Shown here: one piece after another, positions 1 through 61,413 of the stretch
Numbering within the stretch: position 1 is the stretch's first letter
Layout of the letters: the number at the start of each line of letters is the position of its first letter
Source of the DNA: a virus
Taxonomy: Duplodnaviria; Caudoviricetes
DNA length: 61,413 nt
IMG/VR virus record: IMGVR_UViG_3300005764_000019
Location: 1 to 61,413 of that record
Direction: 5' to 3' (one strand)
The notes under the pieces: model-generated
What the model was told of the DNA's origin: nothing
What the model saw: only the letters and a program-made list of their open reading frames with translations
The model's database searches: none
Program-made: the position numbers and the translations under genes

Positions 1-339
1 ATGAAGAAGGCCGAAGTCCTGGCCCATTGGGCGAAGCTGAAGCCGAACCAGCCGGTCAAGCCGGAGCCGGTGCCCTACAAGCACAAGGGATCAACGTATG
101 ACGAATGCGGTGTCCGCATCACCGGCAGCACCGAATTCATCGACAGCGTACTGAGCCGCCTGCAAGACCTGCTGGGCTACGAGGGCGGCGAGACGCGGTT
201 GCAGGTGGTTTATCAACCCGCCAAGGACCGCAAGACGCAGCAACCGACCGGCAGCTATAGCTGCTATGTGCAGGTCCACGAGCGCGGGCCTGAAGCCAAG
301 ATGATGCACGCCTTCGTGGCGGGCATCAAGGGCAAGTGA
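1..339 (+). CDS. hypothetical small phage protein (112 aa; may begin before the window)
   Basis: ORF with GC3-rich codons, first of the small-gene array. Confidence 0.75.
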   Translation: MKKAEVLAHWAKLKPNQPVKPEPVPYKHKGSTYDECGVRITGSTEFIDSVLSRLQDLLGYEGGETRLQVVYQPAKDRKTQQPTGSYSCYVQVHERGPEAKMMHAFVAGIKGK

Positions 340-345
340 GTCCAC

Positions 346-396
346 GGTACACGCCCGGTCATGGCCCGCACACCAAGCCGCAGCCGGGCGTGTACC
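346..396. repeat. 13-bp perfect inverted repeat
   Basis: GGTACACGCCCGG (346-358) and CCGGGCGTGTACC (384-396). Confidence 0.85.
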
Positions 397-418
397 ATAT
401 ACACAAGGGAGAGGATAA

Positions 419-652
419 GTGGGAATTCCAGCACAAGCGTTCGCGCGGGCCGTCTGCTCTGCGTTGCAGGACCGCGAGCTAACCGACGCCTTTGACCTGA
501 TCGTGGCCCGGTACTTCGAGGAGTACACCGACGCCACCGAGCTTGACGGCACGTTCTCCAGCGCCCTGGAAACGGTCTTCGACCTGTGCTTCCCTGGCGG
601 CGAGGATGAGCAGGGCCGGACGTTCGAGGAAGTCGCCACCAAGAAATCGTGA
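419..652 (+). CDS. hypothetical acidic protein (77 aa)
   Basis: GGGAGAGG SD then GTG; the TGA stop lies inside repeat copy 1. Confidence 0.7.
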   Translation: MGIPAQAFARAVCSALQDRELTDAFDLIVARYFEEYTDATELDGTFSSALETVFDLCFPGGEDEQGRTFEEVATKKS

Positions 653-676
653 ACGCTCGCCCGGTTCAGGGGCGGG
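643..676 (+). repeat. conserved intergenic element copy 1 (putative promoter or cassette boundary)
   Basis: GAAATCGT-GAAC-GCTCGCCCG-GTTCAGGGGCGGG. Confidence 0.85.
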
Positions 677-734
677 TAAGGATGAAGGGGGCGGCAGTCG
701 CCCCCAACACCCTGCAATACGGAGGGCATATACC

Positions 735-935
735 GTGGACAAGGAGATTTACACGCTCATCAGCCCGGAGGGCAAGGAGTTTGTCATCGGGGCGTACACG
801 AGCGAGGGCAAGGCCAAGGCGGCTTGCAAGCGCAAGTTCCCGGCGGACTGGCTGAGCCTGTGCGCCTACCCCCTGGCGACCCGCCCGCTTCGTGAGGGCG
901 AGACGGTGACGCCCTGGAGCCGGTGGGAGGGCTGA
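735..935 (+). CDS. hypothetical protein (66 aa)
   Basis: ACGGAGGG SD, GTG at 735 in frame with ORF 543..935. Confidence 0.75.
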   Translation: MDKEIYTLISPEGKEFVIGAYTSEGKAKAACKRKFPADWLSLCAYPLATRPLREGETVTPWSRWEG

Positions 936-936
936 G

Positions 937-970
937 AAAATCGAGAACGTTCGCCCGGTTCAGGTGCGGT
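937..970 (+). repeat. conserved intergenic element copy 2
   Basis: AAAATCGA-GAAC-GTTCGCCCG-GTTCAGGTGCGGT right after the stop codon. Confidence 0.85.
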
Positions 971-1032
971 AACAACAGAGGGGGCGGGCAAGTGACCCGC
1001 CCCCCATCCTGACCTATACGGAGGGTTTCGAC

Positions 1033-1317
1033 GTGGCCGACAAACAGACCAAGGAGCAGATCACCCAGGACTTCCGGGACGGGAAGATCGACGCCGACGA
1101 GATGATGCGGCGCATGAAGGAAGTGGACCGCAAGCCGCCTCGCTTCGAGGTTGCCGCCAAGTCCGGCTGGCTGTCGATCTACTTCGACGGACTGCGCTTC
1201 CCGGTTAGCCTGCCCTACGACTGTGCGGTGAGCCTGTTCTCCGACGAGATCGTGGCCGCAGCCCGCGCCTACTTGTCCGCGAACAAGGGCCGGTTCAAGA
1301 TCAAGGGCGCGAAGTAG
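1033..1317 (+). CDS. hypothetical protein (94 aa)
   Basis: GC hairpin, ACGGAGGG SD, GTG start. Confidence 0.8.
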   Translation: MADKQTKEQITQDFRDGKIDADEMMRRMKEVDRKPPRFEVAAKSGWLSIYFDGLRFPVSLPYDCAVSLFSDEIVAAARAYLSANKGRFKIKGAK

Positions 1318-1330
1318 ATCACCCTCCGTC

Positions 1331-1368
1331 CGCCCCCAGGTGCCCGCCGGCCTGGGGGCGTTTTATTT
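1331..1368 (+). terminator. intrinsic terminator
   Basis: CGCCCCCAGG/CCTGGGGGCG stem followed by TTTTATTT. Confidence 0.75.
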
Positions 1369-1397
1369 CGAGAACGCTTCGAGGTTTCAGGTGCGGT
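1364..1397 (+). repeat. conserved intergenic element copy 3
   Basis: TATTTCGA-GAAC-GCTTCGAGG-TTTCAGGTGCGGT. Confidence 0.85.
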
Positions 1398-1461
1398 GAG
1401 GATATAGCCCCGCGAGGATATAGCCCGGTGAGGATATAGCCCCGCGAGGATATAGCCCCGA
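1398..1461 (+). repeat. 4 x 16-bp tandem repeat GAGGATATAGCCCSGN
   Basis: Units start at 1398, 1414, 1430 and 1446. Confidence 0.95.
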
Positions 1462-1484
1462 CCCCATATACAGGAGAACCGACC

Positions 1485-1820
1485 GTGGCCAACACCAACC
1501 GCCAGGACGCCCAGCACTACCTGGAACGGCTGCTGCGCGACCTGTCCCTGTCCACCGGGGACCACTACAACGCCCGCGCCGTTGCCGAGCAGGCCAAGCT
1601 GTTCCTGAACGACTCCCAGGCCAACAAGGGCCTTCAGTCCAGCCACTTCTACGCAATCGCCAGCCTGGTCGAGCGCTGCGTCTACCGCGCCCTGAACATC
1701 GACACCGGCAAGACGCACATCGAGTGCCAGATGAACGTGCGCCGCAAGGTGGAGTCCTACGACGACTACCCCAGCATCGAAGACCTGCTGGAGCAGGAGA
1801 AAAATTGTGAACGCTCCTGA
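1485..1820 (+). CDS. hypothetical protein (111 aa)
   Basis: AGGAG SD, GTG start; the 3' end runs into repeat copy 4. Confidence 0.8.
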   Translation: MANTNRQDAQHYLERLLRDLSLSTGDHYNARAVAEQAKLFLNDSQANKGLQSSHFYAIASLVERCVYRALNIDTGKTHIECQMNVRRKVESYDDYPSIEDLLEQEKNCERS

Positions 1821-1834
1821 AGTTCAGGGGCGGT
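1801..1834 (+). repeat. conserved intergenic element copy 4
   Basis: AAAATTGT-GAAC-GCTCCTGAA-GTTCAGGGGCGGT. Confidence 0.85.
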
Positions 1835-1878
1835 AGGGACAGAGGCAGTCACCCACTCATCCCGAAGGGAGCTTTACT

Positions 1879-2301
1879 GTGAAGCCGATCAAGACCCTGA
1901 GCGCCGAGGTCCGCATCAACCGCCTGCACGCCGTCGTGCGTTACCAGGCCAACGCCAAGAACCCCAAGAAGGGGGGCACGGCGATTGAGGTGCGCTACGG
2001 CGTGCCGGGCCAGGCCAGCACCGTGCTGGGCACCGCCACCATCGGCGGGCGCTGGTCGCAGGACCAGGCCGTGCGGGAGTTCCGCCGCGACCCCCGGCGG
2101 TTCGGCTGGGACAAGCCGATCCCGGCGGACTCGGCGGACATCGGCATCCGCCTCGGCCCGGTGGCCGTGGCCGACTTCTCCGGGGCGTGCAACGTCAGCA
2201 CCCCCGACGAGGCGCTGGCCTTCTTCCGCCAGGCGTCGGGCCGCTTCGAGCGTGCCGAGCCGGGCTGGACCTTCGCGGTGGGCCTCAAACTGGTGGCGTG
2301 A
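1879..2301 (+). CDS. hypothetical protein (140 aa)
   Basis: AAGGGAG SD, GTG start, GC3 bias. Confidence 0.8.
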   Translation: MKPIKTLSAEVRINRLHAVVRYQANAKNPKKGGTAIEVRYGVPGQASTVLGTATIGGRWSQDQAVREFRRDPRRFGWDKPIPADSADIGIRLGPVAVADFSGACNVSTPDEALAFFRQASGRFERAEPGWTFAVGLKLVA

Positions 2302-2321
2302 GCCGCCGGCCCGCCTCGCCC

Positions 2322-2352
2322 AACCCCCAGGGATGACCCCTGGGGGTTTTTT
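2322..2352 (+). terminator. intrinsic terminator
   Basis: AACCCCCAGGG/CCCTGGGGGTT stem plus T-tract. Confidence 0.8.
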
Positions 2353-2425
2353 GTTGCGCCCAGGCCAAGCCAACACCAGGCCCGCCAGGGCGACCAGGCC
2401 AGGACGGCGGCAGGCCCGCCAGGGC

Positions 2426-2513
2426 CTCTAGGATCGCTCAGGACGGCTTGGGAAGGCTTCAGGCGGGGTCAGGGCTGCCCGATATATCCGAGGGCTTATA
2501 AGCGATCCTAGAG
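2426..2513. repeat. 13-bp inverted repeat after a CCAGG-rich patch
   Basis: CTCTAGGATCGCT (2426-2438) and AGCGATCCTAGAG (2501-2513). Confidence 0.8.
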
Positions 2514-2532
2514 CGTGCGGCAGATGGAGAAA

Positions 2533-2566
2533 TAAATCGAGAACGCCTGAAGGTTTCAGGTGCGGT
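2533..2566 (+). repeat. conserved intergenic element copy 5
   Basis: TAAATCGA-GAAC-GCCTGAAGG-TTTCAGGTGCGGT. Confidence 0.85.
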
Positions 2567-2612
2567 AAGGGCAGAGGACGGAAGACATCACTTCACTTCG
2601 GAGGGCTGAACG

Positions 2613-2819
2613 ATGAACGTTACGTTGGTGCCGGCGTATGGCAGGGACTACCGCTCGCAGAAGGAAGTCAAGGCAGCGTGGGACGCGGGCCAGGACTTCC
2701 AGATTTCGTGCTTCGGCCATCCCCACGATGGCCGCTACATCAACAAGCCCCAGGCGGCGGGGCAGTCCTACAACGTCCGCTACAAGCGGCTCACGCAAAT
2801 CTGCGTTGTGAAGGGCTGA
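2613..2819 (+). CDS. hypothetical protein (68 aa)
   Basis: CGGAGGG SD, ATG start. Confidence 0.8.
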   Translation: MNVTLVPAYGRDYRSQKEVKAAWDAGQDFQISCFGHPHDGRYINKPQAAGQSYNVRYKRLTQICVVKG

Positions 2820-2826
2820 GAGAGGC

Positions 2827-2911
2827 GCTGCGTCACGCAGGATAAAGGGCGATTTCCGCTCGCTCCATCAGGTCAGGAGTGACCCTTCCACGCCGTCCTG
2901 CGTGACGCAGC
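2827..2911. repeat. 16-bp inverted repeat enclosing nested stems
   Basis: GCTGCGTCACGCAGGA and TCCTGCGTGACGCAGC; inner AAGGG/CCCTT and CGCTCC/GGAGTG. Confidence 0.8.
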
Positions 2912-2966
2912 TTCTTTCATGCTACGGTTTCGATCCAACGTGTCCAGGCTTTAGGAGGGTTCTGCC

Positions 2967-3218
2967 ATGATGCACGGCGTCGAGATGCGCGACGGTGGGG
3001 AGTTCGACTTGCGACCCAAGGGCGACCGGCGCATCCCCCTGGAGCGGGTGTATATTTCGGTTGGCGAGGTTCTGATCGGCCAGGTGCGCTGCTACGTCAC
3101 CGAGAGCGACCTTGTGGAGCGTGCCGACATTGCCCTGGCGGACGGCCTGGGCATTCTGGAGGGCGTGCCCTGCGCCTACTTCCAGTTCCTCGACAGGAAG
3201 CGGGATGAGGAGTTGTAA
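2967..3218 (+). CDS. hypothetical protein (83 aa)
   Basis: AGGAGGG SD, ATG start. Confidence 0.75.
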   Translation: MMHGVEMRDGGEFDLRPKGDRRIPLERVYISVGEVLIGQVRCYVTESDLVERADIALADGLGILEGVPCAYFQFLDRKRDEEL

Positions 3219-3393
3219 AACAAGAAACAGCGAGGCGGTGTAAGCCGCCTCGCTGTACGCCTGTACATAGCCTGGGTGCCCAATACTGTACAGCAGTATA
3301 CTGAACAGGTGTACACACCCAGGGGCCTCTCCCCACGGTGTACAATGGTGATTTCCCAGCTTGCAACATTGTACTCCGGGGCCTGCGGCCCGC

Positions 3394-3440
3394 TACTGTG
3401 CGCATGTACACTACATCATGTAGTGTACATGCGCACAGTA
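3394..3440. repeat. 47-bp palindrome (23-bp perfect arms, 1-nt centre)
   Basis: TACTGTGCGCATGTACACTACAT-C-ATGTAGTGTACATGCGCACAGTA. Confidence 0.95.
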
Positions 3441-3476
3441 TATAGCCAGGGCGCGCCAGCGCGGCAAAAAGCAAAA

Positions 3477-3510
3477 TAAATCGAGAACGACCGCGCATTT
3501 CAGGGGCGGT
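3477..3510 (+). repeat. conserved intergenic element copy 6
   Basis: TAAATCGA-GAAC-GACCGCGCA-TTTCAGGGGCGGT. Confidence 0.85.
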
Positions 3511-3514
3511 CATG

Positions 3515-3772
3515 GTGTCGGAAATGACAAGCCCCTGACCGGGGCGGACGCCAAGAGGGTGTCGAGGGGATCGAAAGTGTCCTGCTGCGGCAGGACCGCC
3601 ACGAATAAGGGAGCGCTGTAGGTCGAAGCCTGGGCGTGCGCACGAGCCAGGAAGAGGACACAAGCGAGCCGAATAAGTGCAATCCCTGTGGTGCGACATC
3701 TGCGGCGAATGTCAGTCACCCCCTGACGGATGGGTGCGCGGCCTGCAAGCTGCCTAGGCGCTTGCGGGCCGA
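3515..3772 (+). ncRNA. putative structured RNA upstream of the tRNA-like element
   Basis: No convincing ORF; serial hairpins (GCCCC/GGGGC, GACGCC/GGTGTC, GTCCTGC/GCAGGAC, GGCCTGCAAGC/GCTTGCGGGCC) and two GAATAA motifs. Confidence 0.5.
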
Positions 3773-3776
3773 TTAT

Positions 3777-3850
3777 CCTGGTGTAGCTCAACGGGAGAGC
3801 AGAGCCGAGCGCGCTCGGCTTGGTTGTGGGTTCGACTCCCACCGCCGGGA
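3777..3850 (+). tRNA. tRNA-like element with non-canonical anticodon arm (no assignable anticodon)
   Basis: Acceptor CCTGGTG/CGCCGGG plus A73, U8A9, D arm GCTC-AACGGGA-GAGC, T arm GTGGG-TTCGACT-CCCAC; the anticodon arm is a 20-nt near-palindrome. Confidence 0.7.
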
Positions 3851-3878
3851 CTTTAGCCACTTTACGGAGGGTCAAGGT

Positions 3879-4082
3879 ATGCTGAAGGGCACTTACACGA
3901 CTCGGCAGGGGTTCGTTATCCACTGCGAGTACGCCACCGAGGCCGAAGCGCGGGCGCGGCTGGCCTACCTGGACGCGCAGGAGGAGCTTACGCAGCGCGT
4001 AGCCTGGACCGATAGCGGCAGCGTGCGCTTCAACTACAACCGCGAAGCGGAGGTTATCCGCAAGCTGCTGAAAATTTCGTGA
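3879..4082 (+). CDS. hypothetical protein (67 aa)
   Basis: ACGGAGGG SD, ATG at 3879; stop inside repeat copy 7. Confidence 0.8.
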   Translation: MLKGTYTTRQGFVIHCEYATEAEARARLAYLDAQEELTQRVAWTDSGSVRFNYNREAEVIRKLLKIS

Positions 4083-4106
4083 ACGCTTCCGCATTTCAGG
4101 GGCGGA
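4073..4106 (+). repeat. conserved intergenic element copy 7
   Basis: AATTTCGT-GAAC-GCTTCCGCA-TTTCAGGGGCGGA. Confidence 0.85.
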
Positions 4107-4158
4107 AGCTATATCGGGCGGGCCGAAGCCTGCCCCATCTCAGGAGCCAATACGACCG

Positions 4159-4401
4159 ATGGCTGCGACCTACAAAGCCTGCCAGCACTGCGACACGCCC
4201 ACAAGGCGGCGTTGCCGCGACTGCAAGCGGCCCGTCTGCATGGGCTGCGTGGTCCACGAGCAGTGCGAGAACTGCGTGGACGCCGAAACGTTCAACCAGA
4301 CCAGCCGTTACGCCCACGGCAACCACGACTTGCGCTGCTCGCACTACATCGGCCAGTGCGACCAGAGCTATCACGGGCGCTGCTCGCCCGACGTGGCGTG
4401 A
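4159..4401 (+). CDS. small Cys/His-rich putative zinc-binding protein
   Basis: Four CxxC pairs; AGGAG SD. Confidence 0.75.
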   Translation: MAATYKACQHCDTPTRRRCRDCKRPVCMGCVVHEQCENCVDAETFNQTSRYAHGNHDLRCSHYIGQCDQSYHGRCSPDVA

Positions 4402-4402
4402 G

Positions 4403-4436
4403 AAAATCGAGAACAACCGCCCCGTTCAGGGGCGGT
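4403..4436 (+). repeat. conserved intergenic element copy 8
   Basis: AAAATCGA-GAAC-AACCGCCCC-GTTCAGGGGCGGT(TGTTCT), 14-bp stem. Confidence 0.9.
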
Positions 4437-4478
4437 TGTTCTTAGGCAGCATCACTCACCTTTACGGAGGGTCAAGAC

Positions 4479-4781
4479 ATGGCTTCTTTCCGCACCATCA
4501 CCGCCCGTTTCGCTGGCCAGTGCCGCCGGTGCAAGGGCGCGATCAAGGCCGGCGAGCGCATCCGCTACGGCGGGCGCGGCTTGACGTACCACTTCGCCAA
4601 CGACTGCGCCGGCAAGCCGGCGGACGACGGCGAGGAGCGCGGCGAGGACAGCCGGGACGGCGGCGAGTTCGTGCCCTGCTGGAAGGGCGGGCGTTGTGAA
4701 GACTACCCGTGCTGCGGCTGTCACGGCCTGCACGGGCGCGACCTGTACACGCCGAGCGAGCCGCCCGACGTGGATTTCTGA
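4479..4781 (+). CDS. small Cys-rich protein (100 aa)
   Basis: CxxC...HxxxxC and a C-terminal GRCEDYPCCGC; leader CTTTACGGAGGGTCAAG identical to that of gene 3879. Confidence 0.8.
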   Translation: MASFRTITARFAGQCRRCKGAIKAGERIRYGGRGLTYHFANDCAGKPADDGEERGEDSRDGGEFVPCWKGGRCEDYPCCGCHGLHGRDLYTPSEPPDVDF

Positions 4782-4782
4782 G

Positions 4783-4816
4783 AAAATCGAGAACTACCGC
4801 CCCGTTCAGGGGCGGT
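4783..4816 (+). repeat. conserved intergenic element copy 9
   Basis: AAAATCGA-GAAC-TACCGCCCC-GTTCAGGGGCGGT(AGT), 11-bp stem. Confidence 0.9.
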
Positions 4817-4900
4817 AGTAGTGTCGGGAGCAACAACATTCGGCGTGCGGGGGCTGGCCCGGCCCCATGACTTCCCCTGGGAACCAATCGGAGATTTACG

Positions 4901-5242
4901 ATGCGTCACAAGGTTTCCATCACCGTCCCCTCGACTACGGGCGTCAACAAGCCCGCCCCGGAGCTTCACGCGGAGTACGTCGAGAAGGCTTGCCGCCTGC
5001 TGGCGGTCCTGTTCGGCGGGTTCACGGCCCTGGAAGGGCGAGGCGGCTGGGTGAGCGAGACGTTCGGCTTGGTGGTCGAGCCGATCACGGTTGTCTACGC
5101 GGCTTGCACCGAAGCCAAGCTGGAAGCCGGCTTGCCCAAGGTGCGGGCGCTGGCCGCAGAGATTGCGGAGGCGATGACTCAGGAATGCGTGGCCGTCGAA
5201 GTGGACGGCACGCTTGAGCTAGTGGCCGCAGAGGCGGCATGA
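4901..5242 (+). CDS. hypothetical protein, DUF3574/PII-like
   Basis: GGFT..EG.GGW...E......QECV pattern; GGAG SD. Confidence 0.65.
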   Translation: MRHKVSITVPSTTGVNKPAPELHAEYVEKACRLLAVLFGGFTALEGRGGWVSETFGLVVEPITVVYAACTEAKLEAGLPKVRALAAEIAEAMTQECVAVEVDGTLELVAAEAA

Positions 5243-5251
5243 GCCACAATG

Positions 5252-5284
5252 GGGATGCGCTGAGTAGCATACTCAGCGCATCCC
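5252..5284. repeat. 15-bp perfect hairpin closing the small-gene array
   Basis: GGGATGCGCTGAGTA-GCA-TACTCAGCGCATCCC. Confidence 0.9.
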
Positions 5285-5566
5285 AAATGCGCAAGGCGCA
5301 CATATGAGATGCGCATAGTGCGCAATTAACAACTGCGAAATACTTTTGAAAAAACCTGGCGCGACACCCCTGGGAGAGTACAATGTCATAGCCATGTCGG
5401 CCACTTTCTTTCCTTTCTCCCAAAGATAAAAACCCCGGCCCAGGTTTTCAGGGACTCCATCTCAAGTTTGACACCCCTTCGTTTCCAAAAAAATCGCGGC
5501 GGCAACTTTTTCGCCGGCCATGTAAGTATTTGCCGCCCCTGGACCTACATAGGGGAAAGGGGGTAC

Positions 5567-6739
5567 ATGGCCAATCCGGCATATTTCGACCGCCGCAAGC
5601 AAACGTCCACAACCACGGGCACCGGGTCATTCACCCTGGCCGTGCCGTCCGGCTCCTGGTCCAAGCTGAACACCGCCGGTGCCGCAACCATCACCATCTC
5701 TTACTGCATCGCCCACCAGACGGCCAGTGATTGGGAAACCGGCGTGGGCACGATTGATTCGACCAGCACGACGTTGACGAGGAGCGCGACGGACGGCAGC
5801 GCCGGGGCCAGCACGCTGGTGAACTTTTCAGGTGGCACCAAGGACGTGTTCATCACCCCCATCGCCGCCAACTTGCCCCGCGTCAGCCCGTTGATTTGTC
5901 AGGGAAGACTGACGGTGTTGAGCGGTGCGGCGGCGGGCGAGGCGTCGTCGGTCAGCACCATTTACTTCACCCCGTACCTCGGCAGCCAAATCGCCGTCCC
6001 GGAGACATCCTACGGGGCGGCACAGTGGAAACTGTTCGAGTTCACGGAAATGAGCCTGGCCCTTGCCGGTTTGACCGCCGGCAACTGCTATGATGTATAC
6101 ATTTACGACAACGCCGGCACTCTGACGTTGGGCACGCAGGCGTGGGCCAACAACACGACCCGAAGCGTGGCCGTCACCAACATCGACGGCATCCCGATGT
6201 TGACGGTGAACCAGCGTTATTTGGGAACGTTTTACGCCCAGACCGCCACCACCACGTCGGACACGGGCCGTTATAGGTTCTTGTGGAATTATTACAATCA
6301 AGTGCCCCGGACGCTGGCGAATTTCCCCAATGTCGGCAACTGGAGCAGCCCCGGCACGTTGGGCTGGCGTGCCCAGAACGCCGACGCCACCAAGGCACGG
6401 GCGGTGGAGTTCATCTGGGGCCTGGGGCCTTTGAAGCCCGTGAGCGTGCGGGCCACCTGCTACTGCAACAACCCCACCGCCGGCACCTACGCCCAATTGG
6501 GCCTGACGCTGGACCCTTCCGGCGGCAACTGGATTCCGAGCCAGGTGGACTGCAACGTGGCGGAATTTTTCGGCGGCATCGCCAACTACCTGTCCGCCGA
6601 ATTCAATAAAACCGTGGCCGTGGGTTATCATTATCTCCAGCCGACCGAGGCCATCCAGGTCGGCACCGGGACGGTCACTTGGTTCGATTACGTCGTCAAC
6701 CGCTTCACGGCTGGCATTAGCGGGACGATGTGGGCCTAG
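5567..6739 (+). CDS. tail fibre/receptor-binding-like protein, paralogue 1
   Basis: DRRKQTSTTTGTG...WETGVGT N-domain; GRLT...YFTPY...RYLGT...LWNYYN core shared with four downstream genes; start at MANP. Confidence 0.7.
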   Translation: MANPAYFDRRKQTSTTTGTGSFTLAVPSGSWSKLNTAGAATITISYCIAHQTASDWETGVGTIDSTSTTLTRSATDGSAGASTLVNFSGGTKDVFITPIAANLPRVSPLICQGRLTVLSGAAAGEASSVSTIYFTPYLGSQIAVPETSYGAAQWKLFEFTEMSLALAGLTAGNCYDVYIYDNAGTLTLGTQAWANNTTRSVAVTNIDGIPMLTVNQRYLGTFYAQTATTTSDTGRYRFLWNYYNQVPRTLANFPNVGNWSSPGTLGWRAQNADATKARAVEFIWGLGPLKPVSVRATCYCNNPTAGTYAQLGLTLDPSGGNWIPSQVDCNVAEFFGGIANYLSAEFNKTVAVGYHYLQPTEAIQVGTGTVTWFDYVVNRFTAGISGTMWA

Positions 6740-7008
6740 TCCTCGTGGAGCCAGACCTTCCCCCACTCCTCCCACTCGGCGGGCCAGTTGCCGTGTTGGT
6801 TCTCCGGCCCGGTCAGGGTAATCTTGGCCATCCCGCCGGGCAGGACGCCGCCCCGGCAACCGTAACCGCCCGTGGCCCCGACCAGGACCGTGCTTTCCCC
6901 CGCCTTGGCCTGTTCCTTGGCCCGTTCCCACGCCGCCTTCTCCACGATGAACGTGGGGTAAATCGTGGCCGGCACGGTGACGCCCAGGGTGATGAAGTCG
7001 TCTTGCAT
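6736..7008 (-). CDS. hypothetical protein (90 aa)
   Basis: AAGGAGG SD; fills the gap between neighbours. Confidence 0.7.
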   Translation of the reverse strand: MQDDFITLGVTVPATIYPTFIVEKAAWERAKEQAKAGESTVLVGATGGYGCRGGVLPGGMAKITLTGPENQHGNWPAEWEEWGKVWLHED

Positions 7009-7044
7009 GACTTCCTCCTTTCTACCAATGTAAACGTTCGGGCG

Positions 7045-7719
7045 TTACAACTTTCGGGCCACGCAGATTTGGTGTAAATTGTTCCCGCCGGCCATGAAGT
7101 TCTCCTCCAGGGTGATGGCAGAACGTATCTCCTGGGCAATGTCTTGCAATTGTCCCCACGAATAAAAGGCCCTGCCGTAGCAGGTGGGGTGGTAGACGCC
7201 GGGGCATTCGAGCCGGTAGTCATCGGCCAGGAAGACGGAGAAGGTGGCCTCGGCCCCGCGCTGGATGGCGGGGCCGAATTTTTTCAACAGGCGGCGGCAT
7301 TCCTCGATGGACGTATGGGTGAACACGCTCAGCAGCAGGATCGCGTCCGCGTTTTGCAGGGCCTCGCTGTCCACGAGTGAGTCGGTCAGGCCGAAGTGCA
7401 TCCGCCGGTCGTGTCCCCAATTCAGCATGGCGTTGGCCACGCCCTGGCCGACCCCGCCCGGCGGCTCGATGCCGTAATAACGGAAGTTCTGGAAGCGGCG
7501 GGACAGAAAGTCCGCCGCCCTGCCGTCGCCGCAGCCGTAGTCCACGAGGCAGAACGGTTCTTTTAATTTGTGGGCGATTGGTTCCAAGAAGGAGGCCACG
7601 CAGAGAGAACTGGCCGGCTCGTCGGGGGTGCCGTAGACGTAGCCGACGTGGTAAGATTCATTGGCGCTGGGGTAAGGCGTCTCCTTCCAGCGTTGCCAGG
7701 CGGCGCTCTCGTAGTCCAT
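7045..7719 (-). CDS. class I SAM-dependent methyltransferase
   Basis: LVDYGCGDG motif I, YYGIE, LLSVFTH. Confidence 0.8.
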   Translation of the reverse strand: MDYESAAWQRWKETPYPSANESYHVGYVYGTPDEPASSLCVASFLEPIAHKLKEPFCLVDYGCGDGRAADFLSRRFQNFRYYGIEPPGGVGQGVANAMLNWGHDRRMHFGLTDSLVDSEALQNADAILLLSVFTHTSIEECRRLLKKFGPAIQRGAEATFSVFLADDYRLECPGVYHPTCYGRAFYSWGQLQDIAQEIRSAITLEENFMAGGNNLHQICVARKL

Positions 7720-7738
7720 GACCTATATAGTTCCAGCC

Positions 7739-8605
7739 ATGATAATCACCGCCGTCAGCGTCGTCCGCAACGAGGAAGACATCATCGAGGCTTGGGTAAG
7801 GCATAACCGCCCGCAGGTGGAGCGCTTTATCATCACCCTGCACCGTTGCACCGACGCGACCCCTTTTATTTTGCAACAACTTCAAGAAGAAGGGTTTGAC
7901 CTGGAGATAACAGAAAGTAATGTCATCGGCCACCGCCAGGCGGAAACGATTACCGCGCTCATTCACGAAGCCGCCTTGGGCCGTCCCGATTACATCTTGC
8001 CGTTGGACGGGGACGAGTTTATATGCGGCGACCTGCGCCGGATAAACGCTCATTGGGCCTGGACGGTCTTGTTGCGTTGGCGTCATTATGTGCCCCAGGG
8101 GGACGTGATCGACCCGCTCAAACAGATCACCGGGCGTCTGCCGGAGACGGACGACGCCCACAAAGTCCTGATCCCAGGGTGGTACGGGTTGAGCGAGCGT
8201 TGTCATGTGGGCGAGGGGTCGCACGAGTTATACATCGACGCCACTCCGGCACCATGTTGTTTCACCGACCAGGCGTGGCTCGCCCACTTTCCGGTACGAT
8301 CCGGCCAACAAATCATGAAGAAGGCGTTCACGGGCTGGTTGGGGAAGCTGGCCAACGATCTGGAGCCTGGGGGAAAAGATTCTCCGGCCTTTTATTGCGC
8401 CTGGAAGTCGCTTTTCGACGCGGCCAAAACCGGGGAGATGGACGTGGCGATGGCCACCCGCCGTTACAACTTACTCGGCCCGCTCATCGAGGAACCGTTG
8501 CCGCATCAGGAGTTAAGATACACGCCGCAGTGTTCCAAGACGGCGTGGGAAGTGCTGGCGGACATGGCCGAGGAGATGGCCGGGGAAGTAAGGAGGTTGC
8601 GTTAG
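7739..8605 (+). CDS. glycosyltransferase family 2-like (Glyco_tranf_2_4 type)
   Basis: VRNEEDIIEAWVRH, CTDAT, PLDGDEF (DxD), AHFPVRS. Confidence 0.8.
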   Translation: MIITAVSVVRNEEDIIEAWVRHNRPQVERFIITLHRCTDATPFILQQLQEEGFDLEITESNVIGHRQAETITALIHEAALGRPDYILPLDGDEFICGDLRRINAHWAWTVLLRWRHYVPQGDVIDPLKQITGRLPETDDAHKVLIPGWYGLSERCHVGEGSHELYIDATPAPCCFTDQAWLAHFPVRSGQQIMKKAFTGWLGKLANDLEPGGKDSPAFYCAWKSLFDAAKTGEMDVAMATRRYNLLGPLIEEPLPHQELRYTPQCSKTAWEVLADMAEEMAGEVRRLR

Positions 8606-8865
8606 TCCTTCTCCTCGAAGGTGATGCGGACGAGGATGCCGCTTTTTTCCTCGATGTGGAACCGATAGTCGAGGCGGGTGCCGTCGTGGACGAAGTATGG
8701 CACACACTTCGGGTGGGTCTGGAAGTAGTTCAGGACCGCCGCCCGCATGTCCTTGAGGGTCTGGTCGAGTTGGCGACTGCTCCTGCCCTGGAAGGTGGAC
8801 AGCAGGTAGTTGATGTCCTTGATCGCCTGTTTCTTGATAATGCGTGCGAGCCAGAAATTGACCAT
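8602..8865 (-). CDS. hypothetical protein (87 aa)
   Basis: 3' part of ORF 8602..9045 that does not overlap the next gene. Confidence 0.55.
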   Translation of the reverse strand: MVNFWLARIIKKQAIKDINYLLSTFQGRSSRQLDQTLKDMRAAVLNYFQTHPKCVPYFVHDGTRLDYRFHIEEKSGILVRITFEEKD

Positions 8866-8904
8866 GATATATGATAGTGCTGCGCAAACAATTATCGGGC
8901 GCGA

Positions 8905-8910
8905 TAAATA
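8905..8910 (+). promoter_or_regulatory. T4-late-like promoter box TA(A/C/T)ATA (representative copy)
   Basis: Also at 5546, 7724, 10090, 11227, 12343, 13457, 22790, 32665, 39241, 41842, 42665, 43390, 43973 and 55886, and on the minus strand at 27622, 28650 and 37739; often 4-5 nt before the start codon. Confidence 0.7.
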
Positions 8911-8914
8911 AGGT

Positions 8915-10084
8915 ATGAATTTCTGGACGGACAGCACGGGCCGAATCCTTTCGCCCTTCACGGCCCCGTGGTCATTGAGGCCGGGCGGGCGGTTGACGTT
9001 GACGAGCGGGCTGCCGGTGACGACCAGCGACGTGACCAACGCCACGACGGTTTATTACACCCCCTACGTCTCCAACGTCATTACCCTGTGGAACGGCAAC
9101 GCCTGGCAGCCGATTGCCTTCAATGAAGTGTCGTTGTTGTTACAGTCGATCTTCCAGACGCGGCTGACGACCACGGGCGTCACCAACGTGCCGGTGAATT
9201 CGCCCCTCATCAAAAGCATCCCCTCCACCACCGGCATCCAGGTGGGGGACATGGTGGACGAACACAATTCGGTCTTCGGTGGCGGCTGTTACGTCATTTC
9301 GGTGGACAGCGCCACGCAGGTGACCACCAACACGTCCAGCAACGTCGGCGGCACCAATACTTTTTATTTTAACAACCCCTGTTATGACATTTTCGGCTAC
9401 CTCGACACCAATAACGGCTTGATGCTGACGACGGTGGGATGGGCCAGTCGCACGACGCGGGCGACGGCGCTGGCCCTGACGGACGGCCTCCTCACGCTGT
9501 CCACCGACAAAACCCGCTTATACTTGGGCACCATTTATCTGACGAGCGCCTACGCAGGGAAGTTTGCTACCAACTCCTACTTCACCGCCGACTCCATGCT
9601 CAACCGCCTGGTGTGGAACAATTACAACCGCGTGGTTCGCCCGATGTTCTACCAGCCCTCGGTGGGAAGCTGGGCTTACGGTGCGGCGGCATGGCGTTTT
9701 GCCAACGGCTACAACGGGATGGCGTCCGGCGGGGCCACTTCGCCCCTGGCGGCGGTGAACTTCGTGTGCGGCCAGAGCGAGGACTCGGCATCGGCGGAAG
9801 TGTTGTGTCCGATGAACTCCTCGGCGGGCACGGCGGGCAACGTGGCCCTCGCCATCGACACGTCGCTGTCCGCCCCGGCCCCGACATCGGTGGATTCCGG
9901 GAACGAAGTGTCCACCGGGGAGGGGGGGATTATCGGCGTCTCCGACGCCAGTTGCAACCGCCCGTTCGCCGCCGGCTACCACTACATCGGCTGGCTGGAA
10001 TATTGCCGGGCGGGCACCCTCACCATGTACGGCCTGGCCGGGCCGGGTAACCTTGGTTGCATGTGGGGATCAATCCGTGCCTAG
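8915..10084 (+). CDS. tail fibre/receptor-binding-like protein, paralogue 2
   Basis: MNFWTD...PGGRLTLTSG...YYTPY...DKTRLYLGT. Confidence 0.75.
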   Translation: MNFWTDSTGRILSPFTAPWSLRPGGRLTLTSGLPVTTSDVTNATTVYYTPYVSNVITLWNGNAWQPIAFNEVSLLLQSIFQTRLTTTGVTNVPVNSPLIKSIPSTTGIQVGDMVDEHNSVFGGGCYVISVDSATQVTTNTSSNVGGTNTFYFNNPCYDIFGYLDTNNGLMLTTVGWASRTTRATALALTDGLLTLSTDKTRLYLGTIYLTSAYAGKFATNSYFTADSMLNRLVWNNYNRVVRPMFYQPSVGSWAYGAAAWRFANGYNGMASGGATSPLAAVNFVCGQSEDSASAEVLCPMNSSAGTAGNVALAIDTSLSAPAPTSVDSGNEVSTGEGGIIGVSDASCNRPFAAGYHYIGWLEYCRAGTLTMYGLAGPGNLGCMWGSIRA

Positions 10085-10099
10085 CCCCCTACATAAAGT

Positions 10100-11212
10100 A
10101 TGAACTTCTGGAACGACAGTCAGGGCCACGTTCTGAGTCCGTTGAATGCGCCTTGGGGTTACCCGCCCGGTGGCCGGCTGACGCTTACCACCGCCACCCC
10201 GGTGACGAGCAGCGACGTGTCCGGCGTCAACATGATTTACTACACCCCCTACACGTCCAACCGCATCTCCCTGTGGAACGGCGTTTATTGGGTGCCGCTC
10301 ACGTTCACCGAACTGTCGATGGACCTGCACGGCTTCGCCATCAGCCAACGCCCCACGGTCACCGGCACGACGACGGCCAGCAGCCCGGTCATCACAGGCA
10401 TCACGTCCACCAGCAATCTGGCCATCGGGGACTTGCTCGATCTGGGCAACAACTTCCTGGGGGACGCGGCCATTGTTTCGGTGGACAGCGCCAGCCAGGT
10501 GACCATGAGCAAGAACTGCCTCGCCGGTGGCGGCGGCAGCAACACACTTTATTTCTACTGCCCGCTCTACGACTTCTTCGCGTCCCTGGACGCCAACCAG
10601 AACGTGGTCCTGACCACCCAACCCTGGACCAACGCCACCACGCGGGCCACCAACGTAATTTTTACGGACGGGCTTTACACGCTGGCCAGCGACAAAACCA
10701 AGTTATATTTGGGGACCATCCAACTCAACCAGTACCATCTGGCCGTGGCCTACGCGACCGACGCGGCGGCGAGGCGGGGCGTGTGGAACGCTTACAACCG
10801 CGTCCGCCGGCAACTGCTGTTCCTGCACCCAACCGGCTCGTGGGCGTATAGCGGTGGCTACCGGCAGGCGGGCGGCAACCAGACGGCGATGCTGTGGTGG
10901 GTGAACGGCATGGTCGAGGAGTCCATGTCCCTGGAGGTCATTTGCTGCATCAACAGCCCGCAAAATACGGCGGGAAACGTCAGCATCGGCCTCGACAACA
11001 TCAAGACGCCCAGCGCCGACCAGTCCAACGAAGTTTCTGCGGGCGTTGCCGGCGGTATGATCGGCATATCCCGTGCTACTTACAACCACTACGTCGCCCC
11101 CGGCGGACACTACGCCTCCTGGCTGGAAAACGTCCGCGCCCCCTCGGTGACCTTTTATGGCAGTTCCGGGGCTGCTTACACCAGTTCCCTCCGGGGTGTT
11201 ATGCAGGGATAA
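10100..11212 (+). CDS. tail fibre/receptor-binding-like protein, paralogue 3
   Basis: Same core motifs as paralogue 2. Confidence 0.75.
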   Translation: MNFWNDSQGHVLSPLNAPWGYPPGGRLTLTTATPVTSSDVSGVNMIYYTPYTSNRISLWNGVYWVPLTFTELSMDLHGFAISQRPTVTGTTTASSPVITGITSTSNLAIGDLLDLGNNFLGDAAIVSVDSASQVTMSKNCLAGGGGSNTLYFYCPLYDFFASLDANQNVVLTTQPWTNATTRATNVIFTDGLYTLASDKTKLYLGTIQLNQYHLAVAYATDAAARRGVWNAYNRVRRQLLFLHPTGSWAYSGGYRQAGGNQTAMLWWVNGMVEESMSLEVICCINSPQNTAGNVSIGLDNIKTPSADQSNEVSAGVAGGMIGISRATYNHYVAPGGHYASWLENVRAPSVTFYGSSGAAYTSSLRGVMQG

Positions 11213-11236
11213 TTTCCTTGCGCCACTAAATAAGGA

Positions 11237-12319
11237 ATGATCTTCTGGAACGACGCCTGGCAGCGAGTCAATTCGTACTTTACGGTGCCGCGCGGCAACC
11301 CGCCCGGCGGCAGGTTGACGCTGACCACCGGGCAGCCGGTGACCTACCTCGATACTACGGCAGCGACGGTGTATTACACGCCTTACGCCTCCAACTACAT
11401 CGCCCTCTGGAACGGAGTTTACTGGCAGAGTTTGGTGTTTCTCGAAACCGCCTTCGCCTGTAGCGCCCTGGCCAGCATTATCCTGTCCTCCACCAGCAAC
11501 ACGATCTCCGGCTCGCCGCAGATTAGCGGCATCCCCTCCACGTCGGCGTTGTCCGTGGGTAATTTGGTGGACTGCGCCAACTTCCCCAACGGCACCACCA
11601 TCACGTCCATCGTCAGTTCGACCCAGGTGAACTGTTCGGCCAACGCCACGGCAACCAGCACGATTGCCATGCGCTTTTATTATTCCCTCTACGACATTTT
11701 CGGCAGCCTCGACCCGAACAACGGCCTGGTGCTTAGCAGCCTGGGCTGGACCAACCTGACGGCCAGGGCGACGGCGCTTGCGCTGACGGACGGGCACTAC
11801 ACGCTCTCGACCGACAAGACCAAGTTATATTTGGGGACGGTGATGTTGACCAAGGCCCAGCAGGGGGTGCTGTTTCAGGCCACGGACAGCGCGACCTGGC
11901 GGGGCGTGTGGAACTACTACAACCGGGTGCCCCGGCAACTGTTTTTTTCGTCGGGCGGCGGTTGGACGTGGGCCAGTGCGTCCTGGCGGCAGGCAGGCGG
12001 CAACGCGGCGGCGCAGGTGGCGTGGGTGATGGGGGCGAGCGAGGAGCCGGTGTACCTTCAAGTCGTGAACCAGATGAACTCCAACATCGGCACCGCCGGC
12101 AACGTCGGCATCGGCATCGACAACCTCACGAACGGGGTGGCGGACGCCAACAATGAAACGTCGGTCGGCTCCAGTTCGGGCGGCATCATCGGGGTCACCA
12201 TGTCGGTCTACCAACGGTACGTCCCGGCGGGCTACCACTACGGGGCCTGGCTGGAGTACGCCCGCGCCGGCACCATGACGGTGGGCAACGGTGTTCTACG
12301 AGGGGCGGTTCAAGGTTAG
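11237..12319 (+). CDS. tail fibre/receptor-binding-like protein, paralogue 4
   Basis: Same core motifs as paralogue 2. Confidence 0.75.
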   Translation: MIFWNDAWQRVNSYFTVPRGNPPGGRLTLTTGQPVTYLDTTAATVYYTPYASNYIALWNGVYWQSLVFLETAFACSALASIILSSTSNTISGSPQISGIPSTSALSVGNLVDCANFPNGTTITSIVSSTQVNCSANATATSTIAMRFYYSLYDIFGSLDPNNGLVLSSLGWTNLTARATALALTDGHYTLSTDKTKLYLGTVMLTKAQQGVLFQATDSATWRGVWNYYNRVPRQLFFSSGGGWTWASASWRQAGGNAAAQVAWVMGASEEPVYLQVVNQMNSNIGTAGNVGIGIDNLTNGVADANNETSVGSSSGGIIGVTMSVYQRYVPAGYHYGAWLEYARAGTMTVGNGVLRGAVQG

Positions 12320-12352
12320 CCGCAAAATGCGGCGACCGCTCATAAATAAGCC

Positions 12353-13444
12353 ATGAATTTCTTCACCGACAACCAGGGCCGCGTGCAGTCGGTGCTAACC
12401 GCCAGCTACGGTTACCCGCCCGGCGGCAGGCTGACGCTGGCGAGCGGTGGCCAGCCTTGCGCCGCCGACGTGGCGGCTGCGGCCAGTGTGTATTACACCC
12501 CCTATCGCGGCAACCGCATCTCCCTCTGGAACGGTTACGCCTGGCAGACGCTCACCTTTGCTGAATTGACACTGGCCGGCACGTCCGTCGCGTCCACCGG
12601 CCTGCGCATGGCCACCACCGGCAACACCACCGTCAACACGACCACCATCACCGGCATCCCGTCCACAACCGGCCTTGCGGTGGGGGACTTCGTGGATTCG
12701 GCCAACTTCCCCAACGGCACCTGGGTGAGCGCCGTCAACAGCGCCACGCAGGTGACGGTCACCGCCAACGCCACGGCGACGACTACGGGCGTGGCGATCC
12801 GGTTCTATGCCCAATTGTATGACGTGTACGGCTACTTCGACCCCAACAACGGCCTGGTCCTGACGACCCTGCCGTGGGCCAGCCGCTCGGCGCGGGCGAC
12901 GAACATTTCCTTTTCGGACGGCTTTTACGTCAACACCAACGACAAGACCCGCCTCTATTTGGGCACGCTGGGGTTGGCAAGCGCCAGCCAGAGCGGCAGC
13001 AACACGATGTACGACACGCAATATGCCCGTCAGCTTTACAACTACTACAACCGAGTGCGGCGGCGGGCCTGGTGCAGCGACTTCTCGCCTCACACCTACG
13101 GCACCGCCAGCTTCAGGCCGTGGAATAACGGTTCGGTCGCAGCCGGAAACTACTGGAACATCAGCACGGTCGTGGGCGTGGCCGAGGATTCTATGGTCTA
13201 CACCCTGATGGCCGACATGAACGGGGCGACGACTGGCGACCTCCCCGACATCGGCGTGGGTCTGGACAGCACCACCGGCGTGTTCTTCGATATGTTTTAC
13301 CAGTATTACCGCGAACGGGCGAGCCGCGTCTTCAACACCAGCGTCGGGCCTGGCTATCACGTTTATTACGTCCTTGAGACGATGGCATCGGGGACCAGCG
13401 CGAACTTCAACGGCATGGAATTGTCCATTGACTTGTGGATATGA
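12353..13444 (+). CDS. tail fibre/receptor-binding-like protein, paralogue 5 (divergent C-terminus)
   Basis: Same core; different C-terminal ~130 aa. Confidence 0.75.
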   Translation: MNFFTDNQGRVQSVLTASYGYPPGGRLTLASGGQPCAADVAAAASVYYTPYRGNRISLWNGYAWQTLTFAELTLAGTSVASTGLRMATTGNTTVNTTTITGIPSTTGLAVGDFVDSANFPNGTWVSAVNSATQVTVTANATATTTGVAIRFYAQLYDVYGYFDPNNGLVLTTLPWASRSARATNISFSDGFYVNTNDKTRLYLGTLGLASASQSGSNTMYDTQYARQLYNYYNRVRRRAWCSDFSPHTYGTASFRPWNNGSVAAGNYWNISTVVGVAEDSMVYTLMADMNGATTGDLPDIGVGLDSTTGVFFDMFYQYYRERASRVFNTSVGPGYHVYYVLETMASGTSANFNGMELSIDLWI

Positions 13445-13468
13445 AATGCCGCCGTCTACATAGGTTAT

Positions 13469-15790
13469 ATGGCCACGGCGATCTTCTTGCGGTCTGATAC
13501 CACCACCCAGGGAAGTTGGGTCGGCGTCTACGGCGCGGACGGCTACAATATTTGCGGCTACGGCAGCCCCTCGTACCCGGCGTATCTGAAGCTGACGCCG
13601 GGCAACAACAATCCCTACACCAACACGGCCTCGACCGCCAGCGTCCGGGGCCTGCAAAAATACGACACGCCCACGGATCGCTTCATCGGCGGCTGGTACG
13701 GCCCCAACAACACCGGGCAGCCGCTCACGCTCGACTTCCTGTTCACCGGCGACCACCAACTGGCCATGTATTTCAACGACTTCGACAACGGCTCGCGCTC
13801 GCAAACCGTGGTGCTAACGGACGGCGACACCGGCGTTACGCTCGACAGCCGCAATCTCGGCCTGCCCGTGGGGTTCTGGTCCCCGCCCCTGTGGCTCATT
13901 TATCGCGTCAACGGCCACGTCCGGGTGGTCATCACCACGCTCGGCAGCGCGACCACCCTGCTCAACGGCTTCTTCTTCGACCCCGTGAACACCGGCACGG
14001 TGTCCAGCATCGACGGCATCCTCGGCACGGTCACCCTAAGCGGCACCGATGTAATCGTCAGCGACAACACCCCCGCCGCCAATAATATTCAGTTCTCGTT
14101 GCCATCGCTCATCCCCAACCCGGCGGGCACGGTCCTGGCGGACACCTTCACCGACGCCAACGGCGTGGATTTGCTGGCCCACACCATGAATGCCGGCCCC
14201 GGCTGGACCAGGGTGGACGCGGGAGCGGTCATCCAAATTCAGGGCAACCAGGCCCAAGTCATGACGCTGGACGGGGCAAGCAACCGGGCGAGCTACGTCT
14301 GCCAGCGTGGCCTGACCGACTGTTCGACTTACGCCACGGTCCTGATTCCGGGTACGGGCGAAGCCGGCCTCATTTATCGGTATATCGACCCCACCCACTT
14401 CTGGGCTGTCACCGGCTACACCGGCGACGGCAAGATATATGTGTACCTCGCCAACGGCGCAGCACCAACGCAGTACACTTCCTTCTCCGCAGGCGTGCAG
14501 GCGGGCGTGCCGTTTCTCCTGCGGGTGGACACGTCGGGGAACGTGCATCGGTTTTACAGGGGTGGCACCCTGGCAGGGTCATTCACCGACGCCACCAACA
14601 ATACCGGCACCCAATACGGCCTTAGAAGCTGGCAGGTCAACAACACCTGGGAAAACTTTAACTCGCCCGCCCAATTTGCCAACGCCACGGTCACCGTCAA
14701 CAGCCGGGGCCGGGTCACGGCGGTGTCGCCGGGCCTCGCCAGCCCGCCGAGCCTCGCCCGCAAGTGGTATCCCCTCGGCAACCCGTTCGTCCTCAACCTG
14801 GCCAACATCAATGCCAACTACAACGGGTTCCGGGGCGGCTTCGCCAGCCACGGCTGGTGCTACTGCGTCCCGGCCAACAACGCCGATCTGGTCCGCGTCA
14901 ATATTGATGACTTCGCCACCGTCCAGGCCATCGACCTGTCCACGGTGAACGCCAACTACACCAAGTTCGGCGGCGGCTTCACCGATGGCCGCTACGGTTA
15001 CCTGCTGCCGAGCGGCAAGACCAACTCCGGCCTCATCGTTCGCGTGGACCTGCAAAGCTTCACGACCGCCAACGTGAACACGCTGAACCTGAACGGCATC
15101 AGCGCCAACCTCAAGGCGATGCGCGGTTGCTGCATGGACGGTGTGAACGGCTACGGCCAGGACGCCAGTGGCGACCTGCTACGGTTCAGCCTGAGCAACT
15201 TCACCCCGGCGGGATGCACCCTCATCAACCTGACCTCCCTCCTGGGCACCACCCTCGGCCCCGGCGGTCTGGAGACGGACGGCAAGAATCTGTACGCGCT
15301 CTGGACCTCGGCCCCCAACGTGTTCATCACCTGCACCCCCTTGAATAACTTCAGCGCTGCCGCCTCCACGATTGTCAACCTGTCCGCCTACGGCACGGGG
15401 GCCGCAACCATCCAGATGGTCCGCGACTACCTGTATTACTCGATCACCAACACCACGGTGACCCCCAACGTGCATCGCGTGGTCAAGATCGCCAAGGACT
15501 TCAGCCAGCAGTATGTGCTGAACGTCGGGGCCACGAACGCCAACTTCACTACTTTTTACGGCTGCTTCAACGACGCCCAGGGCCGCTATCTCTATATGGG
15601 ACCGTCCGGCAACCAGGCGTGGGCGGCGCGGGTGGACCTGAGCAACTTCCAGACGGTCGAGGCCGTGAGCCTGTCGCCGTTCGGGGTCGGCAGCAGCAAC
15701 GGCTCCTGGGGCGACGGGCGCTACGGTTTCCACATCGACCCGTCCGGTCCCCTGAGTCGGTTCCAGTTATTTTACGGAGGGCACTACTGA
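13469..15790 (+). CDS. multidomain virion/adhesin-like protein with beta-propeller-like repeats
   Basis: TVTVNSRGRVT fibre motif; repeated GGFTDGRYGY / RVDLxxF units. Confidence 0.7.
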   Translation: MATAIFLRSDTTTQGSWVGVYGADGYNICGYGSPSYPAYLKLTPGNNNPYTNTASTASVRGLQKYDTPTDRFIGGWYGPNNTGQPLTLDFLFTGDHQLAMYFNDFDNGSRSQTVVLTDGDTGVTLDSRNLGLPVGFWSPPLWLIYRVNGHVRVVITTLGSATTLLNGFFFDPVNTGTVSSIDGILGTVTLSGTDVIVSDNTPAANNIQFSLPSLIPNPAGTVLADTFTDANGVDLLAHTMNAGPGWTRVDAGAVIQIQGNQAQVMTLDGASNRASYVCQRGLTDCSTYATVLIPGTGEAGLIYRYIDPTHFWAVTGYTGDGKIYVYLANGAAPTQYTSFSAGVQAGVPFLLRVDTSGNVHRFYRGGTLAGSFTDATNNTGTQYGLRSWQVNNTWENFNSPAQFANATVTVNSRGRVTAVSPGLASPPSLARKWYPLGNPFVLNLANINANYNGFRGGFASHGWCYCVPANNADLVRVNIDDFATVQAIDLSTVNANYTKFGGGFTDGRYGYLLPSGKTNSGLIVRVDLQSFTTANVNTLNLNGISANLKAMRGCCMDGVNGYGQDASGDLLRFSLSNFTPAGCTLINLTSLLGTTLGPGGLETDGKNLYALWTSAPNVFITCTPLNNFSAAASTIVNLSAYGTGAATIQMVRDYLYYSITNTTVTPNVHRVVKIAKDFSQQYVLNVGATNANFTTFYGCFNDAQGRYLYMGPSGNQAWAARVDLSNFQTVEAVSLSPFGVGSSNGSWGDGRYGFHIDPSGPLSRFQLFYGGHY

Positions 15791-17133
15791 TGGACGAAAA
15801 GGAAAAGGCGATCACGCCCCTGGCCGTCGCCGGCACCACCACCGTCGTCGCGGGCGTCACCATCGACGGCATGACCGGGGCCGTGACGCTCAACAGTCCC
15901 GACGTACTCATTGCCGACCGCTCCCCGACGCCGAGCAACATCCAGTTCTCCCAGGCCCTCGTCAACCCCAACCCGGCGGGCACCTTCAGCAACGTCACCC
16001 TGACCGTGGACACCAAGGGCCGGGTCACGTCCGCGTCCTCCGGCACGCCCCTCACGACTTTTATATCGCCGGGGTCGGGTTACCAACCCATGCCCCAGCC
16101 CGTCCAGTTGTCGCTTTACAGCATCAACCCCAACTTCAACCAGATGTACGGCGGTTTTGTCGCCGGCAAATACCAGTATTGCATCGGCTATCAGTCCAGC
16201 CCCACCCTGCTCGCCCGCGTGGACATCAGCGACTTCTCGACGGTGCAGACCCTCGACCTGTCCATCCCGACCAATTACGACCGCCTGTGGGGCGGGTTCA
16301 GCGATGGCCGTTACCTTTACTGCCTGTCCTACAACCAGGGCGTCGTCTACCGGGTGGACCTGCAAAACTGGACCAACACGATCTCGACCCTCAACATCCA
16401 GTCGCTCAATTCCACCATCAACCAGTTCATGACCGCCTGCACGGACGGACTGTACGGCTACGTCTCCAACTGGCGGGGCTACCTGTGCCGCTTCAGTCTC
16501 GCCAACTTCACCACCACCGGCGTCACCATATTAAACCTCAACCCGTTGGTGACCCTCAGCAGCAACTACCAGGACTATTGCACCGGCACGGACGGCAAGC
16601 AGGTCTACACGTTATGGGCCAACTGGAACAACAACAACGTCATGCTCACCGCCGTGGACGTGAACAACTTCACCCTCGGCGGCAGCAAGGTCTTGAACTT
16701 GAGCGCCTACGCCGGCATGGAGGCCCAGAGCTTCGTGCTGGCGGGGGATTACATCTATGTGATTACCCGCGAGAACTATAACGCCGTGCCCATCGGCAAC
16801 GTTTTCAAAATCAGCAAGGACTTCAGCAGCGTCACCACCCTCAACCTCGCCGCCGTCAACAGCAGCTACGTCGGCTACTTCTCCGGTTTCACCGACCCCC
16901 AGGAGCGCTATTTATACCTGGGGCCGTACAGCCAGAACACGCCCCTGGTGCGGGTGGACCTGGGCGACTTTCAAAGCGTGCAAGCCGTCGCCCTGCCGAG
17001 CCTGGCGGCGAACGGCTGCGGCTCCTGCGGTGCCGGCGACGACGGCGTGTTCGGCTGCTTCCTGTTCAACGACTATAGCACCTACAACACTACCGTGGTG
17101 CGCATCCCCCTGTTCGACGGCGGCAACTGGTAA
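15790..17133 (+). CDS. paralogous virion protein with beta-propeller-like repeats
   Basis: TGATG overlap; TLTVDTKGRVT and GGFSDGRYLY; aligns with the previous gene. Confidence 0.7.
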   Translation: MDEKEKAITPLAVAGTTTVVAGVTIDGMTGAVTLNSPDVLIADRSPTPSNIQFSQALVNPNPAGTFSNVTLTVDTKGRVTSASSGTPLTTFISPGSGYQPMPQPVQLSLYSINPNFNQMYGGFVAGKYQYCIGYQSSPTLLARVDISDFSTVQTLDLSIPTNYDRLWGGFSDGRYLYCLSYNQGVVYRVDLQNWTNTISTLNIQSLNSTINQFMTACTDGLYGYVSNWRGYLCRFSLANFTTTGVTILNLNPLVTLSSNYQDYCTGTDGKQVYTLWANWNNNNVMLTAVDVNNFTLGGSKVLNLSAYAGMEAQSFVLAGDYIYVITRENYNAVPIGNVFKISKDFSSVTTLNLAAVNSSYVGYFSGFTDPQERYLYLGPYSQNTPLVRVDLGDFQSVQAVALPSLAANGCGSCGAGDDGVFGCFLFNDYSTYNTTVVRIPLFDGGNW

Positions 17134-17202
17134 TATTTCCTCCTAAACAACCGGACGTTTGCGCAGTATAGTGCGCCGTGGCCCTAAGAAAAGGAGGAAG
17201 CC

Positions 17203-17514
17203 ATGCCGAAGATTCTGCCCGCCCGCTTCGTGCGGGACCACTTCCACTCGTGCAAAGCCTGCCACTCCACAACGCGGAAACTTTGCCGCCTGTGCCAGAA
17301 GTGTGACCAACATTGCAAGTGCGAAGAAATGCCCGATACCTTCGACCGCCGACTGCGGGTCGCCTTCGAGGAACTGTACACCAGCATCCATAAACTGGCC
17401 ATCGAGTCCGCCGCCGGTGGCCCCATCACCGAGGGGGACGTTTATGAAGCCCTCACCAAGACCAACTTCGAGGCCATCATGAGTCGGAAGTTCAAGCCGC
17501 CCAAGGAGGACTAA
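17203..17514 (+). CDS. Cys-rich hypothetical protein
   Basis: AAGGAGG SD; CxxC...CxxCxxCxxHCxC. Confidence 0.75.
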   Translation: MPKILPARFVRDHFHSCKACHSTTRKLCRLCQKCDQHCKCEEMPDTFDRRLRVAFEELYTSIHKLAIESAAGGPITEGDVYEALTKTNFEAIMSRKFKPPKED

Positions 17515-17708
17515 CGCCGGGTCTTGTCCTCGTCCATGCCGTTGAGCCACTTGCTGCTGTTGGCCCCGAAGTCGTACTCCGTCCAGTGGGCCTCGGCGGG
17601 ATTGTCTTCGAGCGCCTTCTTCTCGTGGCGGCGGCGTTTTTTGTTGCCGGCCTTCTTAATTTTGCGCTTGAGGTCGCGGTAAAAACGTTTGTCATCGGCT
17701 CCGGGCAT
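17511..17708 (-). CDS. small basic protein (65 aa)
   Basis: AAGGAG SD; operonic packing. Confidence 0.7.
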   Translation of the reverse strand: MPGADDKRFYRDLKRKIKKAGNKKRRRHEKKALEDNPAEAHWTEYDFGANSSKWLNGMDEDKTRR

Positions 17709-18168
17709 GGCACTCCTTTACATAAAAGTGGGGGACGTGGTAGGTGCCGAACACCCGGTCCCACCAACAGGTCACCACCCCGTAGTTATTCTTGCCCTTG
17801 TGAAAACGGTGGTGCAGGTAGTGGATCGGGTACTTCATCCAGAACACCCTGCGGGGATGATGGTGCTGGACCATGTGCGCCAGACTCATGACAAACGCAT
17901 ACACCAGCCCGCCCACGGCCCACCCCAGGAAGAACCACCAGCCGCCCAAGTACCCCAGCAAGATCAGAGGCAACGCCATCGGCGGGTAGTAAAAGCAGGC
18001 GTCCCACAGCCAGTCCTTGGCGTGGTTGGCCTTGTGGTGTTCCCAATGCCGCTCGTAAAAGAAGCCCCACTCGTGCATCGCCCGGTGCGCCCAATATTCG
18101 ACCAGGGTGCCCAGAAACAACGCCGCCCCGAACGCCCCCAGGCAGGTCAGGATCGCTTCCATGCCCAT
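17692..18168 (-). CDS. fatty acid hydroxylase/sterol desaturase family membrane protein
   Basis: His boxes HRAMH, HWEHH, HMVQH, HYLHH; NYG...WDRVFGT. Confidence 0.85.
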   Translation of the reverse strand: MGMEAILTCLGAFGAALFLGTLVEYWAHRAMHEWGFFYERHWEHHKANHAKDWLWDACFYYPPMALPLILLGYLGGWWFFLGWAVGGLVYAFVMSLAHMVQHHHPRRVFWMKYPIHYLHHRFHKGKNNYGVVTCWWDRVFGTYHVPHFYVKECHARSR

Positions 18169-18365
18169 AGTACGAAACCCACGTTCCACAGGACCACCGC
18201 CAGTATCCACAGCAAGGCCCACGGGTACGGCGTGATTCCCGTTAAGTTACAGATCAACTGCGCCACGATAATCAGCAACGTGCCGCCCACCTGCACCCAC
18301 AATAGCCGCCCGGCCAACCGACGCTTGCGCTCGTAGTCCTCCTGCCACCACTCGTTAAACTTCAT
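18147..18365 (-). CDS. small two-TM membrane protein
   Basis: Two hydrophobic segments; operonic packing. Confidence 0.6.
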   Translation of the reverse strand: MKFNEWWQEDYERKRRLAGRLLWVQVGGTLLIIVAQLICNLTGITPYPWALLWILAVVLWNVGFVLWAWKRS

Positions 18366-18807
18366 CGCTCTCCATGTACCGAAAAATGTCGTTCAAAGGT
18401 TTGCACAAAAACTGCGGCGTGTGCGGCAACGCATACTGGTCCCACATCGCCTGGGCCACCCAGCCCATCCCCTGGTAAAGCGGCAGCCCCCGTGCCGCCA
18501 AGGCCACCAACGCCAACGTCGGCCCCCGCCCCAACCCGGCGGCGCAGTGGATCAGCATGTCCTCCTTGCCCGCCGCAAAGTCCCAGATGGCGTCCAAGAC
18601 CTCCACGGATATAGGCGTCCCCTCCAGGTACTCCAAATACATATCCCCCGGACGCCGCTTGTCACAGGAACGGCAGTGCCCGTGCTGGTCCGCATGATAA
18701 ACGTGCAAGACCTTCTCGAAGTTCGCCGCGTGACGGTCGCAGGCGTCAAAGTTGCCGACGCTGACGCCCCGCCCCACCAGCGCGATCTGCGTGTCCCGCC
18801 TCACCAC
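18355..18807 (-). CDS. dual-specificity/tyrosine phosphatase-like protein
   Basis: LIHCAAGLGRG (CX5R); GGAGG SD before the GTG at 18807. Confidence 0.8.
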   Translation of the reverse strand: MVRRDTQIALVGRGVSVGNFDACDRHAANFEKVLHVYHADQHGHCRSCDKRRPGDMYLEYLEGTPISVEVLDAIWDFAAGKEDMLIHCAAGLGRGPTLALVALAARGLPLYQGMGWVAQAMWDQYALPHTPQFLCKPLNDIFRYMESDEV

Positions 18808-19079
18808 CGTCCCTCCAACATCTCGCGGCTCACCACCAGCACGTCGCCGCAGCCGCACTTGATCTCGTAACTCACGAACATGGCGTCAAAATACTCCCAC
18901 TCCCCCTCCACCAACTCGCCGGGGTTGTGGCCGGCGTGGTGCGGGAAGTGCGTCTCGATCATCCGCCGGGCCTCGGCCTGCCACCGCGCGTCCTCCTCCT
19001 CGATCTTCGCCATCACGCCCCTGGCGAAATCGGGACTGCGCACGATCTCCTTCAGCCGCTCCACGTCATCGCGCATCAC
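18801..19079 (-). CDS. hypothetical protein
   Basis: Operonic ORF. Confidence 0.65.
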   Translation of the reverse strand: MMRDDVERLKEIVRSPDFARGVMAKIEEEDARWQAEARRMIETHFPHHAGHNPGELVEGEWEYFDAMFVSYEIKCGCGDVLVVSREMLEGRW

Positions 19080-19326
19080 TCGGCACCTTTATCGGGGGTA
19101 TCACACCTTTGCCACGCACCAGCGCGTTCTCCATGCCGCACCGCGAACACTCGAAATAACGCAAGGCACTCGACAGCCGGTTTTTGTGCCGGCACAACCA
19201 GCACGCCGCGTCCGTGTCCGCCAAAACGCTGTGGTTCACCCAGCGTACCACCCGGTCGCGGAAGTAAAACATCACGCAGGCCAGACCCAACAGCGCCAAC
19301 TTCACCCACGGGTGCAAGCCTTCCAT
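19066..19326 (-). CDS. membrane-anchored zinc-ribbon protein
   Basis: N-terminal TM segment; two CxxC. Confidence 0.6.
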   Translation of the reverse strand: MEGLHPWVKLALLGLACVMFYFRDRVVRWVNHSVLADTDAACWLCRHKNRLSSALRYFECSRCGMENALVRGKGVIPPIKVPSDAR

Positions 19327-19327
19327 A

Positions 19328-19513
19328 TTATAGCCGCTCCACTTCCTTGATCTGCGGCAACCGTTCGAGATGGTCCGCCCGCTCGACGCTGCCGTAATAT
19401 TCCTTCTTCCGAGGGTCGTAAAGCACGACGCTCACCCCCAGGTGACCAAGCCACCGCAGGGTGAGCGCCGGGTTTTGCTGCCTGCCGTTGAGGGTGATTT
19501 TCACGGTTTCCAT
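19328..19513 (-). CDS. hypothetical protein (61 aa)
   Basis: Operonic ORF. Confidence 0.55.
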   Translation of the reverse strand: METVKITLNGRQQNPALTLRWLGHLGVSVVLYDPRKKEYYGSVERADHLERLPQIKEVERL

Positions 19514-19641
19514 CTTTGGAATGTTTTCCCGTCACCCCGGAAACTTTTCACCGCGCCGTCCTGCTGGGCACAGGATATGTGTCACCTGGGGCGACCAGCC
19601 CCACTCGTCCCAGACTCTTCCACGCCGTCCCTTTCGGGATA

Positions 19642-19998
19642 TTATCCCCCCTTGATATACTGCTGATTGGTCGAGGTCACCGCCTGCTTCCATCCCCAAT
19701 CGTCCATCACATATTGACTGAATTCGGTGGGGTTCAGTTCGATCTCCGTCTCCGTCGTCAGTTCCAGCATCTTGAGAATGCGGTCATATTCCCGCGTCAT
19801 GTCCATCGGCTCGACCAACTGCACCGCCCGGCGATAGCGTTTGCCGGCGCGGGCCTCGGCCAGCATCATCTCCAGTTCCTTGGTGATGTCTTCCCGATAA
19901 CCCTCCTGGGCCTTCAGAAATAACTGGCGGTGTTCGTCGCGGTTCTTCTTGATGATCTTCGCCAGTTCCTTCACCGGGAACTTCATGGTCTGCGGCAT
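19642..19998 (-). CDS. hypothetical helical phage protein
   Basis: AAGGAG SD; typical codon usage. Confidence 0.8.
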   Translation of the reverse strand: MPQTMKFPVKELAKIIKKNRDEHRQLFLKAQEGYREDITKELEMMLAEARAGKRYRRAVQLVEPMDMTREYDRILKMLELTTETEIELNPTEFSQYVMDDWGWKQAVTSTNQQYIKGG

Positions 19999-20001
19999 CG
20001 T

Positions 20002-20202
20002 TCACTCCTTGTCCAACAGGACGATCAGTTCTTCCAACTCCTCCGGCGTCATCCCGAATAAGGGATTATGCTCCCCCAGAGGGTGGCCGGCGATCTTGCA
20101 CGCCTCCATGACCACCCCCAATGTCGTGTTCTCCGAGCGGCGGATGTTCGCCACCAGGAAGGCCACGGAAAGCTTCAAAAGCAACTTCTGGCGTTCGGTC
20201 AC
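20002..20202 (-). CDS. hypothetical protein
   Basis: GTGA overlap with the neighbouring gene. Confidence 0.6.
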   Translation of the reverse strand: MTERQKLLLKLSVAFLVANIRRSENTTLGVVMEACKIAGHPLGEHNPLFGMTPEELEELIVLLDKE

Positions 20203-20561
20203 TTGACTTTCTCCAAGAACACCGTGTAGTCGTCCGTCTTCCAGGTCATCGTCTTGCCCTGGAGGGACGTGCGGAACTGTCCGACCACGCGGCCTTCCTT
20301 GACCAGTTGCAGGACGGAGGGTCGGCTCGACGTGTCCAGGCGCAGTTCCACGTCGTAGGACTTGCCGTCCTTCTCGGTGGACGCCTGCCAGGTTTCCCCG
20401 ACCTTCTTGATTTCAAAGGTTTCCTTGCCTTCTTCCTTCTGGTCCTCGCTCTGGATCGACGTGACCTTCCAGGTGCCTTCGATGTCCGCAAGGTTCTGCA
20501 CCCCAGGCTCGTTCTGGCCGCAGCCCGCGATCAGGAGCAGGAGCGGGAGCAGTTTCTTCAT
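20199..20561 (-). CDS. lipoprotein, lipocalin/TIGR03067-like domain
   Basis: MKKLLPLLLLIAG-C lipobox; IEGTWKVTS...LDTSSRP. Confidence 0.7.
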   Translation of the reverse strand: MKKLLPLLLLIAGCGQNEPGVQNLADIEGTWKVTSIQSEDQKEEGKETFEIKKVGETWQASTEKDGKSYDVELRLDTSSRPSVLQLVKEGRVVGQFRTSLQGKTMTWKTDDYTVFLEKVK

Positions 20562-20609
20562 GGTGGACTCCCAGGAGGATTGTAGGGAACGGGGGCAGGT
20601 TTTGTAAAC

Positions 20610-20933
20610 CTACTTGCGTTTCAGCCGGCTGGCGTCGATCTCCACCAGTTTCCACTGGCCCCAGCGCTGCCGGTAGGTCAGGGTGGCGACCCCACCCATG
20701 TCGCGGCTCGGTCAGCACAGGTGGCAGTCCAACTCGACGGTTACCTCCATCCGCCGGCCCTTGGGCGTGAAGCCCTTGAGGACGACCTTGGTGGACTCGC
20801 CCTTGCCCTCGGCAAAGGTCCAGTCCTTGCCCTGGACCTGCACGGTCTGCCCGATCAGGTCGGCCTGGAGGGTGTCGGCGCTGAAGGTGTCGGCGGCGAA
20901 ACACAACGAAATTAAAAGGGGTAGCATCGGCAT
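20610..20933 (-). pseudogene. secreted protein with an in-frame TGA (pseudogene or readthrough)
   Basis: Signal peptide; after the TGA at 20712-20714 the frame stays open for 33 plausible codons to the TAG at 20610. Confidence 0.5.
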
Positions 20934-20955
20934 CCTTGCATAATAAAAGGGTGGA

Positions 20956-21192
20956 TCAAGGGGCAGCATCCTCGATCTGCGGAAGCTGCGTTAACACTCC
21001 TTCCAGCAGGAGGCGAACGTGAGCGATGTCCAGGGTTTCCGTGTTAAACCGCAGTTCAAACCGGCGGTGGTGCGTGGTGATCGGGGGCCTGGCCTCGTCC
21101 ACCGATGCGATCACCACGCCCACCCATGTTCCACGCCTCGTCAGTTCTTCGACCAGTTCCGAGGACGTGTAGACTTCCAGTCCACTGTTCAC
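20956..21192 (-). CDS. hypothetical protein
   Basis: AGGAGGG SD, GTG start. Confidence 0.7.
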   Translation of the reverse strand: MNSGLEVYTSSELVEELTRRGTWVGVVIASVDEARPPITTHHRRFELRFNTETLDIAHVRLLLEGVLTQLPQIEDAAP

Positions 21193-21223
21193 GGTTCCCT
21201 CCTGTTGCCGCCATTCTAGTGTT

Positions 21224-21850
21224 TTATTTGGCCCCTGCCAAGCCGAATTTGTGCGTCAAACCAACCTCGACGCGGTACTCCGGCACCCCGATGTGCGAGC
21301 AGAGGCCGTGTTTCTTGGCCTCCTTGGCGGTCAGATACCATTCGGCGTGGCCCTTCTCGTGGATGATATTCAGAAAATAGTCTTCCTGTTTGTCCAGGTG
21401 CTTGGCCAGTTTGGCGAAGATCAATTTATGCAGCCGCTCGGTTTCCTTGGCGTCGGCCTTGATCTCCTCGATCTTGCCCCAATGCCCGGCGGACACGTCA
21501 TGGATCATAAGGGTGGCGCTCTCGGCCATATAGCGGTGGCCGTGCCAACCGAACCCGAACAGCATCGCCCCGGCGCTCATGGCCTTGCCTTCCACGATGG
21601 TGGCCACGGGGATGCGTGAGTTTTGAATTTGAGAAACAATATCAAGGAGGGAATAGACTTCACCGCCGAACGAGTCCAGCACCACCGGGATGACGGTCTG
21701 GCCGGTTTCATGGGCCTTAGCCATCTCGGTGGCGAACTTCTCGGCCATTTCCTCGTTGAAGTTTTTGTTGACCCGGATTACCACGGGGTCGTCAATCAGG
21801 TCCGCCCGTTTCGCCTTGATGCCCGGATCGACCACTAGGTATCTGTGCAT
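21224..21850 (-). CDS. clpP: ClpP-type protease (peptidase S14)
   Basis: LDSFGGEV, GKAMSAG (catalytic Ser), LMIHD, WYLTAKEAKKHGL. Confidence 0.85.
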   Translation of the reverse strand: MHRYLVVDPGIKAKRADLIDDPVVIRVNKNFNEEMAEKFATEMAKAHETGQTVIPVVLDSFGGEVYSLLDIVSQIQNSRIPVATIVEGKAMSAGAMLFGFGWHGHRYMAESATLMIHDVSAGHWGKIEEIKADAKETERLHKLIFAKLAKHLDKQEDYFLNIIHEKGHAEWYLTAKEAKKHGLCSHIGVPEYRVEVGLTHKFGLAGAK

Positions 21851-22067
21851 TGTTGACCTCTAAATCTTGCAGCAGGTAGCGGCGGGCCGAGGCCAACAGG
21901 TCCAGCAGCCCTTGGAACAGGTCGAAGTCCTCCCTGCTGGAACGCCCGTCGCGCTCGCGGGTGACACTCTGGATGAGCCAGTCCAGGGTCGATATATCTC
22001 GGATGATATATGTTTTGTCCCCGCATTCCAGCCGCACCAATCCCGCCGCGTACTCGCAACCAACCAT
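21792..22067 (-). CDS. hypothetical protein
   Basis: AGAGGA SD; overlaps the clpP start. Confidence 0.55.
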   Translation of the reverse strand: MVGCEYAAGLVRLECGDKTYIIRDISTLDWLIQSVTRERDGRSSREDFDLFQGLLDLLASARRYLLQDLEVNNAQIPSGRSGHQGETGGPD

Positions 22068-22081
22068 CAGTCCTCTTTATA

Positions 22082-22735
22082 TTACAGCATGTCCTCCGTC
22101 GATTGCAAGACCTCGCAACCCTGGCCGATGCACAAAACTTTATCGTCGTGAATCAGCGTGAAACTGCCGGTGGGAACCTGGCGGTTTTCAAAATGCAGAC
22201 TTTCGCCGGTGGCGAGGTAAGCTGCGTGCAAGATGAAGTCGCAGTGGGTCAGCAGGAGGGATTTGGCCGGGAGCCTGTCAAGGACGTGGGCGATGCGGTG
22301 GCGGAAGTGGGTCAACGACTCGCCGTCGTCCCACTCGCGGATGTCCTCGTTGACGGCGAAGTGCAGGTGGGTCACCGCCGACAGGATCGCCGCCGACTGC
22401 CGGCACCGGCGCAAGGGACTGGTGAAGGCGATATAGCCTTTGAAATCCAAGCCCTCCAGATGGTGAGCCACGTCCCAGAGGCAATGTTCGCCTTCCTCGT
22501 TCATCGGCGGGTCGGAACCGTCGTTCGCATAATCGCCGTGGCGTATCAGGACCAGCCGCTTGAGGTAGAACCCCGGCGTCTGTGTATCCTCGAAAAACCG
22601 CCCGGTGTCCGGGTCGAGGAAGCCGCTTTTGACTTCTTCTTCCTGTTCCTGGTGGGAGAGCTTTCCGAAAGCTTCGCCGTGGTTCCGGCCAGTCACACAA
22701 CGTCCGTGCGTGTAGAGTGCCGCTATAAAGCTCAT
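22082..22735 (-). CDS. histidine phosphatase (phosphoglycerate mutase family)
   Basis: LIRHG, TSPLRRCRQSA, LLTH. Confidence 0.85.
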   Translation of the reverse strand: MSFIAALYTHGRCVTGRNHGEAFGKLSHQEQEEEVKSGFLDPDTGRFFEDTQTPGFYLKRLVLIRHGDYANDGSDPPMNEEGEHCLWDVAHHLEGLDFKGYIAFTSPLRRCRQSAAILSAVTHLHFAVNEDIREWDDGESLTHFRHRIAHVLDRLPAKSLLLTHCDFILHAAYLATGESLHFENRQVPTGSFTLIHDDKVLCIGQGCEVLQSTEDML

Positions 22736-22799
22736 CGCTTCCCTCCGTGGGTATTTACATAATAGCCCCGGAAATTCTCGCTGTCTAGCTAAATAGGCT

Positions 22800-23306
22800 A
22801 TGGGTTACTTCAATGAGTACGTTAACAAACGGGATGCCAACGAGCGGGTGCCCAGTCCCTCCACCCCGACCGGCATGTTCCGCCGCTACGCCGAAGCCCG
22901 CGACAATAACGAGGCCCTGGATGAAGGATGGTGGGGCGATATGTGGGGCAAGGTGAGAGGCTGGTTTGGCGGCAACAAACAACAGGGGCAGCAGGGTGCC
23001 CAGCCCGGCGTACAACCCGGAGCGGCGGGGGCGCAGCAGCAACAGGCCGGGGCACCACAGCAGCAGCAGGGTGGCGGCGGTTTATTTGGCGGCTTGAAGG
23101 CCGGATTGAGCCAAGGTCTGTGGGGTTCGCCGCAGCAGCAACAGCAGGGAAAGGGCGGTCTATTTGGGGGTTTGAAGGCCGGATTGAGCCAAGGTCTATG
23201 GGGTTCGCCGCAGCAGCAACAGCAGGGAAAGGGCGGTCTGTTTAGCGGCCTGAAGGCGGGATTGAGTCAAGGTCTGTGGGGCAAGAAGCTGGGTCAGGCC
23301 AAGTAA
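22800..23306 (+). CDS. Gln/Gly-rich protein with 26-aa repeats, putative head-internal protein
   Basis: TAAATA box; 3 x GGLFxGLKAGLSQGLWG. Confidence 0.8.
   Translation: MGYFNEYVNKRDANERVPSPSTPTGMFRRYAEARDNNEALDEGWWGDMWGKVRGWFGGNKQQGQQGAQPGVQPGAAGAQQQQAGAPQQQQGGGGLFGGLKAGLSQGLWGSPQQQQQGKGGLFGGLKAGLSQGLWGSPQQQQQGKGGLFSGLKAGLSQGLWGKKLGQAK
23076..23282 (+). repeat. 78-bp coding tandem repeat (~2.7 copies)
   Basis: Units start at 23076, 23154 and 23232. Confidence 0.9.
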
Positions 23307-24145
23307 CTTTCCACGATCTGTTTCATAAAAAGGGCCGAGGTCGTGGGCGTTTCTTGCATCAAGGTGGCGAAGGGCGAGCGACCGGCGGCGAGATAGTTTG
23401 GCGGCTCGAACTTGAAAAGGGCCTTGGTGAAAACGGGCGGTTGGCCGTTTGCGTAGTGGATGAAGTTGTGGTAGGCTTCGTGGTCGAGCAGCGACATTTC
23501 GTAAGTGTGACTCCCCTTATAAGGCAAATATTTGATGTAATCTAACATCGCCAGCACCCAGCCGGCCCGTTCCAGGTAACGCCAAAATGATTGCAAATCC
23601 GGGTGGGCCTTGTAGTGGTCGAAGGCCAGCATTTCGGCCCAGGACACGACACGGCCAAAGAACTCATCGGGCATCCCATTAAAAGTGTAGACGCTGCCGA
23701 TGGGGAACCACAGGTCATCCCTGCCGGTGCCCATTTCAATGTATTCCCGAATCTTGGGGGCGTGCTGCTCCACGAAGTCCAGGTTGAAGGACGGTTTGAG
23801 TTGGAAGGCCATCGCCTCCGGCTCGACCTCCATTGGCCAGTACATCACCATGTCCGGCTCGATGACGGTGAACGGCTGCTTGATTTCCTTCTTGTTGACC
23901 GCCGTGGCGACTGCATACGGCTTGTTAAGATGGGGGTAGCCCCGCTTCCGGCCCATGTTGTCGTGAGCCAGAAACCGGGTGTGCTTGGACAGGTTCTTGG
24001 TAAAATTGGGTTCGGCAGGGGTCTTGCTGGCAGCGACAGCAATCAAAAGGCGGTCTTGAAGACCATGCTTTTTGAAACTCTCGATCAGCAGTTCCAATTG
24101 CCAGTGGTAATAAGGCGTGTCCTCTGCCGAAACAATATAATCCAT
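23294..24145 (-). CDS. glycosyltransferase resembling plant HPAT/SERGT (GT95/GT96-like)
   Basis: YYHWQLELLIESF, YPHLNKPYAV, IEPDM, FIHY. Confidence 0.6.
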   Translation of the reverse strand: MDYIVSAEDTPYYHWQLELLIESFKKHGLQDRLLIAVAASKTPAEPNFTKNLSKHTRFLAHDNMGRKRGYPHLNKPYAVATAVNKKEIKQPFTVIEPDMVMYWPMEVEPEAMAFQLKPSFNLDFVEQHAPKIREYIEMGTGRDDLWFPIGSVYTFNGMPDEFFGRVVSWAEMLAFDHYKAHPDLQSFWRYLERAGWVLAMLDYIKYLPYKGSHTYEMSLLDHEAYHNFIHYANGQPPVFTKALFKFEPPNYLAAGRSPFATLMQETPTTSALFMKQIVESYLA

Positions 24146-24154
24146 GTTCCTCCA

Positions 24155-24769
24155 TCACAGTATCAAATCGGGGTCTGGCGGGGTCGTCTCACTGAAGACC
24201 TTGATGGCCAGCACGATCCGCTCGTAGATTTCCTGGGGGTTGTCTTTGCCTTTGCACAGTTCGCGGATGCGCTCGACAATGTTAGCATAGTGCGCCTCCA
24301 ACCGTTTCTGCTGTGCCTCGTCCTTGGGCGCGGTCTTGCCCAGCAGGCACAGCAGTTCCTCGCGGACGGTTTCCAGGGCGCAGCCGCACTCGACAAGCAC
24401 CTGGGCACCGATGCCGTCTTTCTCGCGGAGCAAGCCGAGGAGTAGGTGTTCGGTCCCCAGGTAGTTATGGCCGAAGTTGCGAGCCTCCTCGATGGCGTAC
24501 TCGATGACCTTCTTGCACCGTGGAGTCTGGGGTAACTTGCCCATCGTTACCGAATCGGGGCCGGGCTGGACGATCTTCTTGACCAGTTCCTCGGCTTTAT
24601 AGAGCGAAACATCCAAGTTGCGCAGCACGTTGGAGGCGACCCCGGAGCCTTCTTTGATGAGGCCCATGAGGACGTGTTCGGTGCCGATATATTCGTGATT
24701 GAGGCGCTGGGCCTCCTGGTTGGCCAACTGCATGACCTTGCGGGCGCGGTCGGTAAAACGTTCGTACAT
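24155..24769 (-). CDS. stand-alone ClpC N-terminal (Clp_N) domain protein
   Basis: MYERFTDRARKVMQLANQEAQR..HEYIGTEH and a second NYLGTEHLLLGLL; no AAA+ domain. Confidence 0.9.
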   Translation of the reverse strand: MYERFTDRARKVMQLANQEAQRLNHEYIGTEHVLMGLIKEGSGVASNVLRNLDVSLYKAEELVKKIVQPGPDSVTMGKLPQTPRCKKVIEYAIEEARNFGHNYLGTEHLLLGLLREKDGIGAQVLVECGCALETVREELLCLLGKTAPKDEAQQKRLEAHYANIVERIRELCKGKDNPQEIYERIVLAIKVFSETTPPDPDLIL

Positions 24770-24783
24770 AATTGGTCCTTTCG

Positions 24784-25203
24784 TTAATGCTGCTTCTTGG
24801 GCTTCTTGGGCTTCTTGATCCAGGGTTTCCACTCCCCGGCGAATATCATCTCGATATGGACACGCCGCCTGACGTTCTTCGCGCACTCCTCATCCGTCTT
24901 GCCGTAGGCGAACATGGCGAAGTGTCCTTCCCGGAGGCACGGCACCGTGGGGAAGGGCGTGGCCGGCATGGGGAACTTCTTCAAGTCCTCGATCCAGGTG
25001 TCGCTGACGCGGCAGACCAGGCATAAATCCACGACCTCGTACTGGTCCACGTCGCCATATTCCAGACGGAGGTTGACCAGAGGGTTTTCGCTGATCGGAA
25101 GGGATTTCTCGCTCCGCAGCTTCTCCAGGTCTTGGTCATTGAGGCCGAAGACGTAGACCTTCTGGTGGATGTTGGGACGCAACTTGAAGCTAATCATCGT
25201 CAA
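24784..25203 (-). CDS. hypothetical protein
   Basis: Operonic ORF. Confidence 0.7.
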   Translation of the reverse strand: MTMISFKLRPNIHQKVYVFGLNDQDLEKLRSEKSLPISENPLVNLRLEYGDVDQYEVVDLCLVCRVSDTWIEDLKKFPMPATPFPTVPCLREGHFAMFAYGKTDEECAKNVRRRVHIEMIFAGEWKPWIKKPKKPKKQH

Positions 25204-25696
25204 AGCCCTCGATCTTTTCGTCGGCTTGCGCCAGGTTTTTCCTCCATGCCTCCAGGTTATCGCGTTCCGGGCAGTCGGGCACGCACGCCTCGACCTCCGC
25301 GATCCGTTCCATCGTGTCCCGTTTGTACTTTTCCCGGCCCTTCTTGCCGCGCATCTCCTCGATAATTTCCTTGATGTCCCGCCCGTCTTCGGGCCTGAAA
25401 TCCCGCCGCAACTGGCCCAGGTGGTTCTTCCAGCAGGGGCGGCAGACGTAGGTGGGCCGGTTCATGAACTCCAGGGTCTTCCGTTTCATCTCCGGGTCGG
25501 CCTGGCACATCTCGTAGAGGCTTTTTTCACAGGTAAGTTCCAAGTCGGCCTCGGTGTGGGGGCGGCGTTCCTCCAGTTCCAGAGGTTGGCCGCAGTGCCA
25601 GCACCCTTCCCCGGTGTCGTACTCCTCCTGCGAGTAATGGAATTTATGGGCGAGGATTTCGCGGGCGTGCTTGCAGTCGGCGGCGGGTTTCTTCAT
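25190..25696 (-). CDS. hypothetical protein with two CxxC
   Basis: GAGG SD; operonic. Confidence 0.7.
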   Translation of the reverse strand: MKKPAADCKHAREILAHKFHYSQEEYDTGEGCWHCGQPLELEERRPHTEADLELTCEKSLYEMCQADPEMKRKTLEFMNRPTYVCRPCWKNHLGQLRRDFRPEDGRDIKEIIEEMRGKKGREKYKRDTMERIAEVEACVPDCPERDNLEAWRKNLAQADEKIEGFDDD

Positions 25697-25699
25697 AGG

Positions 25700-26176
25700 T
25701 TAACCTCGCAGTTCCTTGACCAAGGCGATCACGGCAGCCGAGTCCACGTTGGCCACACCCTGGGTCTTGAGATGCTTCATGGCGATGCCGGTTGCCTGCC
25801 CCTCGCTTTTGGCCGACTTGATACTGTCGGCCACGACCCCCAGCAGGCCGCGAAGCTGGCCCTCCGACAACGTGGGCGGGAGGAGGCCCTGGAGGTAACC
25901 GCTTTCGGCCACCAACTGCTTGGCCTTCTCCACCTGGCTCTCCAGGCTGACGCCATGCTCGCCCATTTGCCGGACGGTTTCAGCATTCGCTTCCATGATC
26001 TTCTTGATGATGCCGATGATGCGCTGGTCGTCGGCAGCGTCGTTACTGGCGTGCCCCTGGCGGGCATCGGCGGTATCCACTTCGCCCAGGACCAGGCGCA
26101 ACAGGTTCTTGGCCAGGTCGTCCTTGGACTTCATGGCCTGGGTGAGCTTCGCTCGTAATTGTTCGCGTATTGCCAT
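25700..26176 (-). CDS. yqeY: GatB/YqeY domain protein
   Basis: L...LTQAMKSKD....LLRLVLGE...LLPPTLSE; AGGAGG SD. Confidence 0.8.
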   Translation of the reverse strand: MAIREQLRAKLTQAMKSKDDLAKNLLRLVLGEVDTADARQGHASNDAADDQRIIGIIKKIMEANAETVRQMGEHGVSLESQVEKAKQLVAESGYLQGLLPPTLSEGQLRGLLGVVADSIKSAKSEGQATGIAMKHLKTQGVANVDSAAVIALVKELRG

Positions 26177-26177
26177 G

Positions 26178-26954
26178 TTATTCCTCCTGGGGGCGAAGGT
26201 AGGGCCGGGCGATGTCATAGCACCGCCGGACCTTATTGAGATCGAACACCTTGTCGTCGTCGCTGCGGACCTTGGTTTCCAGGTCAATCCAGATAGTCGA
26301 GTCGCCCACGGCATCGTGGATTCTTTTCAATTCGTCGGCCAGGTTATCCGGCCCCAGCCCGCCGGCATAGCCGGTCAAGACTTCAGCATGGGGAATGGGA
26401 ATCCACTGGCGGGGGACGATGCCTTTGCCGCCACTGTGGTCGAACAGGGGGACCGCGTTGAGGCCACGGGCCATCGCGCCGCCGCCCCAACCCTCCCCCA
26501 TCTCGTCGTCCGATTCCTCGTCGCTGGCGGGCGAGTAGTAGAGGTAGTCGCTGGTGCCGTTCACCTGGAAGATGAACGTGGTCCGGTCGTGGCAGGCAGC
26601 CAATTCCCACCAGAACTGCTCCACCGGCTCCAGGGAGGACGCAGCGAAGTTCAGTTGTATCCGCTTCCACAGGCGGAAGTGGTCTGCACGTTCCGCCCGG
26701 TAGGTGAAGCTGCCGATGAGCAGGTCGCGGACCCAACGCCCGCACAGGTGGCCGCTCAACATGGGTAATTGTACTTCCGAAGCCGCCAGGTTGTCGAGCC
26801 ACTTCGGGCCGGGGAAACGGGGTGCGGCTCCTTCGCCCCGCTTGCTCAGCAGGATGCCCCACTCGATGCGGGGGCAGTCCTTCTGAACGGCAGCCAGTTG
26901 CTCTGGGGTCACGGACTCGTCCGCCCCGGTAAAGGTCACTCGGTCGATGAGCAT
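26178..26954 (-). CDS. TrpF-like TIM-barrel protein (phage type)
   Basis: LFDHSGGKG, GYAGGLGPDN, WIDLETKVR. Confidence 0.7.
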   Translation of the reverse strand: MLIDRVTFTGADESVTPEQLAAVQKDCPRIEWGILLSKRGEGAAPRFPGPKWLDNLAASEVQLPMLSGHLCGRWVRDLLIGSFTYRAERADHFRLWKRIQLNFAASSLEPVEQFWWELAACHDRTTFIFQVNGTSDYLYYSPASDEESDDEMGEGWGGGAMARGLNAVPLFDHSGGKGIVPRQWIPIPHAEVLTGYAGGLGPDNLADELKRIHDAVGDSTIWIDLETKVRSDDDKVFDLNKVRRCYDIARPYLRPQEE

Positions 26955-26966
26955 GTTATCTCCGGT

Positions 26967-27275
26967 TTACGGGTCCACGGTCATCCCCATGACGGCGGGG
27001 ATCGCCAGGCGAGCCACGATGGTGGCGTCCATCTCGTGGTCCTTGACGAAGTTTAGTACCTTCTGTTCGGTGGCCGGGCCGTGAAACTTGACCCATTCGT
27101 TGAGCATGGCGGTCAGCACAGCACCTTGCAGGCGGCGGGCGAAAAGCCACTGTAACGCAACGGCGAGGGCTTCCATCGGCGGGTTGTCACCGCGTTTTTT
27201 CTTCGCGGCCAGGATGCCTTCGACCACAACCAGGAGGGTCGGAGCTTGCTGTCCGCCGTTCACGGTTATATTCAT
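26967..27275 (-). CDS. hypothetical protein
   Basis: Operonic ORF. Confidence 0.65.
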   Translation of the reverse strand: MNITVNGGQQAPTLLVVVEGILAAKKKRGDNPPMEALAVALQWLFARRLQGAVLTAMLNEWVKFHGPATEQKVLNFVKDHEMDATIVARLAIPAVMGMTVDP

Positions 27276-27602
27276 TTAGGAAAAGTTTTGCTCGAAGACG
27301 CGGTACACTTCCGCATAGGCCACGCCCCATGAGGCATCATGCACCGTTTTTTCAAATTCCAAACAGTCGAGAACGTCGTGTCGGTGGTTCCACGCCCTGG
27401 CGTGCGCCCACTCGTGCATCAAGGCGTCGATACAACTATTTTCCGGCAACTCCCTGTTGATGCGGATGAAAAAACGACTGTCCTTCCGGTAACAGTCCCC
27501 GTCCTTATCTCTCAGTTTAACACGCCGGACACTCACCGGATAGGCCGGCGGGCACTGCTTGCGCAGGAGGCGAATGAGTTTTTTGTAATTATCGTAGACC
27601 AT
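27276..27602 (-). CDS. small zincin metallopeptidase (SprT/ImmA-like)
   Basis: LMHEWAH...HDASW. Confidence 0.7.
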   Translation of the reverse strand: MVYDNYKKLIRLLRKQCPPAYPVSVRRVKLRDKDGDCYRKDSRFFIRINRELPENSCIDALMHEWAHARAWNHRHDVLDCLEFEKTVHDASWGVAYAEVYRVFEQNFS

Positions 27603-27643
27603 AACACCCCCGAAACCCAATTATTTATGGAATTCCGGGGGAA

Positions 27644-28267
27644 TTATAGCTCGTAGTGCGCCCGGTTGGGAACGTCATGGACGACCGCCCGACGCAAACT
27701 GTTACGATACTTGGACTTGAGACGACCCAGGAAGGCGGTGAAGGGACCGATGTGGTCCGCCCGGTCTTCCCACAGGTCGATCTCCTCCAGGCCGTCATGG
27801 ACGAGGCGTTCCTCAATGATGCCGCACTTGATCTCGAAGGTATCGGAGCCGTTAATGCCCCGCATCCCCCGGAAATATTCCTCATCGAAGGAAATATCAA
27901 AGTGGGCGAGGATTTCCTGCACCCGCTTGCGGTTCTTGTGCGGACGGCCCGTCAGCAGGACGTTAAAAGCGTCCTGGTCGGCCCTGGCCTGGAGGTACTG
28001 CTCGTAGGTCCAGAGAATCAGTCGCTCGCGGGGCGGCGGGTCCGCGATGATGGGTGGCATCAACGTTTCGATGCGCCCCCACCAGCCGCCGAACGGCCAC
28101 GCCTTGCCGGTGCCTGCCAGGTATAGAACTTCACCCTCGGCACGGTCTGGAGAGTTATAGAGCGTACCGTCGAAGTCCCAAATTTTGAGTTTCTGCCTAC
28201 CGTTGCAGAAGGTGGGCTTGGGCAGGTCGAGCCACTTTTTCTTCAGGTCGGTAACTTTCATTTCCAT
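27644..28267 (-). CDS. HAD phosphatase, Swiss-army-knife RNA-repair-like
   Basis: WDFDGTLYNSP, WW, LLTGR, WEDR. Confidence 0.8.
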   Translation of the reverse strand: MEMKVTDLKKKWLDLPKPTFCNGRQKLKIWDFDGTLYNSPDRAEGEVLYLAGTGKAWPFGGWWGRIETLMPPIIADPPPRERLILWTYEQYLQARADQDAFNVLLTGRPHKNRKRVQEILAHFDISFDEEYFRGMRGINGSDTFEIKCGIIEERLVHDGLEEIDLWEDRADHIGPFTAFLGRLKSKYRNSLRRAVVHDVPNRAHYEL

Positions 28268-28644
28268 CCGATTTCCGGGGCAAAAATCTGGTCTAAATCA
28301 AGCTCCCGCTCGACCTTGACCTTCTTGAGCAATGGCTCGCCGTCGTAGCCGATGCCGACTTCCTGGCCGGTGACGATATAAATGGGGTCGATGTCCTTGC
28401 CCCAATCATCGCGGTCACGTTTCATGCGGGCGAGCAGGCCCGACAGGGTGTCACGCTGGCGGTCGTCGGGGTCGTTATGGAAAACGACACGAAACCTGTT
28501 GCCTTCGGGCACCGCCTCGAAGACGCTGACGCCCGCCTCCTGCCGGCCCTGAGCATAGTTTAGAGAATATTCCTGCGGACGCCAAGTGCCGATTCGCAGG
28601 AACACCCTACCTGCTGCTTCCATGAAAATCCTGAACCCGTGCAT
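28258..28644 (-). CDS. hypothetical protein with a late-type box
   Basis: TATATA 5 nt upstream of MHGFRIFME; EAGVSVFE...GYDGEPLL. Confidence 0.7.
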   Translation of the reverse strand: MHGFRIFMEAAGRVFLRIGTWRPQEYSLNYAQGRQEAGVSVFEAVPEGNRFRVVFHNDPDDRQRDTLSGLLARMKRDRDDWGKDIDPIYIVTGQEVGIGYDGEPLLKKVKVERELDLDQIFAPEIGWK

Positions 28645-28657
28645 GGAGTTATATAGT

Positions 28658-29284
28658 TCATGACTCGCTGTAAACGTCGATGGGCAGACCTTCAAATGCC
28701 AATTCCGCCAGCCGCAGTTCGCGGAGCAGCCGCTCCAGCCGCTCGTGGGTCAAGTGCTTGAAATAAATCCGGTCATCACCCTTTTCAATTTCGACGCCGC
28801 TCAGGTCAAAACGCTGGAGGCAGTGGTAGATGTGGTCCACGATGGCCTGCTTCTTCTCGTCGGTCAGGACATCGTATTCCTCGATGTAGCCGTAGGTTTC
28901 CTGAACGTCCCCCTCTGGAACGCAGCCGTCGTCCCAGAAGTCGTCCCAGATATTAAAGGGGATGCGGGCCAGTGCTTGCATGGTGTTCACGATTGCTCGT
29001 GCCTCCTGAATGCTGATGATCGGCTTCCGGTAAGGTGCTTCCAGAAAATAGTGGTCGTCCTCGTGTTTGGTCCACTGTTTTTCGCGTTCGCGGTGGTAGC
29101 CGGCCTCGTTTTCTTCCTGGCGTTGTTCCTTGTCCTTGCGGGCGCTTTTGCGGAGGGGCTGTTCCGGCTTTTCCTTGGGCTGGGCGTTCTCCAGCCAGCG
29201 CTCCTCGCTCCGCGCCCGACTCAGCTTTCGTCGGCGGTATTTGGAGATGGTGGACTTGGGCCGGGAGTAGAATTCCCATCGCAT
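28658..29284 (-). CDS. hypothetical protein
   Basis: Operonic ORF. Confidence 0.7.
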   Translation of the reverse strand: MRWEFYSRPKSTISKYRRRKLSRARSEERWLENAQPKEKPEQPLRKSARKDKEQRQEENEAGYHREREKQWTKHEDDHYFLEAPYRKPIISIQEARAIVNTMQALARIPFNIWDDFWDDGCVPEGDVQETYGYIEEYDVLTDEKKQAIVDHIYHCLQRFDLSGVEIEKGDDRIYFKHLTHERLERLLRELRLAELAFEGLPIDVYSES

Positions 29285-29919
29285 GACAGCACCGCTTCAA
29301 ATAACGTGTAGTTCCTGCTTCCTTTTCCTGGTATGGCGAAGACCACTTCACGAAACACGCCGCGAAATTCGTTCGCCAAATACCCGTTGAACTGGCCGGC
29401 GATCTCCACGGGATCGTTGTTGAAAACGCCGCATCCCCACGCCCCCAGGATTAAAACCTCATGCCCTTCCTCGGCGGCAATCTCCAAAATGCGTTTGATC
29501 TTGGCTCGCACCAATCCCGCCTGATGCGGTTGCGGGTTCACCACCGCCGGCAGCGTTATAACGGATGCCACAAACGGGTCGTGGGCCACCAGATGACTGT
29601 CCCGCTCCACCTGGCACTGACAATAAATCGCCGCAAGTCCTTCCAGGGGATAATGTTGCCGCACCTGTTTGGTGTCCATTATATCCGGCAAGTTCGAGCG
29701 CCGGAACAGGTCTTCCTCCTGGGTTTTGATCGGCATGGGCACATGCTGGACGCTTTTATAGCCACCGCCGGGGCGTTTGTGGGACGCGAAGTTCAGGCAG
29801 CAGGCGTTGTCGTAACGGCTGGCTGCCCCGAAGGTATCTTCGTCCGTGACGCTAATGACGGTGGTGAAGCGGTCGCGCACGACCGGGTTAAACGCATGAT
29901 GTTCTTTGTATACTTTCAT
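29221..29919 (-). CDS. bacterial-type poly(ADP-ribose) glycohydrolase (TIGR02452/DUF2263)
   Basis: LNFAS..RPGGG, QEEDLFRRS, LILGAWGCGVF.NDP. Confidence 0.85.
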   Translation of the reverse strand: MKVYKEHHAFNPVVRDRFTTVISVTDEDTFGAASRYDNACCLNFASHKRPGGGYKSVQHVPMPIKTQEEDLFRRSNLPDIMDTKQVRQHYPLEGLAAIYCQCQVERDSHLVAHDPFVASVITLPAVVNPQPHQAGLVRAKIKRILEIAAEEGHEVLILGAWGCGVFNNDPVEIAGQFNGYLANEFRGVFREVVFAIPGKGSRNYTLFEAVLSCDGNSTPGPSPPSPNTADES

Positions 29920-30179
29920 TTTCTCCCCTTCACGGGCACCCAATTGGTGTCCTCTGGGTATACGGACAAGAAATGCCACTCCCAGGTTCCGTCTTTTTTA
30001 CGCAACTTGACCGTGTACCAGGCGTTACCGTCTTGGTCCACGTTGGCGATCCTGACGGGGCGTTTGCGGGCGATGATCTTTCGGTAGGTCCGCACTGTCT
30101 CCTTAGCAATATAATAGCGGGGGTCGCCCTCGCCCGGCACCGCGACAATGCGGATTTTATCACCGACTTTCAATCCCAC
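29916..30179 (-). CDS. small SH3-like hypothetical protein
   Basis: LKVGDKIRIV...; 3' part of ORF 29916..30725; start uncertain. Confidence 0.6.
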   Translation of the reverse strand: MGLKVGDKIRIVAVPGEGDPRYYIAKETVRTYRKIIARKRPVRIANVDQDGNAWYTVKLRKKDGTWEWHFLSVYPEDTNWVPVKGRK

Positions 30180-30465
30180 GGATGTCCTTCCAGTATTCAT
30201 CGGCCACGTCGGCGTCGATACTGACGGGGCCTGGCTCGGCGTAGTGGCGGTCTTGGCCGTTCTTCTTGCAGCCGCTAATCCAATACTCGTGGGCGGTCTG
30301 CGGGTCGTAGAAGTTCCCGCAGATGCCGCCTCTGACCAGCCGGCGCAAGGTTCGGTCCTTGTAGTATGCGGTGTTGCCGGTACGGGAGAAGCGGACCCTG
30401 CCGATCCAGGCTTCTCCCGTTTCCTTGTCCTCCACATACATGATGCGGGTCTGCTTACCGGCCAT
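30160..30465 (-). CDS. conserved hypothetical protein
   Basis: RIMYVE...IGRVRFSRTG...EYWISGCKKNGQDRH. Confidence 0.75.
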   Translation of the reverse strand: MAGKQTRIMYVEDKETGEAWIGRVRFSRTGNTAYYKDRTLRRLVRGGICGNFYDPQTAHEYWISGCKKNGQDRHYAEPGPVSIDADVADEYWKDIRGIESR

Positions 30466-30910
30466 CGTCCGCCTTCTTCGTAATTTGCAAAATGCGCCGG
30501 GGCACCTGCTTGATCTGGTTCACCGGCTGCATCATGAAGTTCAGCAGCAAGTCCACGGTGGCGGTGCCGTCGTCCACGACGCCGGCATCCAAAGTTTCCC
30601 CCGCCTGCACGGAAACTTCCGTCTCGTCGGGGGTCTTCAGGCTCCACTCCTCCTTGAAGGTCACGTCGGCGGGGTAGTAGTCCACCGGCAGCACGCGGAC
30701 CTTCTTCTTGGGGATGTCGTACCACTCCAGCCCGGTTTCCTGGTCCAGAATGTGCATCCGCAACTCGCCGTCACCCTGGTCTTGGACCTCCGCGTAGAAC
30801 GTGTCGCCCCGCCAGAACATCATGATGGGGCTGTCTTCGTCGTGGACGGTGGTTTGGTCCTCGTGGTCCTCAAGGAAGGTAACGCGGACTTCCTGCCATT
30901 CCTCGGTCAT
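30455..30910 (-). CDS. acidic hypothetical protein
   Basis: Operonic ORF. Confidence 0.7.
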   Translation of the reverse strand: MTEEWQEVRVTFLEDHEDQTTVHDEDSPIMMFWRGDTFYAEVQDQGDGELRMHILDQETGLEWYDIPKKKVRVLPVDYYPADVTFKEEWSLKTPDETEVSVQAGETLDAGVVDDGTATVDLLLNFMMQPVNQIKQVPRRILQITKKADDGR

Positions 30911-31629
30911 CGTCGCATCTCCAGGGTGTTCTTAGTGATAACGTCTTCGTTCCACTTGCATCCCTGCGTAAAGTCGGCCCGCACCATTTTGAAACGGTGC
31001 AAGACGCGGCGCTCGTCGCACACTTTGACGTACACGCCCTCCCGGCGGTCCTTGCTGGAGAAGGGGGACGGTTCGTTGCAGAAGCCTTCCAACTGCGCCC
31101 AGCCCTCCACAGGGCCGTCGTGCAGCAGGGTCGGTACGCAGAAACCAGCTTCCAATAATATCTGGCGGGTTTTTCCCGTATTCAGGTACTCGCCCGCCTC
31201 CGGGTCGTATATATCATAAGCGAGGAAAAGGTCCGGCAGGCGGTCGTACTCGACGCCGTGCAGGGCGTACATCCACTCGCCATATATCCCGACCGACCCT
31301 CCCATCATACTGTTGACCGCCTGGAACCTGTTCTTGTTTTCGTAGAAAAAATTCCAGATCGGTCGGAACTGAATCTTCGCCGGGGTGTCCTTGAGGTAAC
31401 CCTTGCTGAGAATGTGCGTTCGGTTCCGAATGACCGGAAAACCATCCCGCAGCATCAAAGCACAGTTGGCCCCGTCAACCTTCTCCTCGACGTAAACTTC
31501 TAGCTCGTTGAAGATTACGGCGCACTCGGCCTCGGTAGCCACCAGATCGTCGCGTACCGCGTTCGGCTTCCACGGCAGGTGCCGGGTGCGTGGGAATTCG
31601 GGCAGCATGGCCTTGTCGGACTTCGGCAT
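30907..31629 (-). CDS. ATP-dependent RNA ligase family protein
   Basis: EEKVDGAN (motif I), YGEW, FLAYDI, REGVYVK, FK. Confidence 0.85.
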   Translation of the reverse strand: MPKSDKAMLPEFPRTRHLPWKPNAVRDDLVATEAECAVIFNELEVYVEEKVDGANCALMLRDGFPVIRNRTHILSKGYLKDTPAKIQFRPIWNFFYENKNRFQAVNSMMGGSVGIYGEWMYALHGVEYDRLPDLFLAYDIYDPEAGEYLNTGKTRQILLEAGFCVPTLLHDGPVEGWAQLEGFCNEPSPFSSKDRREGVYVKVCDERRVLHRFKMVRADFTQGCKWNEDVITKNTLEMRR

Positions 31630-31649
31630 TGACGGAACCTCCTGGCCGT

Positions 31650-31678
31650 ACTATACTAGAGATTAGGACAGTTGTAAA
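31650..31678 (-). promoter_or_regulatory. sigma70-type promoter of the minus-strand block
   Basis: TTTACA-17 nt-TATAGT, then an AGGAGG SD. Confidence 0.75.
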
Positions 31679-31713
31679 GGTAAACTGCCCGGCGAGAAAA
31701 ATGGAAAACGGCG

Positions 31714-31742
31714 TTGACAGATTGGCCGGGCGGGAGTAAAAG
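31714..31742 (+). promoter_or_regulatory. sigma70-type promoter for the large ncRNA
   Basis: TTGACA-17 nt-TAAAAG with an A-rich upstream tract. Confidence 0.6.
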
Positions 31743-31748
31743 AAGATC

Positions 31749-32650
31749 AGCAACGGCGAGAGCCTTGCTCTTTGACAACCGGGCAAAGGAGTCCGCCCGC
31801 TCTTCGGAAGGGGAGCGGGGCATCGAGAAGGCTGTGGGCAATCGGACGGGCAAAACCCGCCGAGACGAAAGCTAAGACCGAGGGCAGGGGCGTGGCAACA
31901 CGCACGGGGAGGGGAAACCACCAGCAATGGCGGGGGAGCCAAACCGGAAACCACAGCAGGCGTTCGACAGTAGGATGGGGTGAATAACCTGGCGGTTCAG
32001 AAATGGGTCGCCAGCGAATAAGCCCAAGGCGGTCACCAGAAACGATCTTGGGAACGCACCACCGCAAGTGGGCCTGGGTCGGGATGATCGCAGTCCTAGT
32101 GGCACCGAGGGGTAAACGGCGGGAGTAGCAGTGCCTTGCCGGAAAAGCCCTCCGCTCAACAACGGAGCATCGCTGGCGAGCGAGGATGTCGGTGCTGAGC
32201 CTGGCGGCTACTCAAGAGCCGCCCGTGAAACGACGCAGACCCTCCTGCGACAACATGAGGGAGGATCGTGGTAAAGACGGCAGTAAGTGCTAAACTGAAC
32301 TACCGTAAGGCAAGGTAGTCGGTTCGCTATGGGAGGCGGTTACTCTCACTTTATCCTGCTGCAAAGCAGGACAGCGTGGAAGGCAAAACCACCGAAGTGG
32401 AAACCGGCGATCAAACCCCAAGGCAGTGAGAAGGTGCAAGCTGTCGAAGACCACGCACTGTCACGCCACAAGGTCGGCGGCGGGTCCAAAGGGCCTGGAG
32501 GCAGACATACCTTGTGGAAAGCTGCAAGTAAACGGTGACGGACTCGACCGGCACGTTTCATACCTCTGCCTAGCAAGTGTGGAACGCGAAAACTGATCTG
32601 CTGGGAAGACCCCGGCGGTGTTAGAAATAACGCCGCCGGGGTTTTCTTTT
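31749..32650 (+). ncRNA. large structured non-coding RNA (GOLLD/ROOL-class candidate)
   Basis: ~900 nt with no credible ORF in a gene-dense genome; purine-rich; many short stems with GNRA loops; promoter, boxA and terminator. Confidence 0.7.
31755..31777 (+). promoter_or_regulatory. rrn-like boxB/boxA antitermination element
   Basis: GGC-GAGA-GCC hairpin then TGCTCTTTGACA. Confidence 0.65.
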
Positions 32651-32651
32651 T
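32605..32651 (+). terminator. intrinsic terminator
   Basis: GAAGACCCCGGCGGTGTTA-GAAA-TAACGCCGCCGGGGTTTTC then TTTTT. Confidence 0.85.
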
Positions 32652-32678
32652 GCGCATCTCCAGCTAAATACCGCTAAG

Positions 32679-35456
32679 ATGAATCTGTCGTTCAGAATGT
32701 GGATGCTGGAAGATGAAAATGGCCTGCATGAAATGGCGTCCTTTCACTTCGGCCAACACCGGGACAAACAACACACCGAAATCCCATCGGGCTATCTCGA
32801 TTGGATGCGAAAACAGATACGCGCAGGCAAGTCCAGGGGATTTGACGTGCGCGAGCGTGGACGGGCGCTAGGCAATGCCGATCTCCTGCGCCTTATTGAC
32901 CAGGAGCTTGATCGCCGGGGCTACGCCTCCGAAGAAGAACCGCCCGCCCGCCCAGCACCGCCTCCTCCCCGCCCGGCAGCCCCACCACCACCGCCACCAG
33001 CCCGTGCCCTCCCGTCCGCATCGCAGGCCCCGGCGGAAAAGTGGTGGACCCTCGCTAAAGTCATCGGCACCAATGCCTACGGGCTTCAGGCCGACCAAGA
33101 TGTGGCGCTCTCGAAAAATAAGGAAGGCAATTGGGAGTTCGTCACCCTGGACGCGGAGCGTCACTCCGGCGTAATCCCAGCCGCCAGCGTCAAGTCAGTA
33201 GTCCGCTCCATCAAGGGCGAAAATGACCAGCCCATCCAATCGCAAGACCTGGCCGACCTGTTTCAACGGGTAGCGCCTGAAGACGCCCCCGAAGAAGAAA
33301 CACCGGGAGAAGAGCCGGCGGCTGGGGAGGCCAGCCCCAAGAAGAACCCGCACATCCTCTCGGACGAGATGCTTGACTCCGGCACCGCTCCGGGCGAAAA
33401 AAGTGAACAGCGTCAGATTGACGAGAAGTTCAAGGAGATCATGGAGGGTGGCCGGCAGAATCACATCATGATTAACGCCCTGGCGGGGGCTGGCAAGACG
33501 ACGATGTTGAAGCACCTAGCCTGGAAGTACGGAAAGCCCGGCCAGAAGTGGCTGTATCTGGTCTTCAACACCAAGAATAAGGTCGAGGCCAAGGAGAAGT
33601 TCCCGCCGTGGGTGGAAGTGGCAACGACCAACGGCTTCCTGGGCAATATGTTGAAGTCGCAGGAAAATAAAAGTCGCATCCGCCAGACCGACCGCACTGC
33701 CGACATCAGCAAAAATCATCCCGGCGAGAAGGGCCAGATGGAGAAGGCCCGCATCCTGGTCAGTTTCTCGCCGCAGTTCAACCAACTGGTGCAAAGCCTC
33801 GGCTTGCCGTCCAAGGACGCGGCCAAGATGGTTCCTGCCAGCGACAGCATCAAGAAGACGCTCGGCAGCCTGCTCAATTCCATGCAGTATCACTTCAAGG
33901 AACAAGTGCTGACCCTTACCGGCCTGGCCAAGTCGTTCTCGCTGGACCCCCGCAACCAGGCCGAAGTGTTGCCCAAGTTGAAGTGGGTCATGGAGAAGTA
34001 TGACTTCGACACCGCCTTGAGCGAGGTCAAGGATCGCATCGAAAAATACGCCACCAACAGCCCCAGCTACCATGCCACGATCACCGGCCATCTGAGGCGG
34101 ATACTCGGCTACGATTTCATGCAGAAGGATTATAAAGACGAGATCATGCAGGCGACGGCGTGGATGATGAATGAAACCATGCCACACGCCTCGCAATACA
34201 CCTACAAGAAGGACGATTTCGAGTACCCGATGGGCCGGTTCCGCGACTTCAACGACGACCTGTGGTTCGCCGCCGTCCACGCCGATGAACTGCACTGGCC
34301 TCACTTTGACGTGGTGTTGGCCGATGAAGTGCAGGACTTTAACGACAATCAGAAAATAGCCATCAAGAAACTGCACGAGGCCGGCGCGAAGATCGTGGCC
34401 GTTGGCGACCCCAACCAAGCTATATATCGGTTCAGGGGCGCGGACGGGGACGCCTTCAATAATCTGGCCACGCAGTTGGGAGACTTGTCAGCCGACAAGG
34501 AAGGATGGAAACCCTTCACGCTCTCCAAGAACTACCGCTCCCGCAAGGCGATCTTGGACTTCGCCAACGAAAATACCCACGTCAATAATTTGAAGCAAGG
34601 CAAGGTATTCAAAGACGGCCACGACGGCACCGTGACGAGCGGCGACGTGGAATACGACGACGTGTTCGGCCAGTTAAAGGAAGAATGGCGGAATGCACGG
34701 GCCGACAAACTCAGGGGCCGCGATACTAAGGTCAAGCCCACAGCCTTCATTGCCCGCACCAACGAACCACTGGTGAATGCGGCCTTGAAGTTGTTGGCTA
34801 ACGCGGTGCCCTTTATCATCGTCGGCAAGGACGTGGCCAAGGATTTGCTGTCGCACATCGACCGCGTGGTGCGCATCACCGGCCTGGGGGACTTCGCCCC
34901 GGTGGCGGACCTTCAGGAGAAGCTGAACGAGCATCTGGAAAAGGAGATGGATCAGCACGGCGGTGTTCCGGCTAAGCGGGCGCAAATGCAAGAATTGCAG
35001 GAGACGACCCAGGCTTTGTTGAACTGCATCAGCATGTTCGCCCCGGAAATGGCCGAAGATTATCCGGGCGACGAGCCTGCATACGGACGTGGCCGCAAGC
35101 CGGCGGGCAAGAATATCAGCCAGTTCAAAGCCTGGCTCAAGGCGAACCTTTCGGGCCTGGACGTGGCCGAGAAGGAAAAAGACCTGATGGAGTATCGCCG
35201 CAAGGTCGAACAGGAAAACCCCGTCATCCTGACCACGGCGCACAAATCCAAGGGACTGGAGTTCGAGCGGGTGTACATCCTGCGCAACGACCAGTTCCCG
35301 CACCCCAAGGCCAAGCGACCGGAAGACCTGGCCCAAGAGGACAACGCCAAGTATGTGGCGTACACGCGGGCGATGGATGAGCTTCATATCCTGAAGCTGG
35401 AGGGTCAGCCTGGTTATAAATCGCCAAGTGCTGGGGGCAGGCGAGTGGAATTCTAA
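32679..35456 (+). CDS. UvrD/Rep-type SF1 helicase with N-terminal extension
   Basis: ALAGAGKTT, DEVQD, VGDPNQAIYRFRGA, NYRS, TAHKSKGLEF, YVAYTRA; N-terminal FGQH...IPSGYLDW (DUF3820-like). Confidence 0.92.
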   Translation: MNLSFRMWMLEDENGLHEMASFHFGQHRDKQHTEIPSGYLDWMRKQIRAGKSRGFDVRERGRALGNADLLRLIDQELDRRGYASEEEPPARPAPPPPRPAAPPPPPPARALPSASQAPAEKWWTLAKVIGTNAYGLQADQDVALSKNKEGNWEFVTLDAERHSGVIPAASVKSVVRSIKGENDQPIQSQDLADLFQRVAPEDAPEEETPGEEPAAGEASPKKNPHILSDEMLDSGTAPGEKSEQRQIDEKFKEIMEGGRQNHIMINALAGAGKTTMLKHLAWKYGKPGQKWLYLVFNTKNKVEAKEKFPPWVEVATTNGFLGNMLKSQENKSRIRQTDRTADISKNHPGEKGQMEKARILVSFSPQFNQLVQSLGLPSKDAAKMVPASDSIKKTLGSLLNSMQYHFKEQVLTLTGLAKSFSLDPRNQAEVLPKLKWVMEKYDFDTALSEVKDRIEKYATNSPSYHATITGHLRRILGYDFMQKDYKDEIMQATAWMMNETMPHASQYTYKKDDFEYPMGRFRDFNDDLWFAAVHADELHWPHFDVVLADEVQDFNDNQKIAIKKLHEAGAKIVAVGDPNQAIYRFRGADGDAFNNLATQLGDLSADKEGWKPFTLSKNYRSRKAILDFANENTHVNNLKQGKVFKDGHDGTVTSGDVEYDDVFGQLKEEWRNARADKLRGRDTKVKPTAFIARTNEPLVNAALKLLANAVPFIIVGKDVAKDLLSHIDRVVRITGLGDFAPVADLQEKLNEHLEKEMDQHGGVPAKRAQMQELQETTQALLNCISMFAPEMAEDYPGDEPAYGRGRKPAGKNISQFKAWLKANLSGLDVAEKEKDLMEYRRKVEQENPVILTTAHKSKGLEFERVYILRNDQFPHPKAKRPEDLAQEDNAKYVAYTRAMDELHILKLEGQPGYKSPSAGGRRVEF

Positions 35457-35477
35457 AGGAACGGACTAACTACTACC

Positions 35478-36035
35478 ATGCAAAGCTTTCAAGAATATCA
35501 TGCGGTGCGACAACTTGCTGATCTTTGTGAGGCCACGGGCGACAGCCCGGAAGCGATCCTCAATGAATTCATGGGATTCCTGCGCAGAATGTTCGGCGGC
35601 AGGCAGCAACAACAGCCGGAACAGATTCCGATTCCTCGACCATCAGGGTCGCTTAGGGGTGCGGATGACCGGGGGTTGGGTCTTTACCGAGGGCAGGACA
35701 TCGAGCGCTACCAGAGGGGCGAGGGACACGCCACCCAAATTTTGAAGGGCTTGCAGGATGGTTTCCAGAAGGTGGTGGCTCAGGTGGGCCAGCAATTTGG
35801 TGCCAAGGCCCAGCCGTTTTTCGCAGACCTGCAACAAACCGTGGCGAGCTTTGTCAACAAAACTTTATATGACAGAATTAAGGTCAAGTTGAAGGACGAC
35901 CAGGGCCGGGTGGGTCTAGGCGATCCGAATATGATGCGCCAGATGCACGGCGGCTACGGCCAGGCGTCGTTAAACCCGGCCCGCGCCGCACTGCCCCAAA
36001 ACGCTCCCAAGGTTAGTAGCCGTAGAGGTCGCTAA
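35478..36035 (+). CDS. hypothetical protein, putative head-internal protein
   Basis: MQSFQEY N-terminus; ILNEFMGFL. Confidence 0.7.
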   Translation: MQSFQEYHAVRQLADLCEATGDSPEAILNEFMGFLRRMFGGRQQQQPEQIPIPRPSGSLRGADDRGLGLYRGQDIERYQRGEGHATQILKGLQDGFQKVVAQVGQQFGAKAQPFFADLQQTVASFVNKTLYDRIKVKLKDDQGRVGLGDPNMMRQMHGGYGQASLNPARAALPQNAPKVSSRRGR

Positions 36036-37704
36036 CCGCCACCCATTCTTCCTTCTTTTCTTCCTCCGGCTTGTCGCCGCCGAAGGACTTCTCGTCGTCG
36101 CCGCCGCCCTTCTTGTGGTGTTTTAGTTTATTCAACATATCCACGAAGCGGTTCTTGGACAGGTCTTTGCGGACCCCTTCCAGTTCATGGGCCTTTGGCG
36201 TGCGGCCAAGGTGCTGACTGAACTTCGGGTTGATCTGCTTTTTGCCGTCCGGGCCATCGACCATTTTGTTTAGGTCTTTATCGTCGTGCATCAGGAAGGC
36301 GTCGGCGTGATCGCCTTGTTTGCCGACCATCTGCATCCACTCACGAATCTTATTCTTCGTCAGACCGTGGTGGGCACTTTTCAGGTCGTACATTTTGTCG
36401 GCGTCAAAACCTTTGTCGGCCCAACCGTGTAGCTTCACCAGGAAGGCAATGTCGTTGGCTTCCTGCTTGGACCAGCCGCCCCCTGTGAGCATTTGTTGTA
36501 CCTGCTGGGGGTCGTTATTGCGCAGAATCCATGCCGGGGCCAGCCATCGGTCGCCCTTGAAGTCCGGCGGCATTTCTTCGGGGTTGAACTCGACGCCGGG
36601 GAAAACGGCACCGAGCAGGCCGAGCTTGCTGTAGGCACCCAGGAACTTACGCGGATCGGAGTCGGGATGTTCCAGGCCGCTCAGGAATTCCTTGCGGACA
36701 TGGCCCTTGTCCACGTCCTGCATGTCCTTGTAGCGCTCAATGGTGGCCTTATATTTGTCCGGGATTTTTTCCGGGTTGCCGAACCGCGAGAGCATCTTGA
36801 CGTAGCGCTGGGAGGTCGAAGGGTCGGCCCGCAGCTTGTCTATTAAGCTCCCGATGGCAACTACCTCACCATTTTTCAGGTGGTGGGCACCGCCGTGTGG
36901 GTCCACCAACTCGGAGTTCTCTCCATCGCTTTGGTTGAGCGGGATGTACATTCCATTGATCGTAAAGTCCCTGTTAAGGGAATCTTCTTCCACTGAACCC
37001 GCCGCCTCGCCTTTCTCCGGCTTGACCCGCCGGCTTTTGGAGTGCTTGGACAGGGTGGCAAGGTCGAACTTCTCGCCGTTGATTTCCACGGTGAATTCAA
37101 GTTCCTTGCCCTGCATGTCCCACCGGCTGGGGTAGAAAACTTTATTCTTGCTGCCCGCCGCCGGCAGGTCATGGTAACGTTCGTCCTGGGCCATCTCCGG
37201 GTCGCGCGGCCTCACTTCTGTGAAACCATGCTCCGGGTTGGCCAGGATCATACGCATTTCGCTGGGGGTGGCATCCGTCACCAAGTCGTAATTTCGGGGC
37301 GTCTTGCCCTTCAGATGGTCGCGGACGGCACCGCCGGTTAAATGCAGCGTCTTCTTCTTGAGCATCGGCTCCATTTCACCCTTGGTTTTGTCAATGGTGG
37401 TATAGCCCAGGCCGACCTTATCGGAGTCGGCAAATGCTTTGATAAGATAACGCAGGTTCGGGTGGCTGGAACGGTCCACGCTGAAGGGGGCGAACTCATT
37501 GCTGCCTTCCTTCTTTTGCAACTTGATCTTGGACGTGATGAGTTCCTTGGCCTTTTTGCTGACCTCATCGCCGGGGCCGGTGTAGGAGCCACCGCCGCCA
37601 CCGCCCTTCTTGTCGGAATCGCCGTTGTCAGCCTTCTTGTCGGAATCGCCGTTGTCCTCTTCGGCTTCCTTGTACAATAGATATTCTTCAAATTTGGTTC
37701 TCAT
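36013..37704 (-). CDS. class II nucleotidyltransferase (CCA-adding/poly(A) polymerase-like) with degenerate motifs
   Basis: GGAVRDHL, NYDLVT, EEDSLNRDFTING, DPHGG. Confidence 0.85.
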   Translation of the reverse strand: MRTKFEEYLLYKEAEEDNGDSDKKADNGDSDKKGGGGGGSYTGPGDEVSKKAKELITSKIKLQKKEGSNEFAPFSVDRSSHPNLRYLIKAFADSDKVGLGYTTIDKTKGEMEPMLKKKTLHLTGGAVRDHLKGKTPRNYDLVTDATPSEMRMILANPEHGFTEVRPRDPEMAQDERYHDLPAAGSKNKVFYPSRWDMQGKELEFTVEINGEKFDLATLSKHSKSRRVKPEKGEAAGSVEEDSLNRDFTINGMYIPLNQSDGENSELVDPHGGAHHLKNGEVVAIGSLIDKLRADPSTSQRYVKMLSRFGNPEKIPDKYKATIERYKDMQDVDKGHVRKEFLSGLEHPDSDPRKFLGAYSKLGLLGAVFPGVEFNPEEMPPDFKGDRWLAPAWILRNNDPQQVQQMLTGGGWSKQEANDIAFLVKLHGWADKGFDADKMYDLKSAHHGLTKNKIREWMQMVGKQGDHADAFLMHDDKDLNKMVDGPDGKKQINPKFSQHLGRTPKAHELEGVRKDLSKNRFVDMLNKLKHHKKGGGDDEKSFGGDKPEEEKKEEWVAVSDLYGY

Positions 37705-37737
37705 TCTACCCTTCCAGCAAAGAATAGCCTACACCCC

Positions 37738-38340
37738 TTATTTATCCACCGGCCAAGTTTTCTTCCACAAAGTATCGGCCCCCTGGCGTTTTATTTCCTC
37801 ATAACCCTCCCTCGCCATCCACTGATGAATTTCCTTGAGGTAGGGGTGCGGGTAGTCCGTCTCCAGCCGAATGTAACAAGGTCGGCTGCGCATGTCCTTG
37901 AGGATAAACCATTCAGAGCCTTCGCAGTCAGCAGCCAACACATCAATCTCGCCGTCGTCCAATCTGGAGAACGGCACTCCTTCCGCCATGTAGTTGGGAT
38001 AATCCGCCGGGTTCAGGTTTACCATCCGAAAATAATCGTCCTTGTTCGTATGATCGTAGCCGGCCTCCATCGCCGGGCAGTGGGGGATGCCCTTGACGTA
38101 GGACGTTGCCGAACAGTTGACCATCTCTACCAGGCGCGTCCCGCCGTCTACCACCGCCCTCTGATGGACCACCACTCGCGGGTCGGGCCAGCGTTCCCGT
38201 AACACCTGGCAGAAGGTGGGACTAGGCTCCACGAGGATCGCCTTGCCATAACAAGGGAGGTCAAGGATGTCGGCAAATTGGGAGTCTTCTGGCAGGCAGA
38301 CCCCGACCTCACAGATGGTGCGAAAATAGAGACACTTCAT
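37738..38340 (-). CDS. FkbM-like methyltransferase
   Basis: EVG, LVEP, IDVLAADCEGSEW.IL. Confidence 0.7.
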   Translation of the reverse strand: MKCLYFRTICEVGVCLPEDSQFADILDLPCYGKAILVEPSPTFCQVLRERWPDPRVVVHQRAVVDGGTRLVEMVNCSATSYVKGIPHCPAMEAGYDHTNKDDYFRMVNLNPADYPNYMAEGVPFSRLDDGEIDVLAADCEGSEWFILKDMRSRPCYIRLETDYPHPYLKEIHQWMAREGYEEIKRQGADTLWKKTWPVDK

Positions 38341-39197
38341 GATCTATTAGAGTGCCAAAGTTCACGACACGTCTGGGCGATGCGGTTGGGCAGCCAGGGC
38401 CTCCGCAGGAAGACGGTGCCGAAGGTCCACGCCTCGGCCCCCATGCACCGCCGCGTCACAACTTCTTGCACACTATCAATACCCCCGCCGGAAATGATGG
38501 GGGTCTTTGTCGTAACGGTTTTTATTTTCCAGAGGGCGTCCTTGGCCTGGTGGGCGATGAGCGGTCCTGAAACCCCGCCCGGCGGCTCCAGGGGTGATTT
38601 CTCCTTCGGGAAGACCGAGGCCCAGGGCACACTGTTTATCAGGTCGAACGCTGCCACCGAACCGTCCAACTGCTCGCATATCTGGATGAAATTCTGGGTG
38701 TAGCCAAGTTTTACGAAAACCGGGTGTTTGGAACCGATGGCGACGGCCAGGCTGATCGCACAGACCCTATCGGCGGACCAGTCCTCGGTGTTAGGACAGG
38801 AGGCGTTGAACTCCACGCCAACCAGGGGCAGGCGGTTAAGGTCGGCGGTCATGAATAGCGCTTCTCGGACGCTGGTGGGGGCGATGGAGACAACGAATTT
38901 GTATTTGGGGAAGGTGCGGAATCTTTTAACCCACCACGCCAGGCCGGGGTTGGAGAGGCCGACGCAGTTGACTGTCCCCTTGGGAATAAAGCGAAAGCAC
39001 TTCCAGGGGCACCACCACCGTAGGTTGCCTGGGCGGGGTTCAAAGGTGAGGGTCTTGGTGATTATCGTGAGTTCGTGGGGGCGGATGATATTGGCAAAAA
39101 CGAGGGGTTTTTCCCACAGGTAACCCCTGCCGTCGAAACCCAAAGCTCCACTGGCACACAGGAAGTCGATTTGGTGGCCGTTGTGGAGATGGATCAT
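38337..39197 (-). CDS. pyrD: dihydroorotate dehydrogenase (class 1-like)
   Basis: ASG, TKT, NCVGLSNPG, NASCPN, VKL, GGVSG, IISGGGI. Confidence 0.85.
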   Translation of the reverse strand: MIHLHNGHQIDFLCASGALGFDGRGYLWEKPLVFANIIRPHELTIITKTLTFEPRPGNLRWWCPWKCFRFIPKGTVNCVGLSNPGLAWWVKRFRTFPKYKFVVSIAPTSVREALFMTADLNRLPLVGVEFNASCPNTEDWSADRVCAISLAVAIGSKHPVFVKLGYTQNFIQICEQLDGSVAAFDLINSVPWASVFPKEKSPLEPPGGVSGPLIAHQAKDALWKIKTVTTKTPIISGGGIDSVQEVVTRRCMGAEAWTFGTVFLRRPWLPNRIAQTCRELWHSNRS

Positions 39198-39251
39198 CGC
39201 GCCTCCTTGCTAAATGTCGTTGTTTTGCCCTGTCATGCCCTATATAGTTTT

Positions 39252-39782
39252 ATGGAAATCGAAAAAGAGCCGGTGACCATCACCGAAATCGAAGACGACC
39301 TGCTGAACGGCAAGCAGATGGAGCTTATGCCCGCCCGCCCGGCCCCGCCTCCTTCTATCATTGAAGACGAAGTGCTGCTGGACGTGTATCAAGAAATCCT
39401 CCAAATGTGCCGGGACGACCGCCGCGAGTGTGACCAGTACATAACCAACTTTGCCGAACTTGTCATCAACGAGGGCGATTCAACCACGGCCTCGAAGGAA
39501 GCGTTGGTGAATCTCATGAAGGTCAAGAGCGACATCCCCGACAAGATGTCGAAGATCGCCTCCGAAATGACCCGGCTCAAGCTGAAAGAAACGGTGCCTG
39601 TAAAGGTAAATACAGCGAAACAGGAGAACGTGACGGTCAACATTGGCGACACCACCGGCAGCAAACGTGCCCTCATTGAACTCATCGAAAACATGACCAA
39701 GAAGCACGAGGAAGAGGTCAAGCCAAAGGTCGCCGCCAGTGCGGAAAGCAAGGAGAAGAAGAAAAAGGAAGACAACCGATGA
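39252..39782 (+). CDS. hypothetical late protein (weak resemblance to T4-like small terminase)
   Basis: Late-type box 5 nt upstream; helical core plus NVTVNIG. Confidence 0.6.
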   Translation: MEIEKEPVTITEIEDDLLNGKQMELMPARPAPPPSIIEDEVLLDVYQEILQMCRDDRRECDQYITNFAELVINEGDSTTASKEALVNLMKVKSDIPDKMSKIASEMTRLKLKETVPVKVNTAKQENVTVNIGDTTGSKRALIELIENMTKKHEEEVKPKVAASAESKEKKKKEDNR

Positions 39783-41116
39783 CCCACATTATCATTGAAG
39801 ACTGGATGATTACCGAACAGTCTCCGGGCGCGGGCTGGGGGCCTGATCCCCAAGCCGGACAGCCTGGCGGCACTGCCGGGCCTCCGGGGATGCCTGGCGC
39901 GGGTGCCCCTGGTCCGCCTCCCGGCGACACCAGCGTGGCCAACCCGCCGCCCAACCAGATGGGCACGCCGCCCAAGGACCAGGCCGGTTCGCAGCCGGGC
40001 CAGACGCCCGACATCACCGCCGACCCGCAGACGCCCGACATGAGTGGGGACCAAGGGGAGTCGCCGGATTTCGAGCAATGGAAGAACCTTTACTTCAAGG
40101 AGTCCATCAAGGGTGACACGCAGAAACTCATCGACATGATCCACCAGATTCGGGACTTGGACCTGGACACCTACCCCCGCAAATTCGTGGAGGACAATCT
40201 ACAGATACAGTTTTTGCGCCAGAACGCCAACATCGAACAGGCTTCCAAGGAAATTCGCAAACTGCTCCGGGAGGAACTGGACCAGAACAACCCGTCCGTG
40301 TCCGTTGTCAACCACATCTGGAATACTCTCCAGGCCCACCCGGAATTGAATAACATCTTTATCAAGCTGAATGGCTGCCTGGGCATGAAGGGCGACCTGC
40401 ACCGCAAGTTCATCGCGGCCTTAATCGGCGGCGTCCAGGTCGGGGCCGGCGGCAACGCCGAGGACGTGATTTATAACGAGAAGGAATTCTCCATCCGCCT
40501 GTCCACGCGGTTTAATGCCCGCTTTGGGATGGTGGACATTGGCAAGTGGAGCTTGCGCGAAGACGACCCTGAACGCTACCTCTCGGAGCCGGAACTGAAA
40601 AGGCTGGACGAGGGCAGCCCGGAGGAGAAGGACGTGCTTCGCCGTCGCGTTGTCATGGAAAGCATTGCCGAAACTTTCAAAACCAGGGCCTTCGTCGCCA
40701 ACGTGGTCGGTACGGACGGCACCGTTTATACTCTGGGTTGGGACTTGACCAACTCGCTGCGGGCCGCGTACACCGAAGGCAAGTTGACGGTGAAGACCAG
40801 CATGGGGGAGGAATCGGAGGCCATGATTGACGATAACGGGGCCATTGTCCCGTTCATGGATTTGCGCATCCTTTATCAGAAAGAAACCGGCAACACGGAC
40901 GAAGACGGCAAACCGGAGATGGAGGACCACGAGTTCATGGTGCGGCGGGAGGGGACATTGTTCCTGGTCGCCCAACTAAATATCATCCGCGATGCGGCAT
41001 CCGCTTTTCAGGGGATCGTCTTCAAGGAACTGCCCTACCAGGGCAACCCTTCGGACCTGCGGGTATTGCAGCGTTGTGTGCCTTCCGCTCCAGAAATATT
41101 ACTGAGGAACTGCTAA
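39779..41116 (+). CDS. hypothetical virion-associated protein with Pro/Gly-rich N-terminus
   Basis: 445-aa ORF; ATGA overlap. Confidence 0.8.
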   Translation: MTHIIIEDWMITEQSPGAGWGPDPQAGQPGGTAGPPGMPGAGAPGPPPGDTSVANPPPNQMGTPPKDQAGSQPGQTPDITADPQTPDMSGDQGESPDFEQWKNLYFKESIKGDTQKLIDMIHQIRDLDLDTYPRKFVEDNLQIQFLRQNANIEQASKEIRKLLREELDQNNPSVSVVNHIWNTLQAHPELNNIFIKLNGCLGMKGDLHRKFIAALIGGVQVGAGGNAEDVIYNEKEFSIRLSTRFNARFGMVDIGKWSLREDDPERYLSEPELKRLDEGSPEEKDVLRRRVVMESIAETFKTRAFVANVVGTDGTVYTLGWDLTNSLRAAYTEGKLTVKTSMGEESEAMIDDNGAIVPFMDLRILYQKETGNTDEDGKPEMEDHEFMVRREGTLFLVAQLNIIRDAASAFQGIVFKELPYQGNPSDLRVLQRCVPSAPEILLRNC

Positions 41117-41610
41117 TGCCACAGGGATTTGTCGAGTTTGTCAACAAGAAGATGCGGGAGAGTCGCCGCCACTTGGGCCTGGTGAAGAAGATACTGGAGC
41201 GCCAGGGCATGGGGGTCACCGACCACCTTACGGACGACGACCCTTACATCTTCGTCAAGAGTCCCACGAAAAGCCTGTCATTCGACGGCATTCGTATCTA
41301 CAAGGTGGGCGACGTGATGGCCTACCGCGTCCAGAAGCAGGAGCAGACGCACCCCTACGGCAAGGCGTACCTGCTCGACCTAGAAGAAATGTATGAAGAT
41401 TACATGGGAGACGACTACGAGGCCGAGGAAGCAGCAAAGCAGATTATCCAAGCGGTAACGGAAGAAATCAAGAAGTTTTTCACCAAAAGCGCAGACGCGG
41501 AGAATGACATCCGCAACGCCGAGTTGGATCAGAACGCGGACGGCCTGGGCCGGATCATCGTGCGTACCTCCGGCACCGACTACAGCAACATGGTTCACTC
41601 TAAGACGTAA
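41116..41610 (+). CDS. hypothetical protein
   Basis: TAATG overlap; starts MPQGFVEF. Confidence 0.75.
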   Translation: MPQGFVEFVNKKMRESRRHLGLVKKILERQGMGVTDHLTDDDPYIFVKSPTKSLSFDGIRIYKVGDVMAYRVQKQEQTHPYGKAYLLDLEEMYEDYMGDDYEAEEAAKQIIQAVTEEIKKFFTKSADAENDIRNAELDQNADGLGRIIVRTSGTDYSNMVHSKT

Positions 41611-41618
41611 GGAGCGTT

Positions 41619-41837
41619 ATGAAGATCAAGACTTTCCGCGAATGGGCGGAAAACATGGACCTGCCCGGTTACGACGCCTGGAAGCTCCAGTCGCCCCACG
41701 GCGGGAGCGAGACTTGCCCCGCCTGCGAGGGCGAAGGCCAACTCGACGGCGAGGAGTGTCCGGTGTGCAAGGGCGCACGGGAAGTAGACCCCGCCACCCT
41801 CCAGCAATATTACCAGGACATGCGAGATGCCGACTGA
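41619..41837 (+). CDS. small DnaJ-type zinc-finger protein
   Basis: CPACEGEG...CPVCKG; AAGGAG SD. Confidence 0.75.
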   Translation: MKIKTFREWAENMDLPGYDAWKLQSPHGGSETCPACEGEGQLDGEECPVCKGAREVDPATLQQYYQDMRDAD

Positions 41838-41851
41838 TGGCTATATAAGGC

Positions 41852-42667
41852 ATGTTCAAACAATGGCTTCTGAATGAGGAGGTACAGCAGGACGAGCAGG
41901 CGGAAGAGGACATCGCCGCCTTCCTGTTCTACTACGTCCAAGAGGCCGTCAAACTTTATTTCCAAGATAACCGTCAGCGTACCCTCCCCGAATACCTGCA
42001 AACGATCTGGCCTGGTGCGGTCGGGCAAGTGCAGGCGGGCGACGGGCAGTTCCACCTGCCGCCCCAGATCGGGCGCAAGCCCCTCCCGCCCCACTTCGTC
42101 AGCCAAAACCTCTCGCTGCATCTTTCGCCAACGCAGCAAGGCAGTTATGCGACCTTTGGCGATGGCGTGATGACCGTCAATTACGACCCAGACAGACTGT
42201 CGCGGGCCGACGATTACCGGGACATGCAGAATATTCTCCAGCAGATTCAGTACCAACTATATCACGAGGCCACGCACATTGCCACCGGCAAGCCTGGGGA
42301 GGACGTGAAAGTGAAGGACGCCCCGTGGTGGGAGAAACACCAGAAAGGAACGCGCGAATATACGCAGGCGCAACTTCATTACTATACGGACCCTGGTGAG
42401 GTCAAGGCCCACGCCCGCCAGTATGCAATCATGTACATGAACAAGTACCCCGGCGAGGGTTATGACCCGCAGAAGTTGCTGCAAATGGCCCAGGAATTAA
42501 AGGACTACAAGATGATGCGGTATGCGTCGGTGCTTGGCGACCCGCACCAGCAAGGGCAGTTCCCGGAGTTGGCAGGACGGATGCAGGAGGGGGCGAAGGC
42601 GTTTAACGACTACCTCAGCCGGTTTATTCAGCCGGGAGGTTACCGACAATACCGCCCAAACTACTAA
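41852..42667 (+). CDS. zincin-like metallopeptidase
   Basis: LYHEATH...YYTDPGEVKAHARQ. Confidence 0.7.
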   Translation: MFKQWLLNEEVQQDEQAEEDIAAFLFYYVQEAVKLYFQDNRQRTLPEYLQTIWPGAVGQVQAGDGQFHLPPQIGRKPLPPHFVSQNLSLHLSPTQQGSYATFGDGVMTVNYDPDRLSRADDYRDMQNILQQIQYQLYHEATHIATGKPGEDVKVKDAPWWEKHQKGTREYTQAQLHYYTDPGEVKAHARQYAIMYMNKYPGEGYDPQKLLQMAQELKDYKMMRYASVLGDPHQQGQFPELAGRMQEGAKAFNDYLSRFIQPGGYRQYRPNY

Positions 42668-42675
42668 ATATCGAC

Positions 42676-43002
42676 ATGGCATTCTTTGACTGGCTGACGG
42701 AGAAAGACAAAAACTTCGCCGGTTCGAGGCCGGAAGACCCGGCCTTCAAACTGGTGCGGGAGGCTTACGCCCGTTTTGGGGACTGGAAGCAGGTGGAGAA
42801 AGCGGCAGGGTGGCCGGAAGGGGTGACCGTCGCGGAGTTCCTAAAGACCATCCGCGAGCGTGTTGAGAAGCACGGCCACCTACCGCAACAGGAGTGGCAT
42901 CTGAAGAAACTTTACGCCAAGGTCAAGGACGTGATGCCCGAACACGGGCGGTTGCAGGAAATTCGTCGTCTGGAGAAACGCCTGGACGGTCTGTCCAGGT
43001 GA
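42676..43002 (+). CDS. hypothetical protein
   Basis: TAAATA box; starts MAFFDWLTE. Confidence 0.7.
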   Translation: MAFFDWLTEKDKNFAGSRPEDPAFKLVREAYARFGDWKQVEKAAGWPEGVTVAEFLKTIRERVEKHGHLPQQEWHLKKLYAKVKDVMPEHGRLQEIRRLEKRLDGLSR

Positions 43003-43003
43003 A

Positions 43004-43324
43004 TCACCAGAACATGCGGAGGAATTTGCTGACGAGTCCCCGTTCCGCCGCCACCGTCACCCGCGTGATCGGGGGGTGTGCGGGGCACTCGTAGACGTGG
43101 CCGCACTCACAAACCACCCGGCAATCTGCGCCCTGGGCGTTGTAGGGGAATTCGTAGACGCCGTTGCATCCCTCGCACCACACGATCCACCAGGCGGACT
43201 CGCAAATGCGGCAGTGTGCGCAGTAATGCTCATCCGGGACGCTGTAGAGAAGCGGTGCCTTGATAGGCGCGGTGCAGCAGGGACAGTAGGTGGGGTAGGA
43301 ATACATGGTTCTGGCGGCGGTCAT
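43004..43324 (-). CDS. multi-CxxC zinc-ribbon protein
   Basis: GAGGAG SD; several CxxC. Confidence 0.65.
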   Translation of the reverse strand: MTAARTMYSYPTYCPCCTAPIKAPLLYSVPDEHYCAHCRICESAWWIVWCEGCNGVYEFPYNAQGADCRVVCECGHVYECPAHPPITRVTVAAERGLVSKFLRMFW

Positions 43325-43400
43325 GTTGTTCTCCTCACCCGCATTCTACGTCCCGCCTTTTTGGTTGTAAAGTAAGAATTGCCCTTCCCTATATATTTCC

Positions 43401-43979
43401 GTGCCACCACCGCTCCCCTCCAACCAGCTTGCTGGAAATCTGTTCACTGCTGTACAGTCGGTCGGCCAGACCGGACAGATGCCCGCGTTCGCCCGCCTCC
43501 CGGCCAACCAATTCGGGCCGAGCTTCCAGACCATCAACAAGGGCAGCCTGGTGACGTTCAGCTACCTCTACCACAAACCCGGCCACGACCCCACGCCACT
43601 GGTGATTATAACCGACATCTGGCGGGATTATATTCGCGGCGTGAACCTGCATTATCTGACGTTTCCATACATCATGCGGGTCTTGCAGCCGAACTGTGAT
43701 AATCGGACGTTTTCCTATTATAACATCAAGGGAGACGGATATATAGTTGGAGCATTCCGACAGTACAAGCGTCTGGGTATTCGGCAGATAAAGAAGTTGG
43801 ATTGTGCATTTCTCCTCAAGGTGCTGCAAACAGTACGCACCATCGACCCCTATCAAGTAGATGCAATACGTCGGGCGGTTCGGGACCAGATTAACCGCAT
43901 GGTGAACCCACCGGCGCAGCCAACTGAGGAGCAACCGACCGCCACGCCCGGCACAACTGCCACGCCTGGTACTACATAA
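43401..43979 (+). CDS. T4 gp2-like DNA end protector
   Basis: F.Y...HDPTPLV...GVNLHYL...FRQYK. Confidence 0.65.
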   Translation: MPPPLPSNQLAGNLFTAVQSVGQTGQMPAFARLPANQFGPSFQTINKGSLVTFSYLYHKPGHDPTPLVIITDIWRDYIRGVNLHYLTFPYIMRVLQPNCDNRTFSYYNIKGDGYIVGAFRQYKRLGIRQIKKLDCAFLLKVLQTVRTIDPYQVDAIRRAVRDQINRMVNPPAQPTEEQPTATPGTTATPGTT

Positions 43980-43987
43980 AGGATATA

Positions 43988-46900
43988 ATGGCAGATTTTG
44001 TTGACGCCTTTGATCGAGTGATTAGCAGCATCGACCGTGTGAACACGACCACGACCGAAGTGCGCGAAATGCTCAGGACGTTAATGACCGGCAACGTCGG
44101 CACACCCTCGGTGCCCGGCAAACCGGAAGACAAAATCGGCCCTTCCCTTTCCTCCATTCAGCAGAACATCGCCCAATTGCAAGCCGTCGCTCAATCGAAC
44201 GTGGCAGCCTCCGTACATAACGGCAATGTCCTGGCTCAGATCAAGGGCCTCATCGAGCAATTGAACGCAAACTTCGACAAGGAAGTGGGTGCCGCTAAGT
44301 CCCATGTAGACGCGGGCGTTGCCGCCGCCCACGCGCCTGCCAAGGGTGGCATGGTGGATAAAGGCGATTATGGCAAGGGTGGTGGCAGCACGTTGGAGAA
44401 GGCCAACCAGAGTCTTGAGCAAAATATCACCGGCATTCTCGGACACGTTACCAGCATGGCCGAGAAGCTGAACCAGATGGCGGGCCACATTCAGGAAATA
44501 CGGGACGCGGGACTCGCCAAGAAAAGCCTGGCTGTTAAGGACACGCTGGCCAACCAGACGTTGACGACCATCAAGGATACCCTGGTCGAATGTTGTAAGA
44601 ACGTCACCAATATATCCAATGCGTTAGGCGGGAAGGCAGCCGCCACGGTCGGTGCAAGCCTTGCGGCGGGGACGGTTCCTGGCGCTCCTGCTGCCGCCAC
44701 TCCTCCTCCACACGAGCCGCCCGAACCTGCTGCCACCACTCGAACGAAAACCAGGAAAAAGCCCCCGCCAGGTATCGACGCCGAGGATATGCTGCACGAT
44801 TTCGAGTATGAATTGCACAATATCGACTACGGCACGGGCATGAGGAGCCATTTCTACCGCGTTTCCTCGCAGTGGCTCAGCAGTCTCGAACAAGGCATCA
44901 TGGGTTTTGGCGATAAGGCCAAGACCGTATTGCAGTCGGTATTCGGCGGGGTGGGTGCCGAATTCAAGTTCATCAAGGACATTCGGGCAGCCGCTTACGA
45001 AACCGCCGGTGTTACTGGCGAGGCCCAGAAACTTCAACGGCAGTACGAGAACATCGGCAAGACGGTATATCTCACGGGCGTAGATCGGGACGAGTTCCAG
45101 AAGGCATATCTCAAGAATCTGCGTGCCGGCATCCGCGACTCCAAGCAAGCCCAGGCCATCGCCACGGCACAACTCAACACCGAGAAGCAGTTGGGGATGC
45201 AGGCCGGTGAACTGGAAAGCACGTTCCAAGAATGGACGATGGCCGGGCGCATGACCAATATGCAGGTCGCGGAGATGGGCCGTGGGATGCGCGAAGTTGC
45301 CCGTAACACTGGACTCACCGGCGAGGCATTAAAGAAGGCCGTCAGCACCGGGCAGGAGTTTATCACCCAACTGCGTAACGCCGCCCAACTAACCGCCAAC
45401 GCCGCCAAGAACGTCCTTGAGATCGCCGCCAACGCCCAGAAACTTGGCGTTGAGAAGGCCATGAACCCACTCCTGAAAGCGATGACCAGCAGCAATGAGT
45501 TGCTGGTAAACGCTTCCAAGGAGACGCAGAGTCTTCTGTTTATTGCCGCCGGTCATGCTGGTCGCACCCAGGAATTGATGCAAGGTACGGTGCTGCGCAC
45601 CAAGCAAGGCATCAAGGATATGAAGAAGGGGTTTGAGGCCATCCTCAAGTCGTTCGGCGTCGAGAGTGCCGAGGCCATCGACCAACTTTCCGACTCGGCC
45701 AAATTCAGCCTCAACATGAATATCAAGGCTGCGTTCGGGATGGAGTTGGGTGAGTTCCGCAACACGATGGAGGCATTAGGCGAGTCGGGCAAGGGTTTGG
45801 CCGACCGCCTGGCCGACATCAACAAGGAACGGCAAAAGAACCTCACGCTTGAAGAAAAGACGACCCTGCTGGAGAAGGAGCGTGCCCTCAAAGCAGCCGC
45901 CTCGCTTTCCATCGTTACCGCACTGGATGAAGCGGCCAAGGGTGCCAAGAACATGGACCAGGCCCTCGCCAAGTTTGGCGACCGACGCAAAGATTTCGAG
46001 GGTGATCTGGAGGCAATGGGTCATGCCTGGACCAGTAACGCCGACGCCGCCAAGGCTGCCATCACGGAAAGCATTCAGAGCATCAACATGGGTCTGAAGA
46101 AGGCGGGTAAGGCGGAACTCAAGATCGGGACAAAGGAGATTGAGGAAGCCCTCAAAGACCCGGCCAAGTTCCGCGAGTTGGGCGATAAACTTTCCAAGGC
46201 CGACCAAGAATTGGCGACGGCCCAGAAGGCTCAACTCGATCCGATGAGCAGGCTGCACCAGGGCATGATGGAAGTCAACGACTCCATCAGGAACTTCGCC
46301 CAGGGAGCGATAAGCAAGCTGCTGGCTCTGGTGGGTACTGCGGGTTTGATCGCCACCATCTTGACCTCCCAGATTCTCAAGACCCTTATCGCCATCAAAC
46401 TGTTCCTGCGAAGCATCAATGCGTCGGGTGAGGGCGTAGAACTTAACGTACTTCAGGAAGGGATGCTTGCTTGGCAGAAGAAAATGCCCAGATTCCTTGG
46501 TGGAAAATCCAAGGAAGAAGTCAAGGCGTTAAAGGCCCAAATGCTCGCTGCCAACGCAGGTTACGACGTGGCAGCGCAACAGAAAGTATACCAGGCAACC
46601 TTGATGAAGGAGCAGGCCAAGCGAGGAACGCCGGGTGCCGGGGGAGGCGCGGCGGGCGGGGCCGACGTTGCTGATATAGAAAAAGCCATCGGCCTTGCAC
46701 CGGCGAAAACTGCGGCGGCTACTGCGGCTGCCGCACCCGCCGAGGTCGCTTCCAAGGACGCGATTACTCACGACATCCTCAAGCAAGGTTTCCAGACCAC
46801 CTGGGACTTGCTGCGCCAAATTGTCAACTGTGTCTGCAAGCAGATTAGGGAGGAGCAGACCGCCAAAGCCATCGACAACATGGGCAAGAAGCTCGACACC

Positions 46901-49900
46901 GGCGAATTGGCGATCAAGGAACCTCGTAAAGCTGCCGACATCCAAAAGGGATTGGAAGGCCAGATAGCCGCCAAGGAGAAAGCCCTTCAGGACAACCTGC
47001 GCAAAGAAAAAGACCAAATCTTCAAGGACAAGAAGGCCGCTCTCATGGCGGCTGAAAAAGCCAAGACCGGCGGCGCTATCACACCCGAACGTGAAAAAGA
47101 AATATCCAAGGAAGCCTTCACCGCGTCCAGGGCGGAAACCAAGGAAGCGGAAGCCAAGGTTGCGCTCCAGCAAGAAGCCCTTGCCGCCCGGAAGAAGGAA
47201 GCGGCACAACAGGCAGCATATACAGCAGGCGCAGAGGCCCAGAAGAAGGCGGTGCAGGAGCGCGTCAAGGCGCTGCCGAAGGAGGAACAGACTAGGGAAA
47301 ATATCGCCAAGATAACCAAGGAGGAGCAGCAAAGGCGAATGGAGGCTGCCAAGGGGCCTGAAAAGGCGATGATTGACAAACGAGTTGGCGCAAAAATGGT
47401 TGCCGCCACCGGGGCCACTGGTGCTGAGGCCGACCTTCTAAAGCAAAAAGCTGCTGTTCTCTCCAAAGAAGAAAAGCTCGCCAAACTCAAGACCAAGACC
47501 TCCTCCCCCGGCGAAATCTGGCAGGTCAAGACGATGGCCAAGACCGTCAAGGTGGAGAAGGCCAACGCGGCTGCGGCGGCTGCTTCCGAAGGTGCCAAGG
47601 TAGAAATCGGTGGTCCAGTAACAGTCGATACGGCGGATGTGCAGAAGGCCGCAGAAGGCGGCATCATGGGCCAGTTGGACGCCCTCAAGAACGCCGGCCC
47701 GCAACTGGCCAAAGGCGCGATGATGCTCGCCGCGTTGGCGGTGGGCCTGGTCGCCCTCGCCGCCGTCATTGTCAAGATTTCCGAAAAGATCATGAAGGTC
47801 ATGAATCTCGATCCCAAGAAGGCAATCGAGATCGGTGAGACTGTCGCTGCTGTCGTCGGGGTCGGTGCTGCGTTAGCGGGTGCTGCATATGCAGCCATCG
47901 AACCGCTCAAGTCAATGGCCGACATGGTGACGAAGGCCGAGGAAGGGGCGGACGAGGCTGCTGGCGCACCGTGGGCTGAACTCGCAAAGAAGCTCGCCAT
48001 CGGCGCGGCAGCCCTGGTAATCCTCACACCCGCAATCCTGGTACTTGCTATTGCCCTGGTCAAGATGAGCCAGGGCCTCACCTTCCTGTTCGGGATGAAC
48101 TGGCAGAAATCCCTCGAAACCGCCGAGAACGTTGCTGCCTTGATCGGCGTGGCTGCCGCTATTGCCACTGCGGTAGCTGCGGCCACCGAGGGCATCAAGA
48201 AGATTGGTGAACTGGTCAAGACCGAGGGGTTTGTCAAGGACATGGTGGAGGGCGCTCTCGCTCTCCTCATCCTGACGCCCGCCGTGATGCTCCTGGCAGT
48301 AGCCCTGGTCAAGTTCGTGCAAATTCTGACCAGCGTATTGGGCCTCGACTTTAGTTCGATGATAAAGGTTGCCAAGGACATCGCCGGCTTCCTTATCGCC
48401 GCCGGTGCCATTGCCACCGCCATACTCGTTGCCAGTGTCGCCCTTGGCGCTCTGGGGTTCCTGGCGTCCGAAGTCCCTGAGATCATCGGCTTCGTTTATC
48501 TGGGCGTTCTTGCCTTTGGCCTATTGATACCGCCCGTCCTTGCCTTCAGCCTCGCCATTTGGGGCTTCATCAAGATACTGGAAGCACTCTGGACGGTGGA
48601 GGACGCCAAGAACGCGACCAAACTGGTCTGGGCCACCTTCACCGCGTTTACCCTGACCGCCCTGGGCATTGCTGCCGCCGCCGGTATTCTTGCGGGCATC
48701 GGCGCTCTCTCACCGACCGCCGGTTATATCGCCGGCCTAGCCTGGATGGGTATTCTCGCCTTGGCCCTGATGGCACCCCCGGTCCTGGCCTTCTTCTTTG
48801 CCTTATACGGGTTCATCCAAATACTACAAGGTCTGTGGACCATCGAGGAGGCCAAGGCTGCTTCGGAACTGGTATGGGCGACGTTTAAGGCGATGGGTCT
48901 TGCGGCCCTGGGCATTGCTGCCGCAGCCGGTCTGCTGGCTGGCATCGGCGCGATGGCGTGGTATGCCGGATTTATCGTCGGGCTAATGTATGTGGGCATT
49001 ATCGCCCTGGCCATCATGACCCCGCCGATTGTGGCGTTCTTCTACGGGATGATCGCCTTCATCAACTTCCTGCAAAGTTTGTGGACCCCGGAGGAGGCGC
49101 AACAGGCTTCTGACTTGGTGTGGGCCAGCTTCAAGGCAATGGGCCTGGCCGCTCTGGGCATTATAGCAGCCGGCGCATTACTGGCGGGCATTGGCGCAAT
49201 GGCCTGGTATGCAGGATTCATCGTCGGCCTGGTTTGGGTGGGCATTATTGCCCTGGCGATCATGACCCCGCCCATCATGGCTTTCATGTTCGCCCTCACG
49301 GCCTTCATTGAATTCCTGCGAAGCCTATGGACGGTGGAGGAGGCCCAGCAGGCGGTCGATTTAGTCTGGTACAGCTTTGAGGCGATGGGCCTCACCGCCC
49401 TGGGCATTGTTGCCGCCGCCGCGTTATTGGCCGGCATCGGTGCGATGGCAGCTATGGCCGGCTGGATCGTTGGTTTGGCGATAGTGGGTGCAATTGCCTT
49501 TGCCCTCATGACCATCCCGGTGATAGGGCTGGCTGCCGCCATTCGTGCATTTATCGGAGTCCTTGAGAGTCTGTATGGCAGCGCCGCCCAAGCCAAGGAA
49601 ATGAGCGAACTGGTAACGGCGGTATTCGATGCAATGGGCACGGTGGCCTGGAACGTCATAAAGGCGGCGGCATTTCTGGTGCCATTGGGTTTGCTTTCAT
49701 TTTGGGCCGGATGGATTGCGGGAATGGCCTTCGCGGGGGCGATAGCCTTCGCGGTGTTGAGCATCCCGGTGCTGGTACTGGCGGCAGCGATCCTCGCCTT
49801 CATCAAGGTAATGGAAGGTCTTTACGGCACTGCCGCGAAGGCCCAGGAAATGACGAAGCTGGTTGAGGCGGTTTTCGAGGCGATGGGTACGGTTGCCTGG

Positions 49901-52900
49901 AACGTCATAAAGGCGACCGCCTTTCTCGCCCCCTTGGGCTTCCTGAGTTATTGGGCAGGCTTTATAGCGGGATTGGCCTTCCAGGGCGTTATAGCTTTCG
50001 CCATTCTGAGCATTCCAGTATTGCTCCTGGTGGCGGCAACCTATGGATTCATCAAGATTTTGGAGGGCCTGTACGGCACCGCCGCCAAGGCCAAGGAAAT
50101 GTCCGAGTTGGTCAACGCCGTCTTCGACGCGATGGGCACGGTGGCATGGAACATCATCAAGTCGATTCCCTTGTTGGCGGGCCTGGGACTGTTGGGCTTC
50201 TGGGCCGGATATATCGCGGGCCTGATGCTCGCGGGGGCGGCTGCGTTCTTCATCATGGCCGCACCCGTGGCTTTGTTCGTTGCCGGGGTCATGACGTTGG
50301 GCAGGTCCATGCTCCAGGCCAACACCGCCGACGAAGCGAAGAAGATTGCCGAGGGTATCAAATCGCTCATGGAGTCCGCCGGTTCGGTCATGGGCGAAGT
50401 GATGAAGATGAAGGATGTCATGAAGAAGCTAGGGGCTGGCACCGGCATCCTCTGGTGGAAGAAAGATGCCCAGACTGCGGCCCGTGAGACGGCGGCGATC
50501 ATGCAGGAGGGTTCCAAAGCCTTCTTTATCATGGCCAAACCAGTAGGCGAGTTCGTTTCCTCGTTGATGGACTTGGGCCGGGAGATGATGCAGGATACCG
50601 ATGCCGAGGAGGCTAGGGAAATAGGACAGTCGATCAAGACGTTGATGGAGTCCGCCGGCTCGGTCATGGGTGAAGTCATGAAGATGAAGGACACCCTGAA
50701 GAAATACGGGGTTGGCTCCGGCATGTTGTGGTGGAAAAAAACGGCCAGCCAAAAGGCTAATGAAGTCGCCACCGTATTGAAGGAGGGTGGCAATGCCTTC
50801 ATGATAATGGCCGCGCCTGTCGCGGATTTCGTTCGGCGGCTTATGGACCTGGGAAGGCAGATGATCGGAAGTACGGATGCGGACGACGCCAAGGAAATAG
50901 CGCAGGGCATAGAAGAAATAATGAAGACCGGGGCGGTCATCTTCCAATCGGTCGCCACCATTCAGGATAAGCTCAAGGGGATGGGCATGTCCACTGGTTG
51001 GTGGCTATGGAAGAAAAGCGCGCAGCAGCGTGCCGACGAAACCAAGAAGTTGCTGGAGGACGGAGCCAAAGCCTTTATGACAATGGCCGGGCCGGTTGCG
51101 CCATTCATGCAAGACCTGATGAATCTGGGTCAGAGTATAACCGGCGGGATGGATGTAGAGGAAGCCCAGGAAATAGGCAAAAGTATTGACGCGGTAATGA
51201 AGGCTGGCGGTGCAGTCTTCGAGGCCGTCGCCAAGACCCGCGAGGAACTGGAGAAATTGGGCACTGGTTCGGGCTGGCTATGGTGGAGCAAGAGCGCTAA
51301 AGAAAAGGCGGAAGAAACCGCAGACCTGATGAATAAAGGCGCGGAAGCCTTCGGCATCATTGCCGCGCCTGTCATGCCCTTTATGGCATCGTTGATGGCG
51401 ATGGGGCAGAGCCTCACGGGCATAATGCCATTGGAACAGGCCCAGAAACTTGGGGAGGGCATCGGCGCGGTCCTGAAGGCCGGCGGTGCGGTCTTCGAGG
51501 CGGTGGCCAGCACCCGCAATACCTTGACGACAATGGGCACCGGCGAGGGCTTTTGGCTGTGGAAGAAAGATGCGAAGAAGGTGGCTGAAGAAACCGCCGA
51601 CTTAATGAACAAGGGTGCCGAAGCATTTCAGATTATTGCCGAGCCGGTAATGCCGTTCATGGCCAGACTGTTGGCGATGGGTCGGATCATAACCGGCGGC
51701 ATGAGCGCCGAGGAGGCCAAGAAGTTAGGCGATGCTATCGCTTCGACCTTGAAGGCGGGAAGTGCGGTTTTCAAGGGAATAGCCACAACCCAGAAGTTGC
51801 TCAAGAAACAGCCGCCTGTGTGGCTGGCGAAAATAATCGCTGACTGGATGTGGGAAGCGACCGACGCCTTCCTGATGATAGCCGATCCGGTCATGTACTT
51901 GCTGAAGGCCGTACTGACTGCGGCCAAGAGCCTGGGTCCATCCGCACAGGTCAAGGACGCTGCCGAGTCGATTAAGGCCATCGTGCCGATGCTCAAGGCC
52001 ATCCCCAAGGTGATTCAATCGGTCGCCACCAAGCTCATTCCGATTGTGCAGTACGGGACGGGCGGACTGTCGCCGGAGGCATTGTTGTCATCTGCCGACG
52101 ACTTCGCCATGTTCTTCGCCTCGGTCGCGGAGTTCCTTGACAAAGGCATCATCGACCCAATTTTCAAGAAGATTGGCAAGCCCCAGGACGTGAAGATGGC
52201 AGCCGAGGCGATGAAGGCGATGGTGCCTCTCATCAACTATATTCCCCCGGTCATCAGGCGCACCGCAAGCGCTTTATTGCCGTTTGTCAAGGAAGGCACG
52301 TTCGCGGCCAATTTGGCGGACGACATAAAGAAAAAGAAGGACGACTTCAAGAAGTTCTTCGGGGATTTAGCGGAGTTCCTTGACCAAGGCATCATCGACC
52401 CTATTTTCAAGAAGATTGGCAAGCCCCAGGACGTGAAGATGGCAGCCGAGGCGATGAAGGCGATGATACCTCTAATCGGCTCCATCCCGCCTGTTATCTG
52501 GTTGACGACCTACAACCTCATCCCATTCGTGAAAAAAGGCACCTATTCGTTCAAGGTCGCTGAGGAATTGAAACAGTACAAGGACGACTTCAAGAATTTC
52601 TTCATTAGCGTAGCGGACTTCCTCAACGACGGCATTATCGACCCGATCTTCAAGAAGATCGGCAACCCGCGCGACGTGAAGATGGCGTCTGAGGCGATGG
52701 TGGCGATGGTGCCCCTCATCGCGTCAATCCCACCTGCGGTATATGGCGTGGTGTATGGCCTGTTCCCGTTGCTCCGACCAAACATCTTCGGCCCGGCACC
52801 GGCCACCGTATTGCTGGATTACAAAGAACAGTTCAAGACATTCTTCACCGCGTTGGCTGAGTTCCTGGGACAAGGAATCATCGACCCGATCTTCTTCAAG

Positions 52901-55834
52901 ATCGGCAGCCCGCGAGACGTGAAGTTGGCTGCGGAGGTCATGCAGGCGCTCGTGCCGATGATCGGTGCCATACCGCCGGCTGTTTATGGCGTGCAGTACG
53001 GCCTAATTCCGTTGATGGAAGTGGGCGATGACCTGGGTGGCAACGTCCTACAAAGGTTGCAGAACAGCACCGACAACTACGACCAGTTCTTCGTCGGGGT
53101 ATTTGACTTTATCGCCAGGGGTATTATCAACCCGATCTTCGAGAAGATGGGCAATCCACGCAGAATCACCGAGGCGGCGATGACCCTACAGGGGGCGGTG
53201 CGGATCATCAAGATGCTACCGAAGTTTATTGCCGATCTGTCCACCACCGTCCTGACCTTCTCGGAAGGCAATTGGTGGCAGCGACCCAGCCCACGGCAGA
53301 TGGGCAACGACGTGAAGAAGTTCGGAGAATGGTTTGGCGGCATCTCGAATGCGCTTGGCGATGGTATCTTCGTTCCGATCCGGGATAAATTCCCAAGCCC
53401 ACAGGAAGTCCAGCAGGCCCAGGCCCAGCTTCAGGGGATGGTAGATTTGGTCAAGAGGCTGCCGCGATTCATTGAGGACATCGCCAAGGAGATGGACGAG
53501 TTCAGCAAGGCCGACTGGTGGAGACAGCAGGGGTATATCACCAGCCAGGTGCAGGTATTCTCTGGGTTCTTCAGGGCCATTGCTGTGGCATTGGGCGAGG
53601 GCATTATGTTGCCAATCCGCATGTACTTCCCGGACAGCCAGTTCTTTGAGGAGATCAACGCCCGCCTGGACAAAGTAAAGGAAATGCTGCCGAAGGTAGG
53701 CGACCTGTTGCAAACGCTGATGGCAGAGATGCGGCGGTTGGGCGGGGACATCGGAGTGTACGGCAAGATGTTGGATGCCGCCTGGAACATTTATGACGTG
53801 GCGACCTTCTTCCAGAATATTGCCTGGAACATCAAGGTGGGCATGATTGACCCGGTGCGCCAATACTTCCCGCCGTCCACGGTATTCACGGAGTTGATAG
53901 CCCGGTTGGACAAGGTAAAGGAATTCCTGCCGAAAGTCAGGGAAGTAATCCAGAAGGTAATGGAGGAGGTCAAGGACTTCGGCCAGCACTGGCTAAGCAG
54001 GTGGTTGCGTGACCTTGCAGTGTCGTGGAAGATAAATGACCTCGCCAGCCTGTTCCAGACTGTCGCCAGGGGTGTTTATTACGGCATGATTCTGCCGGCC
54101 ATAATATGGTTCCCGCCCTCGGCAGTAATGGAAGACCTCGTGAAACGGCTGGAAGCGGTCAAGCAAATGATACCCAAGGTCCGCCAGGTCATCCAGTTGA
54201 TGATGAATGAGATCGCGGCCTTTGGTCAGGAGTTCACTAGCTGGGACGGGATCGTAGATAAAGCCTGGAACGCCTACCGATTTGCCACTTTCTTCGGCAG
54301 TTTAGCCTTTAGTATTGGCTATGGCATAATTGATCCCATCATGCGTCATTTCCCTCCCGCCCAACTCATTGAGGGGGCCGTTGCCCAGATCGACGCCGTG
54401 ACCAGGGTATTGCCGAAGGTAAATGAGGTTGTTAACACCCTTACCGCCCAACTTACCAGGCTAAACACCGGCCCAGGCTGGGATATAGACCTCACGGAAA
54501 CCATGACGAAGTTCGCGGACTTCTTCAAAGGCATGGCCGGGGCGTTACGCACCGGCATAATTGATCCCATAACCACCGAATTCGCAGACACTTCGGAGCT
54601 TCAGGGCGTGGTGGAGAGTTTGGAGGCCCTGAATGAAGTTCTGATAAGTATGGATAAGGTGATTACGACTCTGAGCGGCACAATGGAGAATATGCCGCCT
54701 TTGGACGTGGGCGACATCCCCAATTTCGGGGCTGGGGGAGGTAGGGCCGTTTCTTTCATACACCCGGCGGCAATGGCGGGTGGCGGTGCTGGCGCTCCCA
54801 CAAATATGGCCAATATGCCAGGCGCAGCCCCGACTGGACCCGGTATGACGCCCGGTTTGGCCCCCGAAGACATGCGCAAGACCTTACTCACCGCGCTTAC
54901 ACCTGTGGCGGGCGGAATGGCTCCCCAGGGCGGTCCCGGCGGGGGTCAAGGATCGCAGATAATGCAGACAATGGTAAAAGTGCTTGAGGATATTCGGGAT
55001 GATGAAGGGGTGGAGGAAATCCTCACCCTGCTCATGAATACCCTGGTGGGGAACCAGAAGGTTCAAAACAGGTTCTCTGAGCAAGCAATCAGCAATACGG
55101 GTCGCTATCAAACGACACAAATGGTCCAGGGGACCGATAGAGCGGTGTCTGCCTCGGCCAAAGTGACAACCACGGAGTTGGCGAAGACCGCCACGACGCT
55201 GACCAGGGCTAATGATAGCCTGAGAACCGACTTGACCGACTCGATGAGGGACTTAGGTACTGATGTTCGCTCTTTGCGCCCGCCGCCACCACCGCCGCCA
55301 CCCCCACCCCCACCACCGCCCCCGGTGCAACCGCGACAGCAGCAACAGGTTGCGCAGGCCCAACAGAACCTCGCGGAGCGGGGGTTGGAGGCGGGTAGCA
55401 TTTATGTCCATGACGTGGAGAGCGCGGGGCTGCTGGAGCGTATAGCCGGAATGTCCGCATTCCACGCACGGCTCGCGGAGCAACAGTATGCGACTCAGGT
55501 GGCTCGCCCACAGGACATGACCGACCTCCATACGGCCATGCAGCAACGGTACGCGACTGCCGAACAGCCCGGCCAGACCGCCACTTTGGCCGAGATGAGC
55601 GAGGCCACGCGCCTGCTCGGACAGCAACTCGCCGTCGAACAGGACCAACTGGATTTGCTGGAGCAACTGATTGACTTCTTCAAACCAACCAGTCCGGCCC
55701 TCACGAGCGAGGGCGGCTACCCCGGTTCCACCCGCACCCGTGTGGTGCCGGCCACCCCGCCCCGCTATTTTCGCATGACGACCGGCCTGGTATCGCAGAG
55801 CAGTTCGATGGGCGTGTCGCCGGGTAACGTCTAA
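43988..55834 (+). CDS. tape measure protein (3948 aa)
   Basis: Very long Ala/Gly-rich helical ORF with hydrophobic periodic repeats, directly upstream of baseplate genes. Confidence 0.85.
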   Translation: MADFVDAFDRVISSIDRVNTTTTEVREMLRTLMTGNVGTPSVPGKPEDKIGPSLSSIQQNIAQLQAVAQSNVAASVHNGNVLAQIKGLIEQLNANFDKEVGAAKSHVDAGVAAAHAPAKGGMVDKGDYGKGGGSTLEKANQSLEQNITGILGHVTSMAEKLNQMAGHIQEIRDAGLAKKSLAVKDTLANQTLTTIKDTLVECCKNVTNISNALGGKAAATVGASLAAGTVPGAPAAATPPPHEPPEPAATTRTKTRKKPPPGIDAEDMLHDFEYELHNIDYGTGMRSHFYRVSSQWLSSLEQGIMGFGDKAKTVLQSVFGGVGAEFKFIKDIRAAAYETAGVTGEAQKLQRQYENIGKTVYLTGVDRDEFQKAYLKNLRAGIRDSKQAQAIATAQLNTEKQLGMQAGELESTFQEWTMAGRMTNMQVAEMGRGMREVARNTGLTGEALKKAVSTGQEFITQLRNAAQLTANAAKNVLEIAANAQKLGVEKAMNPLLKAMTSSNELLVNASKETQSLLFIAAGHAGRTQELMQGTVLRTKQGIKDMKKGFEAILKSFGVESAEAIDQLSDSAKFSLNMNIKAAFGMELGEFRNTMEALGESGKGLADRLADINKERQKNLTLEEKTTLLEKERALKAAASLSIVTALDEAAKGAKNMDQALAKFGDRRKDFEGDLEAMGHAWTSNADAAKAAITESIQSINMGLKKAGKAELKIGTKEIEEALKDPAKFRELGDKLSKADQELATAQKAQLDPMSRLHQGMMEVNDSIRNFAQGAISKLLALVGTAGLIATILTSQILKTLIAIKLFLRSINASGEGVELNVLQEGMLAWQKKMPRFLGGKSKEEVKALKAQMLAANAGYDVAAQQKVYQATLMKEQAKRGTPGAGGGAAGGADVADIEKAIGLAPAKTAAATAAAAPAEVASKDAITHDILKQGFQTTWDLLRQIVNCVCKQIREEQTAKAIDNMGKKLDTGELAIKEPRKAADIQKGLEGQIAAKEKALQDNLRKEKDQIFKDKKAALMAAEKAKTGGAITPEREKEISKEAFTASRAETKEAEAKVALQQEALAARKKEAAQQAAYTAGAEAQKKAVQERVKALPKEEQTRENIAKITKEEQQRRMEAAKGPEKAMIDKRVGAKMVAATGATGAEADLLKQKAAVLSKEEKLAKLKTKTSSPGEIWQVKTMAKTVKVEKANAAAAAASEGAKVEIGGPVTVDTADVQKAAEGGIMGQLDALKNAGPQLAKGAMMLAALAVGLVALAAVIVKISEKIMKVMNLDPKKAIEIGETVAAVVGVGAALAGAAYAAIEPLKSMADMVTKAEEGADEAAGAPWAELAKKLAIGAAALVILTPAILVLAIALVKMSQGLTFLFGMNWQKSLETAENVAALIGVAAAIATAVAAATEGIKKIGELVKTEGFVKDMVEGALALLILTPAVMLLAVALVKFVQILTSVLGLDFSSMIKVAKDIAGFLIAAGAIATAILVASVALGALGFLASEVPEIIGFVYLGVLAFGLLIPPVLAFSLAIWGFIKILEALWTVEDAKNATKLVWATFTAFTLTALGIAAAAGILAGIGALSPTAGYIAGLAWMGILALALMAPPVLAFFFALYGFIQILQGLWTIEEAKAASELVWATFKAMGLAALGIAAAAGLLAGIGAMAWYAGFIVGLMYVGIIALAIMTPPIVAFFYGMIAFINFLQSLWTPEEAQQASDLVWASFKAMGLAALGIIAAGALLAGIGAMAWYAGFIVGLVWVGIIALAIMTPPIMAFMFALTAFIEFLRSLWTVEEAQQAVDLVWYSFEAMGLTALGIVAAAALLAGIGAMAAMAGWIVGLAIVGAIAFALMTIPVIGLAAAIRAFIGVLESLYGSAAQAKEMSELVTAVFDAMGTVAWNVIKAAAFLVPLGLLSFWAGWIAGMAFAGAIAFAVLSIPVLVLAAAILAFIKVMEGLYGTAAKAQEMTKLVEAVFEAMGTVAWNVIKATAFLAPLGFLSYWAGFIAGLAFQGVIAFAILSIPVLLLVAATYGFIKILEGLYGTAAKAKEMSELVNAVFDAMGTVAWNIIKSIPLLAGLGLLGFWAGYIAGLMLAGAAAFFIMAAPVALFVAGVMTLGRSMLQANTADEAKKIAEGIKSLMESAGSVMGEVMKMKDVMKKLGAGTGILWWKKDAQTAARETAAIMQEGSKAFFIMAKPVGEFVSSLMDLGREMMQDTDAEEAREIGQSIKTLMESAGSVMGEVMKMKDTLKKYGVGSGMLWWKKTASQKANEVATVLKEGGNAFMIMAAPVADFVRRLMDLGRQMIGSTDADDAKEIAQGIEEIMKTGAVIFQSVATIQDKLKGMGMSTGWWLWKKSAQQRADETKKLLEDGAKAFMTMAGPVAPFMQDLMNLGQSITGGMDVEEAQEIGKSIDAVMKAGGAVFEAVAKTREELEKLGTGSGWLWWSKSAKEKAEETADLMNKGAEAFGIIAAPVMPFMASLMAMGQSLTGIMPLEQAQKLGEGIGAVLKAGGAVFEAVASTRNTLTTMGTGEGFWLWKKDAKKVAEETADLMNKGAEAFQIIAEPVMPFMARLLAMGRIITGGMSAEEAKKLGDAIASTLKAGSAVFKGIATTQKLLKKQPPVWLAKIIADWMWEATDAFLMIADPVMYLLKAVLTAAKSLGPSAQVKDAAESIKAIVPMLKAIPKVIQSVATKLIPIVQYGTGGLSPEALLSSADDFAMFFASVAEFLDKGIIDPIFKKIGKPQDVKMAAEAMKAMVPLINYIPPVIRRTASALLPFVKEGTFAANLADDIKKKKDDFKKFFGDLAEFLDQGIIDPIFKKIGKPQDVKMAAEAMKAMIPLIGSIPPVIWLTTYNLIPFVKKGTYSFKVAEELKQYKDDFKNFFISVADFLNDGIIDPIFKKIGNPRDVKMASEAMVAMVPLIASIPPAVYGVVYGLFPLLRPNIFGPAPATVLLDYKEQFKTFFTALAEFLGQGIIDPIFFKIGSPRDVKLAAEVMQALVPMIGAIPPAVYGVQYGLIPLMEVGDDLGGNVLQRLQNSTDNYDQFFVGVFDFIARGIINPIFEKMGNPRRITEAAMTLQGAVRIIKMLPKFIADLSTTVLTFSEGNWWQRPSPRQMGNDVKKFGEWFGGISNALGDGIFVPIRDKFPSPQEVQQAQAQLQGMVDLVKRLPRFIEDIAKEMDEFSKADWWRQQGYITSQVQVFSGFFRAIAVALGEGIMLPIRMYFPDSQFFEEINARLDKVKEMLPKVGDLLQTLMAEMRRLGGDIGVYGKMLDAAWNIYDVATFFQNIAWNIKVGMIDPVRQYFPPSTVFTELIARLDKVKEFLPKVREVIQKVMEEVKDFGQHWLSRWLRDLAVSWKINDLASLFQTVARGVYYGMILPAIIWFPPSAVMEDLVKRLEAVKQMIPKVRQVIQLMMNEIAAFGQEFTSWDGIVDKAWNAYRFATFFGSLAFSIGYGIIDPIMRHFPPAQLIEGAVAQIDAVTRVLPKVNEVVNTLTAQLTRLNTGPGWDIDLTETMTKFADFFKGMAGALRTGIIDPITTEFADTSELQGVVESLEALNEVLISMDKVITTLSGTMENMPPLDVGDIPNFGAGGGRAVSFIHPAAMAGGGAGAPTNMANMPGAAPTGPGMTPGLAPEDMRKTLLTALTPVAGGMAPQGGPGGGQGSQIMQTMVKVLEDIRDDEGVEEILTLLMNTLVGNQKVQNRFSEQAISNTGRYQTTQMVQGTDRAVSASAKVTTTELAKTATTLTRANDSLRTDLTDSMRDLGTDVRSLRPPPPPPPPPPPPPPPVQPRQQQQVAQAQQNLAERGLEAGSIYVHDVESAGLLERIAGMSAFHARLAEQQYATQVARPQDMTDLHTAMQQRYATAEQPGQTATLAEMSEATRLLGQQLAVEQDQLDLLEQLIDFFKPTSPALTSEGGYPGSTRTRVVPATPPRYFRMTTGLVSQSSSMGVSPGNV

Positions 55835-55913
55835 AATGGCCTAGCGCGGGATATATAGTTTACACGTCTTTCTGCCCATTTACTCTATATACACCAAAAC
55901 GCCGTGGAGGTCC

Positions 55914-56453
55914 ATGCAAGCGACTAGCCTAGAAACTGGAGAGTTGATACCCATTGAGGGGTGCTATATCAACGTCCCGATATACGGACGCAAGCTCAAC
56001 ATGAGGGTCTTGCCGGATATTTCAGACTCGAAGAGCGCCGCCTACACTGACGAGCCGATTATCGGACGGTCCTTCCCCCTGAAGACGTTTTCCCACGGCG
56101 AGAACCGCTCGATCTCAATGACGGTACACTTCATTGTCTGTACGCAGTCCGACATCACCCAGAACTTGGCGGACCTCCGCATGTTGGAAAGTCTGGTATA
56201 TCCCGGAGAATCCGGGTCAATCACCCCGTACCTCCCGCCGCCCATTGCCCAGATTAAGTGTGGGAACCTGCTGTCCACCCAGACCCCTTTGTGCGTGATA
56301 TTGAAAAGCTACTCGGTAAAGTTCCCGACCGAAGTGGCTTGGGACGAGGCGAACTTCACGCCGTACAAGTTTGACGTGGACCTGACCTGGGAAGTTGTAT
56401 ACGACTCAGGCGAATTGCCGGGACAGAGACGAATTATGAGTATAGGAAGTTAA
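55914..56453 (+). CDS. tail-tube-like/baseplate initiator protein
   Basis: ISDSKSA.Y....IIGRS.P, PPP..IKCG, WD; position after the tape measure gene. Confidence 0.7.
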   Translation: MQATSLETGELIPIEGCYINVPIYGRKLNMRVLPDISDSKSAAYTDEPIIGRSFPLKTFSHGENRSISMTVHFIVCTQSDITQNLADLRMLESLVYPGESGSITPYLPPPIAQIKCGNLLSTQTPLCVILKSYSVKFPTEVAWDEANFTPYKFDVDLTWEVVYDSGELPGQRRIMSIGS

Positions 56454-56776
56454 TGGCGAACTACATCGAGCAAACCACCATCCCGCCCCTCACTTTTGTC
56501 ACCCCGGCCAGTCGTTACGCAGACTCCAAAGTGGTGTACTATACGGATTTGAAGAGGATCACCTTCCCGATTTACAAGCGTCAGCCATTTGTGGCGACGA
56601 GTCAGGATAAGTTCATGGTGATAACGGGAGGTCTGGAATACCGTCCCGATTTGGTGTCCAACCGGGCCTACGGCTTCCCGGACTTTTGGTGGAAGATCAT
56701 GGAGGCCAACAATATGTTCGACGTGTGGGACTTCAAGGCCGGAACGAACATCCGTATCCCGAACGCGAGGTTATAA
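56453..56776 (+). CDS. gp53-like/LysM baseplate wedge protein
   Basis: YRPDLVS..AYG....WWKIMEAN...IRIP. Confidence 0.8.
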   Translation: MANYIEQTTIPPLTFVTPASRYADSKVVYYTDLKRITFPIYKRQPFVATSQDKFMVITGGLEYRPDLVSNRAYGFPDFWWKIMEANNMFDVWDFKAGTNIRIPNARL

Positions 56777-58320
56777 TGCCCAGCAAATGTACGGAATTTA
56801 ACTGTCTTCAGCAGTACGGCTGCAACCCCTTGAGTCGGGTGCAGCCAGGTGCCGTTTTCGCGCCTTATGTCAGCATCGAGATCACCGGCAAGGGCGACGT
56901 ATCATCTGCTTTGAACGGTTCGCAGCTTGTCAGCAATCTCCAGGGGGACCAACTTAGCGGCAATGAGTTGACGGTTGGCAACCAGTCTTGCCCGACAACC
57001 GGCAACCATGCGGTCATCAAGTCCTTCCAATACGGTGCTTCCAACGGCCAAGGATGCGTTGTTGAGATATTTGACGAACAAGGCAGTGAGTTCGCCATGT
57101 TCATGAAGAACCTCAACAACTCCATCGTCCGTGCCCCGGCTGACTACCGCATGGCCGTTGACTTCGGGTGGATCATACGCAAGTGCGACAATACACTCGC
57201 CCGCGATTGGGTGTCCGACCACCCCGACCCCTCAAGTGGCGGTGGCGGCAGACTTTATTTTGAGCCAATGAAGGTAGAAACGGAATATTCCAATGGGAAG
57301 ATCAGATTCCAACTCCATGCCACCGATTTGATGGGACGTATTAGCGAAAACCGCACAGATGTGACCATTGGGAGCGACAGCCAACGGGTGAGGCTCCAGC
57401 CAGCAATTCGGGAAATGTACCAACGCAGCGTGCCGAGCATCAGGGATGTGCAATTCTTGCGGCAGGGTCCGAATGGCCCGGTGCCTTACCAATTCAGAAA
57501 CAGCGACGGTGGACCGGAGGGGCCTGCCGCTACCTGGAACGCATCGCAGCAAAACGCAATGGCGGCAGCGAGGCAGTGGCTTAATAACGTCACCACGGAT
57601 CGTGGCAAGGGCATCGTGCCGCAATGGAACGCGGGTTCCCCGACACCCCAAATTATTTTTTGGGAGGATGGGACGCCGGGCTGCAATGAAAACCTGCCCA
57701 ACTGCGGACAGTACGTCGTCGGCAGTTATATCGTCAATGGTGGAGATTGCAGCCCGGTAATAAGCTTTTCGCCCAAAATCGAATGGAATTTCGCCTTGAA
57801 CGCTGGCTCCGGCGGTAACCTTTCCGGCGCTACAGGTGGGCGGCAGGTCAGGGACCGCCAGCCCGTTTGCCGCCAGCCCAGGGATCGTGCCGGCATCCAA
57901 ACTCAGCCCACCGTCGCGCCTCAGATTGTCCAGTGGCGTCCACCCGACCTGGCGATGCAGCGTGCCCAGCAGGCGCTCGCGGCCCATCAGTTGACGGGCA
58001 TGAACTATGAACAACGGAGTCCCATAGAGTGCGAACTGAAGATACAGGGCGACCCGAAGTATGTATTCCCAAGGCTGTGGCGGGACAAGTATGTGTCCAT
58101 TATAGTCATAAATCCCTTCCACATCGTAGGCGGTCAGGGAGTGTGTGATTGGATGGCGCAACCCCCGTGTAATTCCATTTTTTCATCGAAATGGTGGCGG
58201 CTTATGGACATCAGCCACGAAATCAAGGAAGGTTCATATACCACTACCTTGAAGGTGAAGTTGGCGACCCCGAACGTTGAACAGAACATGCAAAACCCGT
58301 TCGAGGCCGCACACGATTAG
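56776..58320 (+). CDS. gp27-like baseplate hub protein
   Basis: FGW, ELKIQGDP, ISHEI..GSYTTTL; synteny. Confidence 0.7.
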   Translation: MPSKCTEFNCLQQYGCNPLSRVQPGAVFAPYVSIEITGKGDVSSALNGSQLVSNLQGDQLSGNELTVGNQSCPTTGNHAVIKSFQYGASNGQGCVVEIFDEQGSEFAMFMKNLNNSIVRAPADYRMAVDFGWIIRKCDNTLARDWVSDHPDPSSGGGGRLYFEPMKVETEYSNGKIRFQLHATDLMGRISENRTDVTIGSDSQRVRLQPAIREMYQRSVPSIRDVQFLRQGPNGPVPYQFRNSDGGPEGPAATWNASQQNAMAAARQWLNNVTTDRGKGIVPQWNAGSPTPQIIFWEDGTPGCNENLPNCGQYVVGSYIVNGGDCSPVISFSPKIEWNFALNAGSGGNLSGATGGRQVRDRQPVCRQPRDRAGIQTQPTVAPQIVQWRPPDLAMQRAQQALAAHQLTGMNYEQRSPIECELKIQGDPKYVFPRLWRDKYVSIIVINPFHIVGGQGVCDWMAQPPCNSIFSSKWWRLMDISHEIKEGSYTTTLKVKLATPNVEQNMQNPFEAAHD

Positions 58321-58334
58321 TAAAGGAGAGAACA

Positions 58335-60629
58335 ATGGCAACCAACCAGGAAACTAGCAACCTCTCTATGCCCGATAAGGTAAGAGTGCTGGAGGAGCGC
58401 CTAAAGCAGATGGAAGAATTGATGGGCGGCATGAATTACAATATGCAGCGCATCGCTCAAACTGAGATGCAGGACCGTATCCGTCTCATTCCCCAGGCCG
58501 AAACCCAGATGGGCGTCTATACGGCTCTCTGCATCGACACCATCGACGTGTGGAAGCAGAACCGAATCCGCTTCTACACACCGCTATTCCATGACCCGGA
58601 CATGCCGATCAAGTCACTGCCTTGGGCCTGGCCGGTGTCGCCATTCGGCGGGTTCGATGACTCTGGGGTAACCTGGGTGCCGCCCGCCGGTTCGACAGTC
58701 ATGATCGTTTTTGAAGGTGGAGCGCGGCAGTCGCCCTATTACATTGGAACCACCTGGAGCCGCAACCGTGGCCCGGCAGGGCAACACACCTTCGGGGTCA
58801 ACGTCGAAGAATACTACAACGTTTGGGAAGGACACCGCAGGGGTTACTTGGTCGGTCCCGACAATGAATCCCAGGTATTCCCGCCGTGGAACACGGAGAA
58901 TTATAACGGCTTCGACCTAAACTCCATCGTTGACTTCGATAACAACCCGGAGGCCCAGAAGCGCATTACTTACCCAAATATTTACGGATTCAAGACGCCG
59001 GAAAAGCACATGCTCAAAATGGTCGATGGCGACCCGAAGTGCAACCGACGCTGGAAGCGCATCGAGTTAATGTCCGGCTGCGGCAACTGGCTGATGATGA
59101 AGGACGACCACCTGCACTTCGCCGGACAATGGGCGCATCCTACCTGCGGCGGGGGGCCGGACGGCGACGTGAGTTGCGTGGAGGGCGTCGGCACCCCCAG
59201 CCAGGCTGAGGACGTGACAAGAACCCAGGGGCAGGTCGGTCAGCCAGACGTGCCCCCGGACCCGCCGGACATTACCGGGCAGGAAGGCGCGCCCGATTAC
59301 AGTCAAATAGACTTGCAGCTTTCCATTCAGGAGGCATCGCTCACCAATGACGACCCCATAATCATGGGGCCAAAGGAGGAAACCTCCTGCGAAGGCGAAA
59401 CCAGCAACAGCAAAATCATCGGCGGTCACCCGCGCACGCCCGGCGGCTCCTGCTACGACGAGCCTACCAAATACGCCGATTCCCAGGTGGGTGCCAATCC
59501 CTTCTTCAAGCAGGAACAGGAGTGCCGACCCTATAAGGCGATGGGCATTGGCGGCAACAAGTGCGAACTGCCGCAGAGCGGCATTCAGATCATGAGTATT
59601 AGCGGCCACACGATCATCATGGATGACTCGGTGGAGGAACCGCAGGGCGAACCGACCTGGGAACGGTCGTTAATGCCGTTCGACCCCGGCTGTAACGGCA
59701 AGTATTTGGGGCGCATGATTATGCGGTCGGCCACGGGCCACGAAATTACTTTTGACGACAGCGAGTCCTGCCCCGGCATTCGCGGCCCGACCAACGGCAT
59801 TCGCTTCCAGACCGCCTCCGGCAATCTCGTGCAACTCTGCGAGGATACCGTTTGCGCCGACCCCTGCGACAGCGAGGACGAGAGTGCCGGCCAGTGCCCG
59901 CCCAACCACGCGGGGGAGAACCGGGGCGTATTGCTCCAGTCTACCAGCAAGCACATGATTCAACTGTGCGACAACGGCAACAAACAGTGCGCCCCGTGCC
60001 GGGCCTGTGGCGTGCCCCCGGAAGCCAAAGCCGACCAGGCGTTCATTATGATCCGCTCCGGTTACGGCCTGGAGATGCAGTTTGCCGATGACGACGACCA
60101 GGAAGAAACCCGGCAACAATACATCCAGATATTTTGCCCGCAAAAGGACAACGAGGATCGGGGGCCACACATCATGCGCTTCCAAGAAGCGCCTTCCGGC
60201 CCTGGTCAAATATTCTTACGGGCGGGCGGGGACTATATCGTGTCCACCTACGACTACCTCATTGAGATCGTGGGCGACAAGGACGAGAACCCCTCCGACA
60301 AGATGGAAATAATCAGCCGCGATAAGATCGTGGATGTGGAAGAAGATTACATCAACATCGCCCAGCTTCACGTCTTCATCGCTGACGAGGTAATTATGTT
60401 GCTGGCGGGCAAGGACTGCCCGGAGCCGGACGGGACAATGGGTCCGTGCCCGGCACCCGTAATTGTTTACGCCAACGGCTGCCTCACCATCAGCGACCGC
60501 GTGTACGCCACAGCCTCCCAAGACGCGGAGCCGGCGAGCATATTTATGCTCGACCCGTTCTGCTCCTGGGGCAAGGGCAACGGGGGCAACGGTGGCGGGA
60601 ACGGTGGGGGCGGGGGAGGAGGTGCCTGA
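58335..60629 (+). CDS. gp5/VgrG-like central spike protein
   Basis: OB-fold motif PWAWP...VPPAGSTVMIVFEGG...PYYIG; repeated SGH.I..DD strands. Confidence 0.8.
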   Translation: MATNQETSNLSMPDKVRVLEERLKQMEELMGGMNYNMQRIAQTEMQDRIRLIPQAETQMGVYTALCIDTIDVWKQNRIRFYTPLFHDPDMPIKSLPWAWPVSPFGGFDDSGVTWVPPAGSTVMIVFEGGARQSPYYIGTTWSRNRGPAGQHTFGVNVEEYYNVWEGHRRGYLVGPDNESQVFPPWNTENYNGFDLNSIVDFDNNPEAQKRITYPNIYGFKTPEKHMLKMVDGDPKCNRRWKRIELMSGCGNWLMMKDDHLHFAGQWAHPTCGGGPDGDVSCVEGVGTPSQAEDVTRTQGQVGQPDVPPDPPDITGQEGAPDYSQIDLQLSIQEASLTNDDPIIMGPKEETSCEGETSNSKIIGGHPRTPGGSCYDEPTKYADSQVGANPFFKQEQECRPYKAMGIGGNKCELPQSGIQIMSISGHTIIMDDSVEEPQGEPTWERSLMPFDPGCNGKYLGRMIMRSATGHEITFDDSESCPGIRGPTNGIRFQTASGNLVQLCEDTVCADPCDSEDESAGQCPPNHAGENRGVLLQSTSKHMIQLCDNGNKQCAPCRACGVPPEAKADQAFIMIRSGYGLEMQFADDDDQEETRQQYIQIFCPQKDNEDRGPHIMRFQEAPSGPGQIFLRAGGDYIVSTYDYLIEIVGDKDENPSDKMEIISRDKIVDVEEDYINIAQLHVFIADEVIMLLAGKDCPEPDGTMGPCPAPVIVYANGCLTISDRVYATASQDAEPASIFMLDPFCSWGKGNGGNGGGNGGGGGGGA

Positions 60630-61060
60630 TGATCTTTATGGGAGCGCCGTACCCCATAGCCACCCATCCGCGAGGATTGCTGCACATCCAGTCGGGAATC
60701 AATCAAGTGAAGTCGGACCTGCTCATACTTCTGTTGACCAACCCTGGGGAGCGGGTATTCTTGCCCGATTTCGGCACGCCCTTGAGGCAGTTGATTTTCG
60801 AGCAGAACGATGCCTCCCTGGAGTTTCAGGCCCGCAACATGATAATTAACTCGATCCAGCAGTGGGAGCCAAGAATTACCGTGACCCAGGTGGATGTGTC
60901 GAGCCAGGTGGACGGCAATGATTTGAACCCGAATGACGACCGGACGGAGCAGGAGCATATTTTGAGCGTCAAGATATTGTTCTTTGACCCCGAAGACATG
61001 AAGGAAGTGCAGGAACTAAGACTACAAGTGCCCTTAGCGGACGGGACGGGAGTACCATAA
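60629..61060 (+). CDS. gp25-like baseplate wedge protein
   Basis: LLLTNPGERVFLPDFGT.L..LIFE, WEPRI. Confidence 0.9.
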   Translation: MIFMGAPYPIATHPRGLLHIQSGINQVKSDLLILLLTNPGERVFLPDFGTPLRQLIFEQNDASLEFQARNMIINSIQQWEPRITVTQVDVSSQVDGNDLNPNDDRTEQEHILSVKILFFDPEDMKEVQELRLQVPLADGTGVP

Positions 61061-61413
61061 TGCCTGAGAATTGTCCAATACAGATTACACCCCTGGCGCA
61101 GTCGCAGCCGCAAGGTACGCCGACCGTCTTCAACCTCAACTATACGAACCAGGATTTTTGGTCGATGAAGTCGAGGCTGGTGGATTACATCCGCCAACAG
61201 TTCTCGACCCAATTCAACGATTTTGTCGAGTCGGACTTGGCGATTATGCTCATTGAGAATTGGGCCTTTATCGCGGACACCCTTTCCTTCAAGGGCGACC
61301 AGATCGCAAACGAAGTATACATCGACACGGTGACCGAGATCGAGAACGCCTTTCGCCTGGCCAAGCTCGTTGGCTTCTTCCCGCAGCCACCGATTTCCGC
61401 CCGCTCGATGTGG
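61060..61413 (+). CDS. gp6-like baseplate wedge protein (5' part, truncated by the window)
   Basis: Manual translation gives NYTNQDFWSMK...FNDFVESDLAIMLIE...NEVYIDT...LAKLVG. Confidence 0.85.
   Translation, partial: MPENCPIQITPLAQSQPQGTPTVFNLNYTNQDFWSMKSRLVDYIRQQFSTQFNDFVESDLAIMLIENWAFIADTLSFKGDQIANEVYIDTVTEIENAFRLAKLVGFFPQPPISARSMW

What the first reader, a model, noticed from the sequence alone, without database searches (positions are those of the whole stretch)
643..5242. Cassette-like array of small genes, each headed by a conserved non-sigma70 34-bp element
Seen: nine copies of AAATCGWGAAC-N9-KTTCAGGKGCGG(T) with fixed spacing (GAAC at 651, 945, 1372, 1809, 2541, 3485, 4081, 4411, 4791). 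Six abut or overlap the stop codon of the previous ORF. Eight are followed after ~45-90 nt (often a GC hairpin, then a GGAG-type SD) by an unrelated 66-140 aa ORF. The ninth heads an RNA. I saw no copy after 4.9 kb. Known: T4-type PeSL cassettes (promoter, stem-loop, SD) shuffle early genes; ECF promoters carry an AAC -35; integron attC sites overlap stop codons. Inference: a modular early/host-takeover array with a dedicated promoter class (GAAC...17 nt...GCGGT), which may also serve as a recombination joint for swapping single-gene cassettes.
Basis: partly seen in the sequence, partly recalled or inferred. Interest (0 to 1): 0.88.

Follow-up and report, generated by a model that had tools for sequence, protein, structure and literature searches.

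The report
Repeated promoter modules heading small phage genes
A fragment of a very large soil phage carries nine near-identical 34-base signals, most likely promoters of an unusual class, each set in front of a small unrelated gene, much like the shuffling promoter cassettes known from T4-type phages.

Summary
Nine copies of AAATCGWGAAC-N9-KTTCAGGKGCGG lie at the stated places, all on the + strand, against 0.02 expected by chance. No other copy lies in the 61.4 kb.

The window is a fragment, about 12% by CheckV's estimate, of a jumbo myovirus-like phage.

The same two blocks occur in four other soil-phage contigs. All 7 of those copies are intergenic and point at unrelated genes.

Over the 16 copies the blocks have sigma-type geometry: GWGAAC, then 16-17 nt, then KGCGGT, then a pyrimidine-purine step 6 nt on. 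Two copies sit directly behind intrinsic terminators. In 5 of the 9 own copies the variable spacer forms a hairpin, in varying registers.

This anatomy matches the T4-type PeSL promoter/stem-loop cassettes (PMC2839356), but the boxes are not sigma-70 consensus.

Best reading (0.6): composite promoter modules of a dedicated class in a hypervariable region. The factor that reads them was not found.

Neither the window nor a 343 kb relative encodes an ECF sigma, an RNA polymerase subunit or a tyrosine recombinase. The relative has only a T4 gp55-like late sigma.

Early timing is not shown. Cassette exchange at the motif is suggested, not proven.

The parts
644..677 (+). Motif copy 1. The stop codon TGA of ORF 419-652 lies inside it (650-652).
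938..971 (+). Motif copy 2, starting 2 nt after the stop of ORF 735-935.
1365..1398 (+). Motif copy 3. It sits directly behind the intrinsic terminator 1331-1360, whose T-tract runs into the motif's A/T-rich edge. The spacer forms no hairpin.
1802..1835 (+). Motif copy 4. The last 19 nt of ORF 1485-1820 overlap it, with the stop codon in the N9 spacer. The spacer forms a hairpin with TTCAGGGGCG.
2534..2567 (+). Motif copy 5, after 232 nt of non-coding DNA that holds terminator 2322-2348. The spacer forms a hairpin with TTCAGG.
3478..3511 (+). Motif copy 6, after 259 nt of non-coding DNA with TGTAC boxes and a 23-nt palindrome. It heads a 362-nt leader that contains a tRNA-like element. The left flank and the motif are homologous to L020; the right flank is not.
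4074..4107 (+). Motif copy 7. The stop TGA of ORF 3879-4082 lies inside it. An 8-bp hairpin pairs the spacer with GCGG plus the flank.
4404..4437 (+). Motif copy 8, starting 2 nt after the stop of ORF 4159-4401. A 14-bp perfect hairpin (4410-4442) spans both blocks.
4784..4817 (+). Motif copy 9, starting 2 nt after the stop of ORF 4479-4781. It has an 11-bp hairpin.
1..652 (+). ORF 1-339 (112 aa; 40% identical homologue in G006) and ORF 419-652 (77 aa). They lie upstream of the first copy with no motif before them, so they are presumably transcribed from beyond the contig start.
735..5242 (+). The cassette ORFs: 735-935 (66 aa), 1033-1317 (94), 1485-1820 (111), 1879-2301 (140), 2613-2819 (68), 2967-3218 (83, no motif of its own), 3879-4082 (67), 4159-4401 (80, Cys-rich), 4479-4781 (100, Cys-rich), 4901-5242 (113, phrog_3543 / DUF3574-like fold). 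They are mutually unrelated, with GC3 of 0.8-0.96.
1331..1360 (+). Intrinsic-terminator-like hairpin plus T-tract, ending the unit of ORF 1033-1317.
2322..2348 (+). Intrinsic-terminator-like hairpin plus T-tract, after ORF 1879-2301.
3517..3850 (+). Leader RNA predicted to start at copy 6: 260 nt of weakly structured RNA, then the tRNA-family element 3777-3850 with an abnormal anticodon arm.
1394..1457 (+). Four tandem 16-nt repeats (GAGGATATAGCCCCGC) in the leader between copy 3 and ORF 1485. The same unit is repeated in relative L020.

Best explanation
Each copy is most likely a composite promoter module of a dedicated, non-sigma-70 class.

Proposed layout. An A/T-rich stretch often holds the stop codon of the gene before. 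A -35-like block TCGWGAACG follows, then a free 8-9 nt spacer, then a long -10-like block KTTCAGGKGCGGT(A). Transcription is predicted to start about 6 nt later, near motif position 40. A short leader follows, often with a GC hairpin, then a GGAG-type ribosome site and one small gene.

Hairpins. In about half of the window's copies the free spacer has evolved to pair with the G-rich block. That hairpin could attenuate or stabilise transcripts arriving from upstream. Its register varies, so it is an add-on and not what the polymerase reads.

Setting. The modules stand in a hypervariable region of a jumbo soil phage. Because they are the only sequence shared between otherwise unrelated cassettes, they probably also act as patches of homology where cassettes are gained, lost or swapped, as shown for T4-type PeSLs.

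Shown: the repeats, their conservation across phages, their geometry, their position relative to terminators and genes, the hairpin statistics, and homology that breaks at the motif.

Inferred: promoter activity, the start site, attenuation, recombination, and the factor that reads the module. A sigma-type factor working with host RNA polymerase is most likely, because the nearest relative has no RNA polymerase genes in 343 kb.
For: 1. Nine copies against 0.02 expected, all on one strand and all co-directional with the genes.

2. An exact-pattern scan of metagenome contigs gave 14 loci. Five of them (L015, L018, L020, L023, L025) carry copies between GC3-supported genes. L015 and L025 are 99.8% identical, so these are four distinct contigs holding 7 distinct copies. 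All 7 of 7 point at the downstream gene, and those genes are unrelated to the window's: an AAA ATPase, a DUF2201 protein, a phrog_8203 protein and zinc-finger ORFs.

3. Over the 16 copies, positions 4-12 and 21-32 are almost invariant while the spacer is free. Further on, T33 occurs in 11 of 16, a purine at position 35 in 16 of 16, and a pyrimidine-purine step at 39-40 in 12 of 16. With +1 at position 40, KGCGGT falls at -12 to -7 and GWGAAC at -34 to -29, with a 16-17 nt spacer. That is sigma-70-family geometry.

4. Copy 1365 and the L023 copy sit immediately behind an intrinsic terminator whose T-tract merges with the motif. Copies 2534 and 3478 follow 232 and 259 nt of non-coding DNA. L020 has two copies in tandem, 67 nt apart, before one large gene.

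5. No sigma-70-like promoter lies on the + strand of 1-6000. Yet the same phages have a separate sigma-70-like class, CTTTACAAC-N14-TAnnAT.

6. The spacer hairpin is significant in 5 of 9 own copies, in three different registers. PMC2839356 (section 13 read) describes the same for PeSLs: the upstream stop codon in an AT-rich stretch, the boxes, a stem-loop between or over the boxes, a Shine-Dalgarno site and an ORFan.

7. Window versus L020: conserved blocks lie to the left of copy 3478/9117, the motif itself is 90.6% identical (29 of 32), and nothing aligns to its right.

8. Soil contigs laid on the window share only the motif and leader and have other flanks (loose ends at 1802/1845, 4072/4105 and 4780/4866). 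One 1,440-nt contig jumps from 324 to 1159, and has 503 letters where the window has 192.
Against: - No transcription start is mapped, and no RNA run holds the sequence.
- No factor was found. There is no sigma region 2 or 4_2 match and no T7-type polymerase match in the window. The control for the T7-type family found nothing in any control genome, so that blank is inconclusive.
- The 343 kb relative G006 has only a gp55-like late sigma and no RNA_pol_Rpb1_2 match.
- G006 has no copy of the motif at all in 343 kb, so the class is not used genome-wide in that relative.
- About 21 invariant positions is more than sigma factors usually need. TTCAGG lies where a spacer would be.
- The -10-like block is neither TATAAT nor the ECF CGT type.
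- In L020 and L015 the motif lies downstream of a sigma-70-like promoter and would be transcribed, which also fits an RNA-level or operator role.
- The hairpin is absent from 4 of 9 own copies (2 of those are borderline) and from 7 of 7 relatives' copies.
- The 'go-back' joints can be explained by paralogy between motif-and-leader copies, so they do not show circles.
Confidence: 0.6

Rival explanations
1. RNA-level element. The array is one or a few long transcripts, and the motif is read as RNA. It would be a cleavage, stability or antitermination site that turns a polycistronic early RNA into single-gene messages. This is comparable to the RNase III sites between T7 early genes (recalled, no call) or to nut/put sites.
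For: - 6 of 9 copies lie directly at gene ends inside a run of co-directional genes.
- In L020 and L015 the motif is downstream of a sigma-70-like promoter, so it is transcribed.
- Hairpins involving the motif occur in 5 of 9 own copies.
- The phage carries RNA-handling genes: RNA ligase-like, PNK-like and CCA-adding-enzyme-like.
Against: - Copies 1365 and L023 lie directly behind intrinsic terminators. The L023 copy lies upstream of the sigma-70-like promoter, so little RNA would carry it.
- The conserved part is two single-stranded-looking blocks. The hairpin varies in register and is absent from 7 of 7 relatives' copies.
- The block spacing and the pyrimidine-purine step fit a DNA promoter.
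- No Rfam family matches the motif.
Confidence: 0.12
2. Operator-type site. The 34-bp element is the asymmetric binding site of a phage regulator that shuts off or gates every cassette. This would resemble the 'stoperators' of cluster A mycobacteriophages, which sit at gene ends in one orientation (recalled, no call). It could coexist with a promoter.
For: - About 21 invariant positions in 16 copies across four or more phages, which is more than a sigma factor usually constrains.
- Strict orientation (16 of 16), placement at stop codons, and restriction to one region.
Against: - No DNA-binding regulator was identified in the window.
- The element has almost no dyad symmetry (only GAAC/GTTC).
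- Its position at a fixed distance before a Shine-Dalgarno site and start codon, and behind terminators, is what a start signal needs, not a block to elongation.
Confidence: 0.12
3. Promoter for a phage RNA polymerase. The polymerase would be single-subunit or virion-delivered, as in N4 or T7, and encoded in the unsampled part of the genome. Host polymerase with a sigma-type factor would then not be involved.
For: - The motif is long and almost invariant, as for phage-polymerase promoters.
- Hairpins occur in some copies, which recalls N4 early promoters (recalled).
- Only about 12% of the genome is in hand.
Against: - The 3948-aa ORF is a membrane-helix-rich repeat protein in tape-measure position, with no polymerase match in Pfam, PHROGs or the PDB sequences.
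- No D-x-D-G-D motif occurs in any large ORF.
- The relative G006 (343 kb, 69% complete) has no RNA_pol_Rpb1_2 match (control positive) and no PF00940 match (control silent, so inconclusive). It does have a gp55-like late sigma, which implies use of the host core enzyme.
- The bipartite layout with a free 9-nt spacer, and the shifting hairpin register, do not fit T7- or N4-type promoters.
Confidence: 0.1
4. Site-specific recombination site. The motifs would be attC-like joints of an integron-like cassette array, cut and joined by a dedicated recombinase.
For: - Single-gene cassettes in one orientation, with the repeat at or over the stop codon.
- An AAC...GTT inverted pair.
- Cassette-sized differences between strains.
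Against: - No tyrosine recombinase in the window or in 343 kb of G006, with a positive control.
- The element is 34 bp, against the roughly 57-141 bp recalled for attC.
- GTTCAGG does not fit the recalled core GTTRRRY.
- Pairing across the element is absent in many copies.
- Each cassette has its own promoter-like geometry, whereas integron cassettes are promoterless (recalled).
Confidence: 0.03

Closest known systems
PeSL (promoter-early stem-loop) cassettes of T4-type phages. Arbiol et al. 2010, PMC2839356 (abstract and section 13 read). Comeau et al. 2014, PMC4122927 (abstract read).
   Same: - A repeated intergenic module concentrated in a hyperplastic region before small ORFans.
- The stop codon of the upstream gene lies in the A/T-rich stretch before the -35 box.
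- A stem-loop sits at variable places between or over the boxes, often G-tract/C-tract.
- A Shine-Dalgarno site and start codon lie close behind.
- The module is the only homology between otherwise unrelated neighbours.
- The nearest relative has a T4 gp55-like late sigma.
   Different: - The boxes here are GWGAAC and KGCGGT, not the sigma-70 consensus. A separate sigma-70-like class exists in the same phages.
- The block between the spacer and the -10 (TTCAGG) is invariant.
- Hairpins are absent from many copies.
- Promoter activity, terminator activity and mini-circles are untested.
- The phage is not shown to be a T4-like virus.
ECF (group 4) sigma-factor promoters. Gaballa et al. 2017, PMC5758882 (passages read).
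   Same: AAC in the -35 block, close adherence to consensus, and a bipartite layout with a spacer at the upper end of the stated 14-17 bp range.
   Different: - The -10-like block is GCGGT(A), not a CGT type, and the spacer to CGG is 18 nt.
- The 6 bases upstream of the -10 are invariant.
- No ECF sigma gene is present in the window or in 343 kb of the relative.
T4 middle promoters (MotA box plus sigma-70 -10) standing in tandem with early promoters. PMC2988021 seen in a search listing only; details recalled.
   Same: A phage-specific upstream box replaces the -35. The same genes are served by a sigma-70-type promoter and by the phage-specific one, as seen in L020, L015 and L023.
   Different: The -10 here is not TAnnnT. 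No MotA or AsiA homologue was looked for or seen.
SPO1 host-takeover module (recalled, no call).
   Same: A dense run of small genes, each or nearly each with its own strong promoter and ribosome site, at one end of a large phage genome.
   Different: SPO1 uses host sigma-A consensus promoters. Timing and function are unknown here.
Stoperators of cluster A mycobacteriophages (recalled, no call).
   Same: Asymmetric repeats at gene ends, all in one orientation relative to transcription.
   Different: Stoperators are 13-14 bp and spread over the whole genome. Here the element is 34 bp, has promoter geometry and is confined to 4.2 kb.

Membership tests
PeSL cassettes (T4-type) | Repeated intergenic motif concentrated in a variable region, immediately upstream of small ORFs of unknown function | tested here: met
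   9 copies in 4.2 kb and none in the other 57 kb. The ORFs have no Pfam family above cut-off and no paralogues.
PeSL cassettes (T4-type) | Boxes identical to the sigma-70 consensus (early promoter) | tested here: not met
   No sigma-70-like site on the + strand of 1-6000. The blocks are GWGAAC and KGCGGT.
PeSL cassettes (T4-type) | Stable stem-loop at variable positions relative to the boxes | tested here: inconclusive
   Significant against spacer shuffles in 5 of 9 own copies (2 more borderline) and in 0 of 7 relatives' copies. Three registers are used.
PeSL cassettes (T4-type) | Insertions, deletions and replacements between related phages bounded by the motif | tested here: inconclusive
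   Homology with L020 ends at the motif. Loose ends fall at motif edges, and co-occurring contigs differ by cassette-sized amounts. The contig sequences themselves could not be read.
PeSL cassettes (T4-type) | Promoter and terminator activity; mini-circles | not testable with these tools
   No RNA run holds the sequence. The go-back joints are explained by paralogous copies.
ECF sigma promoter | AAC in the -35 region | tested here: met
   GAAC is invariant in 16 of 16 copies. The criterion comes from PMC5758882.
ECF sigma promoter | Group-specific -10, typically CGT-type, 14-17 bp after the -35 | tested here: not met
   The -10-like block is GCGGT(A). CGG starts 18 nt after AAC.
ECF sigma promoter | A cognate ECF sigma gene (regions 2 and 4), usually autoregulated | tested here: not met
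   No Sigma70_r2 or r4_2 match in the window. The only r2 match in G006 is a 180-aa gp55-like late sigma. Both records are incomplete, and a host sigma cannot be tested.
Integron attC | Imperfect inverted repeats with core GTTRRRY and a nearby tyrosine recombinase (features recalled) | tested here: not met
   GTTCAGG does not fit the core. The element is 34 bp. No PF00589 match in the window or in G006, with a positive control.
N4-type virion-polymerase hairpin promoter | A giant virion RNA polymerase, and a hairpin of fixed register in the promoter (features recalled) | tested here: not met
   The 3948-aa ORF has no polymerase match and is rich in membrane helices and repeats. The hairpin register varies or the hairpin is absent.

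The most novel reading that the evidence does not exclude
The module is read by a transcription device not yet described for phages. One option is a sigma-like or polymerase-retargeting factor, virion-delivered or made very early, that is encoded in the unsampled part of these roughly half-megabase soil phages. The other is a host stress (ECF-type) sigma that the infection itself switches on. Because the same 21 invariant bases are kept across phages that share no other DNA, the module would be a common currency that lets unrelated jumbo phages exchange ready-to-express gene cassettes.
Probability: 0.15. Interest if true: 0.75.

Novelty: new variant of a known kind. Interest (0 to 1): 0.45.

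Why it matters
If the modules are promoters, they define a second, very stringent promoter class in an uncultivated clade of jumbo soil phages. This class is confined to the region where genes turn over fastest.

That gives a simple sequence tag for three uses:
- finding the accessory or takeover gene pool of these phages in metagenomes;
- asking which factor reads the tag;
- testing whether T4-type PeSL shuffling is a general way for large phages to trade ready-to-express genes.

The practical value is limited for now, because the host is unknown and no culture exists.

Tried and rejected
N4-like reading. I first took the 3948-aa ORF for an N4-type virion polymerase. I rejected this: there is no Pfam, PHROG or PDB-sequence match to any polymerase, and the protein is a membrane-helix-rich repeat protein placed before the baseplate genes.

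False relatives. Ten IMG/VR contigs share protein 24155-24886 with the window. Of the four fetched whole (G001, G003, G005, G008), three share only that protein and one shares two. None of the ten carries the motif in series; two have one weak 3-mismatch hit each. Only G006 is a true relative.

Exact-pattern scans.
- Viral contigs: 2 loci with the full pattern, both inside a scaffold-like gene of an unrelated phage.
- Viral contigs, relaxed pattern: 9 loci, none with a series of copies. L061 has a single intergenic look-alike that I did not follow.
- Genome contigs: 13 single hits, mostly inside long open frames. I take these as chance level; my own rough estimate is about 9 expected, and this is an estimate, not a computed control. 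They give no sign of a host promoter class.

Other blanks.
- blastn of 1-6000 against the phage records found no match.
- tblastn of the first 1000 aa of the giant ORF found one weak hit.
- A helicase query in viral contigs found no relative.
- Rfam found nothing for the motif.
- No RNA holder is listed among the sequencing runs.
- The go-back joints (3393>2534, 2577>1413, 4359>1396, 1004>731) were considered as circles or rearrangements. I set them aside because paralogous motif-and-leader copies explain them.
- Pfam scans of 20 ORFs from the motif-bearing contigs L020, L023 and L025 found no sigma factor or polymerase.
- The Atlas search gave no usable hit for ORF 1879-2301, and only families of unknown function for ORF 4901-5242.

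Not used: structure prediction, fold search, complex prediction, the search for homologous proteins, the search of protein representatives. Supplementary files of the PeSL papers were not seen; they hold the reporter data cited in section 13.

Full report
WHAT IS THERE

The nine copies of AAATCGWGAAC-N9-KTTCAGGKGCGG are real. They start at 644, 938, 1365, 1802, 2534, 3478, 4074, 4404 and 4784, all on the + strand. Six fit the consensus exactly and three differ by 1-2 bases in the A/T-rich edge. Chance would give 0.02. A weight matrix built from them finds no further copy above 8 bits in the 61,413 bases.

Six copies abut or overlap the stop codon of the gene before. Eight are followed 41-86 nt after the motif end by a GGAG-type ribosome site and an ORF of 66-140 aa. 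The ORFs are unrelated to each other and match no Pfam family above cut-off. One has a DUF3574-like fold that is common in phages.

Copy 3478 heads 260 nt without a convincing ORF and with only weak structure (z = -1.84). After that come a tRNA-family element (Rfam 45 bits, abnormal anticodon arm) and a 67-aa ORF.

WHAT THE WINDOW IS

The window is the whole held record, but it is a fragment. It ends inside a baseplate-J-like ORF, and CheckV puts it at 12% complete. It carries:
- a myovirus-type tail and baseplate block, including a 3948-aa membrane-helix-rich repeat protein in tape-measure position and a gp5/VgrG-type spike;
- a ClpP-like prohead protease, a UvrD helicase, and RNA ligase-, PNK- and CCA-enzyme-like genes;
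- five fibre-like paralogues.

My first idea was that the giant ORF is an N4-type virion polymerase and that the repeats are N4-type hairpin promoters. That failed: the ORF has no polymerase match.

The one true relative in IMG/VR is G006, 343 kb and 69% complete. It is collinear with window 17.5-61.4 kb at 50-92% amino-acid identity, and its contig stops just where the window's variable left part begins.

RELATIVES OF THE MOTIF

Exact-pattern scans gave only chance hits in viral contigs and in genome contigs (13 single hits, mostly inside long open frames).

In metagenome contigs, 5 of 14 loci carry copies between GC3-supported genes. L015 and L025 are the same phage, so these are four distinct contigs: L015/L025, L018, L020 and L023. 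Together they hold 7 distinct copies.

All 7 copies point at the downstream gene. Those genes are unrelated to the window's: an AAA ATPase, a DUF2201 protein, a phrog_8203 protein and zinc-finger ORFs.

L020 is a real relative of the window. It shares a fibre gene at about 55-60% identity, the 16-nt GGATATAGC repeats and the CATTGTACTCC boxes. The other contigs share nothing with the window but the motif.

GEOMETRY

Over the 16 copies, positions 4-12 (TCGWGAACG) and 21-32 (KTTCAGGKGCGG) are almost invariant and the 8-9 nt between them are free. Downstream, T33 occurs in 11 of 16, position 35 is a purine in 16 of 16, and positions 39-40 are pyrimidine-purine in 12 of 16.

If +1 is position 40, then KGCGGT is at -12 to -7 and GWGAAC at -34 to -29, with a 16-17 nt spacer. 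That is the layout of a sigma-70-family promoter, although neither box matches the sigma-70 consensus.

Copy 1365 and the L023 copy lie directly behind an intrinsic terminator whose T-tract merges with the motif. L020 has two copies in tandem before one gene. These placements suit a start signal on DNA better than an RNA element.

The same phages also have a sigma-70-like class, CTTTACAAC-N14-TAnnAT. It occurs in the window at 31679 and 43372 on the - strand, and in L020, L015, L023 and G006. In three relatives it stands beside the motif before the same gene: upstream of it in L020 and L015, downstream of it in L023.

So these phages have two promoter classes. The motif class could be early or middle, and its timing is open.

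HAIRPINS

In 5 of 9 window copies (1802, 2534, 4074, 4404, 4784) the free spacer pairs with the conserved G-rich block or its flank better than 95% or more of spacer shuffles. Two more copies are borderline, and none of the 7 copies in relatives passes. The register differs between copies.

This is what Arbiol et al. describe for PeSLs. [quoted passage not shown] Comeau et al. call them composite terminator/promoter sequences that mediate indels in hyperplastic regions (PMC4122927, abstract).

WHO READS IT

This is not resolved.
- The window has no sigma region 2 or 4_2 match. It has no PF00940 match either, but the control for that family was silent.
- G006 has no RNA_pol_Rpb1_2 match, with a positive control, and no PF00940 match.
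- G006 has one 180-aa ORF with sigma region 2 only, whose best PHROG is 'late sigma transcription factor'.

A gp55-like late sigma implies that the host core enzyme is used. I therefore favour a sigma-type or sigma-retargeting factor over a phage polymerase.

ECF promoters share the AAC and the strict consensus (PMC5758882, passages). But the -10 type and spacing do not fit, and no ECF sigma gene is in hand. G006 has no copy of the motif in 343 kb, so the class is local, not genome-wide.

CASSETTE EXCHANGE

- Window versus L020: conserved blocks lie left of copy 3478/9117, the motif is 90.6% identical (29 of 32), and nothing aligns to the right.
- Soil contigs from four runs were laid on 1-8000. 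Two of the runs may be the source sample. Some contigs share only the motif and leader, with other flanks on both sides (loose ends at 1802/1845, 4072/4105, 4780/4866).
- One 1,440-nt contig, present in two runs, jumps from 324 to 1159 and has 503 letters where the window has 192.
- The listed pieces covering 1-5.3 kb are all short, 1,440 nt at most, although the runs hold contigs of up to 81 kb.

This fits a hyperplastic region with gain and loss of cassettes near the motif. I could not read those contigs, so the exact boundaries are not shown. The go-back joints are explained by paralogous copies. No tyrosine recombinase is present, so any exchange would be by homology, as in PeSLs, and not of the integron type.

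VERDICT

It is unproven on timing, on the factor and on recombination.

I file the finding as working like PeSLs but not as a member of that family, because the defining sigma-70 boxes are not met. It is a new variant of a known kind.

Noticed in passing
window 3777-3850 (with 36013-37704 -, 30907-31629 -, 27644-28267 -): A tRNA-family element (Rfam 45 bits) whose anticodon arm has a 10-nt loop region that can zip up to a CGCG tetraloop. ARAGORN assigns no amino acid. The same phage encodes CCA-adding-enzyme-like, RNA-ligase-like and PNK-like proteins. A soil variant differs in the anticodon arm but keeps the T arm (loose end at 3801).
   Followed up: partly
window 1394-1457; L020 6660-6770: A 16-nt tandem repeat (GAGGATATAGCCCCGC, 4 copies) lies in the leader of ORF 1485. 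The same unit occurs 6-7 times in relative L020, in a different context. It may be a protein-binding array.
   Followed up: no
window 3240-3445; L020 8560-9030: A non-coding stretch with TGTAC-rich boxes and a perfect 23-nt palindrome (3394-3440). The box CAACATTGTACTCCGG is shared with L020, which has three copies. Its function is unknown; an origin or an operator region is possible.
   Followed up: partly
window 31679 (-) and 43372 (-); L020 ~9065; L015; L023 10398; G006 (6 sites): A second, sigma-70-like promoter class with an extended -35 (CTTTACAAC-N14-TAnnAT), conserved across these phages. In three relatives it stands next to the GAAC/GCGGT module before the same gene.
   Followed up: partly
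window 43988-55834: A 3948-aa ORF in tape-measure position, made of several families of internal repeats and many predicted membrane helices. It has no family match. Its homologue in G006 is 51% identical.
   Followed up: partly
window 5468-13444 and 13469-17133: Five fibre-like paralogues (28-47% identical to each other), followed by two paralogous large proteins (773 and 504 aa). G006 has three tandem copies of the first fibre type. This is a diversified receptor-binding set.
   Followed up: no
G006 126.6-130 kb (L072): A cluster of tRNA genes on the - strand lies next to the homologue of window ORF 1-339.
   Followed up: no
L025 4397-7596 (same as L015): An AAA (MoxR-like) ATPase gene and a DUF2201 metallopeptidase-like gene stand side by side, each with its own copy of the module.
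   Followed up: no
window 2820-2918: A 23-nt inverted repeat (87% complementary, 53 nt apart) lies between ORF 2613-2819 and ORF 2967-3218. That ORF is the only array ORF without a module of its own.
   Followed up: no

Follow-up and report, generated by a model that had tools for sequence, protein, structure and literature searches.

A two-box repeat with optional stem-loops, a candidate lineage-specific promoter in a very large soil phage

The small-gene array and its repeat

The window, meaning the whole stretch of 61,413 nucleotides analyzed here, comes from the genome of a very large soil phage, of which it is a fragment (IMG/VR record IMGVR_UViG_3300005764_000019), and carries at one end an array of small genes interspersed with nine copies (w1 to w9) of a two-box repeat. 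The features were as follows.

419..5242, + strand: small-gene array, served by the repeat copies as putative promoters
419-652, 735-935, 1033-1317, 1485-1820 and 1879-2301, + strand: array genes of the w1-w5 region
644..689, + strand: w1 (copy 1), with box 1 TCGTGAAC, N10 and box 2 TTCAGGGGCGG
938..983, + strand: w2 (copy 2), beginning 3 nt past the stop of gene 735-935
1331..1360, + strand: intrinsic terminator, 11-bp stem and TTTTATTT, 3' of gene 1033-1317
1365..1410, + strand: w3 (copy 3), with the canonical terminator immediately 5'
1802..1847, + strand: w4 (copy 4), with the stop of gene 1485-1820 within box 1
2322..2348, + strand: intrinsic terminator, 11-bp stem and TTTTGTT, 3' of gene 1879-2301
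2534..2579, + strand: w5 (copy 5), with an 8-bp stem including one G-T pair
2613-2819, 2967-3218 (no upstream motif), 3879-4082, 4159-4401, 4479-4781 and 4901-5242, + strand: array genes of the w5-w9 region
3478..3523, + strand: w6 (copy 6), 5' of 267 nt of non-coding DNA and then the tRNA
3777..3851, + strand: tRNA-like gene 3' of w6, its anticodon loop oversized
4074..4119, + strand: w7 (copy 7), with the stop of gene 3879-4082 within box 1
4404..4449, + strand: w8 (copy 8), with a 14-bp perfect stem and then TTGTTCTT
4784..4829, + strand: w9 (copy 9), with an 11-bp perfect stem

The array genes tested had a GC3 of 0.82-0.96 and an SD-like GGAG upstream, and only gene 4901-5242 received a PHROG assignment (phrog_3543). 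The tRNA-like gene was given a 4-nt anticodon by ARAGORN and scored 45.1 bits against the Rfam tRNA model, with 10 nt in place of the 7 in the model.

The two-box repeat is real and beyond chance. The pattern TCGWGAAC-N10-TTCAGGNGCGG, with up to two mismatches allowed, had nine matches in the window, all on the + strand, with the matches at 647-4815 and the full copies at 644-4829, against 0.02 expected from dinucleotide shuffles; nine matches were reached in none of 100 shuffles. Box 1 was AAATCGAGAAC, with GAAC at its 3' end, and box 2 was TTCAGGGGCGGT, in which GCGGT begins 17 nt past GAAC. An earlier reading made from the sequence alone had described a variable N9 in copies lying at 1801-4820; the variable stretch is real, occupies 10 nt in the alignment (N10) and has G as its commonest first base, and the span holds copies 4 to 9, with copies 1 to 3 lying outside it at 644, 938 and 1365. 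Sixteen columns were invariant across 12 repeat copies from two phages, nine in the window and three (m1 to m3) in L016, the only relative sharing the motif, and these bases were kept even in copies that do not fold. Similarity over 53 nt reached 79% for w8/w9 and 75% for w1/w2, so the copies are not independent.

All nine copies lay on the coding strand. In eight of them, the end of box 2 was 43-88 nt from the next start codon, with an SD in between, and in five copies (six with w1) the repeat began between 18 nt ahead of the upstream stop and 3 nt beyond it; ORF 419-652, for instance, is terminated by a TGA within box 1 of w1. The T-run of the terminator at 1331-1360 runs into box 1 of w3, and the terminator at 2322-2348 lies 186 nt upstream of w5. 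The boxes were unlike the sigma-70 consensus, and a scan for sigma-70-like sites found none at any repeat copy.

Stem-loops of the individual copies

The arm pairs quoted in the sequence-only reading for copies 4 to 9 were all found, among them the T15-A33 pair that matches the unusual A of copy 7, as were the shifted register of copies 4 and 5 (CCTGA(A)/(T)TCAGG, 3-nt loops), the wobble pairing of copy 1 and the weak pairing of copies 2 and 3. Significance was assessed by shuffling N10 only (1000 shuffles per copy). The stem of w1 comprised 8 bp, two of them G-T (655-662 with 670-677, 7-nt loop), and was not significant (p=0.115, RNA). No hairpin above background was found in w2 (p=0.69), which is followed by a separate 11-bp hairpin at 979-1005, and the sole stem of w3, rich in G-U pairs, joined N10 to box 1 and not to box 2 (p=0.81). 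The stem of w4 had 9 bp, one of them G-T (1812-1820 with 1824-1832, loop AGT; p<=0.001). The stem of w5 (2544-2551 with 2555-2562, loop GGT; p=0.022 for RNA and 0.049 for DNA) is closed by a pair between the C of GAAC, at the end of box 1, and the G that opens GCGGT. The stem GACCGC/GCGGTC of w6 had 6 bp (3489-3494 with 3506-3511, 11-nt loop) and was borderline (p=0.17 for RNA, 0.056 for DNA), and that of w7, GCTTCCGC/GCGGAAGC, had 8 perfect base pairs (4085-4092 with 4102-4109, 9-nt loop; p=0.014 for RNA, 0.002 for DNA) and was centered 1 nt downstream of the register of w6, w8 and w9. Perfect stems of 14/14 bp in w8 (4410-4423 with 4429-4442; p=0.001) and 11/11 bp in w9 (4793-4803 with 4809-4819; p=0.000) both enclosed the loop GTTCA; the two copies differed by one compensated pair, A-T to T-A, in alignment columns 12/34.

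Summed over the copies, the minimum folding energy (MFE) gave z scores of -5.9 (RNA) and -6.5 (DNA) in these shuffles; w4, w5, w7, w8 and w9 were individually significant at p<=0.05 (5/9 window copies, or 5/12 with those of L016), and the remaining copies were not. Swapping the 5' and 3' halves among copies gave P=0.002-0.004. As a background for stem length and MFE, 92 chance matches to the same pattern were collected from unrelated genomes. The longest Watson-Crick stem was at least 6 bp in 5/9 window copies versus 9/92 chance matches, and with G-T pairs allowed a stem of at least 8 bp was present in 7/9 versus 10/92. The MFE of the whole element was not significantly lower than that of the chance matches (Mann-Whitney p=0.08-0.16); only w8 and w9 stood out, with lower values in 0/92 and 1/92 chance matches, respectively. 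The strand asymmetry of folding energy was that of the chance matches (p=0.26-0.35), and folding does not distinguish RNA from DNA or the + from the - strand.

The hairpins are not one covarying structure; they are optional and variable in position. When the register of copy 8 was forced on the 12 copies, 49.4% of cells were paired versus 47.6±1.4% after shuffling (69/500 as high), and the fixed-register covariation score of 0.131 versus 0.118 was likewise not significant (77/500 as high), so the covariation proposed earlier was not confirmed in a strict sense. The window copies used four registers, with loops of 3-11 nt and stems of 6-14 bp, G-T pairs occurred in w1, w3, w4 and w5, and a hairpin was absent from three to four of the nine.

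These irregularities bear on the possibility that the promoter is real and its hairpins functionless, having arisen by template switching on quasi-palindromes seeded by the G-rich box 2, together with gene conversion from copy to copy. Differing registers, hairpin-less copies and an unremarkable overall MFE fit such an origin, and the perfect stems (14/14, 11/11, 8/8 and 6/6) are the product expected of template switching. Furthermore, in copy 2 of a related soil strain, nine of the ten N10 bases were replaced as a block between flanks about 87% alike, which suggests conversion rather than point changes. The stem enrichment over N10 shuffles and, by longest stem, over the 92 chance matches argues against this origin, as does the G004 family described below.

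Motifs of related phages

The window and L016 had one recognizable gene in common, with tblastx segments of about 55-70%, and the genes between the copies were wholly different. None of the three L016 copies folded above background; two of them, m2 and m3, form a tandem pair upstream of a single gene, at a distance of 67 nt from each other. A complete 532-kb relative, G004, carried a different two-box motif, TTCCGAACC-N16/17-GTCTTC, with a free spacer and a box spacing of 16-17 nt, at 34 sites with at most one mismatch, 31 of them on the + strand. An SD and an ORF followed within 200 nt in 32 of the 34 (median, 34 nt), and the genes behind the sites included those for a helicase, a clamp loader, a ParB-like protein, a PAPS reductase and a PNK-like protein, as well as many ORFans. 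The distance from GAAC to the second box was 17 nt in both families.

The G004 spacer hairpin kept one register, the one seen in w5. Although the structure was derived from the same sequences used for the covariation test, 67.4% of cells were paired versus 56.4±2.3% after shuffling (0/500), with 31-46% in slid registers; 19 cells had changed on both sides versus 10.9±2.8 (4/500), and both-sided changes occurred in six of the eight pairs. The hairpin was present in 8 of 27 distinct cores and absent from 19. A stop triplet, located by a frame-blind regular expression, lay within 8 nt upstream of 7/8 hairpin-bearing cores versus 8/19 others (Fisher p=0.038). The spacer hairpins were not flagged as terminators, and terminator-like sites in the region were not in excess (7 versus 10.2±3.0).

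Genes 2613-2819 (after w5) and 4901-5242 (after w9) of the window and gene 9300-10409 of L016 (after m2/m3) had orthologues in G004 and in a further relative, G003. Each G004 orthologue followed a TTCCGAACC-N16-GTCTTC site (221588, 229144 and 216720, respectively), and each G003 orthologue lay 48-97 nt behind a copy of the motif TGTACCCTA. The same genes stand behind three motifs, each specific to its lineage, which is the pattern expected of promoter turnover. Hairpins were present on both sides at w5/221588 and on one side only at w9/229144 and m2-m3/216720; this uneven conservation, like their absence from all L016 copies and 19/27 G004 cores, fits functionless hairpins. Set against it are the both-sided changes in an independent family, clear of the slid controls, and the association of hairpins with copies abutting an upstream stop, and we regard functionless hairpins as an unlikely but serious neutral alternative. 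Selection on structure as well as sequence, as the sequence-only reading had proposed, is supported only in some of the copies and does not extend to one fixed fold; the G004 covariation is its best independent support.

A candidate promoter with an optional stem-loop

The best explanation, which we hold with moderate confidence from sequence comparison, is that the repeat is a lineage-specific two-box promoter whose spacer or box 2 can optionally carry a stem-loop. Behind the canonical terminators that precede w3 and w5, transcription must be started anew, and little transcript would be available there for processing. This weighs against a reading of the element as an RNA site that governs processing or stability within a polycistronic early transcript, in which a single-stranded, A-rich box 1 would precede a hairpin that some host or phage factor cuts or binds. 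The position immediately behind stop codons, the A/U-rich leader GAAAAUCGAGAAC 5' of the stem-loop in most window copies, the G-U pairs required in w1, w3, w4 and w5, and boxes unlike the sigma-70 consensus would suit such a site. However, the tandem m2/m3 before one gene is a typical promoter arrangement, the invariant bases persist in copies without a fold, the fixed spacing of the G004 boxes around a free spacer is a DNA-recognition pattern, and RNase III needs longer stems than the 6-14 bp seen here; we consider an RNA site rather unlikely.

The hairpin could instead act in DNA, as a switch that is extruded by negative supercoiling and turns the promoter off or on, or as a structure read by a phage polymerase, as in N4. 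The stems lie exactly inside the candidate promoter, with a closing pair between the last base of box 1 and the first of box 2 (w5, G004), and the perfect 11-14-bp palindromes of w8 and w9 could extrude. In the available text of PMC4496689, placing an N4 hairpin between -35 and -10 of rrnB eliminated activity, an effect that depended on gyrase, so a spacer hairpin can serve as a supercoil switch. The same text describes N4 promoters as conserved sequences with an inverted repeat whose stem bases vary if pairing is kept, at a genome end 5' of early genes, all of which resembles the window. However, the three N4 virion RNA polymerase (vRNAP) promoters described there all have a 5-7-bp stem and a 3-nt loop with the center fixed at -11, are read from the template strand and require gyrase and SSB (PMC4496689). 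The loops, stems and four registers found here, together with the hairpin-less copies (3-4/9 in the window, 3/3 in L016), do not support the N4 vRNAP promoter that had been offered as an analogy, and the G-T pairs of w1, w3, w4 and w5, which are A-C mismatches on the template strand, favor the non-template or RNA strand. No virion polymerase was evident. The only giant ORF had a conserved N domain of 500 aa along with hydrophobic segments and tandem repeats of 81-83 aa; it matched neither N4 vRNAP nor any PDB entry at E<=0.001, the best hit (0.011) being to a designed repeat protein, and it resembles a tape measure rather than a polymerase. A search with PF00940 gave no match, but neither did its control, so this negative carries little weight. 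A role in DNA therefore seems hardly likely.

The sequence-only reading had also raised ssDNA recombination sites; such sites, attC-like or similar, would mobilize the small genes as cassettes. Each small ORFan gene is flanked by a repeat, GAAC...GTTC inverted ends occur in 5/9 window copies, the genes between copies differ wholly from those of L016, and in four soil runs 7 of 26 joint endpoints fell within 15 nt of a repeat copy versus 11% expected (P=0.023). However, attC sites are 57-141 nt long and conserve structure, whereas these elements fold over 17-33 nt and conserve at least 19 bases of sequence. Every copy lies upstream of genes at a promoter-typical SD spacing, and a comparison of 66 window ORFs with PHROGs (18 of them also with Pfam-size domains) revealed no integrase. 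Homologous recombination between repeats suffices for the shuffling, with no need of a dedicated site, as the available portion of PMC2839356 proposes for PeSLs, and recombination sites are very improbable.

In favor of the promoter reading, G004 encodes a 322-aa sigma factor with regions 2 and 4, which matched RpoD/RpoS-type models best, below their cut-offs; against it, this sigma factor had no tblastn match in the 61-kb window or L016, and neither sequence contained a sigma or RNA polymerase gene. Alternative-sigma promoters of the ECF type have a -35 element ending in AAC and a spacer of 16-17 nt, which resembles the GAAC end of box 1 and the constant 17-nt distance between GAAC and the second box of the window and G004 families; GCGGT in the window, GTCTTC in G004 and the invariant TTCAGG of the spacer, in contrast, are not known to belong to a described consensus.

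The closest known analogue is the PeSL promoter/terminator cassettes of the T4-like phages phi1/RB49, PST and nt-1 (PMC2839356; PMC4122927). In the accessible sections of PMC2839356, these are intergenic; the upstream stop falls in A/T-rich sequence, and each cassette has two promoter boxes and a stem-loop of variable position, which mostly separates the two boxes or covers the second one. The stems contain G-T pairs and C/G runs and are followed by an SD and a start; the cassettes form dense arrays before small ORFans, and the genes between cassettes vary among relatives, as in the window. An insulating or attenuating role of the stem-loops is proposed there and partly demonstrated. In contrast, the phage analyzed here is very large, from soil and not T4-like, and its boxes are of the GAAC type, lineage specific and changing among relatives rather than sigma-70-like; promoter and terminator activity has been measured for PeSLs, according to the same sections. 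A U-rich tail follows only one of the nine window stem-loops, that of w8, the sole copy resembling a + strand intrinsic terminator; the other eight lack a + strand T-run. GC-rich stem-loops right behind stops, and above all the 14-bp stem of w8 with TTGTTCTT, do resemble intrinsic terminators, but the true terminators of this phage (1331-1360 and 2322-2348) look different. With one T-rich tail in nine and the G004 hairpins unflagged, the sequences argue little for a terminator role, and the hairpin of w5, despite a strong terminator upstream, speaks against attenuation or termination.

As a candidate promoter, the repeat would drive small early or middle genes at one end of the phage fragment. 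In about half of the copies, N10 may have evolved pairing with box 2, either its TTCAGG or its GGGGCGG part, and this choice would decide whether the stem-loop falls within the spacer or on box 2. The stem-loop would be an add-on outside promoter recognition, acting most likely on read-through RNA of the upstream gene as an attenuator or 3'-end hairpin, and would thereby insulate adjacent cassettes. The repeated cassette would also mark the points at which related phages differ in gene order.

A two-box element in an array of small genes

The pattern TCGWGAAC-N10-TTCAGGNGCGG occurred nine times in the window (copies w1 to w9), exclusively on the + strand and only between 647 and 4815, against an expectation of 0.02. 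In an ungapped alignment of these nine copies with three from a metagenome contig, L016 (m1 to m3), 16 columns were invariant and formed two blocks, box 1 (ending in GAAC) and box 2 (holding GCGGT), with 10 variable bases (N10) between them. The small + strand genes around the copies had a GC3 of 0.82 to 0.96. The upstream stop codon abutted the copies, either lying 3 nt before box 1 or being the TGA of the TCGTGAAC/TTGTGAAC variants, and in six copies TGA(G)AAAA stood just 5' of box 1 or TGA lay within it. From the end of box 2 to the next SD and start codon there were 43 to 88 nt in eight of the nine copies; the exception, w6, was followed by 267 nt of noncoding DNA and then by a tRNA-like gene. 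Promoter is the best reading of the two-box element, a function that, like the start site, we infer from the sequence. Two canonical terminators accompanied the copies:

1331-1360: canonical terminator that runs into w3
2322-2348: canonical terminator 186 nt before w5

The array held several further features. The tRNA-like gene downstream of w6 (3777-3851) scored 45.1 bits against the Rfam tRNA model, with 10 nt in place of the model's 7-nt anticodon loop, and ARAGORN assigned it a 4-nt anticodon (cgcg); the gene could encode a tRNA with an expanded loop or a structure resembling a tRNA. Rfam gave no match at the motif copies, and its matches elsewhere were tRNA and spurious microRNA-model matches on a perfect 23-nt palindrome (3394-3440). 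This palindrome, seven TGTACA palindromes, and one ATTGTACTCC box lay in the noncoding stretch 3262-3440 before w6; another ATTGTACTCC box was at 5383 on the - strand. Just 3' of w3, at 1394-1473, there were four to five units of a 16-nt tandem repeat, GAGGATATAGCCCC, which was ~85% alike in L016 (6650-6773) in a different context. The products of genes 4159-4401 (after w7) and 4479-4781 (after w8) are small and rich in Cys; their CxxC pairs give them a zinc-ribbon look, and neither had a family match. Two inverted repeats were free of the motif: one at 2820-2918, in the gap between genes 2613-2819 and 2967-3218, had arms of 23 nt separated by 53 nt, and the other, at 5247-5289, was a 20-nt pair 3' of gene 4901-5242.

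Strain differences were compared in contigs from four soil runs, at 80% likeness and with patchy cover. A contig present in two of the runs had window 3802-4448 replaced by 157 letters, and in another the 3' edges of w5 and w3 were joined. Joint endpoints lay within 15 nt of a copy in 7 of 26 cases, against 11% expected (P = 0.023), and counting by joint placed 5 of 13 near copies (P = 0.13); these joints give weak support to cassette shuffling. In one run, the orthologue of w2 had flanks ~87% alike and 9 of its 10 N10 bases changed, and the new N10, judged by eye, could pair with TTCAGG instead of GGGCG.

Relatives of the phage and their upstream signals

The window record is a linear virus of 61,413 bases, estimated to be ~12% complete, with a GC content of 0.55 to 0.64; the sequences matching it came from soil metagenome runs. 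Its genes encode a prohead protease, a UvrD-type helicase, a CCA-adding-like enzyme, a dihydroorotate-dehydrogenase-like protein, a gp2-like DNA end protector, a baseplate spike, and one giant protein:

43988-55834: giant ORF of 3948 aa, between the gp2-like end protector and the baseplate spike

Beyond a conserved N domain (residues ~285 to 800), the giant ORF has hydrophobic segments and 81- to 83-aa (243- to 249-nt) tandem repeats. No match to PHROGs was obtained with the whole ORF (E ≤ 1e-5) or, at a useful level, with the N domain; Pfam returned only a sub-threshold ZW10_C2 match, and a search with PF00940 was empty, as was its control search. In the PDB, no entry reached E ≤ 0.001, N4 vRNAP included, the best being a designed repeat protein (E = 0.011). 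With the family models silent, position, repeats, and composition indicate that the product is probably an exceptionally long tape-measure-like protein. Its 34 homologues measured 2290 to 4553 aa and lay on contigs of up to 673 kb and, since it had such kin and none to N4 vRNAP, the phage was placed in a clade of very large tailed phages, outside the N4 group.

Four tandem paralogues of 360 to 389 aa at 8915-13444, three of them matching phrog_17105, each had a ATAAATAAGG-like box immediately 5' of the ATG. Because G001, a close relative, has a gene for a late sigma like T4 gp55, this box may be late-promoter-like; the T4-late box TATAAATA had one match, which is uninformative.

A scan of metagenome contigs for the motif found one true relative, L016, which is the final 10.4 kb of a contig of 71.8 kb. 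It carries three exact copies, and one of its genes is preceded by a tandem pair with a spacing of 67 nt. L016 and the window had in common one recognisable gene, a 16-nt GGATATAGC tandem repeat, and ATTGTACTCC boxes, and no motif-flanked gene was common to the two. The shared gene (window 5468-6739; L016 4966-6177, - strand; G001 ~219.8-223.0 kb) was also the only one common to the window, L016, and the left part of G001; in L016 its orientation was opposite to that of the motif array, and in G001, which a search with this gene brought up, there were three copies of it, in another context beside a long repeat protein. Among viral contigs, the scan gave seven single matches, all chance and inside genes, and the strict pattern had no match in genome contigs; a looser pattern gave 90 single-match stretches there, used only as chance background. 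No relatives were found through the 370-aa protein of L016. The search for relatives of the giant ORF gave none with the single sequence and 36 loci with an alignment, and the window motif was absent from 15 related records (G001 to G015) at up to 2 to 3 mismatches. G001 was syntenic with window 17.5 to 61.4 kb (strongest tblastx segments ~40 to 95%, most 55 to 90%), and its contig ended where the left part of the window would begin; no dispersed 10-mer family was found in it.

In G004, a complete 532-kb relative whose giant ORF was 40% identical, the pattern TTCCGAACC-N16/17-GTCTTC occurred at 34 sites (at most one mismatch); the + strand carried 31 of these, and the majority were densely clustered in an array at 213 to 230 kb. 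The sites were often directly 3' of TGA/TAA and AAAG, an SD and ORF lay within 200 nt in 32 of the 34, and in both the window and the G004 families the box 1 GAAC and the initial G of the second box were 17 nt apart. The genes behind the sites included helicase, clamp-loader, ParB-like, PAPS-reductase, and PNK-like genes and many ORFans, a set that fits an early or middle class. Three genes behind copies of the window motif had orthologues behind G004 sites:

Window 2613-2819 (after w5): G004 221664-221864, 57%, after site 221588
Window 4901-5242 (after w9): G004 229213-229542, 46%, after site 229144
L016 9300-10409 (after m2/m3): G004 216799-218016, 43%, after site 216720

In a further relative, G003, the orthologues of the same three genes each lay 48 to 97 nt after a third motif, TAGGTCCAGTGTACCCTAG.GGGTGT. 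Upstream signals that are specific to each lineage, in front of genes that are conserved, would be expected if the signals were promoters recognised by a factor that evolves with them. Two sigmas are encoded in G004, one of 322 aa with regions 2 and 4 and one gp55-like, and G001 has the gp55-like one; a sigma with regions 2 and 4 was found in G004 only and in none of the window, L016, and G001, which are all fragments.

Five ATTGTACTCC boxes preceded m2/m3 in L016 (8564-9020). A related motif, TGTACCCTA, formed gene-by-gene arrays in G003 (51 on the + strand) and G005 (71 on the + strand, 4 on the - strand) and was interleaved with GAAC-type sites in G004 (15 on the + strand). The ATTGTACTCC/TGTACCCTA boxes probably represent another class of promoter or operator in the clade.

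Hairpins in the variable spacer

The sequence-only reading had held that the variable bases covary to keep a hairpin, and all the arm pairs it quoted were found in the sequence. Three nulls were applied: shuffling of N10 only, swapping of 5' and 3' halves among copies, and a chance background of 92 distinct pattern matches in unrelated genomes, drawn from the viral-contig and genome-contig scans. Against N10 shuffles, the summed MFE had a z of -5.9 under RNA and -6.5 under DNA parameters; singly, w4, w5, w7, w8, and w9 were significant (p ≤ 0.05), w6 was borderline, and w1 to w3 and m1 to m3 were not significant. Native halves beat permuted ones (P = 0.002 to 0.004), a result driven by w7 to w9. 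Against the 92 chance matches, whole-element MFE was exceptional in w8 and w9 alone and did not differ significantly for the full set (p = 0.08 to 0.16). Watson-Crick stems of at least 6 bp were present in five of nine window copies and 9 of 92 chance matches and, with G-T allowed, stems of at least 8 bp in seven of nine and 10 of 92, respectively, and in none of the three L016 copies. The background is conservative in that the GC content of its variable parts was higher (0.62 versus 0.55).

N10 paired with TTCAGG in w4 and w5, with GGGGCGG in w1, w6, w8, and w9 and, the centre lying 1 nt further on, in w7, and with box 1 in w3, which had a terminator upstream of box 1 instead; across copies, stem centres occupied four alignment positions. 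With the w8 register forced on all 12 copies, 49.4% paired, against 47.6 ± 1.4% in shuffles, 69 of 500 of which were as high. In sum the hairpins exceed N10 shuffles, and covariation in one fixed register is not borne out for these 12 copies. Sequence likeness was 79% between w8 and w9, which differ by one compensated pair (A-T to T-A), and 75% between w1 and w2; copies related in pairs imply perhaps three or four independent stem origins. The stems may have arisen neutrally, by template switching or conversion.

For G004, covariation was assessed in 23 of the 34 sites, seven with a 17-nt spacer and four exact duplicates being left out. In the closing pair of the spacer stem, the C of GAAC(C) was matched with the GTCTTC G. 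In this set, whose structure was drawn from the tested sequences and many of whose copies are close paralogues, 67.4% of cells paired, against 56.4 ± 2.3% in shuffles (0 of 500) and 31 to 46% with the partner slid, and the covariation score was 0.237, against 0.134 ± 0.028 (0 of 500). Six of the eight pairs had changed on both sides, the distinct stems including TTGC/GCAA, TCCG/CGGA, and TCGC/GCGA. Spacer shuffling left 8 of 27 distinct cores significant, and a stop triplet, scored without regard to frame, lay within 8 nt upstream of seven of these eight and 8 of the other 19 (p = 0.038). The w5 register was that of G004, and the presence of a hairpin was not kept throughout the three orthologous sites, both sides having one at w5/221588 and one side only at each of the other two. 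The stem-loop would be a frequent but dispensable add-on to the promoter, in the spacer or over box 2.

In 11 of 12 copies, folding favoured the + strand over the - strand. The G-rich box 2 gives chance matches the same bias, and folding therefore cannot tell the strand; E(+) minus E(-) equalled that of chance matches and was dropped as a strand argument. As a class, the motif hairpins did not have the form of intrinsic terminators: a T-run right after the stem occurred on the + strand only at w8, and the G004 hairpins were unflagged. The w8 (4410-4442) and w9 (4793-4819) stems were flagged as terminator-like on the - strand, where the complement of the box 1 A-run supplies the T-run, and they might keep antisense transcripts from running into the array.

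Integron attC sites are imperfect palindromes of 57 to 141 nt, conserved in structure and not in sequence, with an integrase nearby. An attC-type site was rejected on folded spans of 17 to 33 nt and the conservation in sequence of the 16 invariant columns; the window ORFs scanned included no integrase.

N4 early promoters, as described in the available part of PMC4496689, have a 5- to 7-bp stem and a 3-nt loop with a central purine, centred at a fixed -11; the hairpin is on the template strand of all three promoters and needs gyrase and SSB. The likeness to these promoters that had been suggested for the repeat did not survive: loops were mostly longer (3 nt in w4 and w5 only, otherwise 5, 7, 9, or 11 nt), stems measured 6 to 14 bp, the centres took four positions, and 7 of 12 copies, w6 among them, were not above shuffles. 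The stems of four copies contained G-T pairs, which would be A-C on the template strand, although the strand asymmetry of folding was no different from that of chance matches. No N4-like vRNAP was evident in the window, ~12% of the genome. The same part of PMC4496689 reports that an N4 hairpin placed between -35 and -10 of rrnB silenced the promoter in a gyrase-dependent manner, and for this reason control at the DNA level is kept as the boldest reading. In the very large soil phages of this clade, the palindromic spacer, whose closing pair in the cleanest form links the final base of box 1 with the opening base of box 2, would extrude under supercoiling, draw the boxes together, and switch the promoter; alternatively, an as yet unseen phage polymerase or sigma would read the fold. 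We regard such control as quite improbable; if it were real, the cassettes would be tuned to DNA topology while a half-megabase genome enters, and only in that case would a new principle be involved.

PeSL likeness and meaning for very large phages

A promoter with an optional stem-loop has a counterpart in the promoter-early stem-loop cassettes (PeSLs) of T4-like phages. According to the available part of PMC2839356, PeSLs comprise a stop codon in an AT-rich stretch, two boxes, and then an SD and start, with stem-loops "in various positions," mostly in the stretch separating the boxes or covering the -10 box, and with G-T pairs and polyG/polyC tracts in the stems. Their promoter and terminator activities have been measured, and a role in ORFan shuffling has been described (PMC2839356 and PMC4122927, available parts). 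The present element, by its sequence, appears to match that description almost point for point: an upstream stop in an A/T-rich stretch, two boxes, and then an SD and start, with a stem-loop that varies in position, lying in the spacer or across the second box, and contains G-T pairs. It differs in that the window boxes are not sigma-70-like (no such site was found at the copies, and the 6 kb held one, elsewhere on the - strand, with 0.8 expected), in that the phage belongs to a different clade, and in that a U-run follows the w8 stem only. Because of these differences, the element is classed as working like a PeSL and not as a PeSL.

Within the literature searched, the transcription signals of very large (~0.35 to 0.67 Mb) uncultivated phages are largely undescribed; work on phage sigma factors and huge-phage promoters, including the available part of PMC7162821, held no such cassettes. 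The window, L016, G004, and G003 present dense arrays of small genes in which each gene has its own conserved signal. The signal has been swapped between lineages while the genes were kept, which points to co-evolving phage-encoded specificity factors, and stem-loops have been built into the spacer repeatedly, a feature shared with the PeSLs of T4-like phages. The motifs supply concrete sequences for tests of promoter specificity and cassette insulation, and the window motif is a marker for the early regions of related metagenomic phages.
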